Below are positions 1 through 32,000 of a stretch of 32,000 nucleotides of DNA, in pieces; within the stretch, counting starts at the first letter, position 1, and the number at the start of each line of letters is the position of its first letter. The DNA is from Gilvimarinus chinensis DSM 19667. GTDB taxonomy: Bacteria; Pseudomonadota; Gammaproteobacteria; Pseudomonadales; Cellvibrionaceae. The notes under the pieces are model-generated. The model was not told where the DNA came from, made no database searches, and was given only the letters and a program-made list of their open reading frames with translations. The translations under genes were made by a program, and so were the position numbers. The DNA is taken from positions 66,718 through 98,717 of the forward strand of contig NZ_KB898707.1 of NCBI RefSeq assembly GCF_000377745.1, in the 5' to 3' direction.

Positions 1-1882
1 CAAATGGAAATTCCGGTTCGTGGCCGTAATCGAGATGATTAGAGGAGTTGCCAGGTGCATGTTGAAATACCCCCTGTTCAATGTCGCCAATGAGTGTGTA
101 ATTGTCCTCGGTTGCCGGGCGCCCGGTGGCCATACGATTGTAATAGATGGGGATTTGCCCTTCACCTTTAGGCCAGGTAATGGGCAGACGGCCCACCGGC
201 GAATAATCACCGTAGAGGACATCGACTAAAGCCGGCCCCGCCATGGTGCCGGGATGCCAAGCCATCATAATCGCATCAGACTGATCGAGTACCGGGCCCA
301 GCTCGATGGGCCGGCCAGCCATAATTACCGTCACCAGCGGCTTGCCTGTTTCGCTTAAGGCTTTTACCAGCTCCTGCTGCGCGCCAGGTAATGCTATATC
401 AGCGCGGCTGTGACCCTCGCCGGATAAAATAGACTCTTCGCCACCTACATATACGATTACGTCGGCTTGTTGTGCGGCTTCTACGGCTTTATTAAAGTTC
501 TGGGTCGATGTGTCGCGGCTATATTCCAGCCCTTTAACAAAGGTAAAGGACTCATTTCCGCCCAGATACTGCTCTAGAGCGGGCACCAGAGACACGGAGT
601 CTTTTTTGTCGCCATTGTAAATCCAGGTGCCCAGCTGTTCGTGGGGCACATTCGCCAGAGGTCCAACAAGAGCGATCTTGGCCTCTTTGTTCAGCGGCAA
701 CACAGAATTGTCGTTTTTGAGCAACACAAAGCTTTCACGCGCCGCTTCGCGGGCGGCTTGTCTGTGTTCATCGCTTAAAATGACAGTATCGCGATTGCCT
801 CTAGGGTAAGGGTTATCCCAGAGCCCGAGTCGCATTTTGATTCGGAGCATATGACGCACTGCCTGGTCCAACTTGGCCTCTGTGAATTTTCCCTCCTCGA
901 TTAATTCGGGCAAAAACTTCTGATAAGTATCGGTATACATTTCAAAGTCGATACCCGCGTTGGCGCTCAACTCGGCAGCATGTTTGGCGTCTCGGGCAAA
1001 GCCATGGGGCAGCATTTCCATAACGGCATTCCAGTCACTGACTACGAAGCCGTCAAAGCCCCACTCATCCCGTAGTATCGTTTTCAGCGCATGCTTATTA
1101 GCGGTGGCGGGGATATCGTTCAAGGTATTGTAAGAGCTCATAATAGTCATAAGGCCCGCGTCAACGGCCGCTTTAAAGGGCGGCAAGAAAATGTCGCGCA
1201 GTCTCGCCTCTGGTATATAGGCGGCGTTGTAATCGCGACCGGCCTCAGCTGCTCCATAGCCAATAAAGTGTTTGGCCGAGGCTGCCATAGCGTCTGGGCG
1301 CGTGGGGTCATCTGTTTGAAAGCCCATGGTCATGGCGACCCCGAGTACAGAAGCCAGATACGGGTCTTCACCCAGAGTCTCCGCTATCCGCCCCCAGCGA
1401 GGGTCATGGGATATGTCAATCATCGGGGCAAAAGTCCAGCGAATACCGTCTGTTGTGGCTTCCTTGGCGGCGATGCGTGCACCCTTTTTAACCAGCTCCG
1501 GGTTCCAGCTGGCTGCCTGGCCCAAAGGGATAGGGAAGATGGTTTCGTAGCCGTGTATGACATCTTGGCCAAAAATCAATGGTATGCCTTGTGGGCTTTC
1601 TTCCACGGCGATTTTTTGCAGTTCGGCAAAAGCATTATCGTCGACAGAAGAAAAACTGACGTTCAAAAAGCCGCCGACTTCACCCCGGCGAATTTGTGCT
1701 TTGAGTTCAGGTAGCTGTTCTGCGCTATAGGTGCCAAAGTCGCGGAGTGCGAGTTGTCCCACCTTTTGGTCTATGGTCATAGTCTCGAGCAAGACATCAA
1801 TACGGTTCTCGATGGCATCGGCGTTGGCGAATGAGGCGCCGATACACATGATCGGCAAAGCGAGATTCATTAGCTTTTTCAT
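1..1882 (-). CDS. Glycoside hydrolase family 3 beta-glucosidase (BglX-like), secreted; C-terminal end cut by the window edge
   Basis: Absent from the ORF track because it is open at the left edge. My minus-strand translation from ATG (1882-1880) reads MKKLMNLALPIMCIGASFANA (signal peptide), then TIDQKVGQL, GIPLIFGQDVIHG, WTFAPMIDISHDPRWGRIAETLGEDPYL, KHFIGYGAAEAGRDYN and ILRDEWGFDGFVVSDW (GH3 nucleophile motif). The second domain shows VGGEESILSGEGHSRADIALPGAQQELV and AWHPGTMAGPALVDVLYGDYSPVGRLPITWP. The frame stays open to position 2. Confidence 0.9.
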   Translation of the reverse strand, partial: MKKLMNLALPIMCIGASFANADAIENRIDVLLETMTIDQKVGQLALRDFGTYSAEQLPELKAQIRRGEVGGFLNVSFSSVDDNAFAELQKIAVEESPQGIPLIFGQDVIHGYETIFPIPLGQAASWNPELVKKGARIAAKEATTDGIRWTFAPMIDISHDPRWGRIAETLGEDPYLASVLGVAMTMGFQTDDPTRPDAMAASAKHFIGYGAAEAGRDYNAAYIPEARLRDIFLPPFKAAVDAGLMTIMSSYNTLNDIPATANKHALKTILRDEWGFDGFVVSDWNAVMEMLPHGFARDAKHAAELSANAGIDFEMYTDTYQKFLPELIEEGKFTEAKLDQAVRHMLRIKMRLGLWDNPYPRGNRDTVILSDEHRQAAREAARESFVLLKNDNSVLPLNKEAKIALVGPLANVPHEQLGTWIYNGDKKDSVSLVPALEQYLGGNESFTFVKGLEYSRDTSTQNFNKAVEAAQQADVIVYVGGEESILSGEGHSRADIALPGAQQELVKALSETGKPLVTVIMAGRPIELGPVLDQSDAIMMAWHPGTMAGPALVDVLYGDYSPVGRLPITWPKGEGQIPIYYNRMATGRPATEDNYTLIGDIEQGVFQHAPGNSSNHLDYGHEPEFPF

Positions 1883-2185
1883 AGGTGACTCCGTTATCTC
1901 GTCACTTCGTTATTTGTGAGCAGCGTATCGCTGAGTGAATGGCCCATAAAACAGGCCTGCCGGGACTATAGGGCGGGTAGGCTGCTGTGTCGTACGGGGA
2001 AAGCACTTTTCGGGTCGAACGCCCCTATATCCGCAAAGTTCGGCCTGCTGGCATTTATTCGAACCCGTTCTGGCTAATCAGCAGGAAATACGAACGCTTT
2101 TTTAGGGTTAGCAGGCTAGCCTGAACAGGCAGGGTAGCTATATGGGATAGGGTTATTCCCACAATAATAATATGAGGCGAGTTTT

Positions 2186-3895
2186 ATGATCTTGCGACGA
2201 CTTTATCTGTGTGGTTTGACCTGTTGCTTGGCAGCTTGTGGTGGAGGGACAAGTAATGGGGCATCACCGGTCTCTCCCGGCGGACCCTCGGATGTTCCCG
2301 ATCCGGCGCCTACCAAACTTTTTGTGGATCGCACTGACGAAACCGGTATTGAATTTCTGGCAGGCTACAAAACCTCCAAAGGCGTCAGCGATATTATGAA
2401 GTACTGTGGCGGTGTAGCCTCCGGTGATATAGATGGCGATGGTCTGGTGGATTTGTTCTTTATTAAGGGCGATATCGATCGGCCCGGCCTCTACTTAAAT
2501 GAAGGTAACAACCGTTATCGTGAGGTGGCGGCTGAATGGGGCGTCGATATTCAGGACCACAAAGGTTGTGGCCCGGCTTTCGCTGACGTTAATGGTGATG
2601 GTCGGTTGGACTTGTTTGTGGGGGGCATCGACGGTGACCGGAGTTATCTACTCGTACAGCAGAAAAATAACCTAGGGCAGTGGCGTTTTATTGATAAAAC
2701 CCAGGAGTACGGCTTGGCGGAGCTGGTTTCTCCCAATACGATTTCGGCTTCATTTGGCGATTACGATGGCGACGGCTGGCTGGATCTCTTTTTAGGCCAC
2801 TGGGGAACCCCGGAGTCGGTGCCCAAGGAACATTTGTGGCGCAACTTGAGTGGCGAGCGCTTTGAGAATGTTACCGCTGAGGCTGGGTTGGCACAGCATA
2901 TGATCCAGCAGCCTAATAATACGGCGGTACTAGGAGCGGGGGTGGATTACAGCTTTTCAGGTGCTTTTAGCGATATCAATAACGACCGCTGCCCGGACTT
3001 GCTGGTAATTGGCGACTTTACCACCTCTCAGGTGTTTTTAAACCGCTGCGATGGTGTGTTTGAAAAGTACCTTTCTGATGTGATTGATGTGGACAATGGT
3101 ATGGGGGGCGCCACTGGCGATCTGGACAACGATGGTGACCTGGATTGGTTTGTCAGCGGTATTGCCACAGCCGCAGGGCAGGGCAATCGCCTGTACCAGA
3201 ATAACCATCAATCGGCCCAAAGCTATGCCCAGATGTTTACGGATGTAAGCAAAGACAAAAACATTGTCGATGGAGGCTGGGGGTGGGGCGCGTGCTTTGC
3301 TGACTTCGACAATAACGGTTGGCTGGATATCTTTCATGTTAATGGTTGGCAGGCGGGGTTGTTCGGCTCCAGCTATGCAGACGATCGTTCGCGGCTCTAT
3401 ATGGCGCAGACGGATGCTGAATCTGCGTTCCCCCACTATCTCGAAAAATCCCTTGCCTTGGGAATTACTGATCGTACGCAAGGGCGTGGCGTGGTGTGCT
3501 TCGATTCGGACAATGACGGCGATGTGGATATTGTGACCGCCAACGGTATTTTCGATGAGGGCTTGATACCATTTAAATTTTATCAAAACACTCACGCCGA
3601 TGCGGGGGCAAGTAGCAGTCGCCATTTGCGTATTCAATTGCGCGGTGCCTATCCAAACACCGCCGCCATAGGCAGCAAAATTCTTGTGGTGTCTTCACGA
3701 ATGACGCAAATGCGGGAGGTTACGGCCAACAGTAACTTTGTCTCAAACAATCCCGCTATCCAATATGTGGGATTACCACAGGGCGATTCTGCCGAAACGA
3801 TAGAAGTCCGATGGCGAGATGGGCGTATCAGCGTGTTGCACGGCCCCTTTTCCGGTATGCACATCACCATTGACCACCCAGACCGTAAGTTTTGA
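2186..3895 (+). CDS. FG-GAP/VCBS-repeat lipoprotein with C-terminal ASPIC/UnbV domain (CRTAC1-like)
   Basis: 569 aa ORF with a lipoprotein signal peptide (LTCCLAAC-GGG). It has six calcium-binding FG-GAP-type repeats: GDIDGDGLVDLF, ADVNGDGRLDLF, GDYDGDGWLDLF, GDLDNDGDLDWF, ADFDNNGWLDIF and FDSDNDGDVDIV. The C-terminus (LRIQLRG..NTAAIGSKILV...EVRWRDG) is typical of ASPIC/UnbV. Confidence 0.8.
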   Translation: MILRRLYLCGLTCCLAACGGGTSNGASPVSPGGPSDVPDPAPTKLFVDRTDETGIEFLAGYKTSKGVSDIMKYCGGVASGDIDGDGLVDLFFIKGDIDRPGLYLNEGNNRYREVAAEWGVDIQDHKGCGPAFADVNGDGRLDLFVGGIDGDRSYLLVQQKNNLGQWRFIDKTQEYGLAELVSPNTISASFGDYDGDGWLDLFLGHWGTPESVPKEHLWRNLSGERFENVTAEAGLAQHMIQQPNNTAVLGAGVDYSFSGAFSDINNDRCPDLLVIGDFTTSQVFLNRCDGVFEKYLSDVIDVDNGMGGATGDLDNDGDLDWFVSGIATAAGQGNRLYQNNHQSAQSYAQMFTDVSKDKNIVDGGWGWGACFADFDNNGWLDIFHVNGWQAGLFGSSYADDRSRLYMAQTDAESAFPHYLEKSLALGITDRTQGRGVVCFDSDNDGDVDIVTANGIFDEGLIPFKFYQNTHADAGASSSRHLRIQLRGAYPNTAAIGSKILVVSSRMTQMREVTANSNFVSNNPAIQYVGLPQGDSAETIEVRWRDGRISVLHGPFSGMHITIDHPDRKF

Positions 3896-3903
3896 GGTTA
3901 ACC

Positions 3904-5887
3904 ATGCAAATAAAAAAAAAACATTCTATTAATAGCGGCCCTTGGGGCTTTGGTAACCGCTTGTGGCGGCAGTGGCGAGACAAGCGAAACCGTTGATGCG
4001 CCCCCGCCGCCACCCGCTACTCGTGAACCCCTTAGCGATGAAAAATCACCCTCGCTAGCTCGGCGCTGGAACGAGGTTTTGTTGGAGGCTATCCGCAATG
4101 ATTACGCGCGTCCGACTTCTCATGCGCGTAACCTTTTTCATTTGTCTGCGGTGATGTATGACGCCTGGACGGTATATTCAGATACGGAGAGCTCCTACTT
4201 GCTGGGGAAAACATTGAATGGTTTTTCCTGTCCATTCGATCGCGATGGCTTCACGGTTTATAGCGAGAAGGCTCGTGAAACGACCATAAGCTACGCGGCC
4301 TATCGTTTGATTACGCATCGATTTTCGCAGTCGCCGAGTGTTGCCTATACGCTATTGCAATCCAACAGATTGATGGAGACATTGGGGCTTAATCCTGAAC
4401 TGGCCACACCCAGTGCACAAAGCGGTGCCGCGGAGCTGGGCAATTACATCGCAGATTGCTACATTCGTTACGGCTTGCAGGACGGCTCCAATGAGGAAAA
4501 CGGCTATCAAAGCCGTTACTATCAGCCGGTTAATCCGCCCATCGCGCCCGCCGAGCCAGGCAATCCGGATGTGAATGACAGGGGGCGGTGGCAAGCGATT
4601 GAGCTGGAAACCTCTATTGATCAGTCTGGCAATCAGGTGTCTTCAGTCCCTAAGTTTATTGGGGCAGAGTGGGGCAATGTCTTGCCGTTTGCGCTGACTG
4701 AGTCGGATCGGCAGAGCCATCAGCGCGGTGGCCACACATACACCGTCTATCTCGACCCGGGCGAGCCTCCCTATCCCAATAGTCACTACCGGGAGATCTA
4801 TCAACGCACCTTCGCCTTGGTGGCTATCTGGGGTGCGCACCTGGACCCGGCAAAGACGCCCGTTATTGATATTTCGCCCGGCGCCCTGGGTAACCTGGAT
4901 ATAGACGAATTTCCCCGCGATTTTAGCGAATACGATCAGTTCTACTCGTTGTTTGCCGGTGGTGACCCTGGCAAAGGCCACGCTGTAAACCCTATTACCG
5001 GGCAATCTTATCCAAAGCAGGAAGTGCCTCTGGGCGATTATGCGCGAGTATTGGCAGAATTTTGGGCAGATGGCCCGGAATCGGAAACACCACCAGGGCA
5101 TTGGTTTGTCATTCTCAACCATGTGACTGACCACCCCGATTTTGAGCGTCGTCTCTGGGGCGCTGAATCTGTCGGGCCACTAGAGTGGGATATCAAAGCT
5201 TACTTTAGCCTCGGGGCGGCGATGCACGACTCGGCGGTGGCGGCCTGGAGTAACAAGGGCTGGTATGATTTTACCCGGCCCGTTTCAGCCATACGGGCCA
5301 TGGCGGATCTGGGACAATCCAGTGATCCTGCTGCGGCGTCTTATCACCCCGAGGGGCTGCCACTCTACCCAGGTTTTATCGAGCTGGTTAGGGAGGGGGA
5401 TCCGCTTGCGCAAAACCAGCCAGAGAACATTGGTAAAATTAAGCTCTATAGCTGGCGTGGCCCAGACTATATTGAATCGCCGCAAACCGATATTGCGGGG
5501 GTTGGGTGGATTTTGGCGGAAAACTGGTGGCCTTACCAGCGGCCAACATTTGTCACCCCGCCCTTTGCCGGCTATGTGTCGGGTCACTCTACCTTTTCCC
5601 GTGCGGCGGCGGAGGTCTTAACCGCGATAACCGGAAGTGAGTACTTCCCGGGTGGTATGGGCGAGTTTGAAGCACCGAAGAACGAATTTCTTGTCTTTGA
5701 GCGCGGGCCCAGCACCGACGTTACCTTGCAGTGGGCAACATACCGGGACGCGTCCGATCAATGCAGCTTGTCAAGAATCTGGGGTGGTATTCACCCGCCG
5801 GTGGATGATCTGCGAGGACGTTTTATGGGCGAGAAAGTCGCGCAAAAAGCCATAAACTTGGTGCAAGCAATGTTTGCTGGCGATTGA
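3904..5887 (+). CDS. PAP2-superfamily / vanadium-dependent haloperoxidase-like lipoprotein; 5' end out of frame with its apparent start because of an A10 tract (uninterrupted frame 3914-5887; track ORF 3950-5887)
   Basis: All three acid-phosphatase/V-haloperoxidase signature blocks are intact: KGWYDFTRP (K-x6-RP), VSGHST (xSGH) and SRIWGGIHPPVD (SR-x5-H-x3-D). The long frame encodes KKNILLIAALGALVTAC-GG (a lipobox) just after TAA 3911-3913. GAGG 3894-3897 plus ATG 3904 lie one frame off. Confidence 0.75.
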
Positions 5888-5930
5888 ATGCGGATTCGGT
5901 GGGGCCAGAGCCGTGAATCAGGGGCGGTAG

Positions 5931-5961
5931 GAGCATAAAGGCCTGGCAGGCCTTTATGCTC
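5931..5961. terminator. Hairpin between convergent genes (bidirectional terminator candidate)
   Basis: GAGCATAAAGGCC (5931-5943), TGGCA loop, then GGCCTTTATGCTC (5949-5961). This is a perfect 13 bp stem between the PAP2-like gene and the lyase-like gene. It has no long T run. Confidence 0.55.
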
Positions 5962-5999
5962 GTTGAGGTTATACGGATTTCGAAGATGTATTCACCGGA

Positions 6000-7487
6000 T
6001 TAATAGACTCTAACCTTGAGAAACTGACATCCATTGTTGGGTGTTATAAATAGGGTATTACCGGAGAAACTATCGGACGAAGCGTAGTTTCCAGTAACCT
6101 CAAGTTGTCCCGAGCCCGATTGGTCTTGAATGTTGCCACGGAAATTGCATTGACTGTTTGCGTCGCTATCCCATACCTGCAGAGTCCTGTTTTGCAGGTT
6201 TTCAGGGAAGGTAACACAGCTGGCAACGCCCAGCTCAATTTCGGTTCTTGTGTCCATTGCCATTTGCTCACAATTGTTCGCGCTACTCGAATTGCTACTG
6301 GAGCTACTGGAATTGTTTGAGCTGCTGCTAGAGCTGCTCAAGCTGGAAGACGATGCCTGGGAGCTGGATGAACTACTGCTTGAGCTTGTGGGGCTGCCGC
6401 CACATGAGCCATTTAATTCGTCGAAGCAGGGGTAAGGACCGTTGTTTGGCTGCTCAATTGATTGGTCTAGAGAGTAATCGATATTTCTGGTTTGATAATC
6501 TTTCCACACCAAAGTTGTCCCGCCATCCAAACGAGTATTGTTCGAAATGTGCATGGTAGGCTCTTGCGCTCGGAAGGTACCAGCCGAATAAGGCAGGTTA
6601 AACTCGTTATCGTAGATGTTTGAACGTTTGTGCTCACGATAGCTGTACACAGCATGAGTAATATTATCGTCGCCTTTGTAGTCCATAACGTTATTGCGCA
6701 CCAGAGCCTCATTACCTTTTAGGTCGATAAAGCTATCTGCTTGGGGGGAGGCCGATGTGCCTACGATACCCCGGGCATCTACATGGTTGTACTCAATGAC
6801 TGTCCCGGTAGTGCCCGCTTTAACATCAAAAGCCTCGGCAGTAACCCAGGGACCGATAGTGCAGCCGCCGATGGTGTTGTAATCGCTATTGTCGGGTGGG
6901 GATTCTTGATGACCGTTATTAGTGCCGACATACACCCCTTCACCGGTGCCTTCTTTACCCTCGCGCTTGCCTGTGTCGTGAATATAGCAATTGGTCAGCT
7001 TGTTGTAAGAGCTGCTATCGCGAAAGTGCACGGCTTCCTGGCCTACGTTATAAACTTCTACATTATCGATTAAGTTGTGATTCGCCCCTTCGAGCATGAT
7101 CCCTTTTTGTGCCCCGGTAAATTTCAGGTCTTTAACTTCCCAGTAATCCCCTTCGAGCAAAAGAACATACCCCGTATCAACGTTATCTCCTTTCAGAACC
7201 TGTTTGCTGGAGGTTGAAGCACTTCGTAAAACAATCGGGGAATTGGCAGTCCCGCTTTTGTCACTGAAAAAATGAGCTCGGCCTTCACCGCTTGTACTTC
7301 TGTTGCCCGTATATGAGCCCGCGTGAACCACAATTTCATCGCCAGGGCTTGCGCTTTTTAGCGCATTTTGGAGCTCTACTGAGTTATAAACTGGAAGGGT
7401 GGCTGCAAAGCTGGTTGTACTAACTAATGCGGTAGCAGCGATGAGAAGTTGTAACGAAGTCATATTTTTATGGTGTTGATTCTTCAT
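6000..7487 (-). CDS. Secreted right-handed parallel beta-helix polysaccharide lyase/hydrolase-like enzyme, poly-Ser linker and about 90 aa C-terminal Cys-containing (carbohydrate-binding?) module
   Basis: The track ORF is 6000-7499. I prefer ATG 7487 because GGAGG lies 5 nt upstream, giving MKNQHHKNMTSLQLLIAATALVSTTSFA-ATLP as the signal peptide. The N-terminal block VELQNALKSASPGDEIVVHAGSYTG is followed by repeated beta-helix turns (NHNLIDNVEVYN, YNKLTNCYIHD). A 43 aa Ser-rich linker precedes a 90 aa module with 4 Cys. The exact CAZy family was not determined. Confidence 0.6.
   Translation of the reverse strand: MKNQHHKNMTSLQLLIAATALVSTTSFAATLPVYNSVELQNALKSASPGDEIVVHAGSYTGNRSTSGEGRAHFFSDKSGTANSPIVLRSASTSSKQVLKGDNVDTGYVLLLEGDYWEVKDLKFTGAQKGIMLEGANHNLIDNVEVYNVGQEAVHFRDSSSYNKLTNCYIHDTGKREGKEGTGEGVYVGTNNGHQESPPDNSDYNTIGGCTIGPWVTAEAFDVKAGTTGTVIEYNHVDARGIVGTSASPQADSFIDLKGNEALVRNNVMDYKGDDNITHAVYSYREHKRSNIYDNEFNLPYSAGTFRAQEPTMHISNNTRLDGGTTLVWKDYQTRNIDYSLDQSIEQPNNGPYPCFDELNGSCGGSPTSSSSSSSSSQASSSSLSSSSSSSNNSSSSSSNSSSANNCEQMAMDTRTEIELGVASCVTFPENLQNRTLQVWDSDANSQCNFRGNIQDQSGSGQLEVTGNYASSDSFSGNTLFITPNNGCQFLKVRVY
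6273..6401 (-). repeat. Low-complexity poly-serine linker coding region
   Basis: Encodes GGSPTSSSSSSSSSQASSSSLSSSSSSSNNSSSSSSNSSSANN using mixed AGC/AGT/TCN codons. Coordinates are approximate to within a few nt. Confidence 0.85.
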
Positions 7488-7929
7488 TAGTGCCTCCATG
7501 GAGGGTAATTGGTAAGTGTTTTTTATGTTATTTGATTAAAAGTGCGCCATAAGTTGGTGCGAATTCAAATATAGTAAGGTGGCCTACTGGTAAGACCAAA
7601 GCAAGGCTAGTACGCCAACGGATGCGTGTCAATTTGTTCTGATGGTTTTGTATAGTGGTTCACTAATGAATGGTCTACTCACCCACCCGGCCAATAATTA
7701 TTGGCTGTGGTATGGGATATTTATTTAATTTTTTTCAATGAGTGACGACGTCGTGTAAATCGATTAGTTGCCACTTTCAGCGTGTTTTATCGAACACTTA
7801 GATTAGGCATTTTCGGTAAAGCGTGCTATTTGCTCGTTTTTTGTGACTTAATCGAGTTTTCATTTGGGCGTGAGCGGCTGAGCGTTGCAAAGCCTCGTGG
7901 GACTTGTCCCTGCAGCTCTCGGATAAGTA

Positions 7930-8241
7930 GAGGTAATTGTGGGTGATTTGCGGGTGGAAAAGGAGTCGTGTCAACCATGGATGTGTATCTTTGATACTGA
8001 AGGGCATCCACTGGTTGATGGCGGACTGGAATACTGGGGGCAAAACCTGCTTTAACGAGTCGGGTAAGCGTTGTTTTAAAGATTTTTGGGCTCACTCTTC
8101 CGACCAGTAAAAGCCGCGTTTAAAGCGTCTATTGACTGGGTGTTTGAACGCTGGCAGCGGGGACCTGCTATACATATTTACCATTATGCCAATTACGAGA
8201 TTGCCGCCTACCGCAAGTTAATGAGCCGGTATGGTGTGTAG
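7930..8241 (+). pseudogene. Remnant of a RecB-family (TM0106-type) nuclease gene, multiply frameshifted
   Basis: Three collinear fragments lie in different frames: WMCIFDTEGHPLVDGGLEYWGQNLL(stop), DFWAHSSDQ(stop) and RPVKAAFKASIDWVFERWQRGPAIHIYHYANYEIAAYRKLMSRYGV(stop 8239-8241). The fDxEg...eYL, FWAh and IYHYxxYE...L..ryg blocks match my memory of that family. Only about 100 of the several hundred expected residues remain. Confidence 0.55.
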
Positions 8242-8436
8242 TCGCTCGGCCTTGATCTGACATTTATCCGATTTTCATCCAGTGCCTGTCAGTCTAGGTC
8301 TGAGTTACTGCAAGTAATGGGGGTACACCATTGTGGGGCAGAGCCTGCGCCCTAAAAATCCAGGGTTTTCGCACAAAGCCGCTTGGTTTCCAGGGCGAAA
8401 GATAAGTAGATCAGGACGATTTGTTTATCCATCCGG

Positions 8437-9417
8437 TTAATAGTAACGTCTCTCTATCTGAGATCCGTTAAAAGTGCCCAATATTTCTGTTTCCACACGG
8501 TCAGATCGTTTTTTTCGTCGCACACGCGCATCAAAGTCTTTAATAGGCGTACTGGTAAGTGGTTGATTTTGCAAGATAATAATAGGCATTACGGCAGTAA
8601 CTGTTTGCGTGGTGTTACGCATCAGGTTGGCCACAGGTTGTACCCGCACATCCCGCCTAAGTCTTAATTGTTCCGGTGGTACGGGGCCAATACTTTCTAT
8701 GAGTTGCTTTAGCGGGAGTCCCGCTATCTCGTCACGGTTTAAAGCCTCCGCTTCAATTCGCTCTATCAGTTGTTGTTTGCCCTTCAAGTCCAGTTTGCTC
8801 AGAAGCTGCTTTCTTTCCCAACTGAACCCCAGGTTGCGAATATCTTCGCTCATAAAACACTTAATTGTTCGGTATAGATGGACTGTCATTATGCTGCTGC
8901 GAACCTCGCGAAGCGCTTTGAAGCGAGCTTGCCGGGAGGGTAGGGCGGTTATTTTTTGCCGTAGAGAGACTTTGTGCTGGTTAATGTTATCTACGCAATT
9001 GAGAAGCTTCTGAAGCTGATCGTTAGGGGTGTTGTGCGGTTGGATCCAAATCACTCCCACACGTCTTCTGGCGATTTTTTGGGATAGACCTTTCTTGATA
9101 TAGAGGTCCTGGAAGCTTCGGATGGCCTCTTCAATGGCGTCGTGGGCATGAACTGTTTCACCCGTAATCCTACTTACTGGGCTATCTTCCTGGCCTTTTA
9201 TAGCATCGGGAAGCTTTGTCACAAAAGCACAGCTTGATTCGATGCTTCTGAGCACTTGGGCCAACTGTGTAAGTCCCTCGTCAAGTTTACGAAAATGATC
9301 AGATATATCGCTTTGCGAGGATGACGGAGCAATAAGTTCAAACGGTTTGTCTTTCAATTTATGACTCCTAGAAGCATTTACTCTCGATAATACATCCATT
9401 AGACCAACATGCAACAT
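8437..9417 (-). CDS. tus: Tus-like DNA replication terminus site-binding protein homolog
   Basis: 326 aa, collinear with E. coli Tus as I recall it. The matching blocks (window / Tus) are: VTKLPDAIKGQEDSPVSRI / VFSLPEVKKEDEHNPLNRI; RRVGVIWIQPHN / RLPGVLCYQVDN; LPSRQARF...VHLYRTIK / LPTAARF...LNAYRTLT; LGFSWERKQLLSKL / LRFGWANKHIIKNL; RRDVRVQPVANL / KRPVKVQPIARV; MPIIILQN / TPLIALIN. Offsets stay within 16-28 residues throughout. An alternative start at ATG 9399 (MDVLSRV) would place the Ter-like repeat just upstream. Confidence 0.7.
   Translation of the reverse strand: MLHVGLMDVLSRVNASRSHKLKDKPFELIAPSSSQSDISDHFRKLDEGLTQLAQVLRSIESSCAFVTKLPDAIKGQEDSPVSRITGETVHAHDAIEEAIRSFQDLYIKKGLSQKIARRRVGVIWIQPHNTPNDQLQKLLNCVDNINQHKVSLRQKITALPSRQARFKALREVRSSIMTVHLYRTIKCFMSEDIRNLGFSWERKQLLSKLDLKGKQQLIERIEAEALNRDEIAGLPLKQLIESIGPVPPEQLRLRRDVRVQPVANLMRNTTQTVTAVMPIIILQNQPLTSTPIKDFDARVRRKKRSDRVETEILGTFNGSQIERRYY
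9399..9414 (-). promoter_or_regulatory. Ter-like 16-mer, left arm of inverted pair (reads TTGCATGTTGGTCTAA on the minus strand)
   Basis: Perfect reverse complement of 9513-9528. It contains GCATGTTG, matching G-N-ATGTTG of the E. coli Ter core (GTATGTTGTAACTAA), and CTAA displaced by 1 nt. It abuts or overlaps the start of the tus-like gene. Confidence 0.5.
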
Positions 9418-9512
9418 TGTTTTTAGATGGCAATATCAGTTCTGTTTAACTTTTTAAATGAGATTCGGTAAATGGTTAAACAGAGTGTAGGGTTTTATGT
9501 TATTGCCACCTT

Positions 9513-9528
9513 TTGCATGTTGGTCTAA
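9513..9528 (+). promoter_or_regulatory. Ter-like 16-mer, right arm of inverted pair (TTGCATGTTGGTCTAA)
   Basis: Perfect inverted copy of 9399-9414, with 98 bp between the arms. Nested inner inverted repeats are GGCAATA/TATTGCC and CTGTTTAAC/GTTAAACAG. Confidence 0.5.
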
Positions 9529-9678
9529 AGTTTGGGTTCCAGCGAATAATTCTGCTCGTTGAGAGGATCGTAGCTTCTTAGGTCACCATTAGTTGCCTTG
9601 GGGGTGGCGATATAACTTACGGTGTTTAGGCGTCCCAAGCTCACTCTATTAATATAAATAAAGACTAATATATTGTCC

Positions 9679-9706
9679 TTTAAATCAATAAAATAGCTGG
9701 TATAAT
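9679..9706 (+). promoter_or_regulatory. Candidate sigma70 promoter for hipA (extended -10)
   Basis: TGGTATAAT at 9698-9706 is a TGn extended -10 with a perfect TATAAT. The weak -35 is TTTAAA at 9679-9684. It lies only about 15 nt before ATG 9721, so the mRNA would be near-leaderless or the true start is the downstream Met at 9739. Confidence 0.4.
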
Positions 9707-9720
9707 GTTCTGTAAATTCG

Positions 9721-10995
9721 ATGGCGCCTGAGCTTTATATGCAGAGAAAACCCTACTCGCGGTGTTACGTATTCGCCGTAGACCCTCTTGGCAAAACAAG
9801 CCTTGCTGGGGAGTTAGAAATGATGCGCGCCGGGGGCAGTTTTAAATATAGTGCCTCGTGGCTGGCACGCGTTGATCGCTACGCGCTTGACCCAGAAAAC
9901 TTGCCTTTAGTGCCTGAGAAACAGTATTGCGATAACACGAATGGAGTGTTTCCGGTCTTTTCCGATGCGGGACCCGATGACTGGGGTAACCGGGTTATGT
10001 TGCAGCGGCATGAAAGCCAACCGCGCAATGAGATAGAACGGTTACTACGTACCAGCGGTACTGGTGTGGGTGCATTGCGCTTCTCTTTGTCTCGCACCCG
10101 CCCCAAACCTCCGCCCCCAGCACAAGATATTGCCCTGCTGGAAAGGCTCGCGGTTGCGGCTGAGTCAATTGAAAAGGCCGATGAGCTAAGTCCAGATGAA
10201 TTTAAACTGATTGAGCATGGCTCTTCCATGGGCGGCGCCAGGCCCAAAGCAGTCGTAGCCGATGGTGAGAAAGAGTACATCGTAAAATTCTCTAAGCAAG
10301 GCGACCTGCTACAGGATTTACCTCGGGTGGAATTCGCCACGATGACTTTACTGGCCAAAGCGGGTCTAAACGTCCCCGAGGTTAGAATCCAGAAAATCGG
10401 TGCCGACCGCACTGCGTATCTTATTCGCCGATTCGATGTCGACGCTGGTAAAGTAGTGCGTCATTACTTATCCGCCCACGCTCTTTTCAACAAAGAGCGT
10501 CACAAAAAGTACGCCGATGGTCATAACGACGATCGGGGCTATATCGCCCTCAGCCGAAAAATCCGTAGTCATTGTCAAAACCCCACCCAAGATTGCGGCG
10601 AACTGTTTGATCGCATTGTTGCCAATGTTTTGCTGGGCAATTCCGATGACCACCCCCGCAATCACGGTTTTGTCTACGATCTAGATCATGGCCATTGGAG
10701 CCTGGCGCCACTTTTCGATGTTGTGCCCATACTTTCTTCAATCGCGAAACCTCAAGCTATGACCATTGGAACCGACGGATACGAGCCCTCGGTAGCCAAC
10801 ATACTAAGCTGTGCTCAGGCTTTCGGGCTTACTCAGCAGGACGCGCTTAAACGAATAGCTGGGTTTATTGAGATTATGGCCACCTGGGAGGAACACTACC
10901 AATCTTGCGGCGTTCCTGCCGCTGATATCCGCCAGCTCCATAGGCTAATTGGTACGAGGGTTAAAGAAGCCCGAGAAGCGCTTGAACAAATTTGA
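9721..10995 (+). CDS. hipA: HipA-family serine/threonine kinase toxin (type II TA)
   Basis: 424 aa. The N-terminal coupling region reads SFKYSASWL...LPL...FPVFSDAGPDDWGNRVM. Other motifs are the Gly-rich loop SSMGGARPKAVV, the catalytic loop GNSDDHPRNHGFVY and the Mg-binding LAPLFDVVP. Confidence 0.9.
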   Translation: MAPELYMQRKPYSRCYVFAVDPLGKTSLAGELEMMRAGGSFKYSASWLARVDRYALDPENLPLVPEKQYCDNTNGVFPVFSDAGPDDWGNRVMLQRHESQPRNEIERLLRTSGTGVGALRFSLSRTRPKPPPPAQDIALLERLAVAAESIEKADELSPDEFKLIEHGSSMGGARPKAVVADGEKEYIVKFSKQGDLLQDLPRVEFATMTLLAKAGLNVPEVRIQKIGADRTAYLIRRFDVDAGKVVRHYLSAHALFNKERHKKYADGHNDDRGYIALSRKIRSHCQNPTQDCGELFDRIVANVLLGNSDDHPRNHGFVYDLDHGHWSLAPLFDVVPILSSIAKPQAMTIGTDGYEPSVANILSCAQAFGLTQQDALKRIAGFIEIMATWEEHYQSCGVPAADIRQLHRLIGTRVKEAREALEQI

Positions 10996-11029
10996 TAGTG
11001 AGCTGGATTGCAGTAAAGGTACAAATACC

Positions 11030-11329
11030 ATGGCCGAAAAAAAATACTTAGCCTCACTCAGCGAAGAGGCCCGAAACTCTCTAGAGATACTCGGAGAGAA
11101 CATTGCAATCGCCCGTAAAGCCCGCGGTTGGAGTCAAAAAGAAGCTGCGGAGCGATTTCAGATGAGTAAAACAACTTTGGTCGCCGTAGAGAAAGGCGAC
11201 CCTAAATCAAGCATAGGCTCTTACCTTGCTGCACTCGATATCATGAACCTACTTGATGGTTTAGACAGTATTGCCGCTTCCCATCGCGACCCTATAACGC
11301 GAGCGGCAAAGATCAGCCCAAGACGATAA
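11030..11329 (+). CDS. XRE-family helix-turn-helix protein (putative HipB-like antitoxin/regulator) encoded downstream of hipA
   Basis: ATG 11030 is in frame within track ORF 10949-11329, with AAAGG about 10 nt upstream. The HTH reads IARKARGWSQKEAAERFQMSKTTLVAVEKGDP. It starts 34 nt after the hipA stop. Confidence 0.85.
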   Translation: MAEKKYLASLSEEARNSLEILGENIAIARKARGWSQKEAAERFQMSKTTLVAVEKGDPKSSIGSYLAALDIMNLLDGLDSIAASHRDPITRAAKISPRR

Positions 11330-11396
11330 GTATCGGACAGTACTTGTAGAGTGTGTCCGTTCCATTCCTATTAACTCCATTCCTAGAGCGTTTTCA

Positions 11397-11732
11397 CTAA
11401 AAGCTCATCCTGGATACGGCGTTAATGGCTTCCCAAGCCTTTTCTATCTCCTTGATATCTCCGCTTAGAAGTAAGTCAATGGGGCGTGCGCCACAAAAAG
11501 GTTGGTTGTAATTTTTCATCGTCATAAACCCATCGACATTCTTAGGGTTCTCGAAAAGGCGTTTTAGCGTATCGTCTATCGCGATGATATATTCGCACTT
11601 CATATAATGAAGTTGTGTTTCATGAGTCGCCTCATAACTCGACAGTCCCAGAATCAAATTCTTCTCTGAAGGTCCAATCCCCCAACGGTTCAAAACTTTT
11701 TCTGCGTCCATTATTATTTTATCTCTTATCAT
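11397..11732 (-). CDS. DUF2384 (Xre/MbcA/ParS-type antitoxin toxin-binding domain) protein, no partner toxin
   Basis: 111 aa. The C-terminal FMTMKNYNQPFCGARPIDLLLSGDIKEIEKAWEAINAV fits the DUF2384 pattern (W/F..t.N..lgG.rPidll.s..g...v...l..i). No RES or other toxin ORF lies adjacent on this strand. Confidence 0.6.
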   Translation of the reverse strand: MIRDKIIMDAEKVLNRWGIGPSEKNLILGLSSYEATHETQLHYMKCEYIIAIDDTLKRLFENPKNVDGFMTMKNYNQPFCGARPIDLLLSGDIKEIEKAWEAINAVSRMSF

Positions 11733-12056
11733 TCAATCTCGCCTATTTATGATCAGGTATGAATTAAACTTTTGACAAAGTAGCTCTCTGGACCTGTTAT
11801 TCCAGAGAAGGCTACTTTTAGTGGGGGTGGTAATTATATGGCGTCGGTTTCCTAAGAGGATTATTAATCCTGATTCAGAATCAATCCACCGGACGACCAT
11901 TATAGTATGGTCGTCGTGATAAAATATAATCGCAAGAGTTTTTTCATGAAATTTAAAAAAACGGTGTCAGATCAAAAATTCTTGACTAAACCTTTGACAA
12001 ATCAGCGCCTCTTTTTCAATATCGAAAGTGGACGTGATGACTAACGAGGTAGGCTC

Positions 12057-13238
12057 ATGGATTTGGGGCTTTTTCGAATAGGGGTGGCTCTCAAGCAGTA
12101 CCGAAAAGAGAAAAGCTTAACGCTTTCGGATCTCGCTGAGAAGACCGGGTTGGAGTGTAGCACTTTATCCGCAATCGAAAATGGGCGCTTTGATGGTGAT
12201 ATCGGTGACCTGTTGACTTATATCCACGTTGCTAGTCTTGAGATCACATGTGTCCGCCGAGATCAATCCTTCCCTCAGCTTCATGTTCAGGATAGTTTCA
12301 GAGCAGAGAAGTACCTAAATAATCCTCCCCTTCTGGCGCCTAAAATTCTTACTTCTCCTTGCGCCGATAAGCACTTTATCCACAAAGTTGATACCCAGAC
12401 CATCAAGCAGTACTTGGTCTACATAGAATGCGGCCTTGTGGGAACCATAGAATTCACTACCAAAGGCTTAGTGGTCACCAATCTCTGCCCTCGAGTATCG
12501 AGCGAGTATTCCGAAGGCCGCACTTTACTGAGCGATAATGATGTAAGAAACCAGTTTCGTTTCCCTTTTTTTGGTTCGCTGGACTTGGAGCGTGACTGCC
12601 TGCGTATTGGCTTCGAACTGGACGAGGATGACGTTTTAGCCACTGCGGCCATAACTTTGGAGCCCCTTAATGAGAAACTTCAAGTCCTGGCTAGCGAACA
12701 AGTGGACCTAAAACCTATCTACATACCGTCTTCATTTTCGAAGCAAGAGAGCAGCTCAATAGTTAATGATGTAAAGCCAAGACTTTTGGTACTCGATGTA
12801 GATAATACTTTGCTGAGTACGCATGCCTACGATGCCAACGGTAATCGCACCAGCCGAACCAGCACAGAGCTAGGCGTAAACGCTCAGGCGGCCAGTTACA
12901 ACACTGGAGATCAGTTACAAACTCAGAGCAATACGATTTTCGATAGCATCGGAATATCAGTAGCAACTGAACTTGCCTGGAGAATAAAAGAGACATATAC
13001 AGCTGCCAGTTGCAAATTAAAATGCCAAGCGAAATGCGTTCTCTTGTTTATAGGTGCAAAAGCAACTGGTGATGTAATTAACAATATAGCAGAAAAGACT
13101 GTTAATTCCTTCAAGCTGGAAGCTAAATCGTTAGCGAGGAAATGGTTGCTTAGAGCAATGCCGGGTGTGGGATGGGTAAGCACAGCTTATGCAGCTGGAG
13201 AATCAATAAATTGCCAAATAATATGCTGGGAAATTTAA
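12057..13238 (+). CDS. Chimeric protein: N-terminal XRE HTH, then a HipA-N-terminal-like segment, then an unrelated AT-rich C-terminal part of unknown function
   Basis: GAGG lies 7 nt upstream of ATG 12057. The HTH reads LKQYRKEKSLTLSDLAEKTGLECSTLSAIENG. Residues about 115-200 (LVYIECGLVGTIEF...FRFPFFGSLDLERDCLRIG) resemble the HipA N-subdomain (tentative). No kinase motifs follow. Instead come LLVLDVDNTLL, HAYDANGNRTSRT and a Cys-rich tail. Composition drops to AT-rich after about 12700. Confidence 0.5.
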   Translation: MDLGLFRIGVALKQYRKEKSLTLSDLAEKTGLECSTLSAIENGRFDGDIGDLLTYIHVASLEITCVRRDQSFPQLHVQDSFRAEKYLNNPPLLAPKILTSPCADKHFIHKVDTQTIKQYLVYIECGLVGTIEFTTKGLVVTNLCPRVSSEYSEGRTLLSDNDVRNQFRFPFFGSLDLERDCLRIGFELDEDDVLATAAITLEPLNEKLQVLASEQVDLKPIYIPSSFSKQESSSIVNDVKPRLLVLDVDNTLLSTHAYDANGNRTSRTSTELGVNAQAASYNTGDQLQTQSNTIFDSIGISVATELAWRIKETYTAASCKLKCQAKCVLLFIGAKATGDVINNIAEKTVNSFKLEAKSLARKWLLRAMPGVGWVSTAYAAGESINCQIICWEI

Positions 13239-13558
13239 TTTTGAGAAATTATATTTGGGCTTTTCTAATTTTTATTTTGTTGGTAATTTCCACTATGGCG
13301 AAGGATTTATTGATATGGAATGAAGGTAATAGCTTTATTGAGGCCTTTTCCCATAAAAAAGTTATTCATTATATTGTATATCTTTGGGTATATTCCATTT
13401 GTGCGATAGCTTTGTTCGGCGGTCGTTATATATACCATCAACTTCGGGGTGAAAAGTGCCGTCCTATTCGAAAAATAACTGCTCCCTATATATTTATTTT
13501 GCTCTTTGGTGTAGCGTTTTTTATCACTGATGCTGTGGTAAATCGTTTTTATGGTTGA
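13223..13558 (+). CDS. Small three-TM membrane protein (immunity-like), start overlaps the upstream stop
   Basis: Internal ATG 13223 of track ORF 13172-13558 overlaps the upstream gene by 16 nt (ATGCTGGGAAATTTAA). There are three hydrophobic helices: IWAFLIFILLVISTMA, VIHYIVYLWVYSICAIALFGG and APYIFILLFGVAFFITDAVV. I recognise no family. Confidence 0.5.
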   Translation: MLGNLILRNYIWAFLIFILLVISTMAKDLLIWNEGNSFIEAFSHKKVIHYIVYLWVYSICAIALFGGRYIYHQLRGEKCRPIRKITAPYIFILLFGVAFFITDAVVNRFYG

Positions 13559-13645
13559 GTCGACTGGATCGCTCGGCTTTTAAGCGGGTAGTTGGTTTGG
13601 TACTTACTCGTTTAATATTTCGGAATTCTTGGGGCAAATACCGTT

Positions 13646-13951
13646 TTAAATGGCAAGCCCTTTCGCACCTTTGTTGTCGTCAAATGGCATTCCGCTCTTT
13701 AAGACTCCATAGCTCAAATGAATAAGCTTGCACATGGCGGCACCGATTATCACCATTTTTGACTTTCCTGTTTCTGTAAGCCAGACGTACAGTTCAATTA
13801 TTGAAGGGTTACATTTAATTGCTACCATCGCAGGGAAAAACAGCGATTTCCGAAGTGATGCAGGGCCGACTTTTGACATGCAACCGTATCGGTTAATGGA
13901 GCTTACAGACTGAATTTCCCGGGGTGCTACACCGCAGAATGATGCGAGCAT
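13646..13951 (-). mobile_element. IS110-family transposase, C-terminal stump only
   Basis: 101 aa. LASFCGVAPREIQSVSSINRYGCMSKVGPASLRKSLFFPAMVAIKCNP...GKSKMVIIGAAMCKLIHLSYGVLKSGMPFD matches the IS116/IS110/IS902 C-terminal domain pattern (yaGl.P....SG......iSk.G...lR..L..aA..a.r.np......Gk..kva..AvarKl....y.vlk.g..fd). The N-terminal catalytic domain is absent. Confidence 0.75.
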
Positions 13952-14148
13952 TTGGAATAGGCAGAGGTGGGAGTTCGGAAGCTCTATTAAAATGGATGTG
14001 CCTACGAATATTCGGGGTAATCCGAGTGAGAATAGAGCCGATATAACTGAAATGTATCGTAGTTATAAGTCAGAGATTTGTGAGTGTGATGGATAGAGTT
14101 AAAGTTCTAAGAGGGTCGCTTTTAGGTTTAGGATGAATCCTGATTTCT

Positions 14149-14505
14149 ATGATTTTGTTTACTGCAACCTATGATTCTAGAGAGTATAGTCATATCAAAG
14201 AGGAAACTAAAGTAAGGCTTTATGACCTGGGAAAGGCGCTAGCTCTTTATAGTAGAGATTATGGTCGGTACCCAAGTTCGGAGCAAGGGAGCGGAGAGTT
14301 AGTTGGTTACGAGAAAAGGTATGTCAGGTATCTGATTGATTCCGACGCGTGGGGAAATAGATTTATTTATTTGGAGCCTCCAAAGGCTGATATGCCTTTT
14401 AATTTATATTCAAAAGGTAAAAATCAAACTGATGAACGTGGAGGCGGAGACGATATTAGTTATTGGAAAGTAAAACCTGAACTTGACGAGGCTTTCAGAG
14501 AGTAG
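14149..14505 (+). CDS. GspG-like (type II secretion major pseudopilin) globular domain without prepilin leader; probably a gene remnant
   Basis: LGKALALYSRDYGRYPSSEQG...DAWGNRFIYLEP...FNLYSKGKNQTDERGGGDDISYW fits the T2SS G C-terminal domain pattern (Y..d.G.YP...qGL..L......DpWG..Y.Y......y.l.S.G.Dg......DI.nW). An in-frame TGA lies just upstream, within what looks like the hydrophobic N-terminal helix (RGSLLGLG-stop-ILISMILF). Confidence 0.55.
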   Translation: MILFTATYDSREYSHIKEETKVRLYDLGKALALYSRDYGRYPSSEQGSGELVGYEKRYVRYLIDSDAWGNRFIYLEPPKADMPFNLYSKGKNQTDERGGGDDISYWKVKPELDEAFRE

Positions 14506-14753
14506 AAATAGTAGAATTACAGGATTGGTAGGGTGAGCCTACACTAGTTTACTAGATAGCTCACAGTAAAATAAAGCAGGACAAAAAGAGGTGTTTATGA
14601 GCAAGTAGATTTACCCAGAAGAGATTGAAATAAAGCAACCAAACTGAACACTGTGTAATCTCCCCAGTAATCCACAGCGGTTATTAATAGAAAATTCTAA
14701 TAAAAATAAGATTAAGTCTCCCCGTCAAGTAGACAATCCATAATTAGAATATT

Positions 14754-15926
14754 TTATCTATCTGAGTCCCACGGAATCTGAGGCACAGGCTCTCTCGGTT
14801 GGTCCCACGCCAGCTTTTTAGTAAGTTCCGCCATTCCACCGCGTTTCGCCTGAATACGCTTGGCGTATTGAGTCAGCATCGCCATGGATTTCCAGCGTCC
14901 GGACAGCATAATCTTTGCCGAATCCACATTCCCTTCGACCATCTCCTGCGCCGCGCCCACGCGGTTTGAGTGCCCGGAGAACACCGAAGGCTCCAACCCT
15001 AACCGACCGGCCGTACGTTTAAAACAGCGCGACACACCGCGCTCCGACAGGCGATTGCCCATTTTGCCGCTGGAATAAATGCCTCGAAAAATTGCCCCAG
15101 AACTCTGCCCACTGCGACGCTGCCAACCCAGGAGCAAATCCGTGGTGTTGCGAGAGAGGTACAGATACGAGCCATCACCGTCCTGATCGGTTTTGTGCCA
15201 ATCGAGTTCCAGTAAGCTGGAGCCATCCGAATCGATGCGCAGGTCCTCCCAATCAAAGCGCACCAGCTCAGACTGACGGCATAAAGTTTCAAAGCCGACG
15301 AAGAGTAGGGCGATGTCTTGGCAATCGCGCGCAATAGCGGGGTCGAACAACGAGAGTGCTTGTTCCAGGTGAGCCACCCGCAGGCCTTCGGCCTGGCGCC
15401 GTTTATTTTTCACCATTTTGCGAATACGGCCGAGTCGATTTCTCACTTTAAACGAGGCGCGCGGATCATCCATCTCCATGGCATTAGCCCACGCGACAAG
15501 ACTGGACACTCGACGATCAATGGCCGAGCGCTTACGACCCTCAGCCATCATATGCGAAAGGTAGGCATCCACGGCATAATCCTCGAACGGCAGCGGCGGA
15601 TAACCCATCCGCACACAGTACTCGACGTACTGACACAGATCGCTGTAGCGGGCGATTTCCGTGTTATTGGGAACCGTGTCCAGCATGTCCATTGAGCGCC
15701 GATCAAAACGTTCAAACAGCTCCCACGACAATACTGGCTGCAAGCTCTTCAGCAAACGATCTCGGTAGCTCGCAATTTTTAATTGATGGGGCGTTTTTCG
15801 CGGAATAATCGCTTGGGCGTCCAGCGTACCATTGACCCGGTGGTCAGAGCGCTGCTTCACGTTCTTTTTACCCGCGGCGACCCGAGCGGCGTTTTTGTCG
15901 CGGCGCTCCGAAGGAAATTCGCTCAT
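14754..15926 (-). CDS. Tyrosine site-specific recombinase (phage-type integrase)
   Basis: 390 aa. The catalytic signature is FETLCRQSEL (Arg I), GHSNRVGAAQEMV (H-x-x-R) and SGRWKSMAMLTQY (W/H ... Tyr nucleophile). It sits at the right edge of the island. Confidence 0.9.
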   Translation of the reverse strand: MSEFPSERRDKNAARVAAGKKNVKQRSDHRVNGTLDAQAIIPRKTPHQLKIASYRDRLLKSLQPVLSWELFERFDRRSMDMLDTVPNNTEIARYSDLCQYVEYCVRMGYPPLPFEDYAVDAYLSHMMAEGRKRSAIDRRVSSLVAWANAMEMDDPRASFKVRNRLGRIRKMVKNKRRQAEGLRVAHLEQALSLFDPAIARDCQDIALLFVGFETLCRQSELVRFDWEDLRIDSDGSSLLELDWHKTDQDGDGSYLYLSRNTTDLLLGWQRRSGQSSGAIFRGIYSSGKMGNRLSERGVSRCFKRTAGRLGLEPSVFSGHSNRVGAAQEMVEGNVDSAKIMLSGRWKSMAMLTQYAKRIQAKRGGMAELTKKLAWDQPREPVPQIPWDSDR

Positions 15927-16105
15927 TCAACGGCTTCTCACATGTGGTTAATTATTGACCGCATAGTGCCATTTTTACTTATATGTGTCAAATAAGTACA
16001 ATTATAGGACATATATAAAGTAAAGTAGAAAAATTATTTTTTCGACACATCTTTAATGCTTACTCGAACAGTCGTAAAAATGACCAAAATCACATTTTCA
16101 TGATG

Positions 16106-16129
16106 TTTTGTATACAATATATAGTATAC
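16106..16129. promoter_or_regulatory. Candidate operator: TTTTGTATACAAT plus a second GTATAC 14 bp away, upstream of the GH16 agarase gene
   Basis: GTATAC palindromes lie at 16110-16115 and 16124-16129. The 13-mer TTTTGTATACAAT is identical to 30197-30209. Related sites are at 7645-7656, 20318-20329 and 30031-30056. Confidence 0.4.
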
Positions 16130-16182
16130 ATATTAGGATGCATCCTCCGCTCCAAGATCATAATAACGTTAGAGAGGCACAG

Positions 16183-17946
16183 ATGAATAAACTCACCTGC
16201 ACATTCGCAGCACTGCTTACCAGTGCATCTACGTTTGCCGCCGATTGGGATGGCTTACCGGTTCCCGCCGATGCCGGCAGCGGCAACACTTGGCAACTAC
16301 AAAGTAACGTATCGGACGACTTTAATTATTCCGCTCCCGCCAATGGAAAAAGCGCAGCGTTTTACGACCGCTGGTCCGAAGGCTTTATTAACGCCTGGCA
16401 AGGCCCTGGGTTAACTGACTACCACAATCCCAACTCCAGGGTGGAAAACGGCAAGCTAGTCATCCAAGCCACCCGCAAACCCGGCACCAACCAGGTGTAC
16501 ACGGGCGCTGTGCACACCCATGACAGTATTCAGTATCCGGTTTATATCGAAACCAGCAGTAAAATTATGGATCAGGTGCTGGCCAATGCCGTGTGGATGC
16601 TTAGCAGCGACTCCACCGAAGAGATCGACATTGTTGAGGCTTACGGTAGCAGCCGCCCTGATCAAACCTGGTTTGCCGAGCGCATGCACTTGGCTCATCA
16701 CGTTTTTATTCGCGATCCGTTTCAGGATTATCAGCCCAAAGACATGGGCGCCTGGTACGCCGATGGTCGACTGTGGCGCGATCAGTACAGCCGCGTAGGG
16801 GTTTACTGGCGCGACCCGTGGCACCTGGAGTACTACATTGATGGCGAGCTTGTGCGCACGGTATCCGGTGTGGATATGATTGATCCTTACGGTTACACCA
16901 ACGGCACTGGTTTAAGTAAGCCCATGCAAATTATTGTTGATGCGGAAGATCAGGACTGGCGCTCTGACAATGGTATTGTTGCCACCAATGCTGAACTGGC
17001 CGATAGCAGCAAAAACCAGTTTTATGTTGATTGGATTCGCGTTTACAAACCGGTACCAGACGCCAATGGTGGAAATAATGGCGGCGGTAACGACATTACC
17101 AGCAGTGTCGACTTTGATAACTTTTTTGCCACTGGCAAAGTAGGCAACGCTGTTGCCGGTGATAGTTTTACTGGTTTTAACCCATCGGGTAACGGCAACA
17201 TCAACTACAACACCGTAGGCGATTGGGCCGAGTACAGCATCAATCTACCCGAGGCCGGTGAGTATCGTCTGGAGCTGGACACTGCTTCCACTGTGAGCTC
17301 AGGCCTCGGCGCCGACATCAGTATCGATGGTGTGTTTGTCGGTAGAGTTGCTATCTCGCAAACCGGCGGTTGGGAGAGCTACCAAACGTTTAGCCTTGCC
17401 AACACGATCAACATCGGTGCCGGCACTCACACTCTGCGTGTACAAAGCGCAGGCAGCTCGCAGTGGCAATGGAACGGCGACACGATTCGCATGGTTAAAG
17501 TGGGCGAAAGCTCAAGCGGCAACCAAACAACCACGCCTACACCCACCGAAGCGATCAGCCTGGAAGCCGAAAGCTTTAACAACACTGGCGGACCCTACGG
17601 CGGCTTCCAAACCTATACTCAAAATGGTATTTCAGCCACCAACTACAACCAGCGTGGCGATTACGCGGAGTACAGTCTGTCGGTACCGACCGCGGGCAAC
17701 TATAACGTAAGTGCTTTTGCCGCCACCCCCGAGACCGGTTCAGCCATGACGCTAACGCTAAACGGCAACGCCCTGGTCAGCTTAGACGTACCCACAACCG
17801 GCGGCTGGAACACCTTTACCGAGGTGAGCTCGAGCGGCGCTGTTGCCTTGCCCGCAGGTACTCATACTCTACGAGTAGCCAGCTCCGGTAACACTGCCAA
17901 CACCTGGGAGTGGAACGCCGACCGTTTTATATTTACACCGCAATAA
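16183..17946 (+). CDS. GH16 beta-agarase with two C-terminal CBM6 modules
   Basis: ATG 16183 has AGAGAGG upstream, and the TTG 16108 of the track is rejected. The signal peptide is MNKLTCTFAALLTSASTFA-ADWDG. The catalytic motif EEIDIVE (E-x-D-x-x-E) is at 16621-16638. Agarase-type blocks include FYDRWSEGFINAWQGPGLT and GVYWRDPWHLEYYIDG. A Gly/Asn linker is followed by two similar modules of about 130 aa (about 17098-17502 and 17551-17943) with GDWAEYSINLPEAGEY / GDYAEYSLSVPTAGNY and GTHTLRV in both. Confidence 0.9.
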   Translation: MNKLTCTFAALLTSASTFAADWDGLPVPADAGSGNTWQLQSNVSDDFNYSAPANGKSAAFYDRWSEGFINAWQGPGLTDYHNPNSRVENGKLVIQATRKPGTNQVYTGAVHTHDSIQYPVYIETSSKIMDQVLANAVWMLSSDSTEEIDIVEAYGSSRPDQTWFAERMHLAHHVFIRDPFQDYQPKDMGAWYADGRLWRDQYSRVGVYWRDPWHLEYYIDGELVRTVSGVDMIDPYGYTNGTGLSKPMQIIVDAEDQDWRSDNGIVATNAELADSSKNQFYVDWIRVYKPVPDANGGNNGGGNDITSSVDFDNFFATGKVGNAVAGDSFTGFNPSGNGNINYNTVGDWAEYSINLPEAGEYRLELDTASTVSSGLGADISIDGVFVGRVAISQTGGWESYQTFSLANTINIGAGTHTLRVQSAGSSQWQWNGDTIRMVKVGESSSGNQTTTPTPTEAISLEAESFNNTGGPYGGFQTYTQNGISATNYNQRGDYAEYSLSVPTAGNYNVSAFAATPETGSAMTLTLNGNALVSLDVPTTGGWNTFTEVSSSGAVALPAGTHTLRVASSGNTANTWEWNADRFIFTPQ

Positions 17947-17959
17947 ACATTGTTAACCC

Positions 17960-17982
17960 GGTGCGACTTTACCAGTCGCACC
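17960..17982. terminator. Hairpin between convergent genes
   Basis: GGTGCGACT (17960-17968), TTACC loop, AGTCGCACC (17974-17982). It lies 14 nt after the GH16 stop and has no T run. Confidence 0.45.
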
Positions 17983-18038
17983 CTCACCCCTCCGTCTTAG
18001 CTCGCCGCAAACGCTTAAAAAATCTTTTTATGTCGCGG

Positions 18039-20231
18039 TTACCGAACCGGGACAATAGCCACGGGTACTGATTTAAACGCGGGTGTTTTACTGCGCGGGT
18101 CGTGATCCGTACCTATCAGTACATTGGCCTCGGGGTAGTAAGCCATGACACTGCCGGCGGGTAAATCAAACGGCACCACTTCCACATTTTGCATTTCACC
18201 CTGAGGCGACTTTAGCGTAACCCGGCTGCCTTTTTGCAATTGCAAACGCTGGCAATCCAGCTCGGACATCAATACACACCAGCGATGGCTGGTACCGCGA
18301 TAGCTGTCGGACTCTTCGTAAATAATCGAGTTAAACTGCCCTTCACTGCGAATACTGGCCAATAAAAACGGATAATCGTCATTAGTAGCTTGAGCCAAAG
18401 TGTGCGTTTTAAAATGCCCGCGCTGGCTTTGAGTGTTAAACACCGGCTTGTGCACCAAGCGGTTACCCACCACAAACTCTTGTTTGCTTGCGCCGATATC
18501 GGCCAGGGGCTCCATGCCTGGAATGGTAGCGGCAATGGCTTTGCGCACTTTGTCGTGTTGCTCAAAAGCCGCAAAATCCAAGGGGGAATCGGGCAATAAC
18601 CGTGCGCCCAGCTGTGCCAGTATACTCACCTCAGAGCGCACGTTATCCAGCCGGGTAATGCCGCCATCGCTTAAGCGCACATAGTTAAACATGGATTCTT
18701 GCGTAGTGCTGTCTGGCTCTTCATCCCGGGCGCACACCGGCAAAATTAACGCTTCGCTGTTTTCCATACCGTTAAAATGGCCGCGATTTAAGGTGGTGGT
18801 TAGGTAAAGTTTAAAACCCACAGCATCCAGCGCGCGGCGGGCAAATTCGGTATCGGGCGTGGCGGCAAATAAATTGCCCCCCATCATCAGGGCGTTGCTC
18901 ATTTTCCTGGCTTCGGCCGCGCGTAAACAGGCCAGGGTATCCATACCCTTTTGTTTTGGCAGGCTAACGCCCATATGCGTTTCTATAGCGTGCAGCACAT
19001 CGTCGGCCAGCACCGGCTTAACGCCAATGGTGCCAATACCCTGCACGTTACTGTGCCCACGCAATGGCAACAGCCCAGCGCCTGGCTTGCCCACCATGCC
19101 GCGCAGCATGGCAAGGTTCGCAATGGCCTCGACATTATCGGCACCATTTAGATGGTGAGTAATGCCCATACCCCAGGCAAAAATAACATTGTCAGCACTA
19201 GCGTAATCGTCCACCAACTCGCCCACGGCTTGTTCGGTTAAACCACATTGCGCGAGCAGCTCGGTTAAATCTAATGCCGCCAGGTAATCGCGGTAGGCGA
19301 CAAAATCCTGAGTATGGTTTTGCACAAACTCGGCATTGTGCGCGTTTTGCTCCACTAGCATTTTCGCCATGGCCGTTAACAGCGCCAAATCGGAGCCAAT
19401 TTTAGGCTGTAAAAAACGTGAGGCAATCCAAGTGCCACCCACGAGCATAGATTTAGGGCTTTTGGGCACGGCAAATTTCACCAAACCCGGCTCTTTGGCG
19501 GGGTTAATGACCATGACTTTGCCGCCGCGATCGCGCACCCCTTTTAGCTGGTGCACAAAACGCGGGTGATTAGAGGCGGGGTTGGCGCCAATCACAAACA
19601 CCATGTCGGCTAGTGCCAAATCCTCGAGAGCCACGGTGGCCGTGCCTGTGCCCAAGGTGCTTTGCAGCCCCACCCCGGTGGCCTGATGGCAGTAGTAAGA
19701 ACAGTTAGTAACGTTATTACTGCCATACAAGCGTGCCATTAACTGCAGTAAAAACCCCGCCTCGTTCGACGAGCGCCCCGAGGCGTAAAAAAAGCTCTGC
19801 TCGGCCGGCGCCGCACTAAAGCGCCCGGCCGCTAACGTCAGCGCTTCGTCCCAGCTTAATGGCTGGTATTTAGCACTGCCCGCCGGTTTATAAATTGGGG
19901 TGTTAAGCCGCCCCATGGTTTCCAGCTCACGGTCGGTAAGCTCGTTAAACTCGTCGAGCGTGTGATCGAACAGTTCGGCGGGAATAGGCGGCTGAATATC
20001 GGTGGATTGCGCCTGAATACTTTTGTTACATACCGAGGGGAACTCGTCTTTCTCATTCACCATTCCGCCGCGCTGACCGCCCATCCCCAGGCCGCAAGCT
20101 TTGCAGGCGTTGTGGCTTTTTAACGCTTTGGCGGAATCCAGCAAACCGATGCGTTTAATGGTTTGCAGAGTATATAAAACCTTTTTGGGCCCACCACCGA
20201 CGATGGTTACCGGGGTTGAAGATGCTTTCAC
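18039..20231 (-). CDS. FdhF/YdeP-family molybdopterin oxidoreductase
   Basis: 730 aa with a GTG start. The N-terminal Cys cluster is CKACGLGMGGQRGGMVNEKDEFPSVCNKS. Molybdopterin oxidoreductase blocks follow (VIGANPASNHPR, GHSNVQGIG), and the C-terminal MopB-binding barrel shows RSEGQFNSIIY. Confidence 0.85.
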   Translation of the reverse strand: MKASSTPVTIVGGGPKKVLYTLQTIKRIGLLDSAKALKSHNACKACGLGMGGQRGGMVNEKDEFPSVCNKSIQAQSTDIQPPIPAELFDHTLDEFNELTDRELETMGRLNTPIYKPAGSAKYQPLSWDEALTLAAGRFSAAPAEQSFFYASGRSSNEAGFLLQLMARLYGSNNVTNCSYYCHQATGVGLQSTLGTGTATVALEDLALADMVFVIGANPASNHPRFVHQLKGVRDRGGKVMVINPAKEPGLVKFAVPKSPKSMLVGGTWIASRFLQPKIGSDLALLTAMAKMLVEQNAHNAEFVQNHTQDFVAYRDYLAALDLTELLAQCGLTEQAVGELVDDYASADNVIFAWGMGITHHLNGADNVEAIANLAMLRGMVGKPGAGLLPLRGHSNVQGIGTIGVKPVLADDVLHAIETHMGVSLPKQKGMDTLACLRAAEARKMSNALMMGGNLFAATPDTEFARRALDAVGFKLYLTTTLNRGHFNGMENSEALILPVCARDEEPDSTTQESMFNYVRLSDGGITRLDNVRSEVSILAQLGARLLPDSPLDFAAFEQHDKVRKAIAATIPGMEPLADIGASKQEFVVGNRLVHKPVFNTQSQRGHFKTHTLAQATNDDYPFLLASIRSEGQFNSIIYEESDSYRGTSHRWCVLMSELDCQRLQLQKGSRVTLKSPQGEMQNVEVVPFDLPAGSVMAYYPEANVLIGTDHDPRSKTPAFKSVPVAIVPVR

Positions 20232-20317
20232 CGAAATCTCCCATAAACAGCCCGAGGATAACTCATCGACAGACTGTTAAGTCTTGTTAATTTGTGTTTG
20301 ACTATCGCACACCGCAC

Positions 20318-20344
20318 TTTGTAGACAATTTACATTGTGTCAAT
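20318..20344. promoter_or_regulatory. Degenerate copies of the TTGTATACAA-type palindrome upstream of the GH50-like gene
   Basis: TTTGTAGACAAT (20318-20329) differs by one nt from the 12-mer at 16107-16118. ATTGTGTCAAT lies at 20334-20344. Confidence 0.3.
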
Positions 20345-20400
20345 TTTATCTAATATAAACACCAGCAACTATCAATTTACCGCTCATAAAGGAAATAAAA

Positions 20401-22719
20401 ATGACCTTAAAGCCTTTAGCGTTGGCCGTTGCCATAAGCGCAGCGCTCGGCAGCGCCTGTACTAGCCACAACGCCAACACTGACGACTCCACCCAGCGCA
20501 CGAGCGGGCAGCTTGCGCCGCAGGAACTTCCGACCATCCTGGTGGACATTACCCGCGCTCAACAGCAAGGGTGGCTCACCGCAAATCAAGCGCAGCTGAA
20601 GCCAACGTCGGGTACAACACTGAATATACGTTTTCCCGCCTCGGTGCACACTCCAGCATTTAATATAGAGCCGAACACCCCATGGGATTTATCAAACCTC
20701 GATAATTACAACCTGGCCTTTGAGGTACAAAACCTCTCACCGGTATCAACCCACTTTTACGTCGAGCTGTTCGACGCCAACGGCAGCAGCCAGTCGCGCG
20801 AGCTGAGCATCCCCAAAGGTTATCAAGGCAAAGTGTTTTTCCCGCTGGCGGGCGAGAAAGCCGCCACCGATAAAGGCATGTGGGCCAACCCTATGCCCTG
20901 GCCCACCGACGAGATGAAAATGGTGTGGCGTTCTTGGCACCAAACCTTGGACATGAGCCAGATCACTAAAATCTCAGTTTACGCCATTGGCGTGTTGCAG
21001 GATCGTACGCTTGAGATCGGGGATATTGTGCTGCGCCCCAACCCGGATGCAGGCGCTGATTGGACTACCCACCTGGTAGATCGCTTCGGTCAGGCGGCCA
21101 AAAAGAACTCGCCCCTTAAAGTCGAGTCCGAGACTGAACTTAAAGCCATCGCCGAGCGCGAACTCAAACAGCTAGCCGAGCAACCGGGCCCCAAAGATCG
21201 CTCGCGTTTTGGCGGCTACAAAGATGGCCCCAAGCTTGAAGCGACCGGCTACTTTCGCACCGAAAAAGTCGATGGCAAGTGGTGGATGGTAGATCCGGAA
21301 GGCTATTTGTTTTTCTCGCATGGTCCGGCCAACGTGCGCATGTCTAACCTCACCACCCTAACCGGGGTAGACTTTAAAGACCCTTCGGTACGCGTGGTAC
21401 ACGCCGATGAGGTGACCCCGGAAGATTCCATGGGTATTGTGAAAGTGTCGGACGAAGTGCGCGAAAGCCGCTATGTGATTAACGAGACTCGCCACGATAT
21501 GTTTGAATGGCTACCCGCTTACGACGACCCTCTGGCCGATCACTACAGTTACCGCCGCTCGACCCATAAAGGGCCGGTGCCCCACGGTGAAACTTACAGC
21601 TTTTACCGTGCCAACCTGGAGCGTCGCTATGGCGAAACCGCGCCCGAATCCTACGTGAAAAAATGGGAAGAGGTAACCCTAGATCGTATGAACAGCTGGG
21701 GCTTTACCTCGTTTGGCAACTGGGTGGACCCGGCGTTTTACCCCAACCAACAAGTACCCTACTTTGCCAACGGCTGGATTATTGGCGACTATCAAACGCT
21801 GTCGGGCCACACCAACCACTGGGGCCTGATGCCCGACTTTTTTGACCCGGTATTTGCCGAGCGCGCCCGTGCCACCATTGAAGTTATTGCCCAAGATGTA
21901 CAGGCATCGCCCTGGTGTGTGGGTATTTTTATCGATAACGAAAAAAGCTGGGGAGAGCGTGAAGGCAGCGTTGCAGAGCGCTACGGGGTGATTCTCGACG
22001 CCCTGAGCAAAGACGCCGCTCAAAGCCCCGCCAAACAAGCCTTTACCGAACGCTTAAAAGCACAATACTCCAGCATTAAAGCGTTAAACCGTGCCTGGAA
22101 TACCGACTTTAGCAACTGGAACGAGTTTGCGCAAAACGCCAGCACCGAGGAACACTCTGAGGCGCAAGTGGCCGACTTATCAATGCTGCTAGAGGCGCTG
22201 GGCGAGCAGTACTTTGAGGTGGTACACGGCACCCTTAAAGAGTACCTTCCCAATCACCTGTACATGGGCGCGCGTATGGCCAACTGGGGTATGCCCGATG
22301 AGATCATTAAAGCCTCGGTGAAATACACCGACGTACTCAGCTTTAATATTTACGAAGAAGGCATGCAAACTCACCAGTGGAGCTTCTTAGAAAAGATTGA
22401 TCTGCCCGTAGTTATCGGCGAATTTCATATAGGCGCGACCACGGATTCAGACAACTACCACCCGGGTATTGTTAGCGCCGCCAGCCAAAAAGACCGTGCG
22501 CGAATGTATAAAGCTTATATGGAGAGCGTACTCGAGAAAGATTACATGGTAGGAGCGCACTGGTTTCAGTATGTGGATGAGCCTGTTACCGGCCGCGCTT
22601 TTGACGGTGAAAACGCCAATATTGGTTTTGTCACGGTAACCGACATCCCCTACCCCGAGATGATCAAAGCCGCCAAGGAAATTAACTACAACCTCTACCC
22701 CAAACGCTACGGTCAGTAA
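20401..22719 (+). CDS. GH50-like beta-agarase (lipoprotein)
   Basis: 772 aa with lipobox AALGSAC and RBS AAGGA. An N-terminal beta-sandwich-like region is followed by GYFRTEKVDGKWWMVDPEGYLFFSHG. The TIM-barrel blocks are SWGFTSFGNW, VGIFIDNEKSWG (acid/base Glu candidate) and VVIGEFH (nucleophile Glu candidate). Family assignment is from memory of GH50 agarases and the genomic context. Confidence 0.65.
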   Translation: MTLKPLALAVAISAALGSACTSHNANTDDSTQRTSGQLAPQELPTILVDITRAQQQGWLTANQAQLKPTSGTTLNIRFPASVHTPAFNIEPNTPWDLSNLDNYNLAFEVQNLSPVSTHFYVELFDANGSSQSRELSIPKGYQGKVFFPLAGEKAATDKGMWANPMPWPTDEMKMVWRSWHQTLDMSQITKISVYAIGVLQDRTLEIGDIVLRPNPDAGADWTTHLVDRFGQAAKKNSPLKVESETELKAIAERELKQLAEQPGPKDRSRFGGYKDGPKLEATGYFRTEKVDGKWWMVDPEGYLFFSHGPANVRMSNLTTLTGVDFKDPSVRVVHADEVTPEDSMGIVKVSDEVRESRYVINETRHDMFEWLPAYDDPLADHYSYRRSTHKGPVPHGETYSFYRANLERRYGETAPESYVKKWEEVTLDRMNSWGFTSFGNWVDPAFYPNQQVPYFANGWIIGDYQTLSGHTNHWGLMPDFFDPVFAERARATIEVIAQDVQASPWCVGIFIDNEKSWGEREGSVAERYGVILDALSKDAAQSPAKQAFTERLKAQYSSIKALNRAWNTDFSNWNEFAQNASTEEHSEAQVADLSMLLEALGEQYFEVVHGTLKEYLPNHLYMGARMANWGMPDEIIKASVKYTDVLSFNIYEEGMQTHQWSFLEKIDLPVVIGEFHIGATTDSDNYHPGIVSAASQKDRARMYKAYMESVLEKDYMVGAHWFQYVDEPVTGRAFDGENANIGFVTVTDIPYPEMIKAAKEINYNLYPKRYGQ

Positions 22720-22737
22720 CCGCTTGGGCTCACTTTA

Positions 22738-22762
22738 CCCCGCCCACGGGCGGGGTCTTTTT
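22738..22762 (+). terminator. Rho-independent terminator after the GH50-like gene
   Basis: CCCCGCCC (22738-22745) pairs with GGGCGGGG (22748-22755), followed by TCTTTTT (22756-22762). Confidence 0.8.
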
Positions 22763-22801
22763 AATCGTGTTGCCGTGTAAGCGTATTTCCTTTTAACCGT
22801 A

Positions 22802-25180
22802 TTATGGCGCGTTAAAATCTGCTGCTTTGTAGGGCGTAGCTCGCCCTTCGGTTTTAGCGCGTACCTTAGCAACCTCAGCTTCGGTATAGGCACTGCCAGA
22901 ATCCAACGTATTGCCCCAACTGTTGCGAATGTAAGTAGCAATAGCGGCCAAGCCCTTATCACTAATATCCGCCCGAGCGGCAAAGCCCGGCATCACCGCT
23001 TGGGTATTCCAGTAGTGCACATCCACCCAAATTGGGCCGCTTAAGCCGTGTAACAAGACTTTAGCCAAGGTCTCTTTATTGCTTACCCACTGGCTGTTCC
23101 AAAAGGTTGGCCCCAGCCCCGGCACCCCATTACCGTGCTCACCATGGCAACCGGCGCAGGCGGTGCGACCATTGTACAGTTTTTTGCCCTGGTCATAGAG
23201 CGCTTTACCCGCCGCGGAGAGTTGCTCGCGGTTGGTAGCATCCTGACGTTTTCTGCCCAGATTATTGAGTGCATACATTACCTCTGCATCTGGGTAGTCG
23301 CCATCAAGGCTGGCTATAAAAGCGTCGGCATCGTCGCCCAAGCCACTGATAACCGCCTTGCGGGTGTAGGGTTTCTCAAGATAGGTGTCTAACACCTGCT
23401 TTGACACATCGGTACCACCTTTAATGGCCGATACCGATATAGCCGCCTGCAATGCGCGCGGATAACCCGACTGCGCGAGATTGAGCAACAGCGTGTGATA
23501 TGTTTTGTGATCTTTTTGGGGCAAGGATTCCCCGACCGCAGCGGCCGCCATGGCCACATGGTCGTTTTCACTATTTATAAAAGCTTTAACCGTGGCAAGA
23601 TCGATTTCGTCCAAACCGTATAGGGTCCAAAGACTATTCACAATGCCCACAGGATCTTGTAATTGTTCAAGCTGTTTGCGAATCAATGTCGCACTGGACC
23701 TAGCATTGCGCTCTACCAATAACCGACGCGCGGTATCTCGCTGCCAGGCGTTAGGGTGTGCCAGTAAGGCAACTAAATCGCCGTTGTTAGCCGCCGCTAG
23801 GTTGGGCACTTTAGCCGCGTCATTGGCCTGCCAGCGCAAACGGTAAATACGCCCTATGGTGTTATTGTTTTTGTCCAGTTCGCGGTCATCAATTTGCGCC
23901 GCAAGATAACTGGTTAAAAACTCTTTGTGCTGCAAGATGCCGTGGTACATATCCAGTATGTACACCGTGCCGTCGGGCGCATTGTACAAATTAACGGGCC
24001 GAAAACGCTCATCCGTCGAGGTAAACAACTCTTGCTCGGGGTAAACGGGCTTGCCCGTAAGCTCCCCTTTCCCTTCGTTAATAAAACGTGCACTGATTAA
24101 ATTGGCGGCGGGCTCCGGGGTTAACCCCATACCGTAAAACTTTTGCGGGAAATTACTGCCACGGTACACCAGGCTGCCACTGGCGGCGGTGAAGCCTACA
24201 AGCTTGCCGCGGTCAGGCCCCTCGGCCACCAGCATGCCCTCCATATAACCGCGGTTAATGCCGGGGTTCATACGGCCCGGATAAACGTAAATATCACCAA
24301 TAGAATGGGCCGGCATTTCGGGCCAATAACCCGGGTTTTTTCGCAGCGAACCCGGTCGTAGATACTCACCATGAATAGGCGAACTATTGCCGTTGTGATA
24401 CAGACGCCCATAATCATCCATGCTTAAGCCCCACTGGCCGCGATAATCCGTTTCGGCGCGCACCAACTTCCAGTACTGATTGCGATAAATCTCTTCGCCA
24501 CCTTCTGGCAGCTCAGCCCTAAGCGGCAGTGTCTGATATTTTTTGTTGCTTTTTGCGTTGTAATACCAATTGTCGATACCGTAGAGCATGGTATTGGGTT
24601 TGTGCTCAACATTGCCGCCCTCAGCGTACGTCGGGTCCACCACCTCACGAATACCCGGGGTTAGAACACCGTCTTTTTCCAGCACCTCGGTAAAGTACAG
24701 GGATGTATGGTCCGCGTAAAAAATACCTCCTTCCACCAGTGAAATCGTGCGCGGCAAAATAATATCGCTAAGGAAAATACGACGCTTATCGACAACACCA
24801 TCGCCATCGGTGTCTTCGAGCACAGCGATATTACCCTCGGGCTTCATCTCCCCGTTACCGCGTACATCGGGCATATAGGTGGTCATCTCGGCCACCCACA
24901 TCCGGCCTTTGGCATCAAAACTCATGGCAACCGGGTTAAACACATTGGGCTCTGAAGCCACGGGCTCCACCACAAACCCCGGCTGTAGGTTAAAGCTTTT
25001 TAGCGCCTTCTCTACGCTCAGTACCGGCGCTTCGGGAATTTCGTGTTTAGGGATAACATCGCGCATTTCATGACCGTCGCGATCCCCTTTAAAGCCTGTA
25101 TCCGACTCTTCGGCCACGACCGTCATTGCGCCCAGTAAAACCACGCTTAAGGCGGGCACAATACGTCTTAGCAGTTTCAT
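22802..25180 (-). CDS. PVC-type heme-binding CxxCH protein: membrane-bound-dehydrogenase-like beta-propeller, HEAT-like region and C-terminal cytochrome c
   Basis: I prefer ATG 25180 (MKLLRRIVPALSVVLLGAMTVVA signal peptide), 1 nt after the stop of the upstream gene. The N-terminal blocks are FNLQPGFVVEPVASEP..NPVAMSFDAKGRMWVAE and DTDGDGVVDKRRIF. The C-terminal heme site is CAGCHGEHGNG. Confidence 0.8.
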   Translation of the reverse strand: MKLLRRIVPALSVVLLGAMTVVAEESDTGFKGDRDGHEMRDVIPKHEIPEAPVLSVEKALKSFNLQPGFVVEPVASEPNVFNPVAMSFDAKGRMWVAEMTTYMPDVRGNGEMKPEGNIAVLEDTDGDGVVDKRRIFLSDIILPRTISLVEGGIFYADHTSLYFTEVLEKDGVLTPGIREVVDPTYAEGGNVEHKPNTMLYGIDNWYYNAKSNKKYQTLPLRAELPEGGEEIYRNQYWKLVRAETDYRGQWGLSMDDYGRLYHNGNSSPIHGEYLRPGSLRKNPGYWPEMPAHSIGDIYVYPGRMNPGINRGYMEGMLVAEGPDRGKLVGFTAASGSLVYRGSNFPQKFYGMGLTPEPAANLISARFINEGKGELTGKPVYPEQELFTSTDERFRPVNLYNAPDGTVYILDMYHGILQHKEFLTSYLAAQIDDRELDKNNNTIGRIYRLRWQANDAAKVPNLAAANNGDLVALLAHPNAWQRDTARRLLVERNARSSATLIRKQLEQLQDPVGIVNSLWTLYGLDEIDLATVKAFINSENDHVAMAAAAVGESLPQKDHKTYHTLLLNLAQSGYPRALQAAISVSAIKGGTDVSKQVLDTYLEKPYTRKAVISGLGDDADAFIASLDGDYPDAEVMYALNNLGRKRQDATNREQLSAAGKALYDQGKKLYNGRTACAGCHGEHGNGVPGLGPTFWNSQWVSNKETLAKVLLHGLSGPIWVDVHYWNTQAVMPGFAARADISDKGLAAIATYIRNSWGNTLDSGSAYTEAEVAKVRAKTEGRATPYKAADFNAP

Positions 25181-25181
25181 G

Positions 25182-25880
25182 CTAGTGCTCTTCGATGGAA
25201 ATATTGCGGAATTTAACGGTATAGGCGGTATCGCCAGTTTGCGCAAAGCCCTGACTGCCGTGATGCTGAATGCCGATAAAGCCTTCGCTTAGGTGTGTAT
25301 CCTTAACGTGGGTGGTTAACACGTCGTTCACCCAGATTTTTATGTCGGGCCCACGGGCGCTAATTTTGTAATGGTTCCATTGACCTGCTTTAAACGCGGC
25401 GGCTTTCTCTTCTGTCCACTCGGGCGAATAGTTTTCTTTTAGGTGCTCGCCTGGCGCCGAGCGCTCTGGGTGCGCGGGAAACAACCACTGCCGCGGGGTC
25501 GCCTGCTCGTATAAACCGCCGCTCCAGCGGCGATCGGAAGGATCTACCTCGGCCTGGTAACCGTAGGCAAACTGACTATCAATATCGGCTGAATACTCGG
25601 TTTGCGCGCGAAAAATAATACCCGAGTTAATAAACTCACCCTCCACCTCGGGAACCAACACCTCAAGTTCCAGAGTAAAGTCCCGGTAGCGCTTTTTGGT
25701 AAGCAAAAACCAATTATCGCTTGAGAGAAGATGTATCTCGCTACCCAGCCAGTGGGCCTCGCCAAACGACGATACATTCATCCACAGGTTTTGATCATGA
25801 GTAATATCGACCGGTTCGGCCGATACAGAAAGGCTTTCCATCGCACTCAGCAGTACGGCCGAAAGCAGCGATTTGCACAT
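25182..25880 (-). CDS. DUF1080 (3-keto-disaccharide hydrolase family) secreted protein
   Basis: 232 aa with a signal peptide. The blocks are LLTKKRYRDFTLELE, NSGIIFR, YGYQAEVD, WSGGLY, GQWNHYKISARG, IKIWVND, GFIGIQHHG and VKFRNISI. Confidence 0.85.
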   Translation of the reverse strand: MCKSLLSAVLLSAMESLSVSAEPVDITHDQNLWMNVSSFGEAHWLGSEIHLLSSDNWFLLTKKRYRDFTLELEVLVPEVEGEFINSGIIFRAQTEYSADIDSQFAYGYQAEVDPSDRRWSGGLYEQATPRQWLFPAHPERSAPGEHLKENYSPEWTEEKAAAFKAGQWNHYKISARGPDIKIWVNDVLTTHVKDTHLSEGFIGIQHHGSQGFAQTGDTAYTVKFRNISIEEH

Positions 25881-25900
25881 CGTTTATCCTTATTATTTTG

Positions 25901-26557
25901 TTAGTTGCAGGTCACCTTCTCGGGCGGAAAAGCCGCCAGTCGAGCGCCAGATATTTCCAGTTCTAAGTTCCCGTCAGTATGCAACAACATCATAGAGGTG
26001 AGCTTGGTGAAGTCAATATCCCCCCCTTTAAAGCATTGTAAAGGCAGAGGTAGGCTCACCCACTCTTTTTTTGGCAACTTGCGCAATACGCTTTTTAGTG
26101 GAATAGAGGCCCGGGTCTCCCAATCCCAGTTGCTCTCAAGCGACATAGTCACATGATCATTGGGCCGTTCGAGCACCTTAAGGTCGACCACCAGGGCCGC
26201 CTGGTCTTTAACCTCGGCCAAGTCGATGGAACCAGAGGTGTTAATTAAGGTAACGGTGGACACCGCTTCGTTCTGACCACCCCAGTCGGTCAGCACTTTC
26301 TTTTTGTTCCAGGTAAAACGCACAGCATCACCGTTTTTATCGCGTTTAGCGGGCTCTGCTACTAAACTATTTTTTACCGTGGCACCGGCTTTGTTCTCCA
26401 ATAACACCTGTCCAAACTGCAGGCTTAGCTCCCAGGGTTTGACAGCCTCACCCTGATCAATATAAAAAATATTATGATTCAGCGGTTCTTCGGCATTGGC
26501 GTTTAACGCTAAACAGGCTATCGCGACGATAGTCATCATGTGTTTTATTGTTTTCAT
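25901..26557 (-). CDS. Secreted protein of unknown function; possible galactose-binding-like beta-sandwich
   Basis: 218 aa with signal peptide MKTIKHMMTIVAIACLALNANA. The C-terminal WVSLPLPLQCFKGGDIDFTKLTSMMLLHTDGNLELEISGARL resembles glycan-binding accessory domains of exo-glycosidases (weak, from memory). It lies 18-20 nt from both neighbours. Confidence 0.55.
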   Translation of the reverse strand: MKTIKHMMTIVAIACLALNANAEEPLNHNIFYIDQGEAVKPWELSLQFGQVLLENKAGATVKNSLVAEPAKRDKNGDAVRFTWNKKKVLTDWGGQNEAVSTVTLINTSGSIDLAEVKDQAALVVDLKVLERPNDHVTMSLESNWDWETRASIPLKSVLRKLPKKEWVSLPLPLQCFKGGDIDFTKLTSMMLLHTDGNLELEISGARLAAFPPEKVTCN

Positions 26558-26575
26558 GTTTCACCTCAATATCAA

Positions 26576-29500
26576 TTAATGTCCGACAGTATTTTTTTGT
26601 CCTTTTTGGTTTGCTAAAAACTCAACGATATCCCTGACATTCTCTTTCTCGAGCATTAGCCCCATTGGCGGCATGCCGGAGCCTGAGAAGCTCTGCGAAA
26701 CAATGGCCTCGCGGGGGATGACCTTTTCATCATCGGCGTCGGTCACTACCGTGATACTGGCATCACTCTCGGCGATAAAACGTCCCTCTATCACCTTTCC
26801 ACTGGTGAGCGTTACGCTGGTGCGACCAAACCCCGGGGCTACCCGCGCGCCCGGGGCCACCATCGCCTCGATTAACTGACGGCGTGTTAGGCGGCTACCA
26901 ATATCGGTAAGCTCGGGCCCCACTGGTGAACCAAAATCGCCCATCACATGACAACGAATACACTGGGCCGTGGTGTTGTAAAAGAAAAACAGTTTGCCCA
27001 TATGGGCATCCCCGCCCTTTAGTGTCTCGATATACTGGGCGGTCATATCACCGGCGGGTTTAGTTTGCTGATACGCCTGCAACAATGTTTGCACCTTGGC
27101 GCTTTGTTTAGTGCCTGCCGCCTGCACCAACTCCAGCTGTACCTCGGGGGCAATACGATCGTCCAACAACGCTTGCAGTTGCCGTGCAATTAAAGCATCA
27201 GCTTCGGGAGCATTAATTTTTGCCAGCGAGGTGTAAGTTTCTTGCTGCTCGCCAAAGCCGCCTTTTTGCAACAACAGCTGGTACATTTGCACTTTGTCGG
27301 CGACGGCAATATCCAGCTCGGGTATCAAACCCAGCGCGGCGCGGCGTACACTCTCGGCGCTGTCTTCTAGCGCTAAAAACACCGCCGCTTTGAGGTCGCT
27401 AAAATCCAACCGGTGCAAGTTCTCCAGCGCCGCGCGGCGCACCCCGGCCGCGCTGTCTTCTTGCACCAAAGCGGCCAAGGTAGCCCCTGCCTCACGGATA
27501 CCCAAACGGCCCACGGCATTGGCGGCCGCCTCGCGCAACTCTGGCTCGGGAGCCTTAAGCAAACTGGCGTATTGAGGCTCAAGCGCCGCCACCGCGATAG
27601 TGGCCTCGGCAGGTCGCTCACCCCGGTAAATACCACTCACCCGGTCGTAAACAGACGGCTTTTGCCACACGCTTAAGGCATTGAGCGCCTCGGCGCGTAC
27701 CACCGCCGAATATTGTTTGTTCGATGCAAAGGCCACCAACCGCTGCGCACTTTGCGCATCGGCTATAAACGCGTTGGCGTTAATCGCACGGCGCAGTAAA
27801 GGCTCGTTGCTAAAGTGTGGAGCGGGCAACAACTGAGCCAGCGCCGGTAGCGCTTCTTCGACAAACGTAGCGTCGTTAATAGCTCGGGCAGCGTTGGTTA
27901 CTACATACTGGTTATCGTCCTGTAAAAATTTAGCAAGCTGCGGGCTCGCCAGCCGGTTTAACGCAATAACCGCGGCCACACGTACCGCTACCGAGGGGTG
28001 CTCGGCTAACTCACCCAAGGCTTGCTCTTGCCCTAAACGCGCCAAGGCAATGGCACCTGCCTGGCGCAGGTAGACATCACTGTCGTTGTTGTCCTGCAGC
28101 ATCGCCACAATCGCCGCGAAGGATGAGGTCGCACCAATGCGCCCCAGCGCCTGGGCGGCAAACATCCGCACTCGCGCGTTAGGGTGGGTCAGATTATGAC
28201 GCAACGCGGATTCTGCGTTTGGATAAGGCGTATCACCCAGCACCTTGGCGGCCTGCACCCGGATCTCGTCATCGGTGTCTTGCAGCAAGGGCACTAACGG
28301 TTCGGCAAGCTGTGGGTCGTGCCGCGCCAACTGGCCCAACCCCCAAATGGCGTGAATACGCCCCAGTTGCGACTCATCCGTCAAGGCCGCCATCAGGCTT
28401 TGCTGGTCACCGCGCTCCGCTAACTCAAACTGCGCTTTACTGCGCACGCGCTGATCGGGGTGGGATAAATAGGCCGTTAACTGTGTAGCGGTCAGCTCGT
28501 TAAACGATTGTTGCAATAGCTGCTGGGTTTGCGCTCGCAATGAGTGCGGTGTATCGGCATCCAGTTTCCAGATACGACCGGTATTATTAACTTTCCAGCC
28601 ATCGACCCAGTCGGCCGCATAGAGCGCACCGTCCGGGCCTACATCCAGGCCTGTCGCCTGGATGCCGCGCAAAAAGGTTTTATCTTCGCCGAGCTTAAAG
28701 CCGGCGCCGTCGGGCTCTAAGGTAAAAGCGTTAATACCCGAGTTGCCGGGCGAGCCGGTAAACTGAACCAGAAAAAAGTAATCTTGCCACGTCTCATTTA
28801 GCGCTGTGCCTGGGTTATAAACCATGCCGGTAGGGCCGCCGTAGAACGGTTTAATCGGCGGTAATATCAGTGCCGACTGTTCGGCAAATCGGCTTTTGTG
28901 GTAGCCCTCATCGGTCCAGACTTTGTAGCTGTTATTGGTGGGGTCAGTGTATTTGCCAAATTGCCAGTGGGTGCGCCAGCCGGTATCCGACCCATCTATC
29001 AAATACACCAACCGCTCAAACTCACCGGCATGATCGCCGTCGTTATCAGAGCTAATTAAATTTCCGTATTTGTCGAAGGTAAATTCATGGGTATTACGCA
29101 GGCCTGTGGCAAAAACCTCAAAGTTGCTGCCATCGGGCTCACTGCGCACAATCACTCCCTCGTGCAGGTGCTTGTGACGCTTGCCTTCCAAATCGGTAAT
29201 GTCGGCACCGATGTCGCCTACGCCATAGTAGATACGCCCATCAGGGCCTTTAGTGACCCCAGACATATTATGACCACTAAAGCCGATGTGTACGCCAAAA
29301 CCCTCGGCCAGGGACATTTTCTGATCCAGATAGCCATCGCCGGTGCTGTCACTAGCGCGCCAGGCGTTGGGGGCGACGGTTAAATAGACCGAGTCGGTGG
29401 AGTTATCGTAGTAAACGCCCCCCAGCACATCACTCACCAGCGATGAAAAGTCCTCTAACACGGTTTGAGCCCGATCGGCGTACCCGTCTCCATCGGTGTC

Positions 29501-30016
29501 AGATACTTTTAACACTTCTTCTTTGATGACCGCCAAGTCGCGCCAATCATGCTTCCCATCGCTATTGCGATCGGGGACATCGTCCGGCCCCAAATTGTTG
29601 GACTCAGCAAAGAATTGTTTTAAAAATTCAGCGCGCTCGGCCACCGAAGTAAACGACAATGTATCGGCGTGCCACTGGGGCCAGCCACGAATATCAAATT
29701 CAGAATTATTGCTGCGGTTAGTTACTGCTACCCATGCATTACCCTGCCAGTCCATGCTCAGGGCGACAGGATCACCTAATAACTCATTATCAGCCCAAAG
29801 GTCTATGCTCAGTGAATGCTCGAGCTCTACTGGTGTTTGCCGACTCACGTCTAAAGCCGATCTATGCACATCCTCACGGCTTAACTGAACCACCTTGTCC
29901 AAGCGTTGACCGTCGCCAAGTGTTATCGGTGAAAGTTGCAAGCCGCAACATAAGATTAAACAGCGAATCGGTACAAGATGGTCTACTAAGCCCCCAAGGG
30001 TATTTTTTTTTATCAT
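26576..30016 (-). CDS. Large PVC-type heme-binding CxxCH protein: dehydrogenase-like beta-propeller, long HEAT-repeat region and C-terminal cytochrome c
   Basis: ATG 30016 has GGAG 8 nt upstream (the track uses TTG 30022). The N-terminal blocks are DPVALSMDWQGNAWVA, DTDGDGYAD, GLRNTHEFTFDKYGNLISSDNDGD and YGGPTGMVYNPG. A central array has many HEAT-like repeats (VRVQAAKVLG, VRMFAAQALG, VRVAAVIALN, VRRAALENL, VRRAALGLI). The C-terminal heme site is CIRCHVMGDFG. Confidence 0.8.
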   Translation of the reverse strand: MIKKNTLGGLVDHLVPIRCLILCCGLQLSPITLGDGQRLDKVVQLSREDVHRSALDVSRQTPVELEHSLSIDLWADNELLGDPVALSMDWQGNAWVAVTNRSNNSEFDIRGWPQWHADTLSFTSVAERAEFLKQFFAESNNLGPDDVPDRNSDGKHDWRDLAVIKEEVLKVSDTDGDGYADRAQTVLEDFSSLVSDVLGGVYYDNSTDSVYLTVAPNAWRASDSTGDGYLDQKMSLAEGFGVHIGFSGHNMSGVTKGPDGRIYYGVGDIGADITDLEGKRHKHLHEGVIVRSEPDGSNFEVFATGLRNTHEFTFDKYGNLISSDNDGDHAGEFERLVYLIDGSDTGWRTHWQFGKYTDPTNNSYKVWTDEGYHKSRFAEQSALILPPIKPFYGGPTGMVYNPGTALNETWQDYFFLVQFTGSPGNSGINAFTLEPDGAGFKLGEDKTFLRGIQATGLDVGPDGALYAADWVDGWKVNNTGRIWKLDADTPHSLRAQTQQLLQQSFNELTATQLTAYLSHPDQRVRSKAQFELAERGDQQSLMAALTDESQLGRIHAIWGLGQLARHDPQLAEPLVPLLQDTDDEIRVQAAKVLGDTPYPNAESALRHNLTHPNARVRMFAAQALGRIGATSSFAAIVAMLQDNNDSDVYLRQAGAIALARLGQEQALGELAEHPSVAVRVAAVIALNRLASPQLAKFLQDDNQYVVTNAARAINDATFVEEALPALAQLLPAPHFSNEPLLRRAINANAFIADAQSAQRLVAFASNKQYSAVVRAEALNALSVWQKPSVYDRVSGIYRGERPAEATIAVAALEPQYASLLKAPEPELREAAANAVGRLGIREAGATLAALVQEDSAAGVRRAALENLHRLDFSDLKAAVFLALEDSAESVRRAALGLIPELDIAVADKVQMYQLLLQKGGFGEQQETYTSLAKINAPEADALIARQLQALLDDRIAPEVQLELVQAAGTKQSAKVQTLLQAYQQTKPAGDMTAQYIETLKGGDAHMGKLFFFYNTTAQCIRCHVMGDFGSPVGPELTDIGSRLTRRQLIEAMVAPGARVAPGFGRTSVTLTSGKVIEGRFIAESDASITVVTDADDEKVIPREAIVSQSFSGSGMPPMGLMLEKENVRDIVEFLANQKGQKNTVGH

Positions 30017-30196
30017 TATCAATTCTCCACATAGTTATACTTTTACGTATAGCTATTAACAGCCAAAATTTAATTATTAAAGCTTATGATTCTTGAGCGC
30101 AAAGTCGGTTGAAGAGAGTGACATAATAACCCTCACCCCGAATCCGAACTTTGGTCGATTTGCGTCCGCCATTTCTAATACTTTATCCCACACCCA

Positions 30197-30244
30197 TTTT
30201 GTATACAATCTTCTATTGACAATGATTGTATTATCTTCGATTAT
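30197..30244 (+). promoter_or_regulatory. Candidate operator (TTTTGTATACAAT) next to a candidate promoter of the TonB-dependent receptor gene
   Basis: The 13-mer at 30197-30209 is identical to 16106-16118. TTGACA lies at 30216-30221, then a 17 nt spacer, then GATTAT at 30239-30244. Confidence 0.35.
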
Positions 30245-30362
30245 CTACATTGGGACACAAAGAATGCGGGCTAATACCGATAAACCGCGCCCTACTTGCT
30301 AATCTTCGTCATAGTTTTGGCGGTTAAAGCATAAAAATAATGAACAATCAGAGAGGTCAGAG

Positions 30363-32000
30363 ATGTCTAACATCACCCAACGCTTCAAATTGACCGCGCT
30401 TTCGGCTGCCATACTGGCCAGCCACGGGATAGGCGCCTACGCTCAAACAGATTCAGACCCTGCTGCCGATGAACTGGTACTTGAAGAAGTCGTGGTTCGT
30501 GGTATCCGCGGCGCGCTGCAAAAGTCCATCGACAATAAACGCGATGCTCAGCAGATAATGGATACCATTAACTCTGAGGATATGGGTAAAAACACCGACC
30601 AAAACATTGCCGATGCTCTGGGTCGCGTTACCGGTGTTTCCGTGGTAAGCCGAGATGGTGAAGGCTCGACCATTACCGTCCGTGGTGCTGGTGCGAACCA
30701 AAACAACATTACTCTGAACGGCCAACAACTGACCTCCACTGACTTTAGCCAGGCGGTCGATCTAAGCGCTTATTCATCGGATATTCTTTCTAAACTGGAG
30801 GTGATTAAAACACCTAGCGCAGACCAAGACGAAGGCTCGCTGGGGGCGACCGTGAACCTGGTCACCGTGCGTCCGCTTGACAAAGCCGATGACGAGTTCA
30901 CCGCGACGATTCAGGGGCGCTACAACGACTTTAGTGAAAAAGATAACTACAAACTGCAATTGGCGGGCTCTAAAAAGTTTCTTGATGACACTTTTGGTGT
31001 TGCCTTAACCGCTTATACAGAAACCAACGATTATCGAAAAGATCAGTATCGAACAGGAAAATGGGAAGAACAAGATATAAATATTGCACGTGACCAAGAT
31101 GGCAATATCATCTCTGGAATCCGTGCGCTTACTCCAAGCGGCATAAACTATGAGCTCTTTGATAATTCCAGTGAACGCTACGGTGGTACCGTAGGCTTAC
31201 AATGGGCTCCCACCCACCGTACCGAGCTTAGCTTTGACGCGACCTATGCCAACCAAACAACCGAACAAAACTATGACGGTTTTTCGCTGCGCATGGGTAC
31301 TGACCCAAACTTGATCGAAAATCAAAATTGGAGCCAAAACTACCCCGATCAGGTCGCTAGTTTTACCGACCCTCAAGAAGATTGGTGGACCGTAGATACC
31401 AATACTCTTACCTTAGTCGAACAAGTTAACCGCTATAGCATTGGCGACATAACCCGCTCCGAAGGTGGCAATGAGCAAGAAAATGCTAGCGCCACCCTTC
31501 GCTTTGAACAAGAAATTACCGACAAGTTTCGCATGTCGGCCATGGCCGGTTACTCCAGCAGTACATCTGAGAGCCTACCAAGCCGCTACACCAACATGCA
31601 AAACTGGAAACAAGTACCTTCCAACATTCTGTTTGAAGCAGGTCAAGAAATTGAACCAGTAGGCTATCAATGTCATGGCGATGTTTGCACCCCAGTATTT
31701 GGTAGCAGCTACGTCGACCTGGGTGACAACCTTTTAGACTTCACCGACCCAGAAACTGGCTTACCTTTGCCAGGCTCTGACGATAATACCGCTTACACCG
31801 GCTTCAACCCAAATGACTTAAACAGTTTCCATTTAGGCAGTATTTCAGAAGCCGACGTAACCGTAGAAGACACCATCAGCAATGTGCAACTGGACTTCGA
31901 TTACGATTTAGATTTTGCTGGTATTACCACCATCGAGTTTGGAGGCAAAATAAGCCAGCGTGAAAAACTCGTCGATCAACAAAACTACACCTACAACTCT
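30363..32000 (+). CDS. TonB-dependent outer-membrane receptor (carbohydrate-scavenging type), C-terminus beyond the window
   Basis: Absent from the track because it is open at the right edge. My translation from ATG 30363 (RBS AGAGAGG) reads MSNITQRFKLTALSAAILASHGIGAYA (signal peptide), then the plug domain LEEVVVRGIRGALQKSIDNKRDAQQIMDTINSEDMGKNTDQNIADALGRVTGVSVVSRDGEGSTITVRGAGANQNNITLNG. The frame is open to 32000. Confidence 0.9.
   Translation, partial: MSNITQRFKLTALSAAILASHGIGAYAQTDSDPAADELVLEEVVVRGIRGALQKSIDNKRDAQQIMDTINSEDMGKNTDQNIADALGRVTGVSVVSRDGEGSTITVRGAGANQNNITLNGQQLTSTDFSQAVDLSAYSSDILSKLEVIKTPSADQDEGSLGATVNLVTVRPLDKADDEFTATIQGRYNDFSEKDNYKLQLAGSKKFLDDTFGVALTAYTETNDYRKDQYRTGKWEEQDINIARDQDGNIISGIRALTPSGINYELFDNSSERYGGTVGLQWAPTHRTELSFDATYANQTTEQNYDGFSLRMGTDPNLIENQNWSQNYPDQVASFTDPQEDWWTVDTNTLTLVEQVNRYSIGDITRSEGGNEQENASATLRFEQEITDKFRMSAMAGYSSSTSESLPSRYTNMQNWKQVPSNILFEAGQEIEPVGYQCHGDVCTPVFGSSYVDLGDNLLDFTDPETGLPLPGSDDNTAYTGFNPNDLNSFHLGSISEADVTVEDTISNVQLDFDYDLDFAGITTIEFGGKISQREKLVDQQNYTYNS

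Follow-up and report, generated by a model that had tools for sequence, protein, structure and literature searches.

A Tus-family gene with an inverted pair of candidate Ter sites in Gilvimarinus chinensis: a putative plasmid-derived, compact replication fork trap

A Tus-family gene in a marine gammaproteobacterium

We analyzed a stretch of 32,000 nucleotides (the window) from Gilvimarinus chinensis DSM 19667, in which a sequence-only reading had noticed a gene for a homolog of the replication terminator protein Tus. As that reading had supposed, the host is a non-enteric marine bacterium, a gammaproteobacterium of the Cellvibrionales. The gene, tus, is read leftwards and is separated by an intergenic region with a G+C content of 0.36 (positions 9358-9720) from a divergent hipA-like kinase gene and a helix-turn-helix (HTH) gene. 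This divergent pair is a neighbor of the Tus-Ter unit described below and lies outside it. The features of the locus are listed in Table 1.

Table 1. Features of the tus locus, in window coordinates
Feature	Position	Strand	Description
tus CDS	8437..9357	-	Encodes 306 aa, probably from a TTG at 9357-9355; a longer ORF begins at ATG, 9417
AGGAG ribosome-binding site	9365..9369	-	5' of the TTG; direct sequence reading
Proximal Ter-like site, TTGCATGTTGGTCTAA	9399..9414	- (tus sense strand)	Ahead of the start codon; exact match
Spacer between the sites	9415..9512		98 bp, AT-rich; palindrome I7 at 9441-9484; likely location of the tus promoter
Distal Ter-like site	9513..9528	+	Exact inverted copy of the proximal site; inverted repeat I1
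hipA-like kinase gene, then HTH gene	9721..11329	+	hipA-like 9721-10995, HTH ~11027-11329; Pfam HipA_C (3.8e-44), Couple_hipA, HTH_3
Tyrosine recombinase	14754..15926	-	Pfam Phage_integrase (9.3e-12); far edge of the AT-rich stretch
Third Ter-like sequence, TTGCATGTTGGTGTAG	31586..31601	-	2 mismatches; within a TonB-dependent receptor gene; probably a pseudo-site

The open reading frame of 326 aa (8437-9417) that had originally been assigned to the gene is present, but it probably exceeds the actual gene by 20 codons. The TTG at 9357-9355 is the point at which the N termini of the homologs align, and the 306-aa gene model is favored because an AGGAG motif sits 7 nt ahead of this codon, which is probably the true start. 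The NCBI protein also has 306 aa, is 100% identical to the product, and has already been named Tus by automatic annotation, so that the Tus homolog as such is not new. With the TTG as the start, the proximal of the two 16-mers lies 42 bp upstream of tus, outside the coding sequence.

The product is a true Tus-family protein. It matches Pfam PF05472 (Ter) with 123.3 bits against a cutoff of 22 (E = 1.4e-35) over profile positions 2-283 of 296, and a phmmer search against the PDB matched it to Escherichia coli Tus (E = 7e-12), although the two proteins share only about 21 to 24% identity. The collinearity with E. coli Tus that had been noticed holds over residues 39-271, including the segment RRDVRVQPVANL versus KRPVKVQPIARV. 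An AF2 model (pLDDT of 87.2, pTM of 0.76) matches the Tus fold, in which two alpha/beta domains clamp the DNA via an interdomain beta-sheet. Its only significant Foldseek matches in the PDB were the Tus chains 4xr1, 4xr2, 4xr0, and 1ecr (E values of 2e-19 to 8e-18, TM scores of 0.64 to 0.67). Profile HMM search and structure comparison thus both bear out the proposed homology.

Residues R235, V239, Q240, and P241 are invariant in 16 sequences including that of E. coli, where they correspond to R232 and V236-Q237-P238 of the DNA-contacting strand. In the pocket of the C(6) lock, E57, I87, and F146 are kept (E49, I79, and F140 in E. coli); H144 of E. coli is replaced by R150, with R or K in most of the clade, and G149 by S155. 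The segment carrying R198 in E. coli is missing from the Gilvimarinus protein. The score against NCBIfam equivalog TIGR02648, the chromosomal type, is 69.1 bits, below the cutoff of 178.3, and that against the best NCBIfam model, NF002810, is 276.8 bits, below the cutoff of 323. The protein thus misses both NCBIfam equivalog cutoffs; it is a member of the Tus family that forms a subclade of its own. The gene is under purifying selection: pN/pS is 0.28 to 0.43 between Gilvimarinus species, at saturated pS (0.72 to 0.80), and the open reading frame is uninterrupted in three Gilvimarinus lineages. On balance, its sequence suggests a functional replication terminator of the plasmid-type Tus clade, with putative DNA-binding and fork-arresting activities.

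An inverted pair of candidate Ter sites upstream of tus

The 16-mer TTGCATGTTGGTCTAA occurs in exactly two exact copies in the window, which are inverted with respect to each other; a shuffled-sequence control gave a mean of 0.30 matches per window at up to 3 mismatches. The same 14- to 16-mer is found at the corresponding place and in the same orientation in loci L001, L002, L003, and L004. Across the three Gilvimarinus lineages, both copies are identical, while the intergenic DNA around them is unalignable and tus itself has reached the saturated pS given above; the spacer aligns between species only at the Ter arms. An inverted partner is present at every Gilvimarinus locus, at a spacing of 89 to 210 bp, and in six of seven other replicons examined. 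This variable spacing points to two independent polar sites rather than to an operator of fixed geometry.

In the Gilvimarinus loci and on the plasmids alike, the proximal copy is always oriented like E. coli TerB, and TTGCATGTTGGTCTAA agrees with the Ter core at positions 6 and 8-13 in the bases G-A-T-G-T-T-G. Moreover, the site motif covaries with the Tus clade, taking the forms GCATGTTGGTCTAA, GCATGATGGTCTAA, GTATGTTGGCATAT, and GTATGATGTGTTC, with GTATGTTGTAACTA in E. coli. The suggestion that the repeats next to tus are Ter sites therefore gains from the comparison, in which they appear conserved, oriented, and paired across loci in the way expected of cognate Ter sites. We lean towards the view that the two inverted 16-mers are the cognate Ter sites of the tus product, to which it would bind.

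Scanning for the Ter core of E. coli itself yielded only one-mismatch matches, which are meaningless. The third Ter-like sequence of the window, TTGCATGTTGGTGTAG, was considered as a backup Ter site and rejected: besides its two mismatches, it is intragenic (the receptor gene is gene 2512-6195 of L011, corresponding to 30363-34046 in window coordinates), and, as it is oriented, it would halt forks on their way into the trap.

A promoter scan found no strong sigma-70 consensus inside the 98-bp spacer. The best tus promoter candidates of the scan lie at 9679-9651 on the minus strand, upstream of the distal site, or overlap the distal site. In E. coli, tus is repressed by its own product, which acts through TerB. 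The Gilvimarinus pair would enclose the tus promoter or lie downstream of it, and bound Tus should then repress tus in the same way, in a putative autoregulation through the pair.

Distribution of tus and its relatives on plasmids and chromids

A search of 5.8 billion database proteins found the gene in only three Gilvimarinus lineages, so other species of the genus may be without it. A search of genome contigs with a three-sequence alignment returned only two Gilvimarinus genomes, both already known as carriers, and a metagenome scan returned nothing. The three Gilvimarinus proteins share 50 to 66% identity among themselves, and their identity to any other protein does not exceed 42%. The hipA pair and a gene with a CBM6 domain are common neighbors of tus in two of the three lineages; the other flank is unconserved. 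A tus gene has been called resident when it is monophyletic within the host clade and has a conserved genomic context (Galli et al. 2019, PMC6549158).

The nearest relatives of the Gilvimarinus proteins are encoded on plasmids, namely, IncC and other MOBH/MPF_F conjugative plasmids, with identities of 39 to 42%. Related tus genes were found in 1331 PLSDB records, mostly of conjugative plasmids. Like Gilvimarinus, such plasmids (from Klebsiella, Salmonella, E. coli, Vibrio, Shewanella, and Pseudoalteromonas) have an inverted GCATG(A/T)TGGTCTAA pair 5' of tus whose proximal member is oriented like TerB, and the IncC/MOBH site is a variant that differs from the Gilvimarinus site in one base (T for A in Gilvimarinus). 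Throughout one complete IncC plasmid of 46 kb, the motif has no copies other than this tus-upstream pair. Unlike in Gilvimarinus, the plasmid tus is flanked by integrase and exonuclease genes upstream and by kfrA-like, uvrD, and traFHG genes downstream. The plasmid neighbors uvrD, traF, traH, traG, and rep are all absent from the window, and in agreement with what had been noted before, no replication initiator gene is visible anywhere in it.

The Pseudoalteromonas chromid, which represents resident clade 2 of Galli et al. (2019, PMC6549158), resembles Gilvimarinus in its marine, non-enteric host and in having tus on a large replicon, and we found a more divergent inverted Ter-like pair 5' of its tus (L012). 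However, its Tus is only 28% identical to that of Gilvimarinus, and its tus adjoins repA and the origin, an arrangement linked to unidirectional replication, whereas the Gilvimarinus tus has no rep gene close by and the GC skew there indicates converging forks. PMC7858055 and PMC10331603 report no identified ter site for Pseudoalteromonas chromids. A literature search on the motif, on Ter sites of IncC plasmids, and on Tus in Gilvimarinus found nothing relevant.

GC skew and terminus signals around the pair

At the tus locus, GC skew changes from positive to negative in two species, independently of gene strand, and the third lineage has no clear switch. The values are +0.066 to the left of the pair and -0.043 to the right in the window, and +0.043 and -0.051, respectively, in L001, whose cumulative skew peaks some 0.9 kb from the pair; this evidence spans only 21 to 37 kb per species. 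When calculated gene by gene in the window, the skew is positive for all genes up to and including tus and negative for all genes from 14754 rightwards, whichever strand they are on. The maximum in the window is reached at 14.6 kb, in foreign-looking DNA, and does not coincide exactly with the pair. All five KOPS motifs (GGGNAGGG) are directed towards the pair. No credible dif site was found within -9 to +27 kb of it (36.5 kb), either with the E. coli 28-mer at up to 9 mismatches or with the arms only. Given the switch at the locus in two species, a chromosome terminus fits better than a trap belonging to a mobile element. The 774-kb contig may be a secondary replicon.

Discussion

Tus acts as a monomer on an asymmetric site and blocks a fork that reaches the G(6) end of that site, a polarity established for E. 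coli. If this polarity is applied to Gilvimarinus, the site at 9399-9414 on the minus strand would block leftward forks, and the site at 9513-9528 on the plus strand would block rightward forks, so that the pair would have the opposed arrangement of a trap that can be entered and not left. A fork from either side would pass the permissive face of the first site and be halted at the second; forks could enter the 98-bp interval but could not exit from it.

We consider it fairly probable that a plasmid-derived, self-regulating Tus-Ter pair would serve here as a chromosomal fork trap of about 100 bp. The plasmid module, tus with its pair, would have been taken over as the terminus trap of the chromosome. 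The takeover is suggested by the IncC/MOBH plasmids, which carry the same gene-plus-pair unit, together with the position of the Gilvimarinus unit at a sign change of the chromosomal GC skew.

One alternative, the main idea of the sequence-only reading, is unlikely though worth weighing: the Tus-Ter unit would instead be part of an integrated mobile element or of what is left of an integrated IncC-like plasmid or ICE. It would then serve that element, as the terminus of its own replication or as insulation, or persist as a self-regulating relic that plays no part in chromosome termination. Such an origin would agree with the nearest relatives of the protein and with the same pair upstream of tus on those mostly conjugative plasmids, with the patchy occurrence of tus within the genus, and with its surroundings. 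An AT-richer stretch with integrase and toxin-antitoxin genes does adjoin tus, as in the integrative island that had been postulated, with lower G+C between about 7 and 15 kb in the window, and transposase fragments are also found in the flanks. PADLOC and further Pfam scans were uninformative for the ORFs of this stretch. However, searches of the window turned up neither tRNA genes nor convincing att-like direct repeats in the flanks, nor any transfer genes, and the rep, tra, uvrD, and kfrA-like genes that accompany tus on plasmids do not flank it here. Nor was the gene recently moved. Compared with Gilvimarinus sp. 2_MG-2023, tus has 71% nucleotide identity and the hipA pair 89%, and between Gilvimarinus species, the divergence of the Tus protein (66% amino acid identity) matches that of the neighboring CBM6 protein (68%; HipA, 92%), which places tus outside recently moved DNA; compared with the hipA pair beside it, the gene is far older, and it has diverged like a chromosomal neighbor. 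The purifying selection on tus and the perfect conservation of both sites in three lineages also speak against this alternative. Moreover, an active two-way barrier in a chromosome would be tolerable only at the terminus, and the skew switches at the pair.

We regard it as improbable that Tus was co-opted as a transcription factor with no role in replication, the sites being operators for tus and the divergent hipA. The location of the sites between the two genes, the known repression of E. coli tus via TerB, and an extra Ter copy with a decayed partner about 300 bp upstream of hipA in L001, even though hipA is 3 kb from tus there, would be in keeping with such a role. However, the hipA promoter is predicted at 9679-9706, about 150 bp beyond the distal site, so that the earlier idea of Tus as a regulator of hipA finds no specific support. 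The pair is also present on plasmids and on the chromid with no hipA beside tus, and in L003 without hipA, and its spacing is unsuited to a shared operator geometry.

That tus is a defunct remnant, and that the repeats arose by chance or as a by-product of recombination, is hardly credible: the missed NCBIfam equivalog cutoffs and the two altered lock-pocket residues would allow it, but the reading frame is intact in three lineages with a low pN/pS at saturated pS, both 16-mers are identical within otherwise unalignable DNA, and even at 3 mismatches the chance expectation stays at 0.30 per window.

According to Galli et al. (2019, PMC6549158), Tus-Ter traps derive from plasmids and are resident in no more than three groups of gammaproteobacteria. 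The known domestications are those in Enterobacterales, in Aeromonadales, and on the Pseudoalteromonas chromid. We tentatively propose, at somewhat short of an even chance, that Tus was domesticated by a chromosome a fourth time, and independently, in Gilvimarinus (Cellvibrionales). A ready-made plasmid cassette of tus and an inverted Ter pair would have been captured and become a trap of about 100 bp, and the equivalent pairs would be the Ter sites of IncC-type plasmids and Pseudoalteromonas chromids. If this is true, a chromosomal trap of about 100 bp would stand against at least 18 kb for the narrowest one described, a trap could be acquired in a single step, and the locus would offer a natural, minimal, point-like terminus for studies of fork fusion. 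With tus and two opposed sites compactly arranged both on conjugative plasmids and in a chromosome, the locus is a concrete intermediate. For both IncC plasmids and Pseudoalteromonas chromids, it also yields candidate Ter sequences.

Comparison with known fork traps

The chromosomal type II trap of E. coli shares with Gilvimarinus the protein family and the fold, and in both a site on the sense strand precedes tus (in E. coli TerB, at 11 bp from the ATG). It differs in Ter positions 14-18 and in its layout: E. coli has one site at tus and nine more over about 2 Mb, whereas in Gilvimarinus an opposed partner is only 98 bp away. In Bacillus subtilis, the sites TerI and TerII (IRI/IRII) adjoin rtp, are closely spaced and opposed, and have an autoregulatory function; the autoregulation of RTP was reportedly treated by Ahn et al. 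in 1993. As in Gilvimarinus, the terminator gene thus stands beside an opposed pair of its own sites, but RTP is a winged-helix dimer unrelated to Tus, and the system is convergent. The terminus of plasmid R6K was reportedly described by Horiuchi and Hidaka in 1988 as two polar sites in a 20-bp inverted repeat. R6K and Gilvimarinus are alike in having two close, opposed Ter sites that form a compact two-way trap; unlike Gilvimarinus, R6K uses the Tus of its host, carries no tus gene, and has sites that match the E. coli Ter consensus. A review records the blocking of both R6K forks at a specific terminus (PMC10331603).

Toft et al. (2021, PMC8707476) proposed that the chromosomal trap was ancestrally a two-site system. 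Such type I traps, as in Edwardsiella tarda and Dickeya paradisiaca, resemble the Gilvimarinus arrangement in that the innermost Ter site is vicinal to tus and in that they are minimal, with two sites at a GC-skew switch, which is sharp in type I (PMC8707476). They are found in Enterobacterales other than Enterobacteriaceae; both the Tus clade and the bacterial order differ from those of Gilvimarinus, and they span 18 to 56 kb (PMC8707476), whereas the opposed sites of Gilvimarinus are 98 bp apart and both lie 5' of tus.

Identification of a Tus homologue

The sequence-only reading had called the product of the tus ORF a homologue of Escherichia coli Tus in a non-enteric marine bacterium, and on both counts it was correct. 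The protein matched the Pfam profile PF05472 ("Ter," DNA replication terminus site-binding protein) with 123 bits against a cutoff of 22 (E=1.4e-35), covering profile positions 2 to 283 of 296. A sequence search aligned it with PDB chains of E. coli Tus (E=7e-12), and within this alignment RRDVRVQPVANL pairs with KRPVKVQPIARV of E. coli, as the sequence-only reading had stated. In an AlphaFold2 model computed from an alignment of 13 homologues (mean pLDDT, 87), the predicted fold had four Tus-DNA entries as its only significant PDB matches (E, 2e-19 to 8e-18; TM, about 0.66). The lock residues E49, I79, and F140 (E. coli numbering) are kept in the G. chinensis protein; H144 is replaced by R, G149 is replaced by S, and the R198 segment is missing. 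The genus belongs to the family Cellvibrionaceae, order Cellvibrionales, so that a true representative of a known protein family is placed in a host order new to it. Automatic annotation already lists a Tus homologue in G. chinensis: an NCBI entry with a length of 306 aa, named [quoted passage not shown] is 100% identical. Because of this length, the N termini of homologues, which align at the TTG at 9357, and an AGGAG 7 nt upstream of that codon, translation of tus probably starts there.

An inverted pair of putative Ter sites upstream of tus

The two copies of TTGCATGTTGGTCTAA are inverted relative to each other, and 98 bp separate them. Among 5.8 billion proteins, the only close relatives of the tus product came from two other Gilvimarinus lineages (66% and 52% identity), and the Gilvimarinus loci of these relatives were compared with the window. 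In each locus, the same 14- to 16-mer lies upstream of tus as two inverted copies, spaced by 89, 98, or 210 bp, of which the proximal one is on the sense strand of tus in every case. TerB of E. coli MG1655 has the same relative orientation, on the sense strand of its tus and 11 bp ahead of the ATG, and the Gilvimarinus site has G-A-T-G-T-T-G in common with the Ter core (positions 6 and 8 to 13). The putative assignment of the two sites as the cognate Ter pair of this Tus is well supported.

A third Ter-like 16-mer was set aside as a pseudo-site because of its mismatches, its intragenic position, and an orientation in which it would keep forks out of the trap. It is similar to the nonfunctional pseudo-Ter sites of E. 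coli. The spacer palindrome and the second inverted repeat may be operators for the HTH protein.

Coordinates of features at the Gilvimarinus tus locus and at the tus loci of other replicons
Feature	Replicon	Position	Strand	Sequence or remark
tus ORF	Window	8437-9417	-	326 aa
Putative Ter, proximal	Window	9399-9414	-	TTGCATGTTGGTCTAA
Putative Ter, distal	Window	9513-9528	+	TTGCATGTTGGTCTAA
Third Ter-like 16-mer	Window	31586-31601	-	Two mismatches; within TonB-dependent receptor gene
Palindrome within Ter spacer	Window	9441-9456 / 9469-9484		CTGTTTAAC...GTTAAACAG
Second inverted repeat	Window	9475-9496 / 9747-9768		Joins spacer to hipA first codons
hipA-like kinase and HTH gene	Window	9721-11329		HTH partner after, not before
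hipA-like kinase and HTH gene	L001 (another Gilvimarinus species)	5032-6632		HTH partner after, not before
Extra intact Ter copy	L001	6919-6932	-	Upstream of hipA; 3 kb from tus pair
Decayed partner of extra copy	L001	about 6990-7010		Upstream of hipA
Short ORF fragment	Window	8086-8241	+	Gene debris-like
Short ORF fragments	Window	7780-8100		Gene debris-like
T2SSG-like ORF	Window	14149-14505	+	G+C 0.40; GC skew +0.32
Polysaccharide-degradation genes	Window	1-7500 and 16100-32000		Both flanks
Inverted pair	IncC plasmid NZ_CP020513.1 (L016)	10765-10778 and 10975-10988	- and +	GCATGATGGTCTAA; also at plasmid loci L005, L007, L008, L015
Inverted pair	Vibrio plasmid			GCATGATGGTCTAA
Inverted pair	Tara Oceans (marine metagenome) contig with traF/traH/traG			GCATGATGGTCTAA
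Inverted pair	Pseudoalteromonas plasmid			GCATGATGGTCTAG
Inverted pair	E. coli MOBH plasmid pT82A (L014)	2782-2797 and 2940-2955		TTGTATGTTGGCATAT; between adjoining rep gene and tus
Inverted pair	Pseudoalteromonas xiamenensis 919-kb chromid NZ_CP099918.1 (L012)	2859-2876 and 2968-2985		AGTATGATGTGTTC; directly upstream of tus, beside repA
Third partial Ter-like copy	L012	2794-2805
No inverted pair upstream of tus, which lies directly after umuDC	Citrobacter freundii 254-kb plasmid NZ_CP048383.1 (L013)	2863-3015

The same arrangement on plasmids and a chromid

A HMMER search of 1.8 billion representative proteins returned 145 relatives of the tus product, the nearest of which (about 40% identity) are from Shewanella, Alcanivorax, Photobacterium, and a metagenome-assembled genome labelled Rhodospirillaceae. 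By tblastn, a homologue was found on 1,331 plasmids, mostly conjugative. The tus plasmids examined were of IncC or MOBH/MPF_F types, and downstream of the plasmid gene come a kfrA-like gene for a DNA-binding protein, uvrD, and traF-traH-traG. Six of the seven non-Gilvimarinus replicons examined carry an inverted pair upstream of tus, in all six with arms 91 to 196 bp apart and the proximal copy in TerB orientation; the Citrobacter plasmid is the only one in which no pair was found there. On a complete 46-kb IncC plasmid (NZ_CP020513.1), the motif is present only as this pair. The IncC and Pseudoalteromonas plasmids have a common long CT-rich tract between the arms, which Gilvimarinus does not have.

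The pT82A site is a third variant, intermediate between E. coli Ter and the Gilvimarinus site. The layout is constant while the site sequence varies with the Tus clade, as would be expected if a protein and its cognate sites travelled together as a unit. Since ter on Pseudoalteromonas chromids was not found with the E. coli consensus (Xie et al. 2021, PMC7858055) and still carried a question mark in a 2023 review (PMC10331603), the P. xiamenensis pair is a candidate for the chromid ter. Resident tus genes have been described only in Enterobacterales, on the second chromosome of Pseudoalteromonas, and in Aeromonadales, all others being mobile and often plasmid-borne, and domestication from plasmids was proposed (Galli et al. 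2019, PMC6549158). We favor this reading for Gilvimarinus, as a fork trap domesticated from a plasmid.

Genomic neighborhood and alternative explanations

The earlier claim that tus sits on an integrative island holds only in part. G+C is lower over about 7 to 15 kb of the window, and this region contains hipA and its HTH gene, other HTH or antitoxin-like ORFs, and a tyrosine recombinase. However, no tRNA, att-like repeat, tra gene, or rep gene was found within the window, and tus appears older there than the hipA pair. Compared with Gilvimarinus sp. 2_MG-2023, the hipA-HTH pair is 89% identical in nucleotides and 92% in amino acids, far above tus (71% and 66%), whose divergence resembles that of the adjoining CBM6 gene (68% in amino acids); the toxin genes seem to have moved recently, and tus not. 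As the high identity starts roughly 8 nt into the hipA ORF (window 9728) and not upstream of hipA, a recent exchange of this toxin-antitoxin pair alone is suggested.

The short ORF fragments that separate tus from the beta-helix lyase gene, one with a weak RNase_H-superfamily match (E=0.06), are consistent with a decayed insertion zone next to tus on the side opposite hipA. Both flanks, with FG-GAP/ASPIC, CBM6/CBM35, and DUF7133-cytochrome c proteins, a beta-helix lyase with a long serine-rich linker, and an agarase-CBM glycoside hydrolase, are chromosomal content typical for an agar-degrading Cellvibrionaceae bacterium. The island framing is weaker than domestication of a plasmid fork trap, and we consider it possible, though rather unlikely, that the locus is what remains of an integrated plasmid or ICE, or a unit working for such an element.

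Transcriptional regulation of hipA by Tus, also raised from the sequence alone, is improbable and again weaker than a domesticated fork trap. An extra Ter copy is kept upstream of hipA in L001, but the pair occurs on many replicons without hipA, and the predicted hipA promoter is about 150 bp away. The L001 segment is homologous to the window's spacer, and its intact copy is oriented as a back-up to the distal site.

Constraint and signs of a possible replication terminus

Between Gilvimarinus lineages, synonymous sites of tus are saturated (pS, 0.72 to 0.80) with a pN/pS of 0.28 to 0.43, and intergenic DNA is unalignable except at the two arms, a pattern pointing to joint purifying selection on tus and both sites. 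That such a locus is an inactive leftover is scarcely credible.

Where forks converge, GC skew characteristically changes from positive to negative. To the left and right of the pair, it is +0.066 and -0.043, respectively, in the window, and +0.043 and -0.051 in L001, where the cumulative maximum is about 0.9 kb from the pair; the third Gilvimarinus lineage was uninformative. Gene by gene, it is positive up to and including tus and negative from 14754 onward on either coding strand, and a 4.5-kb extension beyond the window is negative over most of its length. The cumulative maximum of the window lies at 14.6 kb, not at the pair, because of the extreme skew of an isolated T2SSG-like (type II secretion pseudopilin) ORF. 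All five GGGNAGGG motifs are directed at the pair, on the assumption that the KOPS motif of E. coli is valid for the host order. A weak point is that a search of 36.5 kb gave no dif. The skew and the motifs are suggestive, though not proof, of the pair marking the chromosome terminus.

Proposed mechanism

In E. coli, Ter is known to arrest forks that come to its G(6) end and to let through those from the other end. By analogy, a rightward fork would pass 9399-9414 and halt at 9513, and a leftward fork would pass 9513-9528 and halt at 9414, so that termination would be confined to about 130 bp. The fork arriving later would come upon the occupied site from its permissive side and fuse with the stalled fork. 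TerB-bound Tus of E. coli limits its own synthesis, and Gilvimarinus Tus bound around or downstream of its own promoter may do the same; a promoter scan gave no confident location for the tus promoter. A two-way barrier in a chromosome would be tolerable only at the terminus, which fits the skew evidence at the pair; a single nonpermissive TerB could not be inserted ectopically in E. coli (Toft et al. 2021, PMC8707476).

Relation to known fork traps

In type I traps, one Ter adjoins tus and the opposing site is 18 to 56 kb off (Toft et al. 2021, PMC8707476). In the library searched, we found no paper on an inverted site pair linked to tus, on a Ter of IncC plasmids, or on the Tus of Gilvimarinus. 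Closely spaced opposed terminators are known from R6K, where they are used with the Tus of the host, and from Bacillus subtilis, where IRI/IRII adjoin rtp.

Follow-up and report, generated by a model that had tools for sequence, protein, structure and literature searches.

The window analysed here, a 32-kb stretch of the Gilvimarinus chinensis DSM 19667 genome, carries a tus gene encoding a DNA replication terminus site-binding protein of 306 aa on the minus strand (8437..9357), with an inverted repeat just upstream of it at 9399-9528. The gene product matches the Pfam Ter family (PF05472) with an E-value of 1.4e-35 over profile positions 2-283 of 296, and a phmmer search against the PDB retrieves E. 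coli Tus (E 6e-12). The only structures that its AlphaFold model (pLDDT 76) matches are those of E. coli Tus with DNA (E 7e-16, TM 0.66), and its sequence is 100% identical to a 306-aa NCBI protein of G. chinensis. The gene flanking the repeat pair is a true Tus homologue with the Tus fold. The nearest relatives of the protein are plasmid Tus proteins, with 35-43% identity, compared with 26% for E. coli Tus.

The start codon of tus is probably the TTG at 9357-9355, because a Shine-Dalgarno AGGAG (9365..9369, minus strand) precedes it by 7 nt, the N-terminus of the G. agarilyticus protein aligns with this start, and the NCBI product is also 306 aa long. The first-pass annotation had placed the left arm of the repeat directly against the start codon. 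With TTG as the probable start, the arm lies 42 nt upstream of the gene and does not abut it; it overlaps an in-frame ATG at 9399-9397.

The outer arms of the repeat, TTAGACCAACATGCAA (9399-9414) and TTGCATGTTGGTCTAA (9513-9528), are exact reverse complements separated by 98 nt, just as the first-pass annotation had read them. The proximal, tus-vicinal arm lies on the minus strand and reads TTGCATGTTGGTCTAA on the tus strand, and the distal arm on the plus strand is its exact inverted copy. Similarity between the arms extends to 37 nt at 73% identity. This 16-nt repeat is the longest exact inverted repeat in the window, where just three inverted repeats have an exact seed of at least 11 nt within 400 nt. 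The arm 16-mer occurs three times at up to 3 mismatches, against 0.30 expected, and we estimate that chance alone would put about 0.001 perfect 16-nt inverted repeats within 150 nt into 32 kb. The pair is not a product of chance.

The 98-nt spacer (9415..9512) is itself an imperfect palindrome. Both of the nested inner pairs claimed earlier are present, one at 9425-9438 and 9498-9511 (86% identity) and the other at 9441-9456 and 9469-9484 (88% identity), centred at 9468 and 9462.5, near the centre of the outer pair at 9463.5. As single-stranded DNA, the spacer folds better than 200 of 200 shuffled sequences (z = -4.15). It is unconserved elsewhere, in length as in sequence. Conservation beside homologous genes, which the first-pass annotation proposed to check, holds for the arms, which are linked to tus, and fails for the inner repeats, which are absent from the other pair-bearing loci and are probably an incidental feature specific to G. 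chinensis. A role for the inner repeats as a hipA operator is also unlikely; the predicted hipA promoter lies 200 nt away and has its own palindrome.

Related loci define the motif behind the arms. Among the 27 loci examined, which comprise all tus homologues of the clade that were fetched, every one carries TGNATG(A/T)TGGT(C/T)TA in the tus sense, at most about 80 nt upstream of tus. The distance from arm to tus start is 42 nt in G. chinensis and 55-77 nt in its relatives, most of which have GATGG in place of GTTGT. Eleven motif positions are invariant, including the G of the G/C(6) pair, and the sole freely variable position is the one that also varies in E. coli Ter. Across several orders, the arms are linked to tus in more than 25 loci. 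Some of these, among them Moritella, Thiopseudomonas and Denitrificimonas, have the proximal site alone.

Comparison with E. coli MG1655 places the proximal arm as a counterpart of TerB. In that genome TerB, AATAAGTATGTTGTAACTAAAGT, shares a strand with tus and stops 11 nt short of its ATG, so the earlier view of the proximal arm as an echo of TerB is borne out by the same placement in MG1655 and in all 27 relatives. The arms share the G-N-ATGTTG block and the CTAA with E. coli Ter, with one base fewer between them, a proposal that the MG1655 sequence confirms. The arms depart from the E. coli Ter core AGNATGTTGTAACTAA in having GT for TAA, and this loss of one base was counted against a trap. 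The arm motif is distinct from E. coli Ter, though clearly related to it.

An inverted upstream partner accompanies the proximal site in 10 sequenced loci, or about eight distinct elements when near-identical plasmid relatives are counted once. The carriers are both Gilvimarinus species, IncC and other MOBH-type plasmids or elements, and pMEGA, and they include Vibrio, Pseudoalteromonas, Alcanivorax, Aliagarivorans and one metagenomic contig. The first-pass annotation had regarded a lack of the repeat at homologous loci as evidence against its proposal; the searches instead found the motif at every related locus examined and its inverted partner at these ten. Within a genome, the arms are always 100% complementary over 14-16 nt. 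Between genomes they change in concert, alternating GTTG with GATG, and CTAA with CTAG or TTAA. Spacers elsewhere measure 89 to 208 nt and share no common helical phase. The two arms do not differ at all between G. chinensis and G. agarilyticus, whose Tus proteins are 65% identical; identity across the spacer and flanks is at random level.

Tus-Ter is the textbook replication fork barrier, and it stops only those forks that reach the G/C(6) end of a site. The locus is likely to be a self-encoded, R6K-like Ter pair that traps forks at one point and also controls tus. Both 16-mers would serve as binding sites for the Tus protein encoded directly downstream. The proximal arm is predicted to block forks moving from right to left and the distal arm those moving from left to right. 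A fork from either side would therefore pass the first site and halt at the second, and both forks would be confined to the 98-bp interval because the G/C(6) ends of the two sites face each other. All computational tests that were run agree with the central proposal of the first-pass annotation, that the pair consists of inward-facing, Ter-like sites for the Tus-like protein encoded alongside.

GC skew supports the polarity on which this trap would depend. At loci with a single site, the skew in the tus sense is almost uniformly negative, as in E. coli, and the normal fork therefore meets the permissive face. This pattern points to an E. coli-like polarity of the arms, with their non-permissive ends inward. 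The R6K-like geometry proposed at the outset accordingly has exact inverted copies 98 bp apart on its side, with an orientation that the single-site skew backs. Reversed polarity is rejected: the interval could then not be replicated, and at almost all single-site loci the normal fork would be blocked by the vicinal site.

The pair also coincides with skew switches in replicons of different kinds. On pMEGA, the cumulative-skew maximum falls at 18-20 kb and the pair at 19.4-19.5 kb. On the origin side, the minimum is found at about 60 kb, close to rep, which makes the placement asymmetric. On the IncC plasmid, skew climbs for 123 kb from repA and the climb ends at the pair (122.8-123.06 kb), which represents the only two sites in 139 kb; the gene strand is unchanged across the pair despite the end of the rise. 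In G. agarilyticus, cumulative skew peaks at 9134, and the pair is located at about 10050. The corresponding maximum in G. chinensis is at 10072 with a species-specific integrase island masked, compared with the pair at 9399-9528; in the raw window it is at 14.6 kb, 5 kb from the pair, which was counted against the trap. Once that one island is masked, both Gilvimarinus genomes have their switch less than 1 kb from the pair. All five KOPS motifs (GGGNAGGG) in the two Gilvimarinus loci are oriented toward the pair, and another exact site, the third in G. agarilyticus, lies 3.2 kb further out, oriented as a back-up to the distal arm should be. At a Pseudoalteromonas locus with transposases on its flanks the skew runs the other way, which was counted against the trap, and a 121-kb P. 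agarivorans plasmid, whose skew is only loosely consistent, was left out of the support.

The tus-plus-pair module is a backbone part of IncC, related MOBH conjugative plasmids and pMEGA, where, judged by GC skew, it marks the terminus. The Gilvimarinus chromosomal copy sits at a skew switch and therefore most likely defines where the chromosome finishes replication.

The proximal site probably also acts on tus itself. A candidate -10 element, TATTAT (9387..9392, minus strand), lies 16 nt after the TTGCAT of the proximal arm, which may be the -35 element of the tus promoter. Similar -10-like hexamers follow TTGCAT by 16 to 18 nt in IncC (TACTAT), Vibrio (TAAAAT), Alcanivorax (TATAAG) and Moritella (TATGCT). 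A generic promoter scan did not call the TTGCAT/TATTAT candidate, because its -35 matches at 3 of 6 positions only. If this promoter is used, Tus bound to the proximal arm would occlude it, and the site, as the TerB equivalent, would probably let Tus repress its own gene.

This arrangement also suits a narrower explanation, in which the pair is a transcriptional operator only, through which Tus represses tus and perhaps the divergent hipA, with no replication role at this locus. The overlap of the proximal arm with a plausible tus promoter fits it, as does E. coli, whose tus promoter contains terB and whose tus gene is under autoregulation (PMC8347550; PMC10331603). A weak rightward promoter-like sequence, TTGCCA-17-TAAAGT at 9503-9531, likewise overlaps the distal arm. 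Many tus genes, however, manage with the proximal site alone, and no conserved divergent gene adjoins the distal arm, since the genes found upstream run in the same direction in IncC and are unrelated at the other loci. Cooperative looping between the arms is unexpected, because their spacing varies from 89 to 208 nt without helical phase and Tus is monomeric (PMC10331603). The skew maxima at the pair would also be left unexplained, and a purely regulatory role is unlikely. The original suggestion of a fork trap or an operator keeps both of its roles and loses its "or": the two are not alternatives, and the proximal arm probably does both.

Equally doubtful is the possibility that the Gilvimarinus pair is left over from a plasmid module that integrated and is now carried passively on a genomic island, even if the plasmid copies work as traps. 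On its 774-kb contig, the G. chinensis pair is surrounded by chromosomal genes for polysaccharide utilisation and lies within a low-GC stretch spanning about 6 to 16 kb of the window. It is adjoined by an integrase island and by a HipA/HTH toxin-antitoxin pair, the latter as on pMEGA. Within the genus, tus is patchy and was found in two species only. The gene could thus be a recent mobile insertion, given the low GC, the toxin-antitoxin and integrase neighbours, and this restriction to two species. The plasmid affinity of the protein and the failure to find dif nearby also favour a relic, and the nearby skew switch would then be a coincidence, because islands accumulate near termini. Against it, both arms are identical in the two species despite 65% identity between their Tus proteins, and the skew switch lies within 1 kb in both. 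Moreover, wherever in a chromosome an inward-facing pair is active, it would stop forks and so shape termination. The 32-kb window contains no tra or rep genes, and no tRNA genes that could serve as island targets.

A Tus-unrelated element, such as miniature transposon ends, a cruciform or a structured RNA, is very improbable: the 130 bp do form a long imperfect palindrome with a significantly folding single-stranded spacer, but the unit is single-copy in the window, its inner pairing is unconserved elsewhere whereas the arms are conserved and tied to tus, an Rfam scan of 7.4-9.8 kb at E up to 1 gave spurious eukaryotic matches only, and the terminal inverted repeats of a MITE or IS are rejected since the repeat elsewhere always stands beside tus.

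In E. coli Tus, the cytosine-6 lock pocket is reportedly formed by I79, F140, H144 and G149. In an alignment with E. coli numbering, I79 and F140 are invariant. At position 144, Gilvimarinus, IncC and two further proteins have R, four have H and one has K. G149 is conserved in every aligned Tus protein except that of G. chinensis, where alone Ser-Ser replaces P148-G149. The pocket, as so reported, is thus only partly conserved, and this was counted against a trap.

A degenerate third copy of the arm, TTGCATGTTGGTGTAG, lies at 31586..31601 on the minus strand, inside a TonB-dependent receptor gene. It has 2 mismatches, including a G where 32 of 32 distinct family sites have C or T. By our own estimate, about 0.02 chance matches of this kind are expected in the window. 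Its orientation is the wrong one, in that it would oppose an incoming fork, and this too was counted against a trap. The copy is probably a non-functional pseudo-Ter.

A search for dif across about 36 kb in G. chinensis and 21 kb in G. agarilyticus gave no convincing site. It used the E. coli/gammaproteobacterial consensus with up to 3 mismatches, the dif arms alone, best-match ranking and a scan for ATAA-N6-TTAT. The best match to the gammaproteobacterial dif reaches at most 17/28 in the window and its 4.5-kb right-hand extension, and 19/28 in locus L001. The best palindromic candidate, at 15985-16012 beside the integrase, matches dif at 14/28 only and was rejected. Chromosomal traps that have been described enclose dif, and the failure to find it nearby was counted against a chromosomal trap; a 98-bp trap is in any case too small to hold dif plus both sites.

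The proposed trap shares features with several known systems. It resembles E. coli TerB-tus in its Tus-family protein and in the asymmetric site on the tus strand just upstream of the gene. The sites share G(6)-N-ATG-T-TG ... CTAA, the same variable position and, judged by skew, the same polarity. Unlike here, TerB has no inverted partner beside it and lies 11 nt from the tus start rather than about 42 nt, and the proteins differ in overall identity (26%), in H144, which is Arg in Gilvimarinus, and in P148-G149, which is Ser-Ser in G. chinensis.

The geometry in which a fork passes the first site and stops at the second is that of the R6K and R1 plasmids. The R6K Ter pair has an inverted 20-bp core. 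In R6K and in R1 (terRL/terRR), opposed Ter sites lying close together halt forks from both directions (PMC10331603). Those pairs use the host Tus and E. coli-type Ter sites, whereas the pair described here has its own tus and a distinct motif, and is chromosomal in Gilvimarinus. A parallel in layout is the chromosomal terminus terC of B. subtilis, with two opposed terminators, IRI and IRII, a few tens of bp apart directly upstream of the terminator-protein gene. That gene, rtp, is autoregulated through the nearest terminator (PMC10331603). RTP is a winged-helix dimer, and both the protein and its sites are unrelated to Tus-Ter, so the likeness reflects convergence and not membership.

In the Type I traps of Enterobacterales, the tus-vicinal Ter is innermost, two sites suffice in Edwardsiella tarda, and the skew switch falls between the sites (PMC8707476). 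The Gilvimarinus locus has the same innermost vicinal Ter, an opposed Ter across the proposed terminus and a skew switch within 1 kb of the pair. The narrowest Type I traps are those of Dickeya, at 18 kb, and E. tarda, at 56 kb; dif lies inside the traps of E. tarda and C. neteri (PMC8707476). The Gilvimarinus sites, by contrast, are 98 bp apart and both on one side of tus, with dif not found within about 36 kb. If the self-encoded trap is real, it would be about 200 times narrower than the narrowest chromosomal trap described, and forks would meet at one point.

Chromosomal traps have been proposed to be domesticated from plasmids (PMC6549158), and a portable tus-plus-pair module fits that proposal. 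Three clades have been reported with a resident tus (Galli et al. 2019), and the Gilvimarinus host, in Cellvibrionales, falls outside them. The odds are about even that Gilvimarinus domesticated an IncC/MOBH-type cassette of tus and inverted Ter sites as a 98-bp chromosomal trap, with dif outside it, in a domestication independent of those three clades.

To our knowledge, no Ter sequence has been defined outside Enterobacterales. A 2023 review gives non-Enterobacterales Ter a question mark (PMC10331603), and ter sites were not found with the E. coli consensus in the Pseudoalteromonas chromid (PMC7858055). A Pseudoalteromonas locus (L007) was considered as the chromid origin region and rejected on its transposase flanks and plasmid-type tus; a PLSDB search for chromid-type Pseudoalteromonas tus returned plasmid-type genes only. 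A literature search on IncC or IncA/C tus and ter, which covered few subscription journals, found nothing, and an earlier description is possible.

From the locus and its relatives comes a Ter motif, open to testing, for the large plasmid-type Tus clade. In PLSDB this clade occurs on about 1,330 plasmids, most of them multidrug-resistance plasmids of the IncC group. If the proposed reading is true, TGNATG(A/T)TGGT(C/T)TA would be the previously undefined Ter of this plasmid, or "mobile", Tus clade, and would give a concrete sequence to seek in the Pseudoalteromonas chromid. IncC plasmids would finish replicating at one set point, 16 kb from repA, in a mode that is very asymmetric or effectively one-way. 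Two opposed sites and one gene would make up a complete, portable and self-encoded replication fork trap. Such a module would give studies of fork fusion at a fixed site a clean natural model, and biotechnology an orthogonal Tus-Ter pair.

Two inverted Ter-like 16-mers stand upstream of the G. chinensis tus gene: a proximal arm, which the window reads as TTAGACCAACATGCAA (9399-9414; the site itself is on the minus strand, in tus sense), and a distal arm, TTGCATGTTGGTCTAA (9513-9528, plus strand), both located by exact sequence match and separated by 98 nt. They are exact reverse complements, confirming the perfect outer repeat reported in the first-pass annotation, and the two nested inverted pairs it described are present at 9425-9438/9498-9511 and 9441-9456/9469-9484. 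The 32-kb window holds three inverted repeats with an exact seed of at least 11 nt within 400 nt, among which the Ter pair has the longest exact arms; the 16-mer itself occurs three times in the window at up to 3 mismatches, against 0.30 expected. The fold of the 98-nt spacer beats 200 of 200 shuffles (z = -4.15). The inner nested repeats have no counterpart in other pair-bearing loci and are treated as incidental on this comparison; speculatively, a local palindrome-forming event may have left them behind.

The adjacent ORF (8437-9417, minus strand) matches the Pfam Ter family (PF05472, E 1.4e-35) and E. coli Tus in the PDB (E 6e-12), and an AlphaFold model of G. chinensis Tus (pLDDT 76) matched only Tus-DNA structures (E 7e-16, TM 0.66). 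A 306-aa Gilvimarinus chinensis protein at NCBI, annotated as "DNA replication terminus site-binding protein" on a 774-kb contig, is 100% identical to the window protein. Its length fits a TTG start at 9357-9355, with AGGAG ahead of it at 9369-9365; in alignment this start coincides with the N-terminus of the G. agarilyticus homologue. This leaves 42 nt between the proximal arm and the tus start downstream, where the first-pass annotation had the two abutting; the in-frame ATG overlapped by the arm is probably unused. The G. agarilyticus tus (10001-11050 of its locus) is called as 349 aa in a frame that crosses the vicinal Ter; because alignment indicates that the true start is an ATG at 10133, the public annotation probably carries the wrong start. 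In E. coli Tus, the cytosine-6 lock pocket holds the flipped C6 through I79, F140, H144 and G149. I79 and F140 are invariant in the aligned Tus clade, the H144 position is Arg in Gilvimarinus and IncC Tus, and P148-G149 is Ser-Ser in G. chinensis alone, all other family members compared keeping Pro-Gly. About 40 nt past the tus stop codon, a hairpin-forming stretch (8347-8398) that draws spurious mir-551 matches on both strands may be the tus transcription terminator; no convincing gene was found at 7.5-8.4 kb of the window.

Related loci came from G. agarilyticus (65%), Moritella, Thiopseudomonas, Denitrificimonas, Pseudoalteromonas, Alcanivorax, Aliagarivorans and metagenomic contigs, together with plasmid copies. 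In every locus compared, no more than about 80 nt upstream of the tus match and on the same strand as tus, there is a counterpart of the Ter-like arms that matches GCATGNTGGTCTA at up to 2 mismatches. The 32 distinct sites give T-G-[C/T/g/a]-A-T-G-[A/T]-T-G-G-T-[C/T]-T-A-[A], with 11 positions invariant, an invariance partly imposed by how the sites were found. A direct check of E. coli placed TerB (AATAAGTATGTTGTAACTAAAGT) on the tus strand, with 11 nt between it and the ATG. Common to both site families are G(6), the freely variable base after it, ATG-T-TG and CTAA; the clade has one base fewer between ATG-T-TG and CTAA than E. coli Ter, the one-nucleotide shift already noted. Judged by this shared motif, the arms most likely serve this clade of Tus proteins as Ter sites. 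The E. coli consensus failed to locate Ter sites in Pseudoalteromonas (PMC7858055). A third near-copy, TTGCATGTTGGTGTAG (31586-31601, minus strand, 2 mismatches), lies inside a TonB-dependent receptor gene, where its orientation would block a fork arriving from the right. Chance alone would give about 0.02 such matches in the window, and the copy is probably inactive because it carries G where all family sites carry C or T, resembling pseudo-Ter3 of E. tarda (PMC8707476).

The inverted partner recurs in further genomes as a second site on the other strand, upstream of the vicinal site. The spacing is 98 nt in G. chinensis, 89 nt in G. agarilyticus, 164 nt in a TraF-bearing metagenomic contig, about 170-180 nt in a Pseudoalteromonas locus (L007) and a Pseudoalteromonas plasmid (L026), 185 nt in Alcanivorax nanhaiticus (in an IncC-like int-tus-kfrA-uvrD-traF-traH context), about 195 nt in a Vibrio plasmid and in IncC plasmids from E. 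coli and V. cholerae, and 208 nt in Aliagarivorans, which has an extra tandem site; plasmid pMEGA also has the partner, with arms at 19361 and 19547. The two arms of any one genome are 100% complementary over 14-16 nt; from genome to genome they change in concert. Between G. chinensis and G. agarilyticus both arms are identical, with spacer and flanks at random-level alignment. The Moritella, Thiopseudomonas and Denitrificimonas loci have the vicinal site only, the second inverted site being absent. Pyrimidine-rich repeats of the TTTCTCTC type are common to the spacers of IncC (L027 3746-3941), Vibrio (L029 3733-3931) and Pseudoalteromonas (L026 3753-3924) plasmids and a metagenomic contig (L002 1940-2123), and are missing from both Gilvimarinus spacers. 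A third exact Ter core, CTGCATGTTGGTCTAAA, is present in the G. agarilyticus locus at 6920-6932 (minus strand), intergenic and 3.2 kb from the pair; oriented like the distal arm, it looks like a back-up of that arm, and G. chinensis has no equivalent.

In the Tus-Ter system, forks are reported to be blocked when they reach the site from its G/C(6) end (Neylon et al. 2005; Mulcair et al. 2006). At single-site loci the tus-strand GC skew is almost uniformly negative; the normal fork therefore runs against tus and meets the permissive CTAA end, just as at TerB in E. coli. The opposite skew is seen at one Pseudoalteromonas locus, which is flanked by transposases. With E. coli-like polarity, the proximal arm (minus) would block leftward forks and the distal arm (plus) rightward forks; their non-permissive ends would point at each other, each fork getting past the first arm and halting at the second. 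Tus binding, polarity and fork arrest at the pair are predictions. The proximal arm also supplies TTGCAT, followed after 16 nt by TATTAT, and similar -10-like hexamers lie 16-18 nt after TTGCAT in IncC, Vibrio, Alcanivorax and Moritella; a generic promoter scan did not call the TTGCAT-TATTAT site. Tus on the proximal arm would occlude its own promoter, paralleling the position of E. coli terB inside the tus promoter (PMC8347550) and the fact that tus and rtp are both autoregulated (PMC10331603). Overall, the first-pass reading of a Ter-like pair beside Tus is borne out, with corrections to the start codon, the nested repeats and the choice of "fork trap or operator", which are not alternatives.

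On two plasmids, the pair coincides with skew transitions. Cumulative GC skew of pMEGA (64.8 kb) has its minimum near the rep gene (~60 kb) and its maximum at 18-20 kb, the location of the asymmetrically positioned pair. In a V. cholerae IncC plasmid (139 kb), skew climbs for 123 kb from repA (position 1) and stops climbing at the pair (122840/123049, the only sites there at up to 1 mismatch); past it, skew is flat or negative, with genes still on the same strand. A P. agarivorans plasmid (121 kb) has the same layout, though noisy: about 16 kb separates rep from the pair, and skew is strong along the long arm and about zero along the short one. Many IncC records place tus about 16 kb before repA, and in NZ_OW443149.1 and others tus and the Ter pair lie about 16 kb from repA in the counter-clockwise direction and so are not placed opposite to it. 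Because of this distance and because nearly all IncC backbone genes run clockwise, IncC replication is suggested to be very asymmetric or effectively one-way, ending at the pair.

The chromosomal skew changes sign here too. In G. agarilyticus, 2-kb bins are positive upstream (5/5) and negative downstream (5/6), with the cumulative maximum at 9134 and the pair at about 10050. G. chinensis skew is +0.070 over 1-8436, -0.066 over 16051-32000 and -0.049 in a 4.5-kb extension to the right; the cumulative maximum falls at 10072, about 550 nt from the pair, with 11391-16050 masked, and at 14635 unmasked. All five KOPS (GGGNAGGG) in the two Gilvimarinus loci point to the pair, assuming that the gammaproteobacterial KOPS holds in the genus. 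No recognisable dif was found near the skew switch in the window and its extension (to about 36.5 kb) or in the G. agarilyticus locus, an unusual situation for a terminus region; dif has either diverged in Gilvimarinus or lies beyond the sequence covered.

The genes around tus look chromosomal (agarase, CBM6 proteins, a TonB-dependent receptor, cytochrome/HEAT proteins), and the scanned genomes gave tus in no more than two Gilvimarinus species. The gene sits in a low-GC region adjoining a toxin-antitoxin pair. To the right of the Ter pair, a HipA kinase gene (9721-10995) is followed by an HTH protein gene; in this hipA-HTH unit (9721-11329, plus strand) the HTH partner comes after, not before, the HipA-family kinase gene, and the ORFs overlap as listed. 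A palindrome, TAAAGACTAATATAT/ATATATTGTCCTTTA (9659-9682), shares bases with the -35 element of the predicted hipA promoter (9679-9706) and is a candidate hipA operator. On pMEGA a HipA/HTH pair lies about 7 kb from tus. The low-GC (0.41-0.47) segment 11391-16050, with aberrant positive skew, ends with a tyrosine recombinase gene (14754-15926, minus strand) and, at its right edge, a ATAAGTACAATTAT palindrome (15985-16012); no tRNA gene was found at it. G. agarilyticus lacks a counterpart between its HTH and CBM6 genes, and the segment is probably a recently inserted island. Elsewhere, a perfect 15-nt hairpin, GAGCATAAAGGCCTG/CAGGCCTTTATGCTC (5931-5961), directly past the gene ending at 5887, is probably a terminator.

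The chromosomal system closest in layout is that of B. subtilis, where the IRI/IRII pair lies beside rtp; the protein is unrelated. In Enterobacterales chromosomal type I traps, the vicinal Ter is innermost and the span is at least 18 kb (PMC8707476), whereas the Gilvimarinus arms are 98 nt apart. In R6K and R1, opposed Ter sites lie close together and rely on host Tus (PMC10331603), whereas the Gilvimarinus module encodes its own. Some plasmids are known to carry tus, and Tus itself has been proposed to be of plasmid origin (PMC6549158); in the literature searched, no description was found of the Ter sites of plasmid-borne tus genes or of the inverted pair. By its sequence, the pair with tus makes up an inverted-Ter module that encodes its own Tus and has a distinct motif; IncC-type plasmids share the module, and in Gilvimarinus it sits at the skew switch of the chromosome.

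What the first reader, a model, noticed from the sequence alone, without database searches (positions are those of the whole stretch)
22802..30016. Four-gene operon of two heme-c-linked dehydrogenase-like beta-propeller/HEAT proteins, a DUF1080 protein and a small secreted protein inside an agarolytic locus, a candidate periplasmic oxidative glycan-processing system
The four genes are separated by 18, 20 and 1 nt, and all products carry signal peptides.
- Proteins 1 and 4 belong to the poorly understood Planctomycetes/Verrucomicrobia-type family. This family combines a sorbosone/glucose-dehydrogenase-like propeller (the membrane-bound dehydrogenase domain), HEAT repeats and a C-terminal CxxCH cytochrome c domain (CIRCH, CAGCH).
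- Protein 3 is DUF1080, the family named for 3-keto-disaccharide hydrolase.
- Protein 2 looks like a glycan-binding beta-sandwich.

A sugar dehydrogenase wired to heme c, next to a hydrolase family that acts on 3-keto-glycosides, suggests a mechanism. Glycosides would be oxidised in the periplasm, then cleaved, with electrons passed to the respiratory chain.

The operon lies between a GH50-like agarase and a TonB receptor, shares the receptor's divergent control region, and carries the GTATAC-type repeat. That points to agar or red-algal galactan fragments as substrates. To my knowledge no member of this gene combination has an experimentally defined role.
Basis: partly seen in the sequence, partly recalled or inferred. 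Interest (0 to 1): 0.7.

Follow-up and report, generated by a model that had tools for sequence, protein, structure and literature searches.

The report
Haem-linked sugar dehydrogenase operon beside agarases
A real four-gene operon in an agar-degrading Gilvimarinus bacterium joins two separately inherited gene pairs that most likely oxidise sugars in the periplasm and pass the electrons to respiration, but only one pair is tied to agar and no activity has been shown.

Summary
Four co-directional minus-strand genes (22802-30016), with gaps of 18, 20 and 1 nt, lie between a GH50 exo-beta-agarase and a TonB receptor in Gilvimarinus chinensis.

- **g1 and g4** have a six-bladed propeller of the soluble PQQ glucose dehydrogenase/AA12/HHIP fold, a HEAT-like solenoid and a C-terminal CxxCH cytochrome c domain. 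The catalytic His and a PQQ-binding Arg of sGDH align with invariant residues.
- **g3** is a DUF1080 protein.
- **g2** is a CBM-like beta-sandwich.

The operon is a composite of two modules.

- **g3-g4** are adjacent in every close ortholog locus examined, mostly without agarases. In two Lentisphaerae loci the g4 ortholog sits in an operon with DUF1080, GFO/IDH/MocA and a xylose-isomerase-like TIM barrel. That is the enzyme set of the known 3-keto glycoside-cleavage pathway.
- **g1-g2** occur with GH50 only in Gilvimarinus and one Marinimicrobium strain. g2 homologs travel with the TonB receptor.
- A 12-bp palindrome shared by the GH16, GH50 and receptor promoters supports local co-regulation with the agarases.

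A respiration-coupled sugar-oxidising role is plausible. The oxidised carbon, the cofactor and the agar substrate are inferred. One family member was reported as a beta-galactosidase, on weak evidence.

The parts
26576..30016 (-). g1: exported, probably lipid-anchored, sGDH-fold propeller + HEAT repeats + C-terminal c-type haem domain (1146 aa)
   Evidence: Pfam DUF7133 5e-24, HEAT_2 9e-37. TIGR02603 80.2 bits against a cut-off of 68.15; TIGR02604 119.9 against 122.2. hhalign against sGDH E 1.1e-5. 100% identical to a G. chinensis protein. Family lipobox.
29270..29272 (-). g1 His249, candidate catalytic base (aligns with sGDH His144)
   Evidence: hhalign; invariant in 51 homologs; coordinates.
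29093..29098 (-). g1 Arg307-Asn308, aligned with the sGDH Arg228-Asn229 cofactor/substrate motif
26948..26962 (-). g1 haem-binding motif CIRCH
   Evidence: (C1019, C1022, H1023 invariant).
25901..26557 (-). g2: secreted CBM-like beta-sandwich (Exop_C), 218 aa
   Evidence: Pfam Exop_C 1.8e-17. AF2 pLDDT 85.8. Foldseek matches: ExoP domain X, CBM30 and the GH50 CBM-like domain. Homologs lie next to orthologous TonB receptors.
25182..25880 (-). g3: secreted DUF1080 (PF06439) protein, 232 aa
   Evidence: Pfam 2e-32. Closest PDB entry 4jqt, 1.1e-32; BT2157-type 8tda only 1.8e-3. Adjacent to the g4 ortholog in six other loci.
22802..25180 (-). g4: secreted sGDH-fold propeller + short helical solenoid + C-terminal cytochrome c (792 aa)
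   Evidence: DUF7133 1.9e-81 and Cytochrom_C. TIGR02604 181 bits. AF2 pLDDT 91, pTM 0.87. Foldseek. The cytochrome c domain resembles that of RpNiR, 4.7e-22.
24602..24604 (-). g4 His193, candidate catalytic base (aligned to g1 His249 and so to sGDH His144)
   Evidence: hhalign of A2 against A6; at least 90% conserved; coordinates.
24428..24442 (-). g4 RGQWG motif (Arg247 invariant), counterpart of sGDH Arg228; Gly replaces Asn229
23144..23158 (-). g4 haem-binding motif CAGCH
30017..30362 (.). Divergent control region between g1 and the TonB receptor gene
   Evidence: A promoter-like site for the receptor lies at 30216-30244.
30198..30209 (.). Palindromic operator-like site TTTGTATACAAT, also at 16107-16118 and 20318-20329
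   Evidence: Conserved in the same positions in G. agarilyticus and G. polysaccharolyticus.
30363..32000 (+). TonB-dependent receptor (N-terminal 546 aa; 1227 aa in full), divergent from g1
   Evidence: TIGR01782 1.6e-83; Plug; full length. Orthologs lie next to g2 homologs.
20401..22719 (+). GH50 exo-beta-agarase, convergent with g4
   Evidence: 4bq2 E 1.5e-228; Agarase_CBM.
22737..22756 (+). GC-rich hairpin between the convergent GH50 gene and g4 (terminator-like)

Best explanation
The operon joins two periplasmic modules built around haem-linked sugar dehydrogenases.

**g1 and g4.** Each has a six-bladed propeller of the soluble glucose dehydrogenase (sGDH)/AA12 type. Each keeps a counterpart of the sGDH catalytic histidine and of a cofactor-binding arginine. 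Each also has a helical HEAT-like spacer and its own c-type haem. I infer that they oxidise a sugar or glycoside, probably with PQQ. Electrons would pass to the fused haem and on to the respiratory chain.

**g3.** This DUF1080 protein is the conserved partner of g4. I infer that the pair works in the oxidation-elimination-hydration ('3-keto') route of glycoside cleavage. Either g4 makes the keto-glycoside that g3 cleaves, or g4 oxidises the sugar that g3 releases.

**g2.** This is a carbohydrate-binding-module-like protein tied to the agar-type TonB receptor and, in this lineage, to g1.

**Recruitment.** In Gilvimarinus both modules have been placed in the agarase regulon, so the local substrates are probably agar or red-algal galactan fragments.

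**Shown:** fold, motifs, haem sites, export signals, synteny and the shared operator.

**Inferred:** cofactor, substrate, oxidised position and the electron route.
For: - **Fold.** The AF2 model of g4 (pLDDT 91) matches HHIP, AA12 and sGDH best.
- **Homology to sGDH.** The g1 family aligns to sGDH at E 1.1e-5 over 173 columns. His249 aligns with His144 and Arg307-Asn308 with Arg228-Asn229. All three are invariant in 51 homologs.
- **g4 linked to g1.** The two families align at 98.4% probability, placing g4 His193 and Arg247 on the same columns. His193 is at least 90% conserved and Arg247 is invariant.
- **A further sGDH-like motif.** In the pairwise alignment, g4 DERFRPV..APDG aligns with sGDH NNRYRDV..SPDG, which includes Arg406 and Arg408.
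- **Haem domains.** They are homologous to electron-transfer cytochrome domains or subunits of Cu-nitrite reductase and of alcohol, fructose and FAD-glucose dehydrogenases. CxxCH and the distal Met-Pro are invariant.
- **g3 next to g4.** They are adjacent, from a 4-nt overlap to a 64-nt gap, in L002, L003, L004, L007, L008 and L083. DUF1080 is the commonest upstream neighbour across 74 loci of the wider family (8 of 74).
- **Pathway context.** In two Lentisphaerae loci the g4 ortholog is in an operon with DUF1080, GFO/IDH/MocA and AP_endonuc_2. These are the families shown biochemically to carry out the 3-keto pathway.
- **Precedent.** A periplasmic cytochrome-linked glycoside 3-dehydrogenase working with DUF1080 is known.
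- **g2.** It is CBM-like and tracks the receptor.
- **Co-regulation.** The operator is shared with the GH16 and GH50 promoters and is conserved in three species.
Against: - No PQQ or haem chemistry is shown.
- PF07995 is not hit by g1 or g4. hhalign of the g4 family directly against sGDH fails (0.8% probability).
- g4 has Gly where sGDH has Asn229.
- The known sGDH/AA12 reactions oxidise C1, which does not give a DUF1080 substrate (my own knowledge).
- g3 is only remotely related to the characterised BT2157 type. It carries Q-x-E where distant DUF1080 proteins have E-x-Q. DUF1080 also overlaps the lectin-like CBM66.
- The Lentisphaerae operons already encode a GFO-type dehydrogenase, so g4 need not be the 3-dehydrogenase.
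- g3-g4 usually lie outside CAZyme loci.
- Most distant family members have unrelated neighbours.
- The only biochemical report for the family describes hydrolysis of lactose.
Confidence: 0.45

Rival explanations
1. g1 and g4 are ordinary sGDH-type aldose dehydrogenases. They oxidise the anomeric carbon of free sugars or reducing ends released by the agarases (D-galactose, 3,6-anhydro-L-galactose, neoagarobiose) to lactones and feed electrons to respiration. There is no 3-keto chemistry. g3 serves as a lectin-like binder or has an unrelated role.
For: - The fold and the aligned catalytic His/Arg are those of C1-oxidising enzymes.
- AA12 enzymes prefer L-fucose/L-galacto-type sugars (my own knowledge).
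- DUF1080 overlaps CBM66.
- GntP, MFS and sugar transporters recur next to distant homologs.
- JGI names homologs 'quinoprotein glucose dehydrogenase'.
Against: - It does not explain the tight, conserved g3-g4 coupling.
- It does not explain the co-operonic GFO/IDH/MocA and TIM-barrel genes in Lentisphaerae.
- g3 keeps the NSG and Q-x-H motifs of the DUF1080 catalytic channel.
Confidence: 0.25
2. The propeller proteins are non-redox glycoside hydrolases (beta-galactosidase-like), as reported for Lac161_ORF7. On this reading they act on agaro-oligosaccharides, and the haem domain plays no part in catalysis.
For: - Lac161_ORF7 has the same TIGR02604 + HEAT_2 + cytochrome c architecture as g1. 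It was reported to hydrolyse lactose with Km 1.8 mM.
- The family is treated as putative beta-propeller glycoside hydrolases in planctomycete genome papers.
Against: - The enzyme was made in the lacZ+ host BL21(DE3)pLysS with IPTG and purified in a single Co-NTA step. It was assayed by a glucose oxidase/peroxidase read-out. Its Km is close to that of LacZ. Host contamination is therefore not excluded (my inference).
- No glycosidase catalytic motif was found by those authors.
- The conserved haem site and the sGDH-like His/Arg are unexplained by hydrolysis.
Confidence: 0.08
3. The haem-propeller proteins act on a non-carbohydrate substrate or serve only as electron carriers. Their position beside agarases in Gilvimarinus is then a lineage-specific accident of gene order.
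For: - Most distant homologs have housekeeping neighbours.
- g3-g4 in Marinimicrobium agarilyticum sit among a beta-lactamase-like gene, an SDR and hydrolase genes.
- HHIP, the top fold match, is not an enzyme.
- The left half of the window shows signs of mobile DNA.
Against: - The linkage to DUF1080 is conserved, as is the linkage to 3-keto-pathway genes and a sulfatase.
- g2 is CBM-like.
- The operator is shared with agarase promoters in three species.
- g1-g2 lie next to GH50 in a second genus.
Confidence: 0.12

Closest known systems
LacABC-type periplasmic glycoside 3-dehydrogenase plus DUF1080 (Caulobacter crescentus, Agrobacterium, Pedobacter)
   Same: It oxidises sugars in the periplasm, sends electrons out through a c-type cytochrome, and has a secreted DUF1080 protein encoded next to it.
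   Different: Its catalytic subunit is an FAD GMC oxidoreductase with separate cytochrome and small subunits. Here there is no such gene; a sGDH-fold propeller is fused to its own haem domain.
BT2156-BT2160 / AL1-AL4 oxidation-elimination-hydration glycoside cleavage pathway (Bacteroides, Alistipes)
   Same: A DUF1080 component is present. Orthologs of g4 in Lentisphaerae are co-operonic with all three hallmark families: GFO/IDH/MocA, xylose-isomerase-like TIM barrel and DUF1080.
   Different: That pathway is NAD-dependent and redox-neutral, with no cytochrome. The window has neither a GFO gene nor a TIM-barrel gene. g3 belongs to another DUF1080 subfamily.
Soluble PQQ glucose dehydrogenase (Acinetobacter sGDH, 1C9U) and aldose sugar dehydrogenases
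   Same: It has a six-bladed propeller. The catalytic His144 and Arg228(-Asn229) align with invariant residues of g1 and g4.
   Different: Sequence similarity is marginal and PF07995 is not hit. sGDH has no HEAT or haem domains and oxidises C1. PQQ binding is untested here.
AA12 pyranose dehydrogenase (Coprinopsis cinerea quinohaemoprotein; Trichoderma reesei AA12, 6i1q)
   Same: It is an sGDH-fold propeller, combined in CcPDH with a cytochrome domain and a carbohydrate-binding module (my own knowledge). 6i1q is among the top fold matches.
   Different: It is eukaryotic, with an N-terminal b-type cytochrome and CBM1 rather than a C-terminal c-type haem and HEAT repeats.
PVC-type heme-binding CxxCH proteins (TIGR02604/TIGR02603, Pfam DUF7133), including Lac161_ORF7
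   Same: g1 and g4 are members. g1 has the same three-part architecture as Lac161_ORF7.
   Different: The family has no accepted function. The single report of beta-galactosidase activity is not secure.
ExoP C-terminal domain X / CBM-like domain of GH50 agarases
   Same: g2 shares the fold (3f95, TM 0.74; 4bq2/4bq3) and matches Pfam Exop_C.
   Different: g2 is a free-standing secreted protein, not a domain of a glycosidase. Binding has not been tested.

Membership tests
PVC-type heme-binding CxxCH protein (TIGR02604 N-terminal domain / Pfam DUF7133) | N-terminal domain model above its curated cut-off | tested here: met
   g4: TIGR02604 181.1 bits against 122.2; DUF7133 274.8 against 27. g1: DUF7133 85.7 against 27, but TIGR02604 119.9 is just below 122.2.
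PVC-type heme-binding CxxCH protein | C-terminal CxxCH haem-binding domain (TIGR02603) | tested here: met
   g1: TIGR02603 80.2 bits against 68.15, motif CIRCH. g4 has CAGCH but matches generic Cytochrom_C, not TIGR02603.
PVC-type heme-binding CxxCH protein | HEAT-type helical repeats between propeller and haem domain | tested here: met
   g1: HEAT_2 with five stretches, 9e-37. g4: helices 466-639 in the AF2 model, aligned to the g1 HEAT region.
Soluble PQQ-dependent glucose/aldose dehydrogenase (sGDH, PF07995; AA12) | Six-bladed beta-propeller of this superfamily | tested here: met
   Foldseek: 3ho5 1.3e-7, 6i1q 1.4e-6, 8re0 5.9e-6, 2ism 1.4e-5.
Soluble PQQ-dependent glucose/aldose dehydrogenase | Family sequence model (PF07995) matched | tested here: not met
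   No PF07995 hit for g1 or g4 at E <= 0.01. A few g1 homologs carry a precomputed PF07995 hit.
Soluble PQQ-dependent glucose/aldose dehydrogenase | Catalytic His (His144) and Arg228-Asn229 | tested here: met
   g1 His249 and Arg307-Asn308 align with them and are invariant. g4 His193 and Arg247 align through g1, but Asn is replaced by Gly. The roles of these sGDH residues are recalled from the literature.
Soluble PQQ-dependent glucose/aldose dehydrogenase | Binds PQQ and Ca2+ and oxidises aldoses | not testable with these tools
   Needs cofactor reconstitution and assays.
DUF1080 / 3-keto-disaccharide hydrolase family (PF06439) | Family model above cut-off | tested here: met
   g3: 113.2 bits against 26.8.
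DUF1080, BT2157-type 3-keto-glycoside lyase/hydratase | Conserved channel residues (Glu103, Asn134, Glu164, Gln166, Tyr190, Lys245, Gln273, His275 of BT2) | tested here: inconclusive
   g3 has NSG (Asn85) and Q205-H-H207, which fit Asn134 and Gln273-x-His275. It has Q-x-E where distant DUF1080 proteins have E-x-Q. The mapping is by motif only. BT2157-type PDB entries match at only about 2e-3.
LacABC-type glycoside 3-dehydrogenase system | FAD-dependent GMC catalytic subunit | tested here: not met
   No such domain was found among the window's ORFs of at least 150 aa that were scanned.
LacABC-type glycoside 3-dehydrogenase system | Cytochrome c electron outlet and a neighbouring secreted DUF1080 | tested here: met
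   Fused haem domains. g3 is adjacent, with a signal peptide.
BT2156-2160-type oxidation-elimination-hydration pathway | GFO/IDH/MocA dehydrogenase and xylose-isomerase-like TIM-barrel lyase in the locus | tested here: not met
   Absent from the window. Present with g4 orthologs in L009 and L090.
Exop_C / CBM-like beta-sandwich (g2) | Family model and fold | tested here: met
   Exop_C 64 bits against 26.1. 3f95 E 2e-8, TM 0.74.
Exop_C / CBM-like beta-sandwich (g2) | Binds a glycan | not testable with these tools
   Needs binding assays.
Lac161_ORF7-type 'beta-galactosidase' | Hydrolyses beta-galactosides | not testable with these tools
   Only the shared architecture could be checked. The published assay has caveats.

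The most novel reading that the evidence does not exclude
DUF7133-haem c proteins would be a new class of respiration-coupled glycoside dehydrogenases built on the sGDH fold. Paired with a DUF1080 lyase/hydratase, they would form a minimal two-protein, non-hydrolytic glycosidase in the periplasm. In Gilvimarinus this system would be turned on agar or sulfated galactan oligosaccharides. That would assign a function to a very large uncharacterised family of PVC bacteria, Bacteroidota and marine Gammaproteobacteria.
Probability: 0.22. Interest if true: 0.8.

Novelty: new variant of a known kind. Interest (0 to 1): 0.55.

Why it matters
The DUF7133/TIGR02604 family is large: more than 4,000 proteins pass E 1e-10 among the 8,000 candidates scored, and single planctomycete genomes carry about 20 copies. 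It has no accepted function.

The evidence gathered here gives a concrete, testable assignment: a sugar dehydrogenase wired to respiration and linked to the recently described 3-keto route of glycoside cleavage. That evidence is the sGDH-type catalytic residues, the fused c-type haem, the conserved coupling to DUF1080, and the co-operonic GFO and TIM-barrel genes.

If correct, three things would follow.
- Aerobic polysaccharide degraders would gain energy directly from periplasmic glycan processing.
- The fate of 3-keto sugars or the source of 3-keto-glycosides in organisms lacking LacABC could be explained.
- The joint expansion of the propeller, DUF1080 and GFO families in Planctomycetes could be explained.

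For agar degradation specifically, it would add an oxidative branch to a pathway described so far as hydrolytic.

Tried and rejected
- **GTATAC as a repeat.** The hexamer occurs 5 times against 5.05 expected, so enrichment is rejected. Only the 12-bp palindrome is meaningful.
- **Direct comparison with sGDH.** BLAST of g1 and g4 against sGDH gave nothing significant. hhalign of the g4 family against sGDH gave 0.8% probability over 23 columns. A global pairwise alignment was reliable only around the RGQWG and RFRPV motifs.
- **PDB profile search with the g4 family.** Only the cytochrome domain matched; there was no propeller hit.
- **Failed look-ups.** P0026 (Catenovulum) and P0031 (Saccharobesus) were not on record.
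- **One four-gene conserved unit.** Rejected by synteny.
- **Conserved agarase linkage of g3-g4.** Rejected.
- **Literature.** Searches for DUF7133, 'PVC-type heme-binding' and TIGR02603 found no functional study beyond Lac161_ORF7. The Paraglaciecola hydrolytica agar locus paper does not mention cytochrome, haem, quinoprotein, DUF1080, SapC or halogenase. Searches on Gilvimarinus agarases and on quinoproteins in agar loci found nothing about this operon.
- **Promoter and terminator scan.** No convincing promoter for the operon and no internal terminators above background.
- **tRNA search next to the integrase.** None found.

Full report
**1. What is in the sequence**

The region holds four co-directional genes on the minus strand.

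| Gene | Coordinates | Length |
|---|---|---|
| g1 | 26576-30016 | 1146 aa |
| g2 | 25901-26557 | 218 aa |
| g3 | 25182-25880 | 232 aa |
| g4 | 22802-25180 | 792 aa |

- The gaps are 18, 20 and 1 nt.
- g1-g3 have Shine-Dalgarno-like motifs. The g4 ATG follows the g3 stop by one base, so translational coupling is likely.
- No internal terminators stand out above background. A GC-rich hairpin lies between g4 and the convergent upstream gene.
- g2 and g1 are 100% identical to Gilvimarinus chinensis proteins, so the window comes from that species.
- The same arrangement, receptor <-> g1-g2-g3-g4 <- GH50, occurs in G. agarilyticus and G. polysaccharolyticus.

**2. The surroundings are agarolytic**

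- 20401-22719 is a GH50 exo-beta-agarase (Aga50D, 4bq2, E 1.5e-228).
- 16108-17946 is a GH16 beta-agarase with two CBM6 modules (3wz1, 6.5e-129).
- 30363 onward is a TonB receptor of the TIGR01782 type, 1227 aa in full.
- Between the agarases lies an FdhF/YdeP-family molybdoenzyme.
- The left half of the window is unrelated. It carries Tus, HipA, an integrase, FG-GAP/ASPIC proteins and a low-GC stretch.

**3. The proteins**

*g4*
- It matches DUF7133 (1.9e-81) and Cytochrom_C, and TIGR02604 above its cut-off.
- Its AF2 model is confident (pLDDT 91, pTM 0.87). It shows a beta-propeller (about 60-450), a helical solenoid (466-640) and a cytochrome domain.
- The best Foldseek matches to the propeller are HHIP, Trichoderma AA12, Acinetobacter sGDH and Thermus TTHA0570. 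The haem domain superposes on that of the three-domain Cu-nitrite reductase at 1.8 A.
- A profile of the g4 family finds only cytochrome domains in the PDB. These include the cytochrome subunits of alcohol, fructose and FAD-glucose dehydrogenases.

*g1*
- It has a weaker DUF7133 match, five HEAT_2 stretches and the TIGR02603 haem domain.
- I recalled the sGDH sequence and confirmed it as identical to PDB 1C9U.
- A profile of 51 g1 homologs aligns to sGDH with 81.6% probability and E 1.1e-5 over 173 columns. This puts g1 His249 on the catalytic His144 and Arg307-Asn308 on Arg228-Asn229. All three are invariant in the family.

*g1 and g4 compared*
- The two families align at 98.4% probability over 502 columns. 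This puts g4 His193 and Arg247 on the same columns, but with Gly in place of the Asn. His193 is at least 90% conserved and Arg247 is invariant.
- g4 DERFRPV..APDG also aligns with sGDH NNRYRDV..SPDG, which includes Arg406 and Arg408.
- The roles of these sGDH residues are recalled from the structural literature, not tested here.
- Directly, g1 and g4 share only 32 bits, so they are old, divergent subfamilies.
- Haem ligands are invariant in both: CxxCH plus a Met-Pro motif.
- Most g1 homologs have a lipoprotein signal. g2, g3 and g4 have plain signal peptides.

*g3*
- It is a DUF1080 protein (2e-32).
- Its nearest solved relative is the uncharacterised 4jqt (1.1e-32). BT2157-type entries such as 8tda match only at about 2e-3.
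- It keeps an NSG motif and Q205-H-H207. These fit Asn134 and Gln273-x-His275 of BT2.
- It has Q-x-E where the distant DUF1080 proteins in my alignment have E-x-Q.

*g2*
- It matches Exop_C.
- Its model (pLDDT 85.8) resembles ExoP domain X, CBM30, CBM16/4/11, surface glycan-binding proteins and the CBM-like domain of GH50 agarases.

**4. Synteny shows two modules**

I collected 80 genome loci with a profile of g4 orthologs and searched them with the window's proteins.

*The g3-g4 pair*
- A g3 ortholog lies immediately upstream of the g4 ortholog in L002, L003, L004, L007 and L008, and in Marinimicrobium agarilyticum (L083). The spacing runs from a 4-nt overlap to a 64-nt gap.
- g1, g2, GH50 and the receptor accompany the pair only in Gilvimarinus. 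In M. agarilyticum the pair sits among unrelated genes.
- In the wider family (34-42% identity), DUF1080 is the commonest upstream neighbour (8 of 74). Most neighbours are unrelated, and no trend was seen downstream.
- In a Lentisphaerales genome (L009) and a Lentisphaera contig (L090) the g4 ortholog ends an operon. Its order is DUF1080, transporter, (sulfatase), GFO/IDH/MocA, xylose-isomerase-like TIM barrel, g4 ortholog.
- These three families are the ones shown to carry out oxidation, elimination and hydration of glycosides in Bacteroides and Alistipes.

*The g1-g2 pair*
- It recurs in Marinimicrobium sp. ARAG 43.8 next to GH50 and the YdeP-like gene, without g3-g4.
- Other g1 homologs stand alone (L088) or face a DUF1080 gene (Cellvibrio, L089).
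- g2 has few homologs (22).
- In Paraglaciecola aquimarina and in a metagenome contig, g2 homologs sit beside an orthologous receptor (53-54% identity), SapC and a tryptophan-halogenase-like gene. In Paraglaciecola they also lie near a GH50 gene.

So the operon is a lineage-specific fusion of a g1-g2 module (agar-linked), a receptor-linked binder and a widely conserved g3-g4 module.

**5. Regulation**

- The hexamer GTATAC is not enriched.
- The 12-mer TTTGTATACAAT occurs exactly at 16107 (GH16 upstream) and 30198 (receptor/g1 region), and with one mismatch at 20318 (GH50 upstream).
- ATTGTATACAAT sits in the receptor/g1 spacer in both G. polysaccharolyticus and G. agarilyticus. Upstream of GH50 it is exact in G. 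polysaccharolyticus, while G. agarilyticus has the one-mismatch form ATTGTCTACAAA there. It is absent from g3-g4 loci of other genera.
- It abuts a promoter-like site for the receptor. Control of the receptor is therefore the safer reading, and control of the operon is possible.

**6. Literature**

- A periplasmic FAD glycoside 3-dehydrogenase with a cytochrome subunit works with DUF1080 in Caulobacter. The fate of the 3-keto sugar is unknown.
- BT2157 acts on 3-keto-trehalose. It has since been re-described as a 3-keto-alpha-glucoside 1,2-lyase and hydratase.
- A protein with the g1 architecture, Lac161_ORF7, was reported as a beta-galactosidase.
- That protein was produced in a lacZ+ host under IPTG, purified in one step and assayed with glucose oxidase/peroxidase. 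I therefore treat the claim as unconfirmed.
- Planctomycete genome papers count TIGR02604, DUF1080 and GFO-family genes as jointly expanded 'hidden glycoside hydrolases'. That joint expansion fits the pathway link proposed here.
- I found no paper proposing a DUF7133-DUF1080 system.

**7. Verdict**

Most likely (0.45): these are periplasmic, haem-linked sugar dehydrogenases of the sGDH fold. g4 works with DUF1080 in the 3-keto route, and g1-g2 were recruited with the receptor to agar utilisation.

The main rival (0.25) is plain C1 oxidation of released sugars. Hydrolase (0.08) and non-glycan (0.12) readings are less likely.

The finding is a new variant of a known kind of system. It is of moderate to good interest because it offers a testable function for a very large orphan family.

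Noticed in passing
window 16107-16118, 20318-20329, 30198-30209; L002 4832 and 14797; L082 4975 and 14821: A 12-bp palindrome, (T/A)TTGTATACAAT, lies in the promoter regions of the GH16 agarase, the GH50 agarase and the TonB receptor/g1 spacer. It is conserved in the same places in two other Gilvimarinus species. It is probably the operator of an unidentified agar regulon repressor or activator.
   Followed up: partly
window 18039-20231 (-); L082 14919-17108; L087 18289-19180; L007 12478-14670: An FdhF/YdeP-family molybdopterin oxidoreductase (652 bits, above its cut-off) sits next to GH50 in Gilvimarinus and in Marinimicrobium ARAG 43.8. In an uncultured Gilvimarinus it lies directly after a g3-g4 pair (93% identity). 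Its role beside agarases is unexplained.
   Followed up: partly
window 9721-15926: A HipA-like toxin gene (9721-10995), an HTH protein (12057-13238) and a tyrosine integrase (14754-15926) lie in a stretch of lower G+C (0.40-0.46). No tRNA gene is nearby. This may be an integrated element bordering the agarase cluster.
   Followed up: partly
window 8437-9417 (-): A Tus (replication terminus-binding) gene suggests that the window lies near the chromosome terminus.
   Followed up: no
window 2186-5887; L087 1-2406 and 12170-15289: An FG-GAP/ASPIC protein is followed by a vanadium-chloroperoxidase-like protein in the window. Large FG-GAP/ASPIC proteins also flank the g1-g2 pair in Marinimicrobium ARAG 43.8.
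   Followed up: no
L087 11159: The g1 ortholog of Marinimicrobium sp. ARAG 43.8 has a frameshift just after its CxxCH motif. The rest of the haem domain continues in another frame at 64% identity. This is either a recent pseudogene or an assembly error.
   Followed up: yes
L086 18475-20657: A ThuA-like gene lies directly next to another DUF7133 gene. ThuA belongs to the trehalose-to-3-ketotrehalose system (my own knowledge), so this is a further hint of a link between DUF7133 and 3-keto-sugar metabolism.
   Followed up: no
L089 8001-12379: In Cellvibrio zantedeschiae a g1-type homolog (52% identity) is convergent with a 276-aa DUF1080 gene and a short-chain dehydrogenase. The long g1 subfamily can therefore also neighbour DUF1080.
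   Followed up: no
P0023: G. chinensis carries a second g4 paralog (66% identity) elsewhere in its genome, so the agar-locus copy is not the only one.
   Followed up: no
L045, L048, L050, L052 and other Bacteroidota loci: Five distant g4 homologs have a concentrative nucleoside transporter (CNT family) gene as their upstream neighbour, and six have an MFS transporter. The meaning is unknown.
   Followed up: no
window 25533-25568 (g3 residues 105-116): g3 and 4jqt carry Y-Q-x-E-h-D where distant DUF1080 proteins carry E-x-Q. This is an apparent swap of two putative channel residues that marks a separate DUF1080 subfamily.
   Followed up: partly
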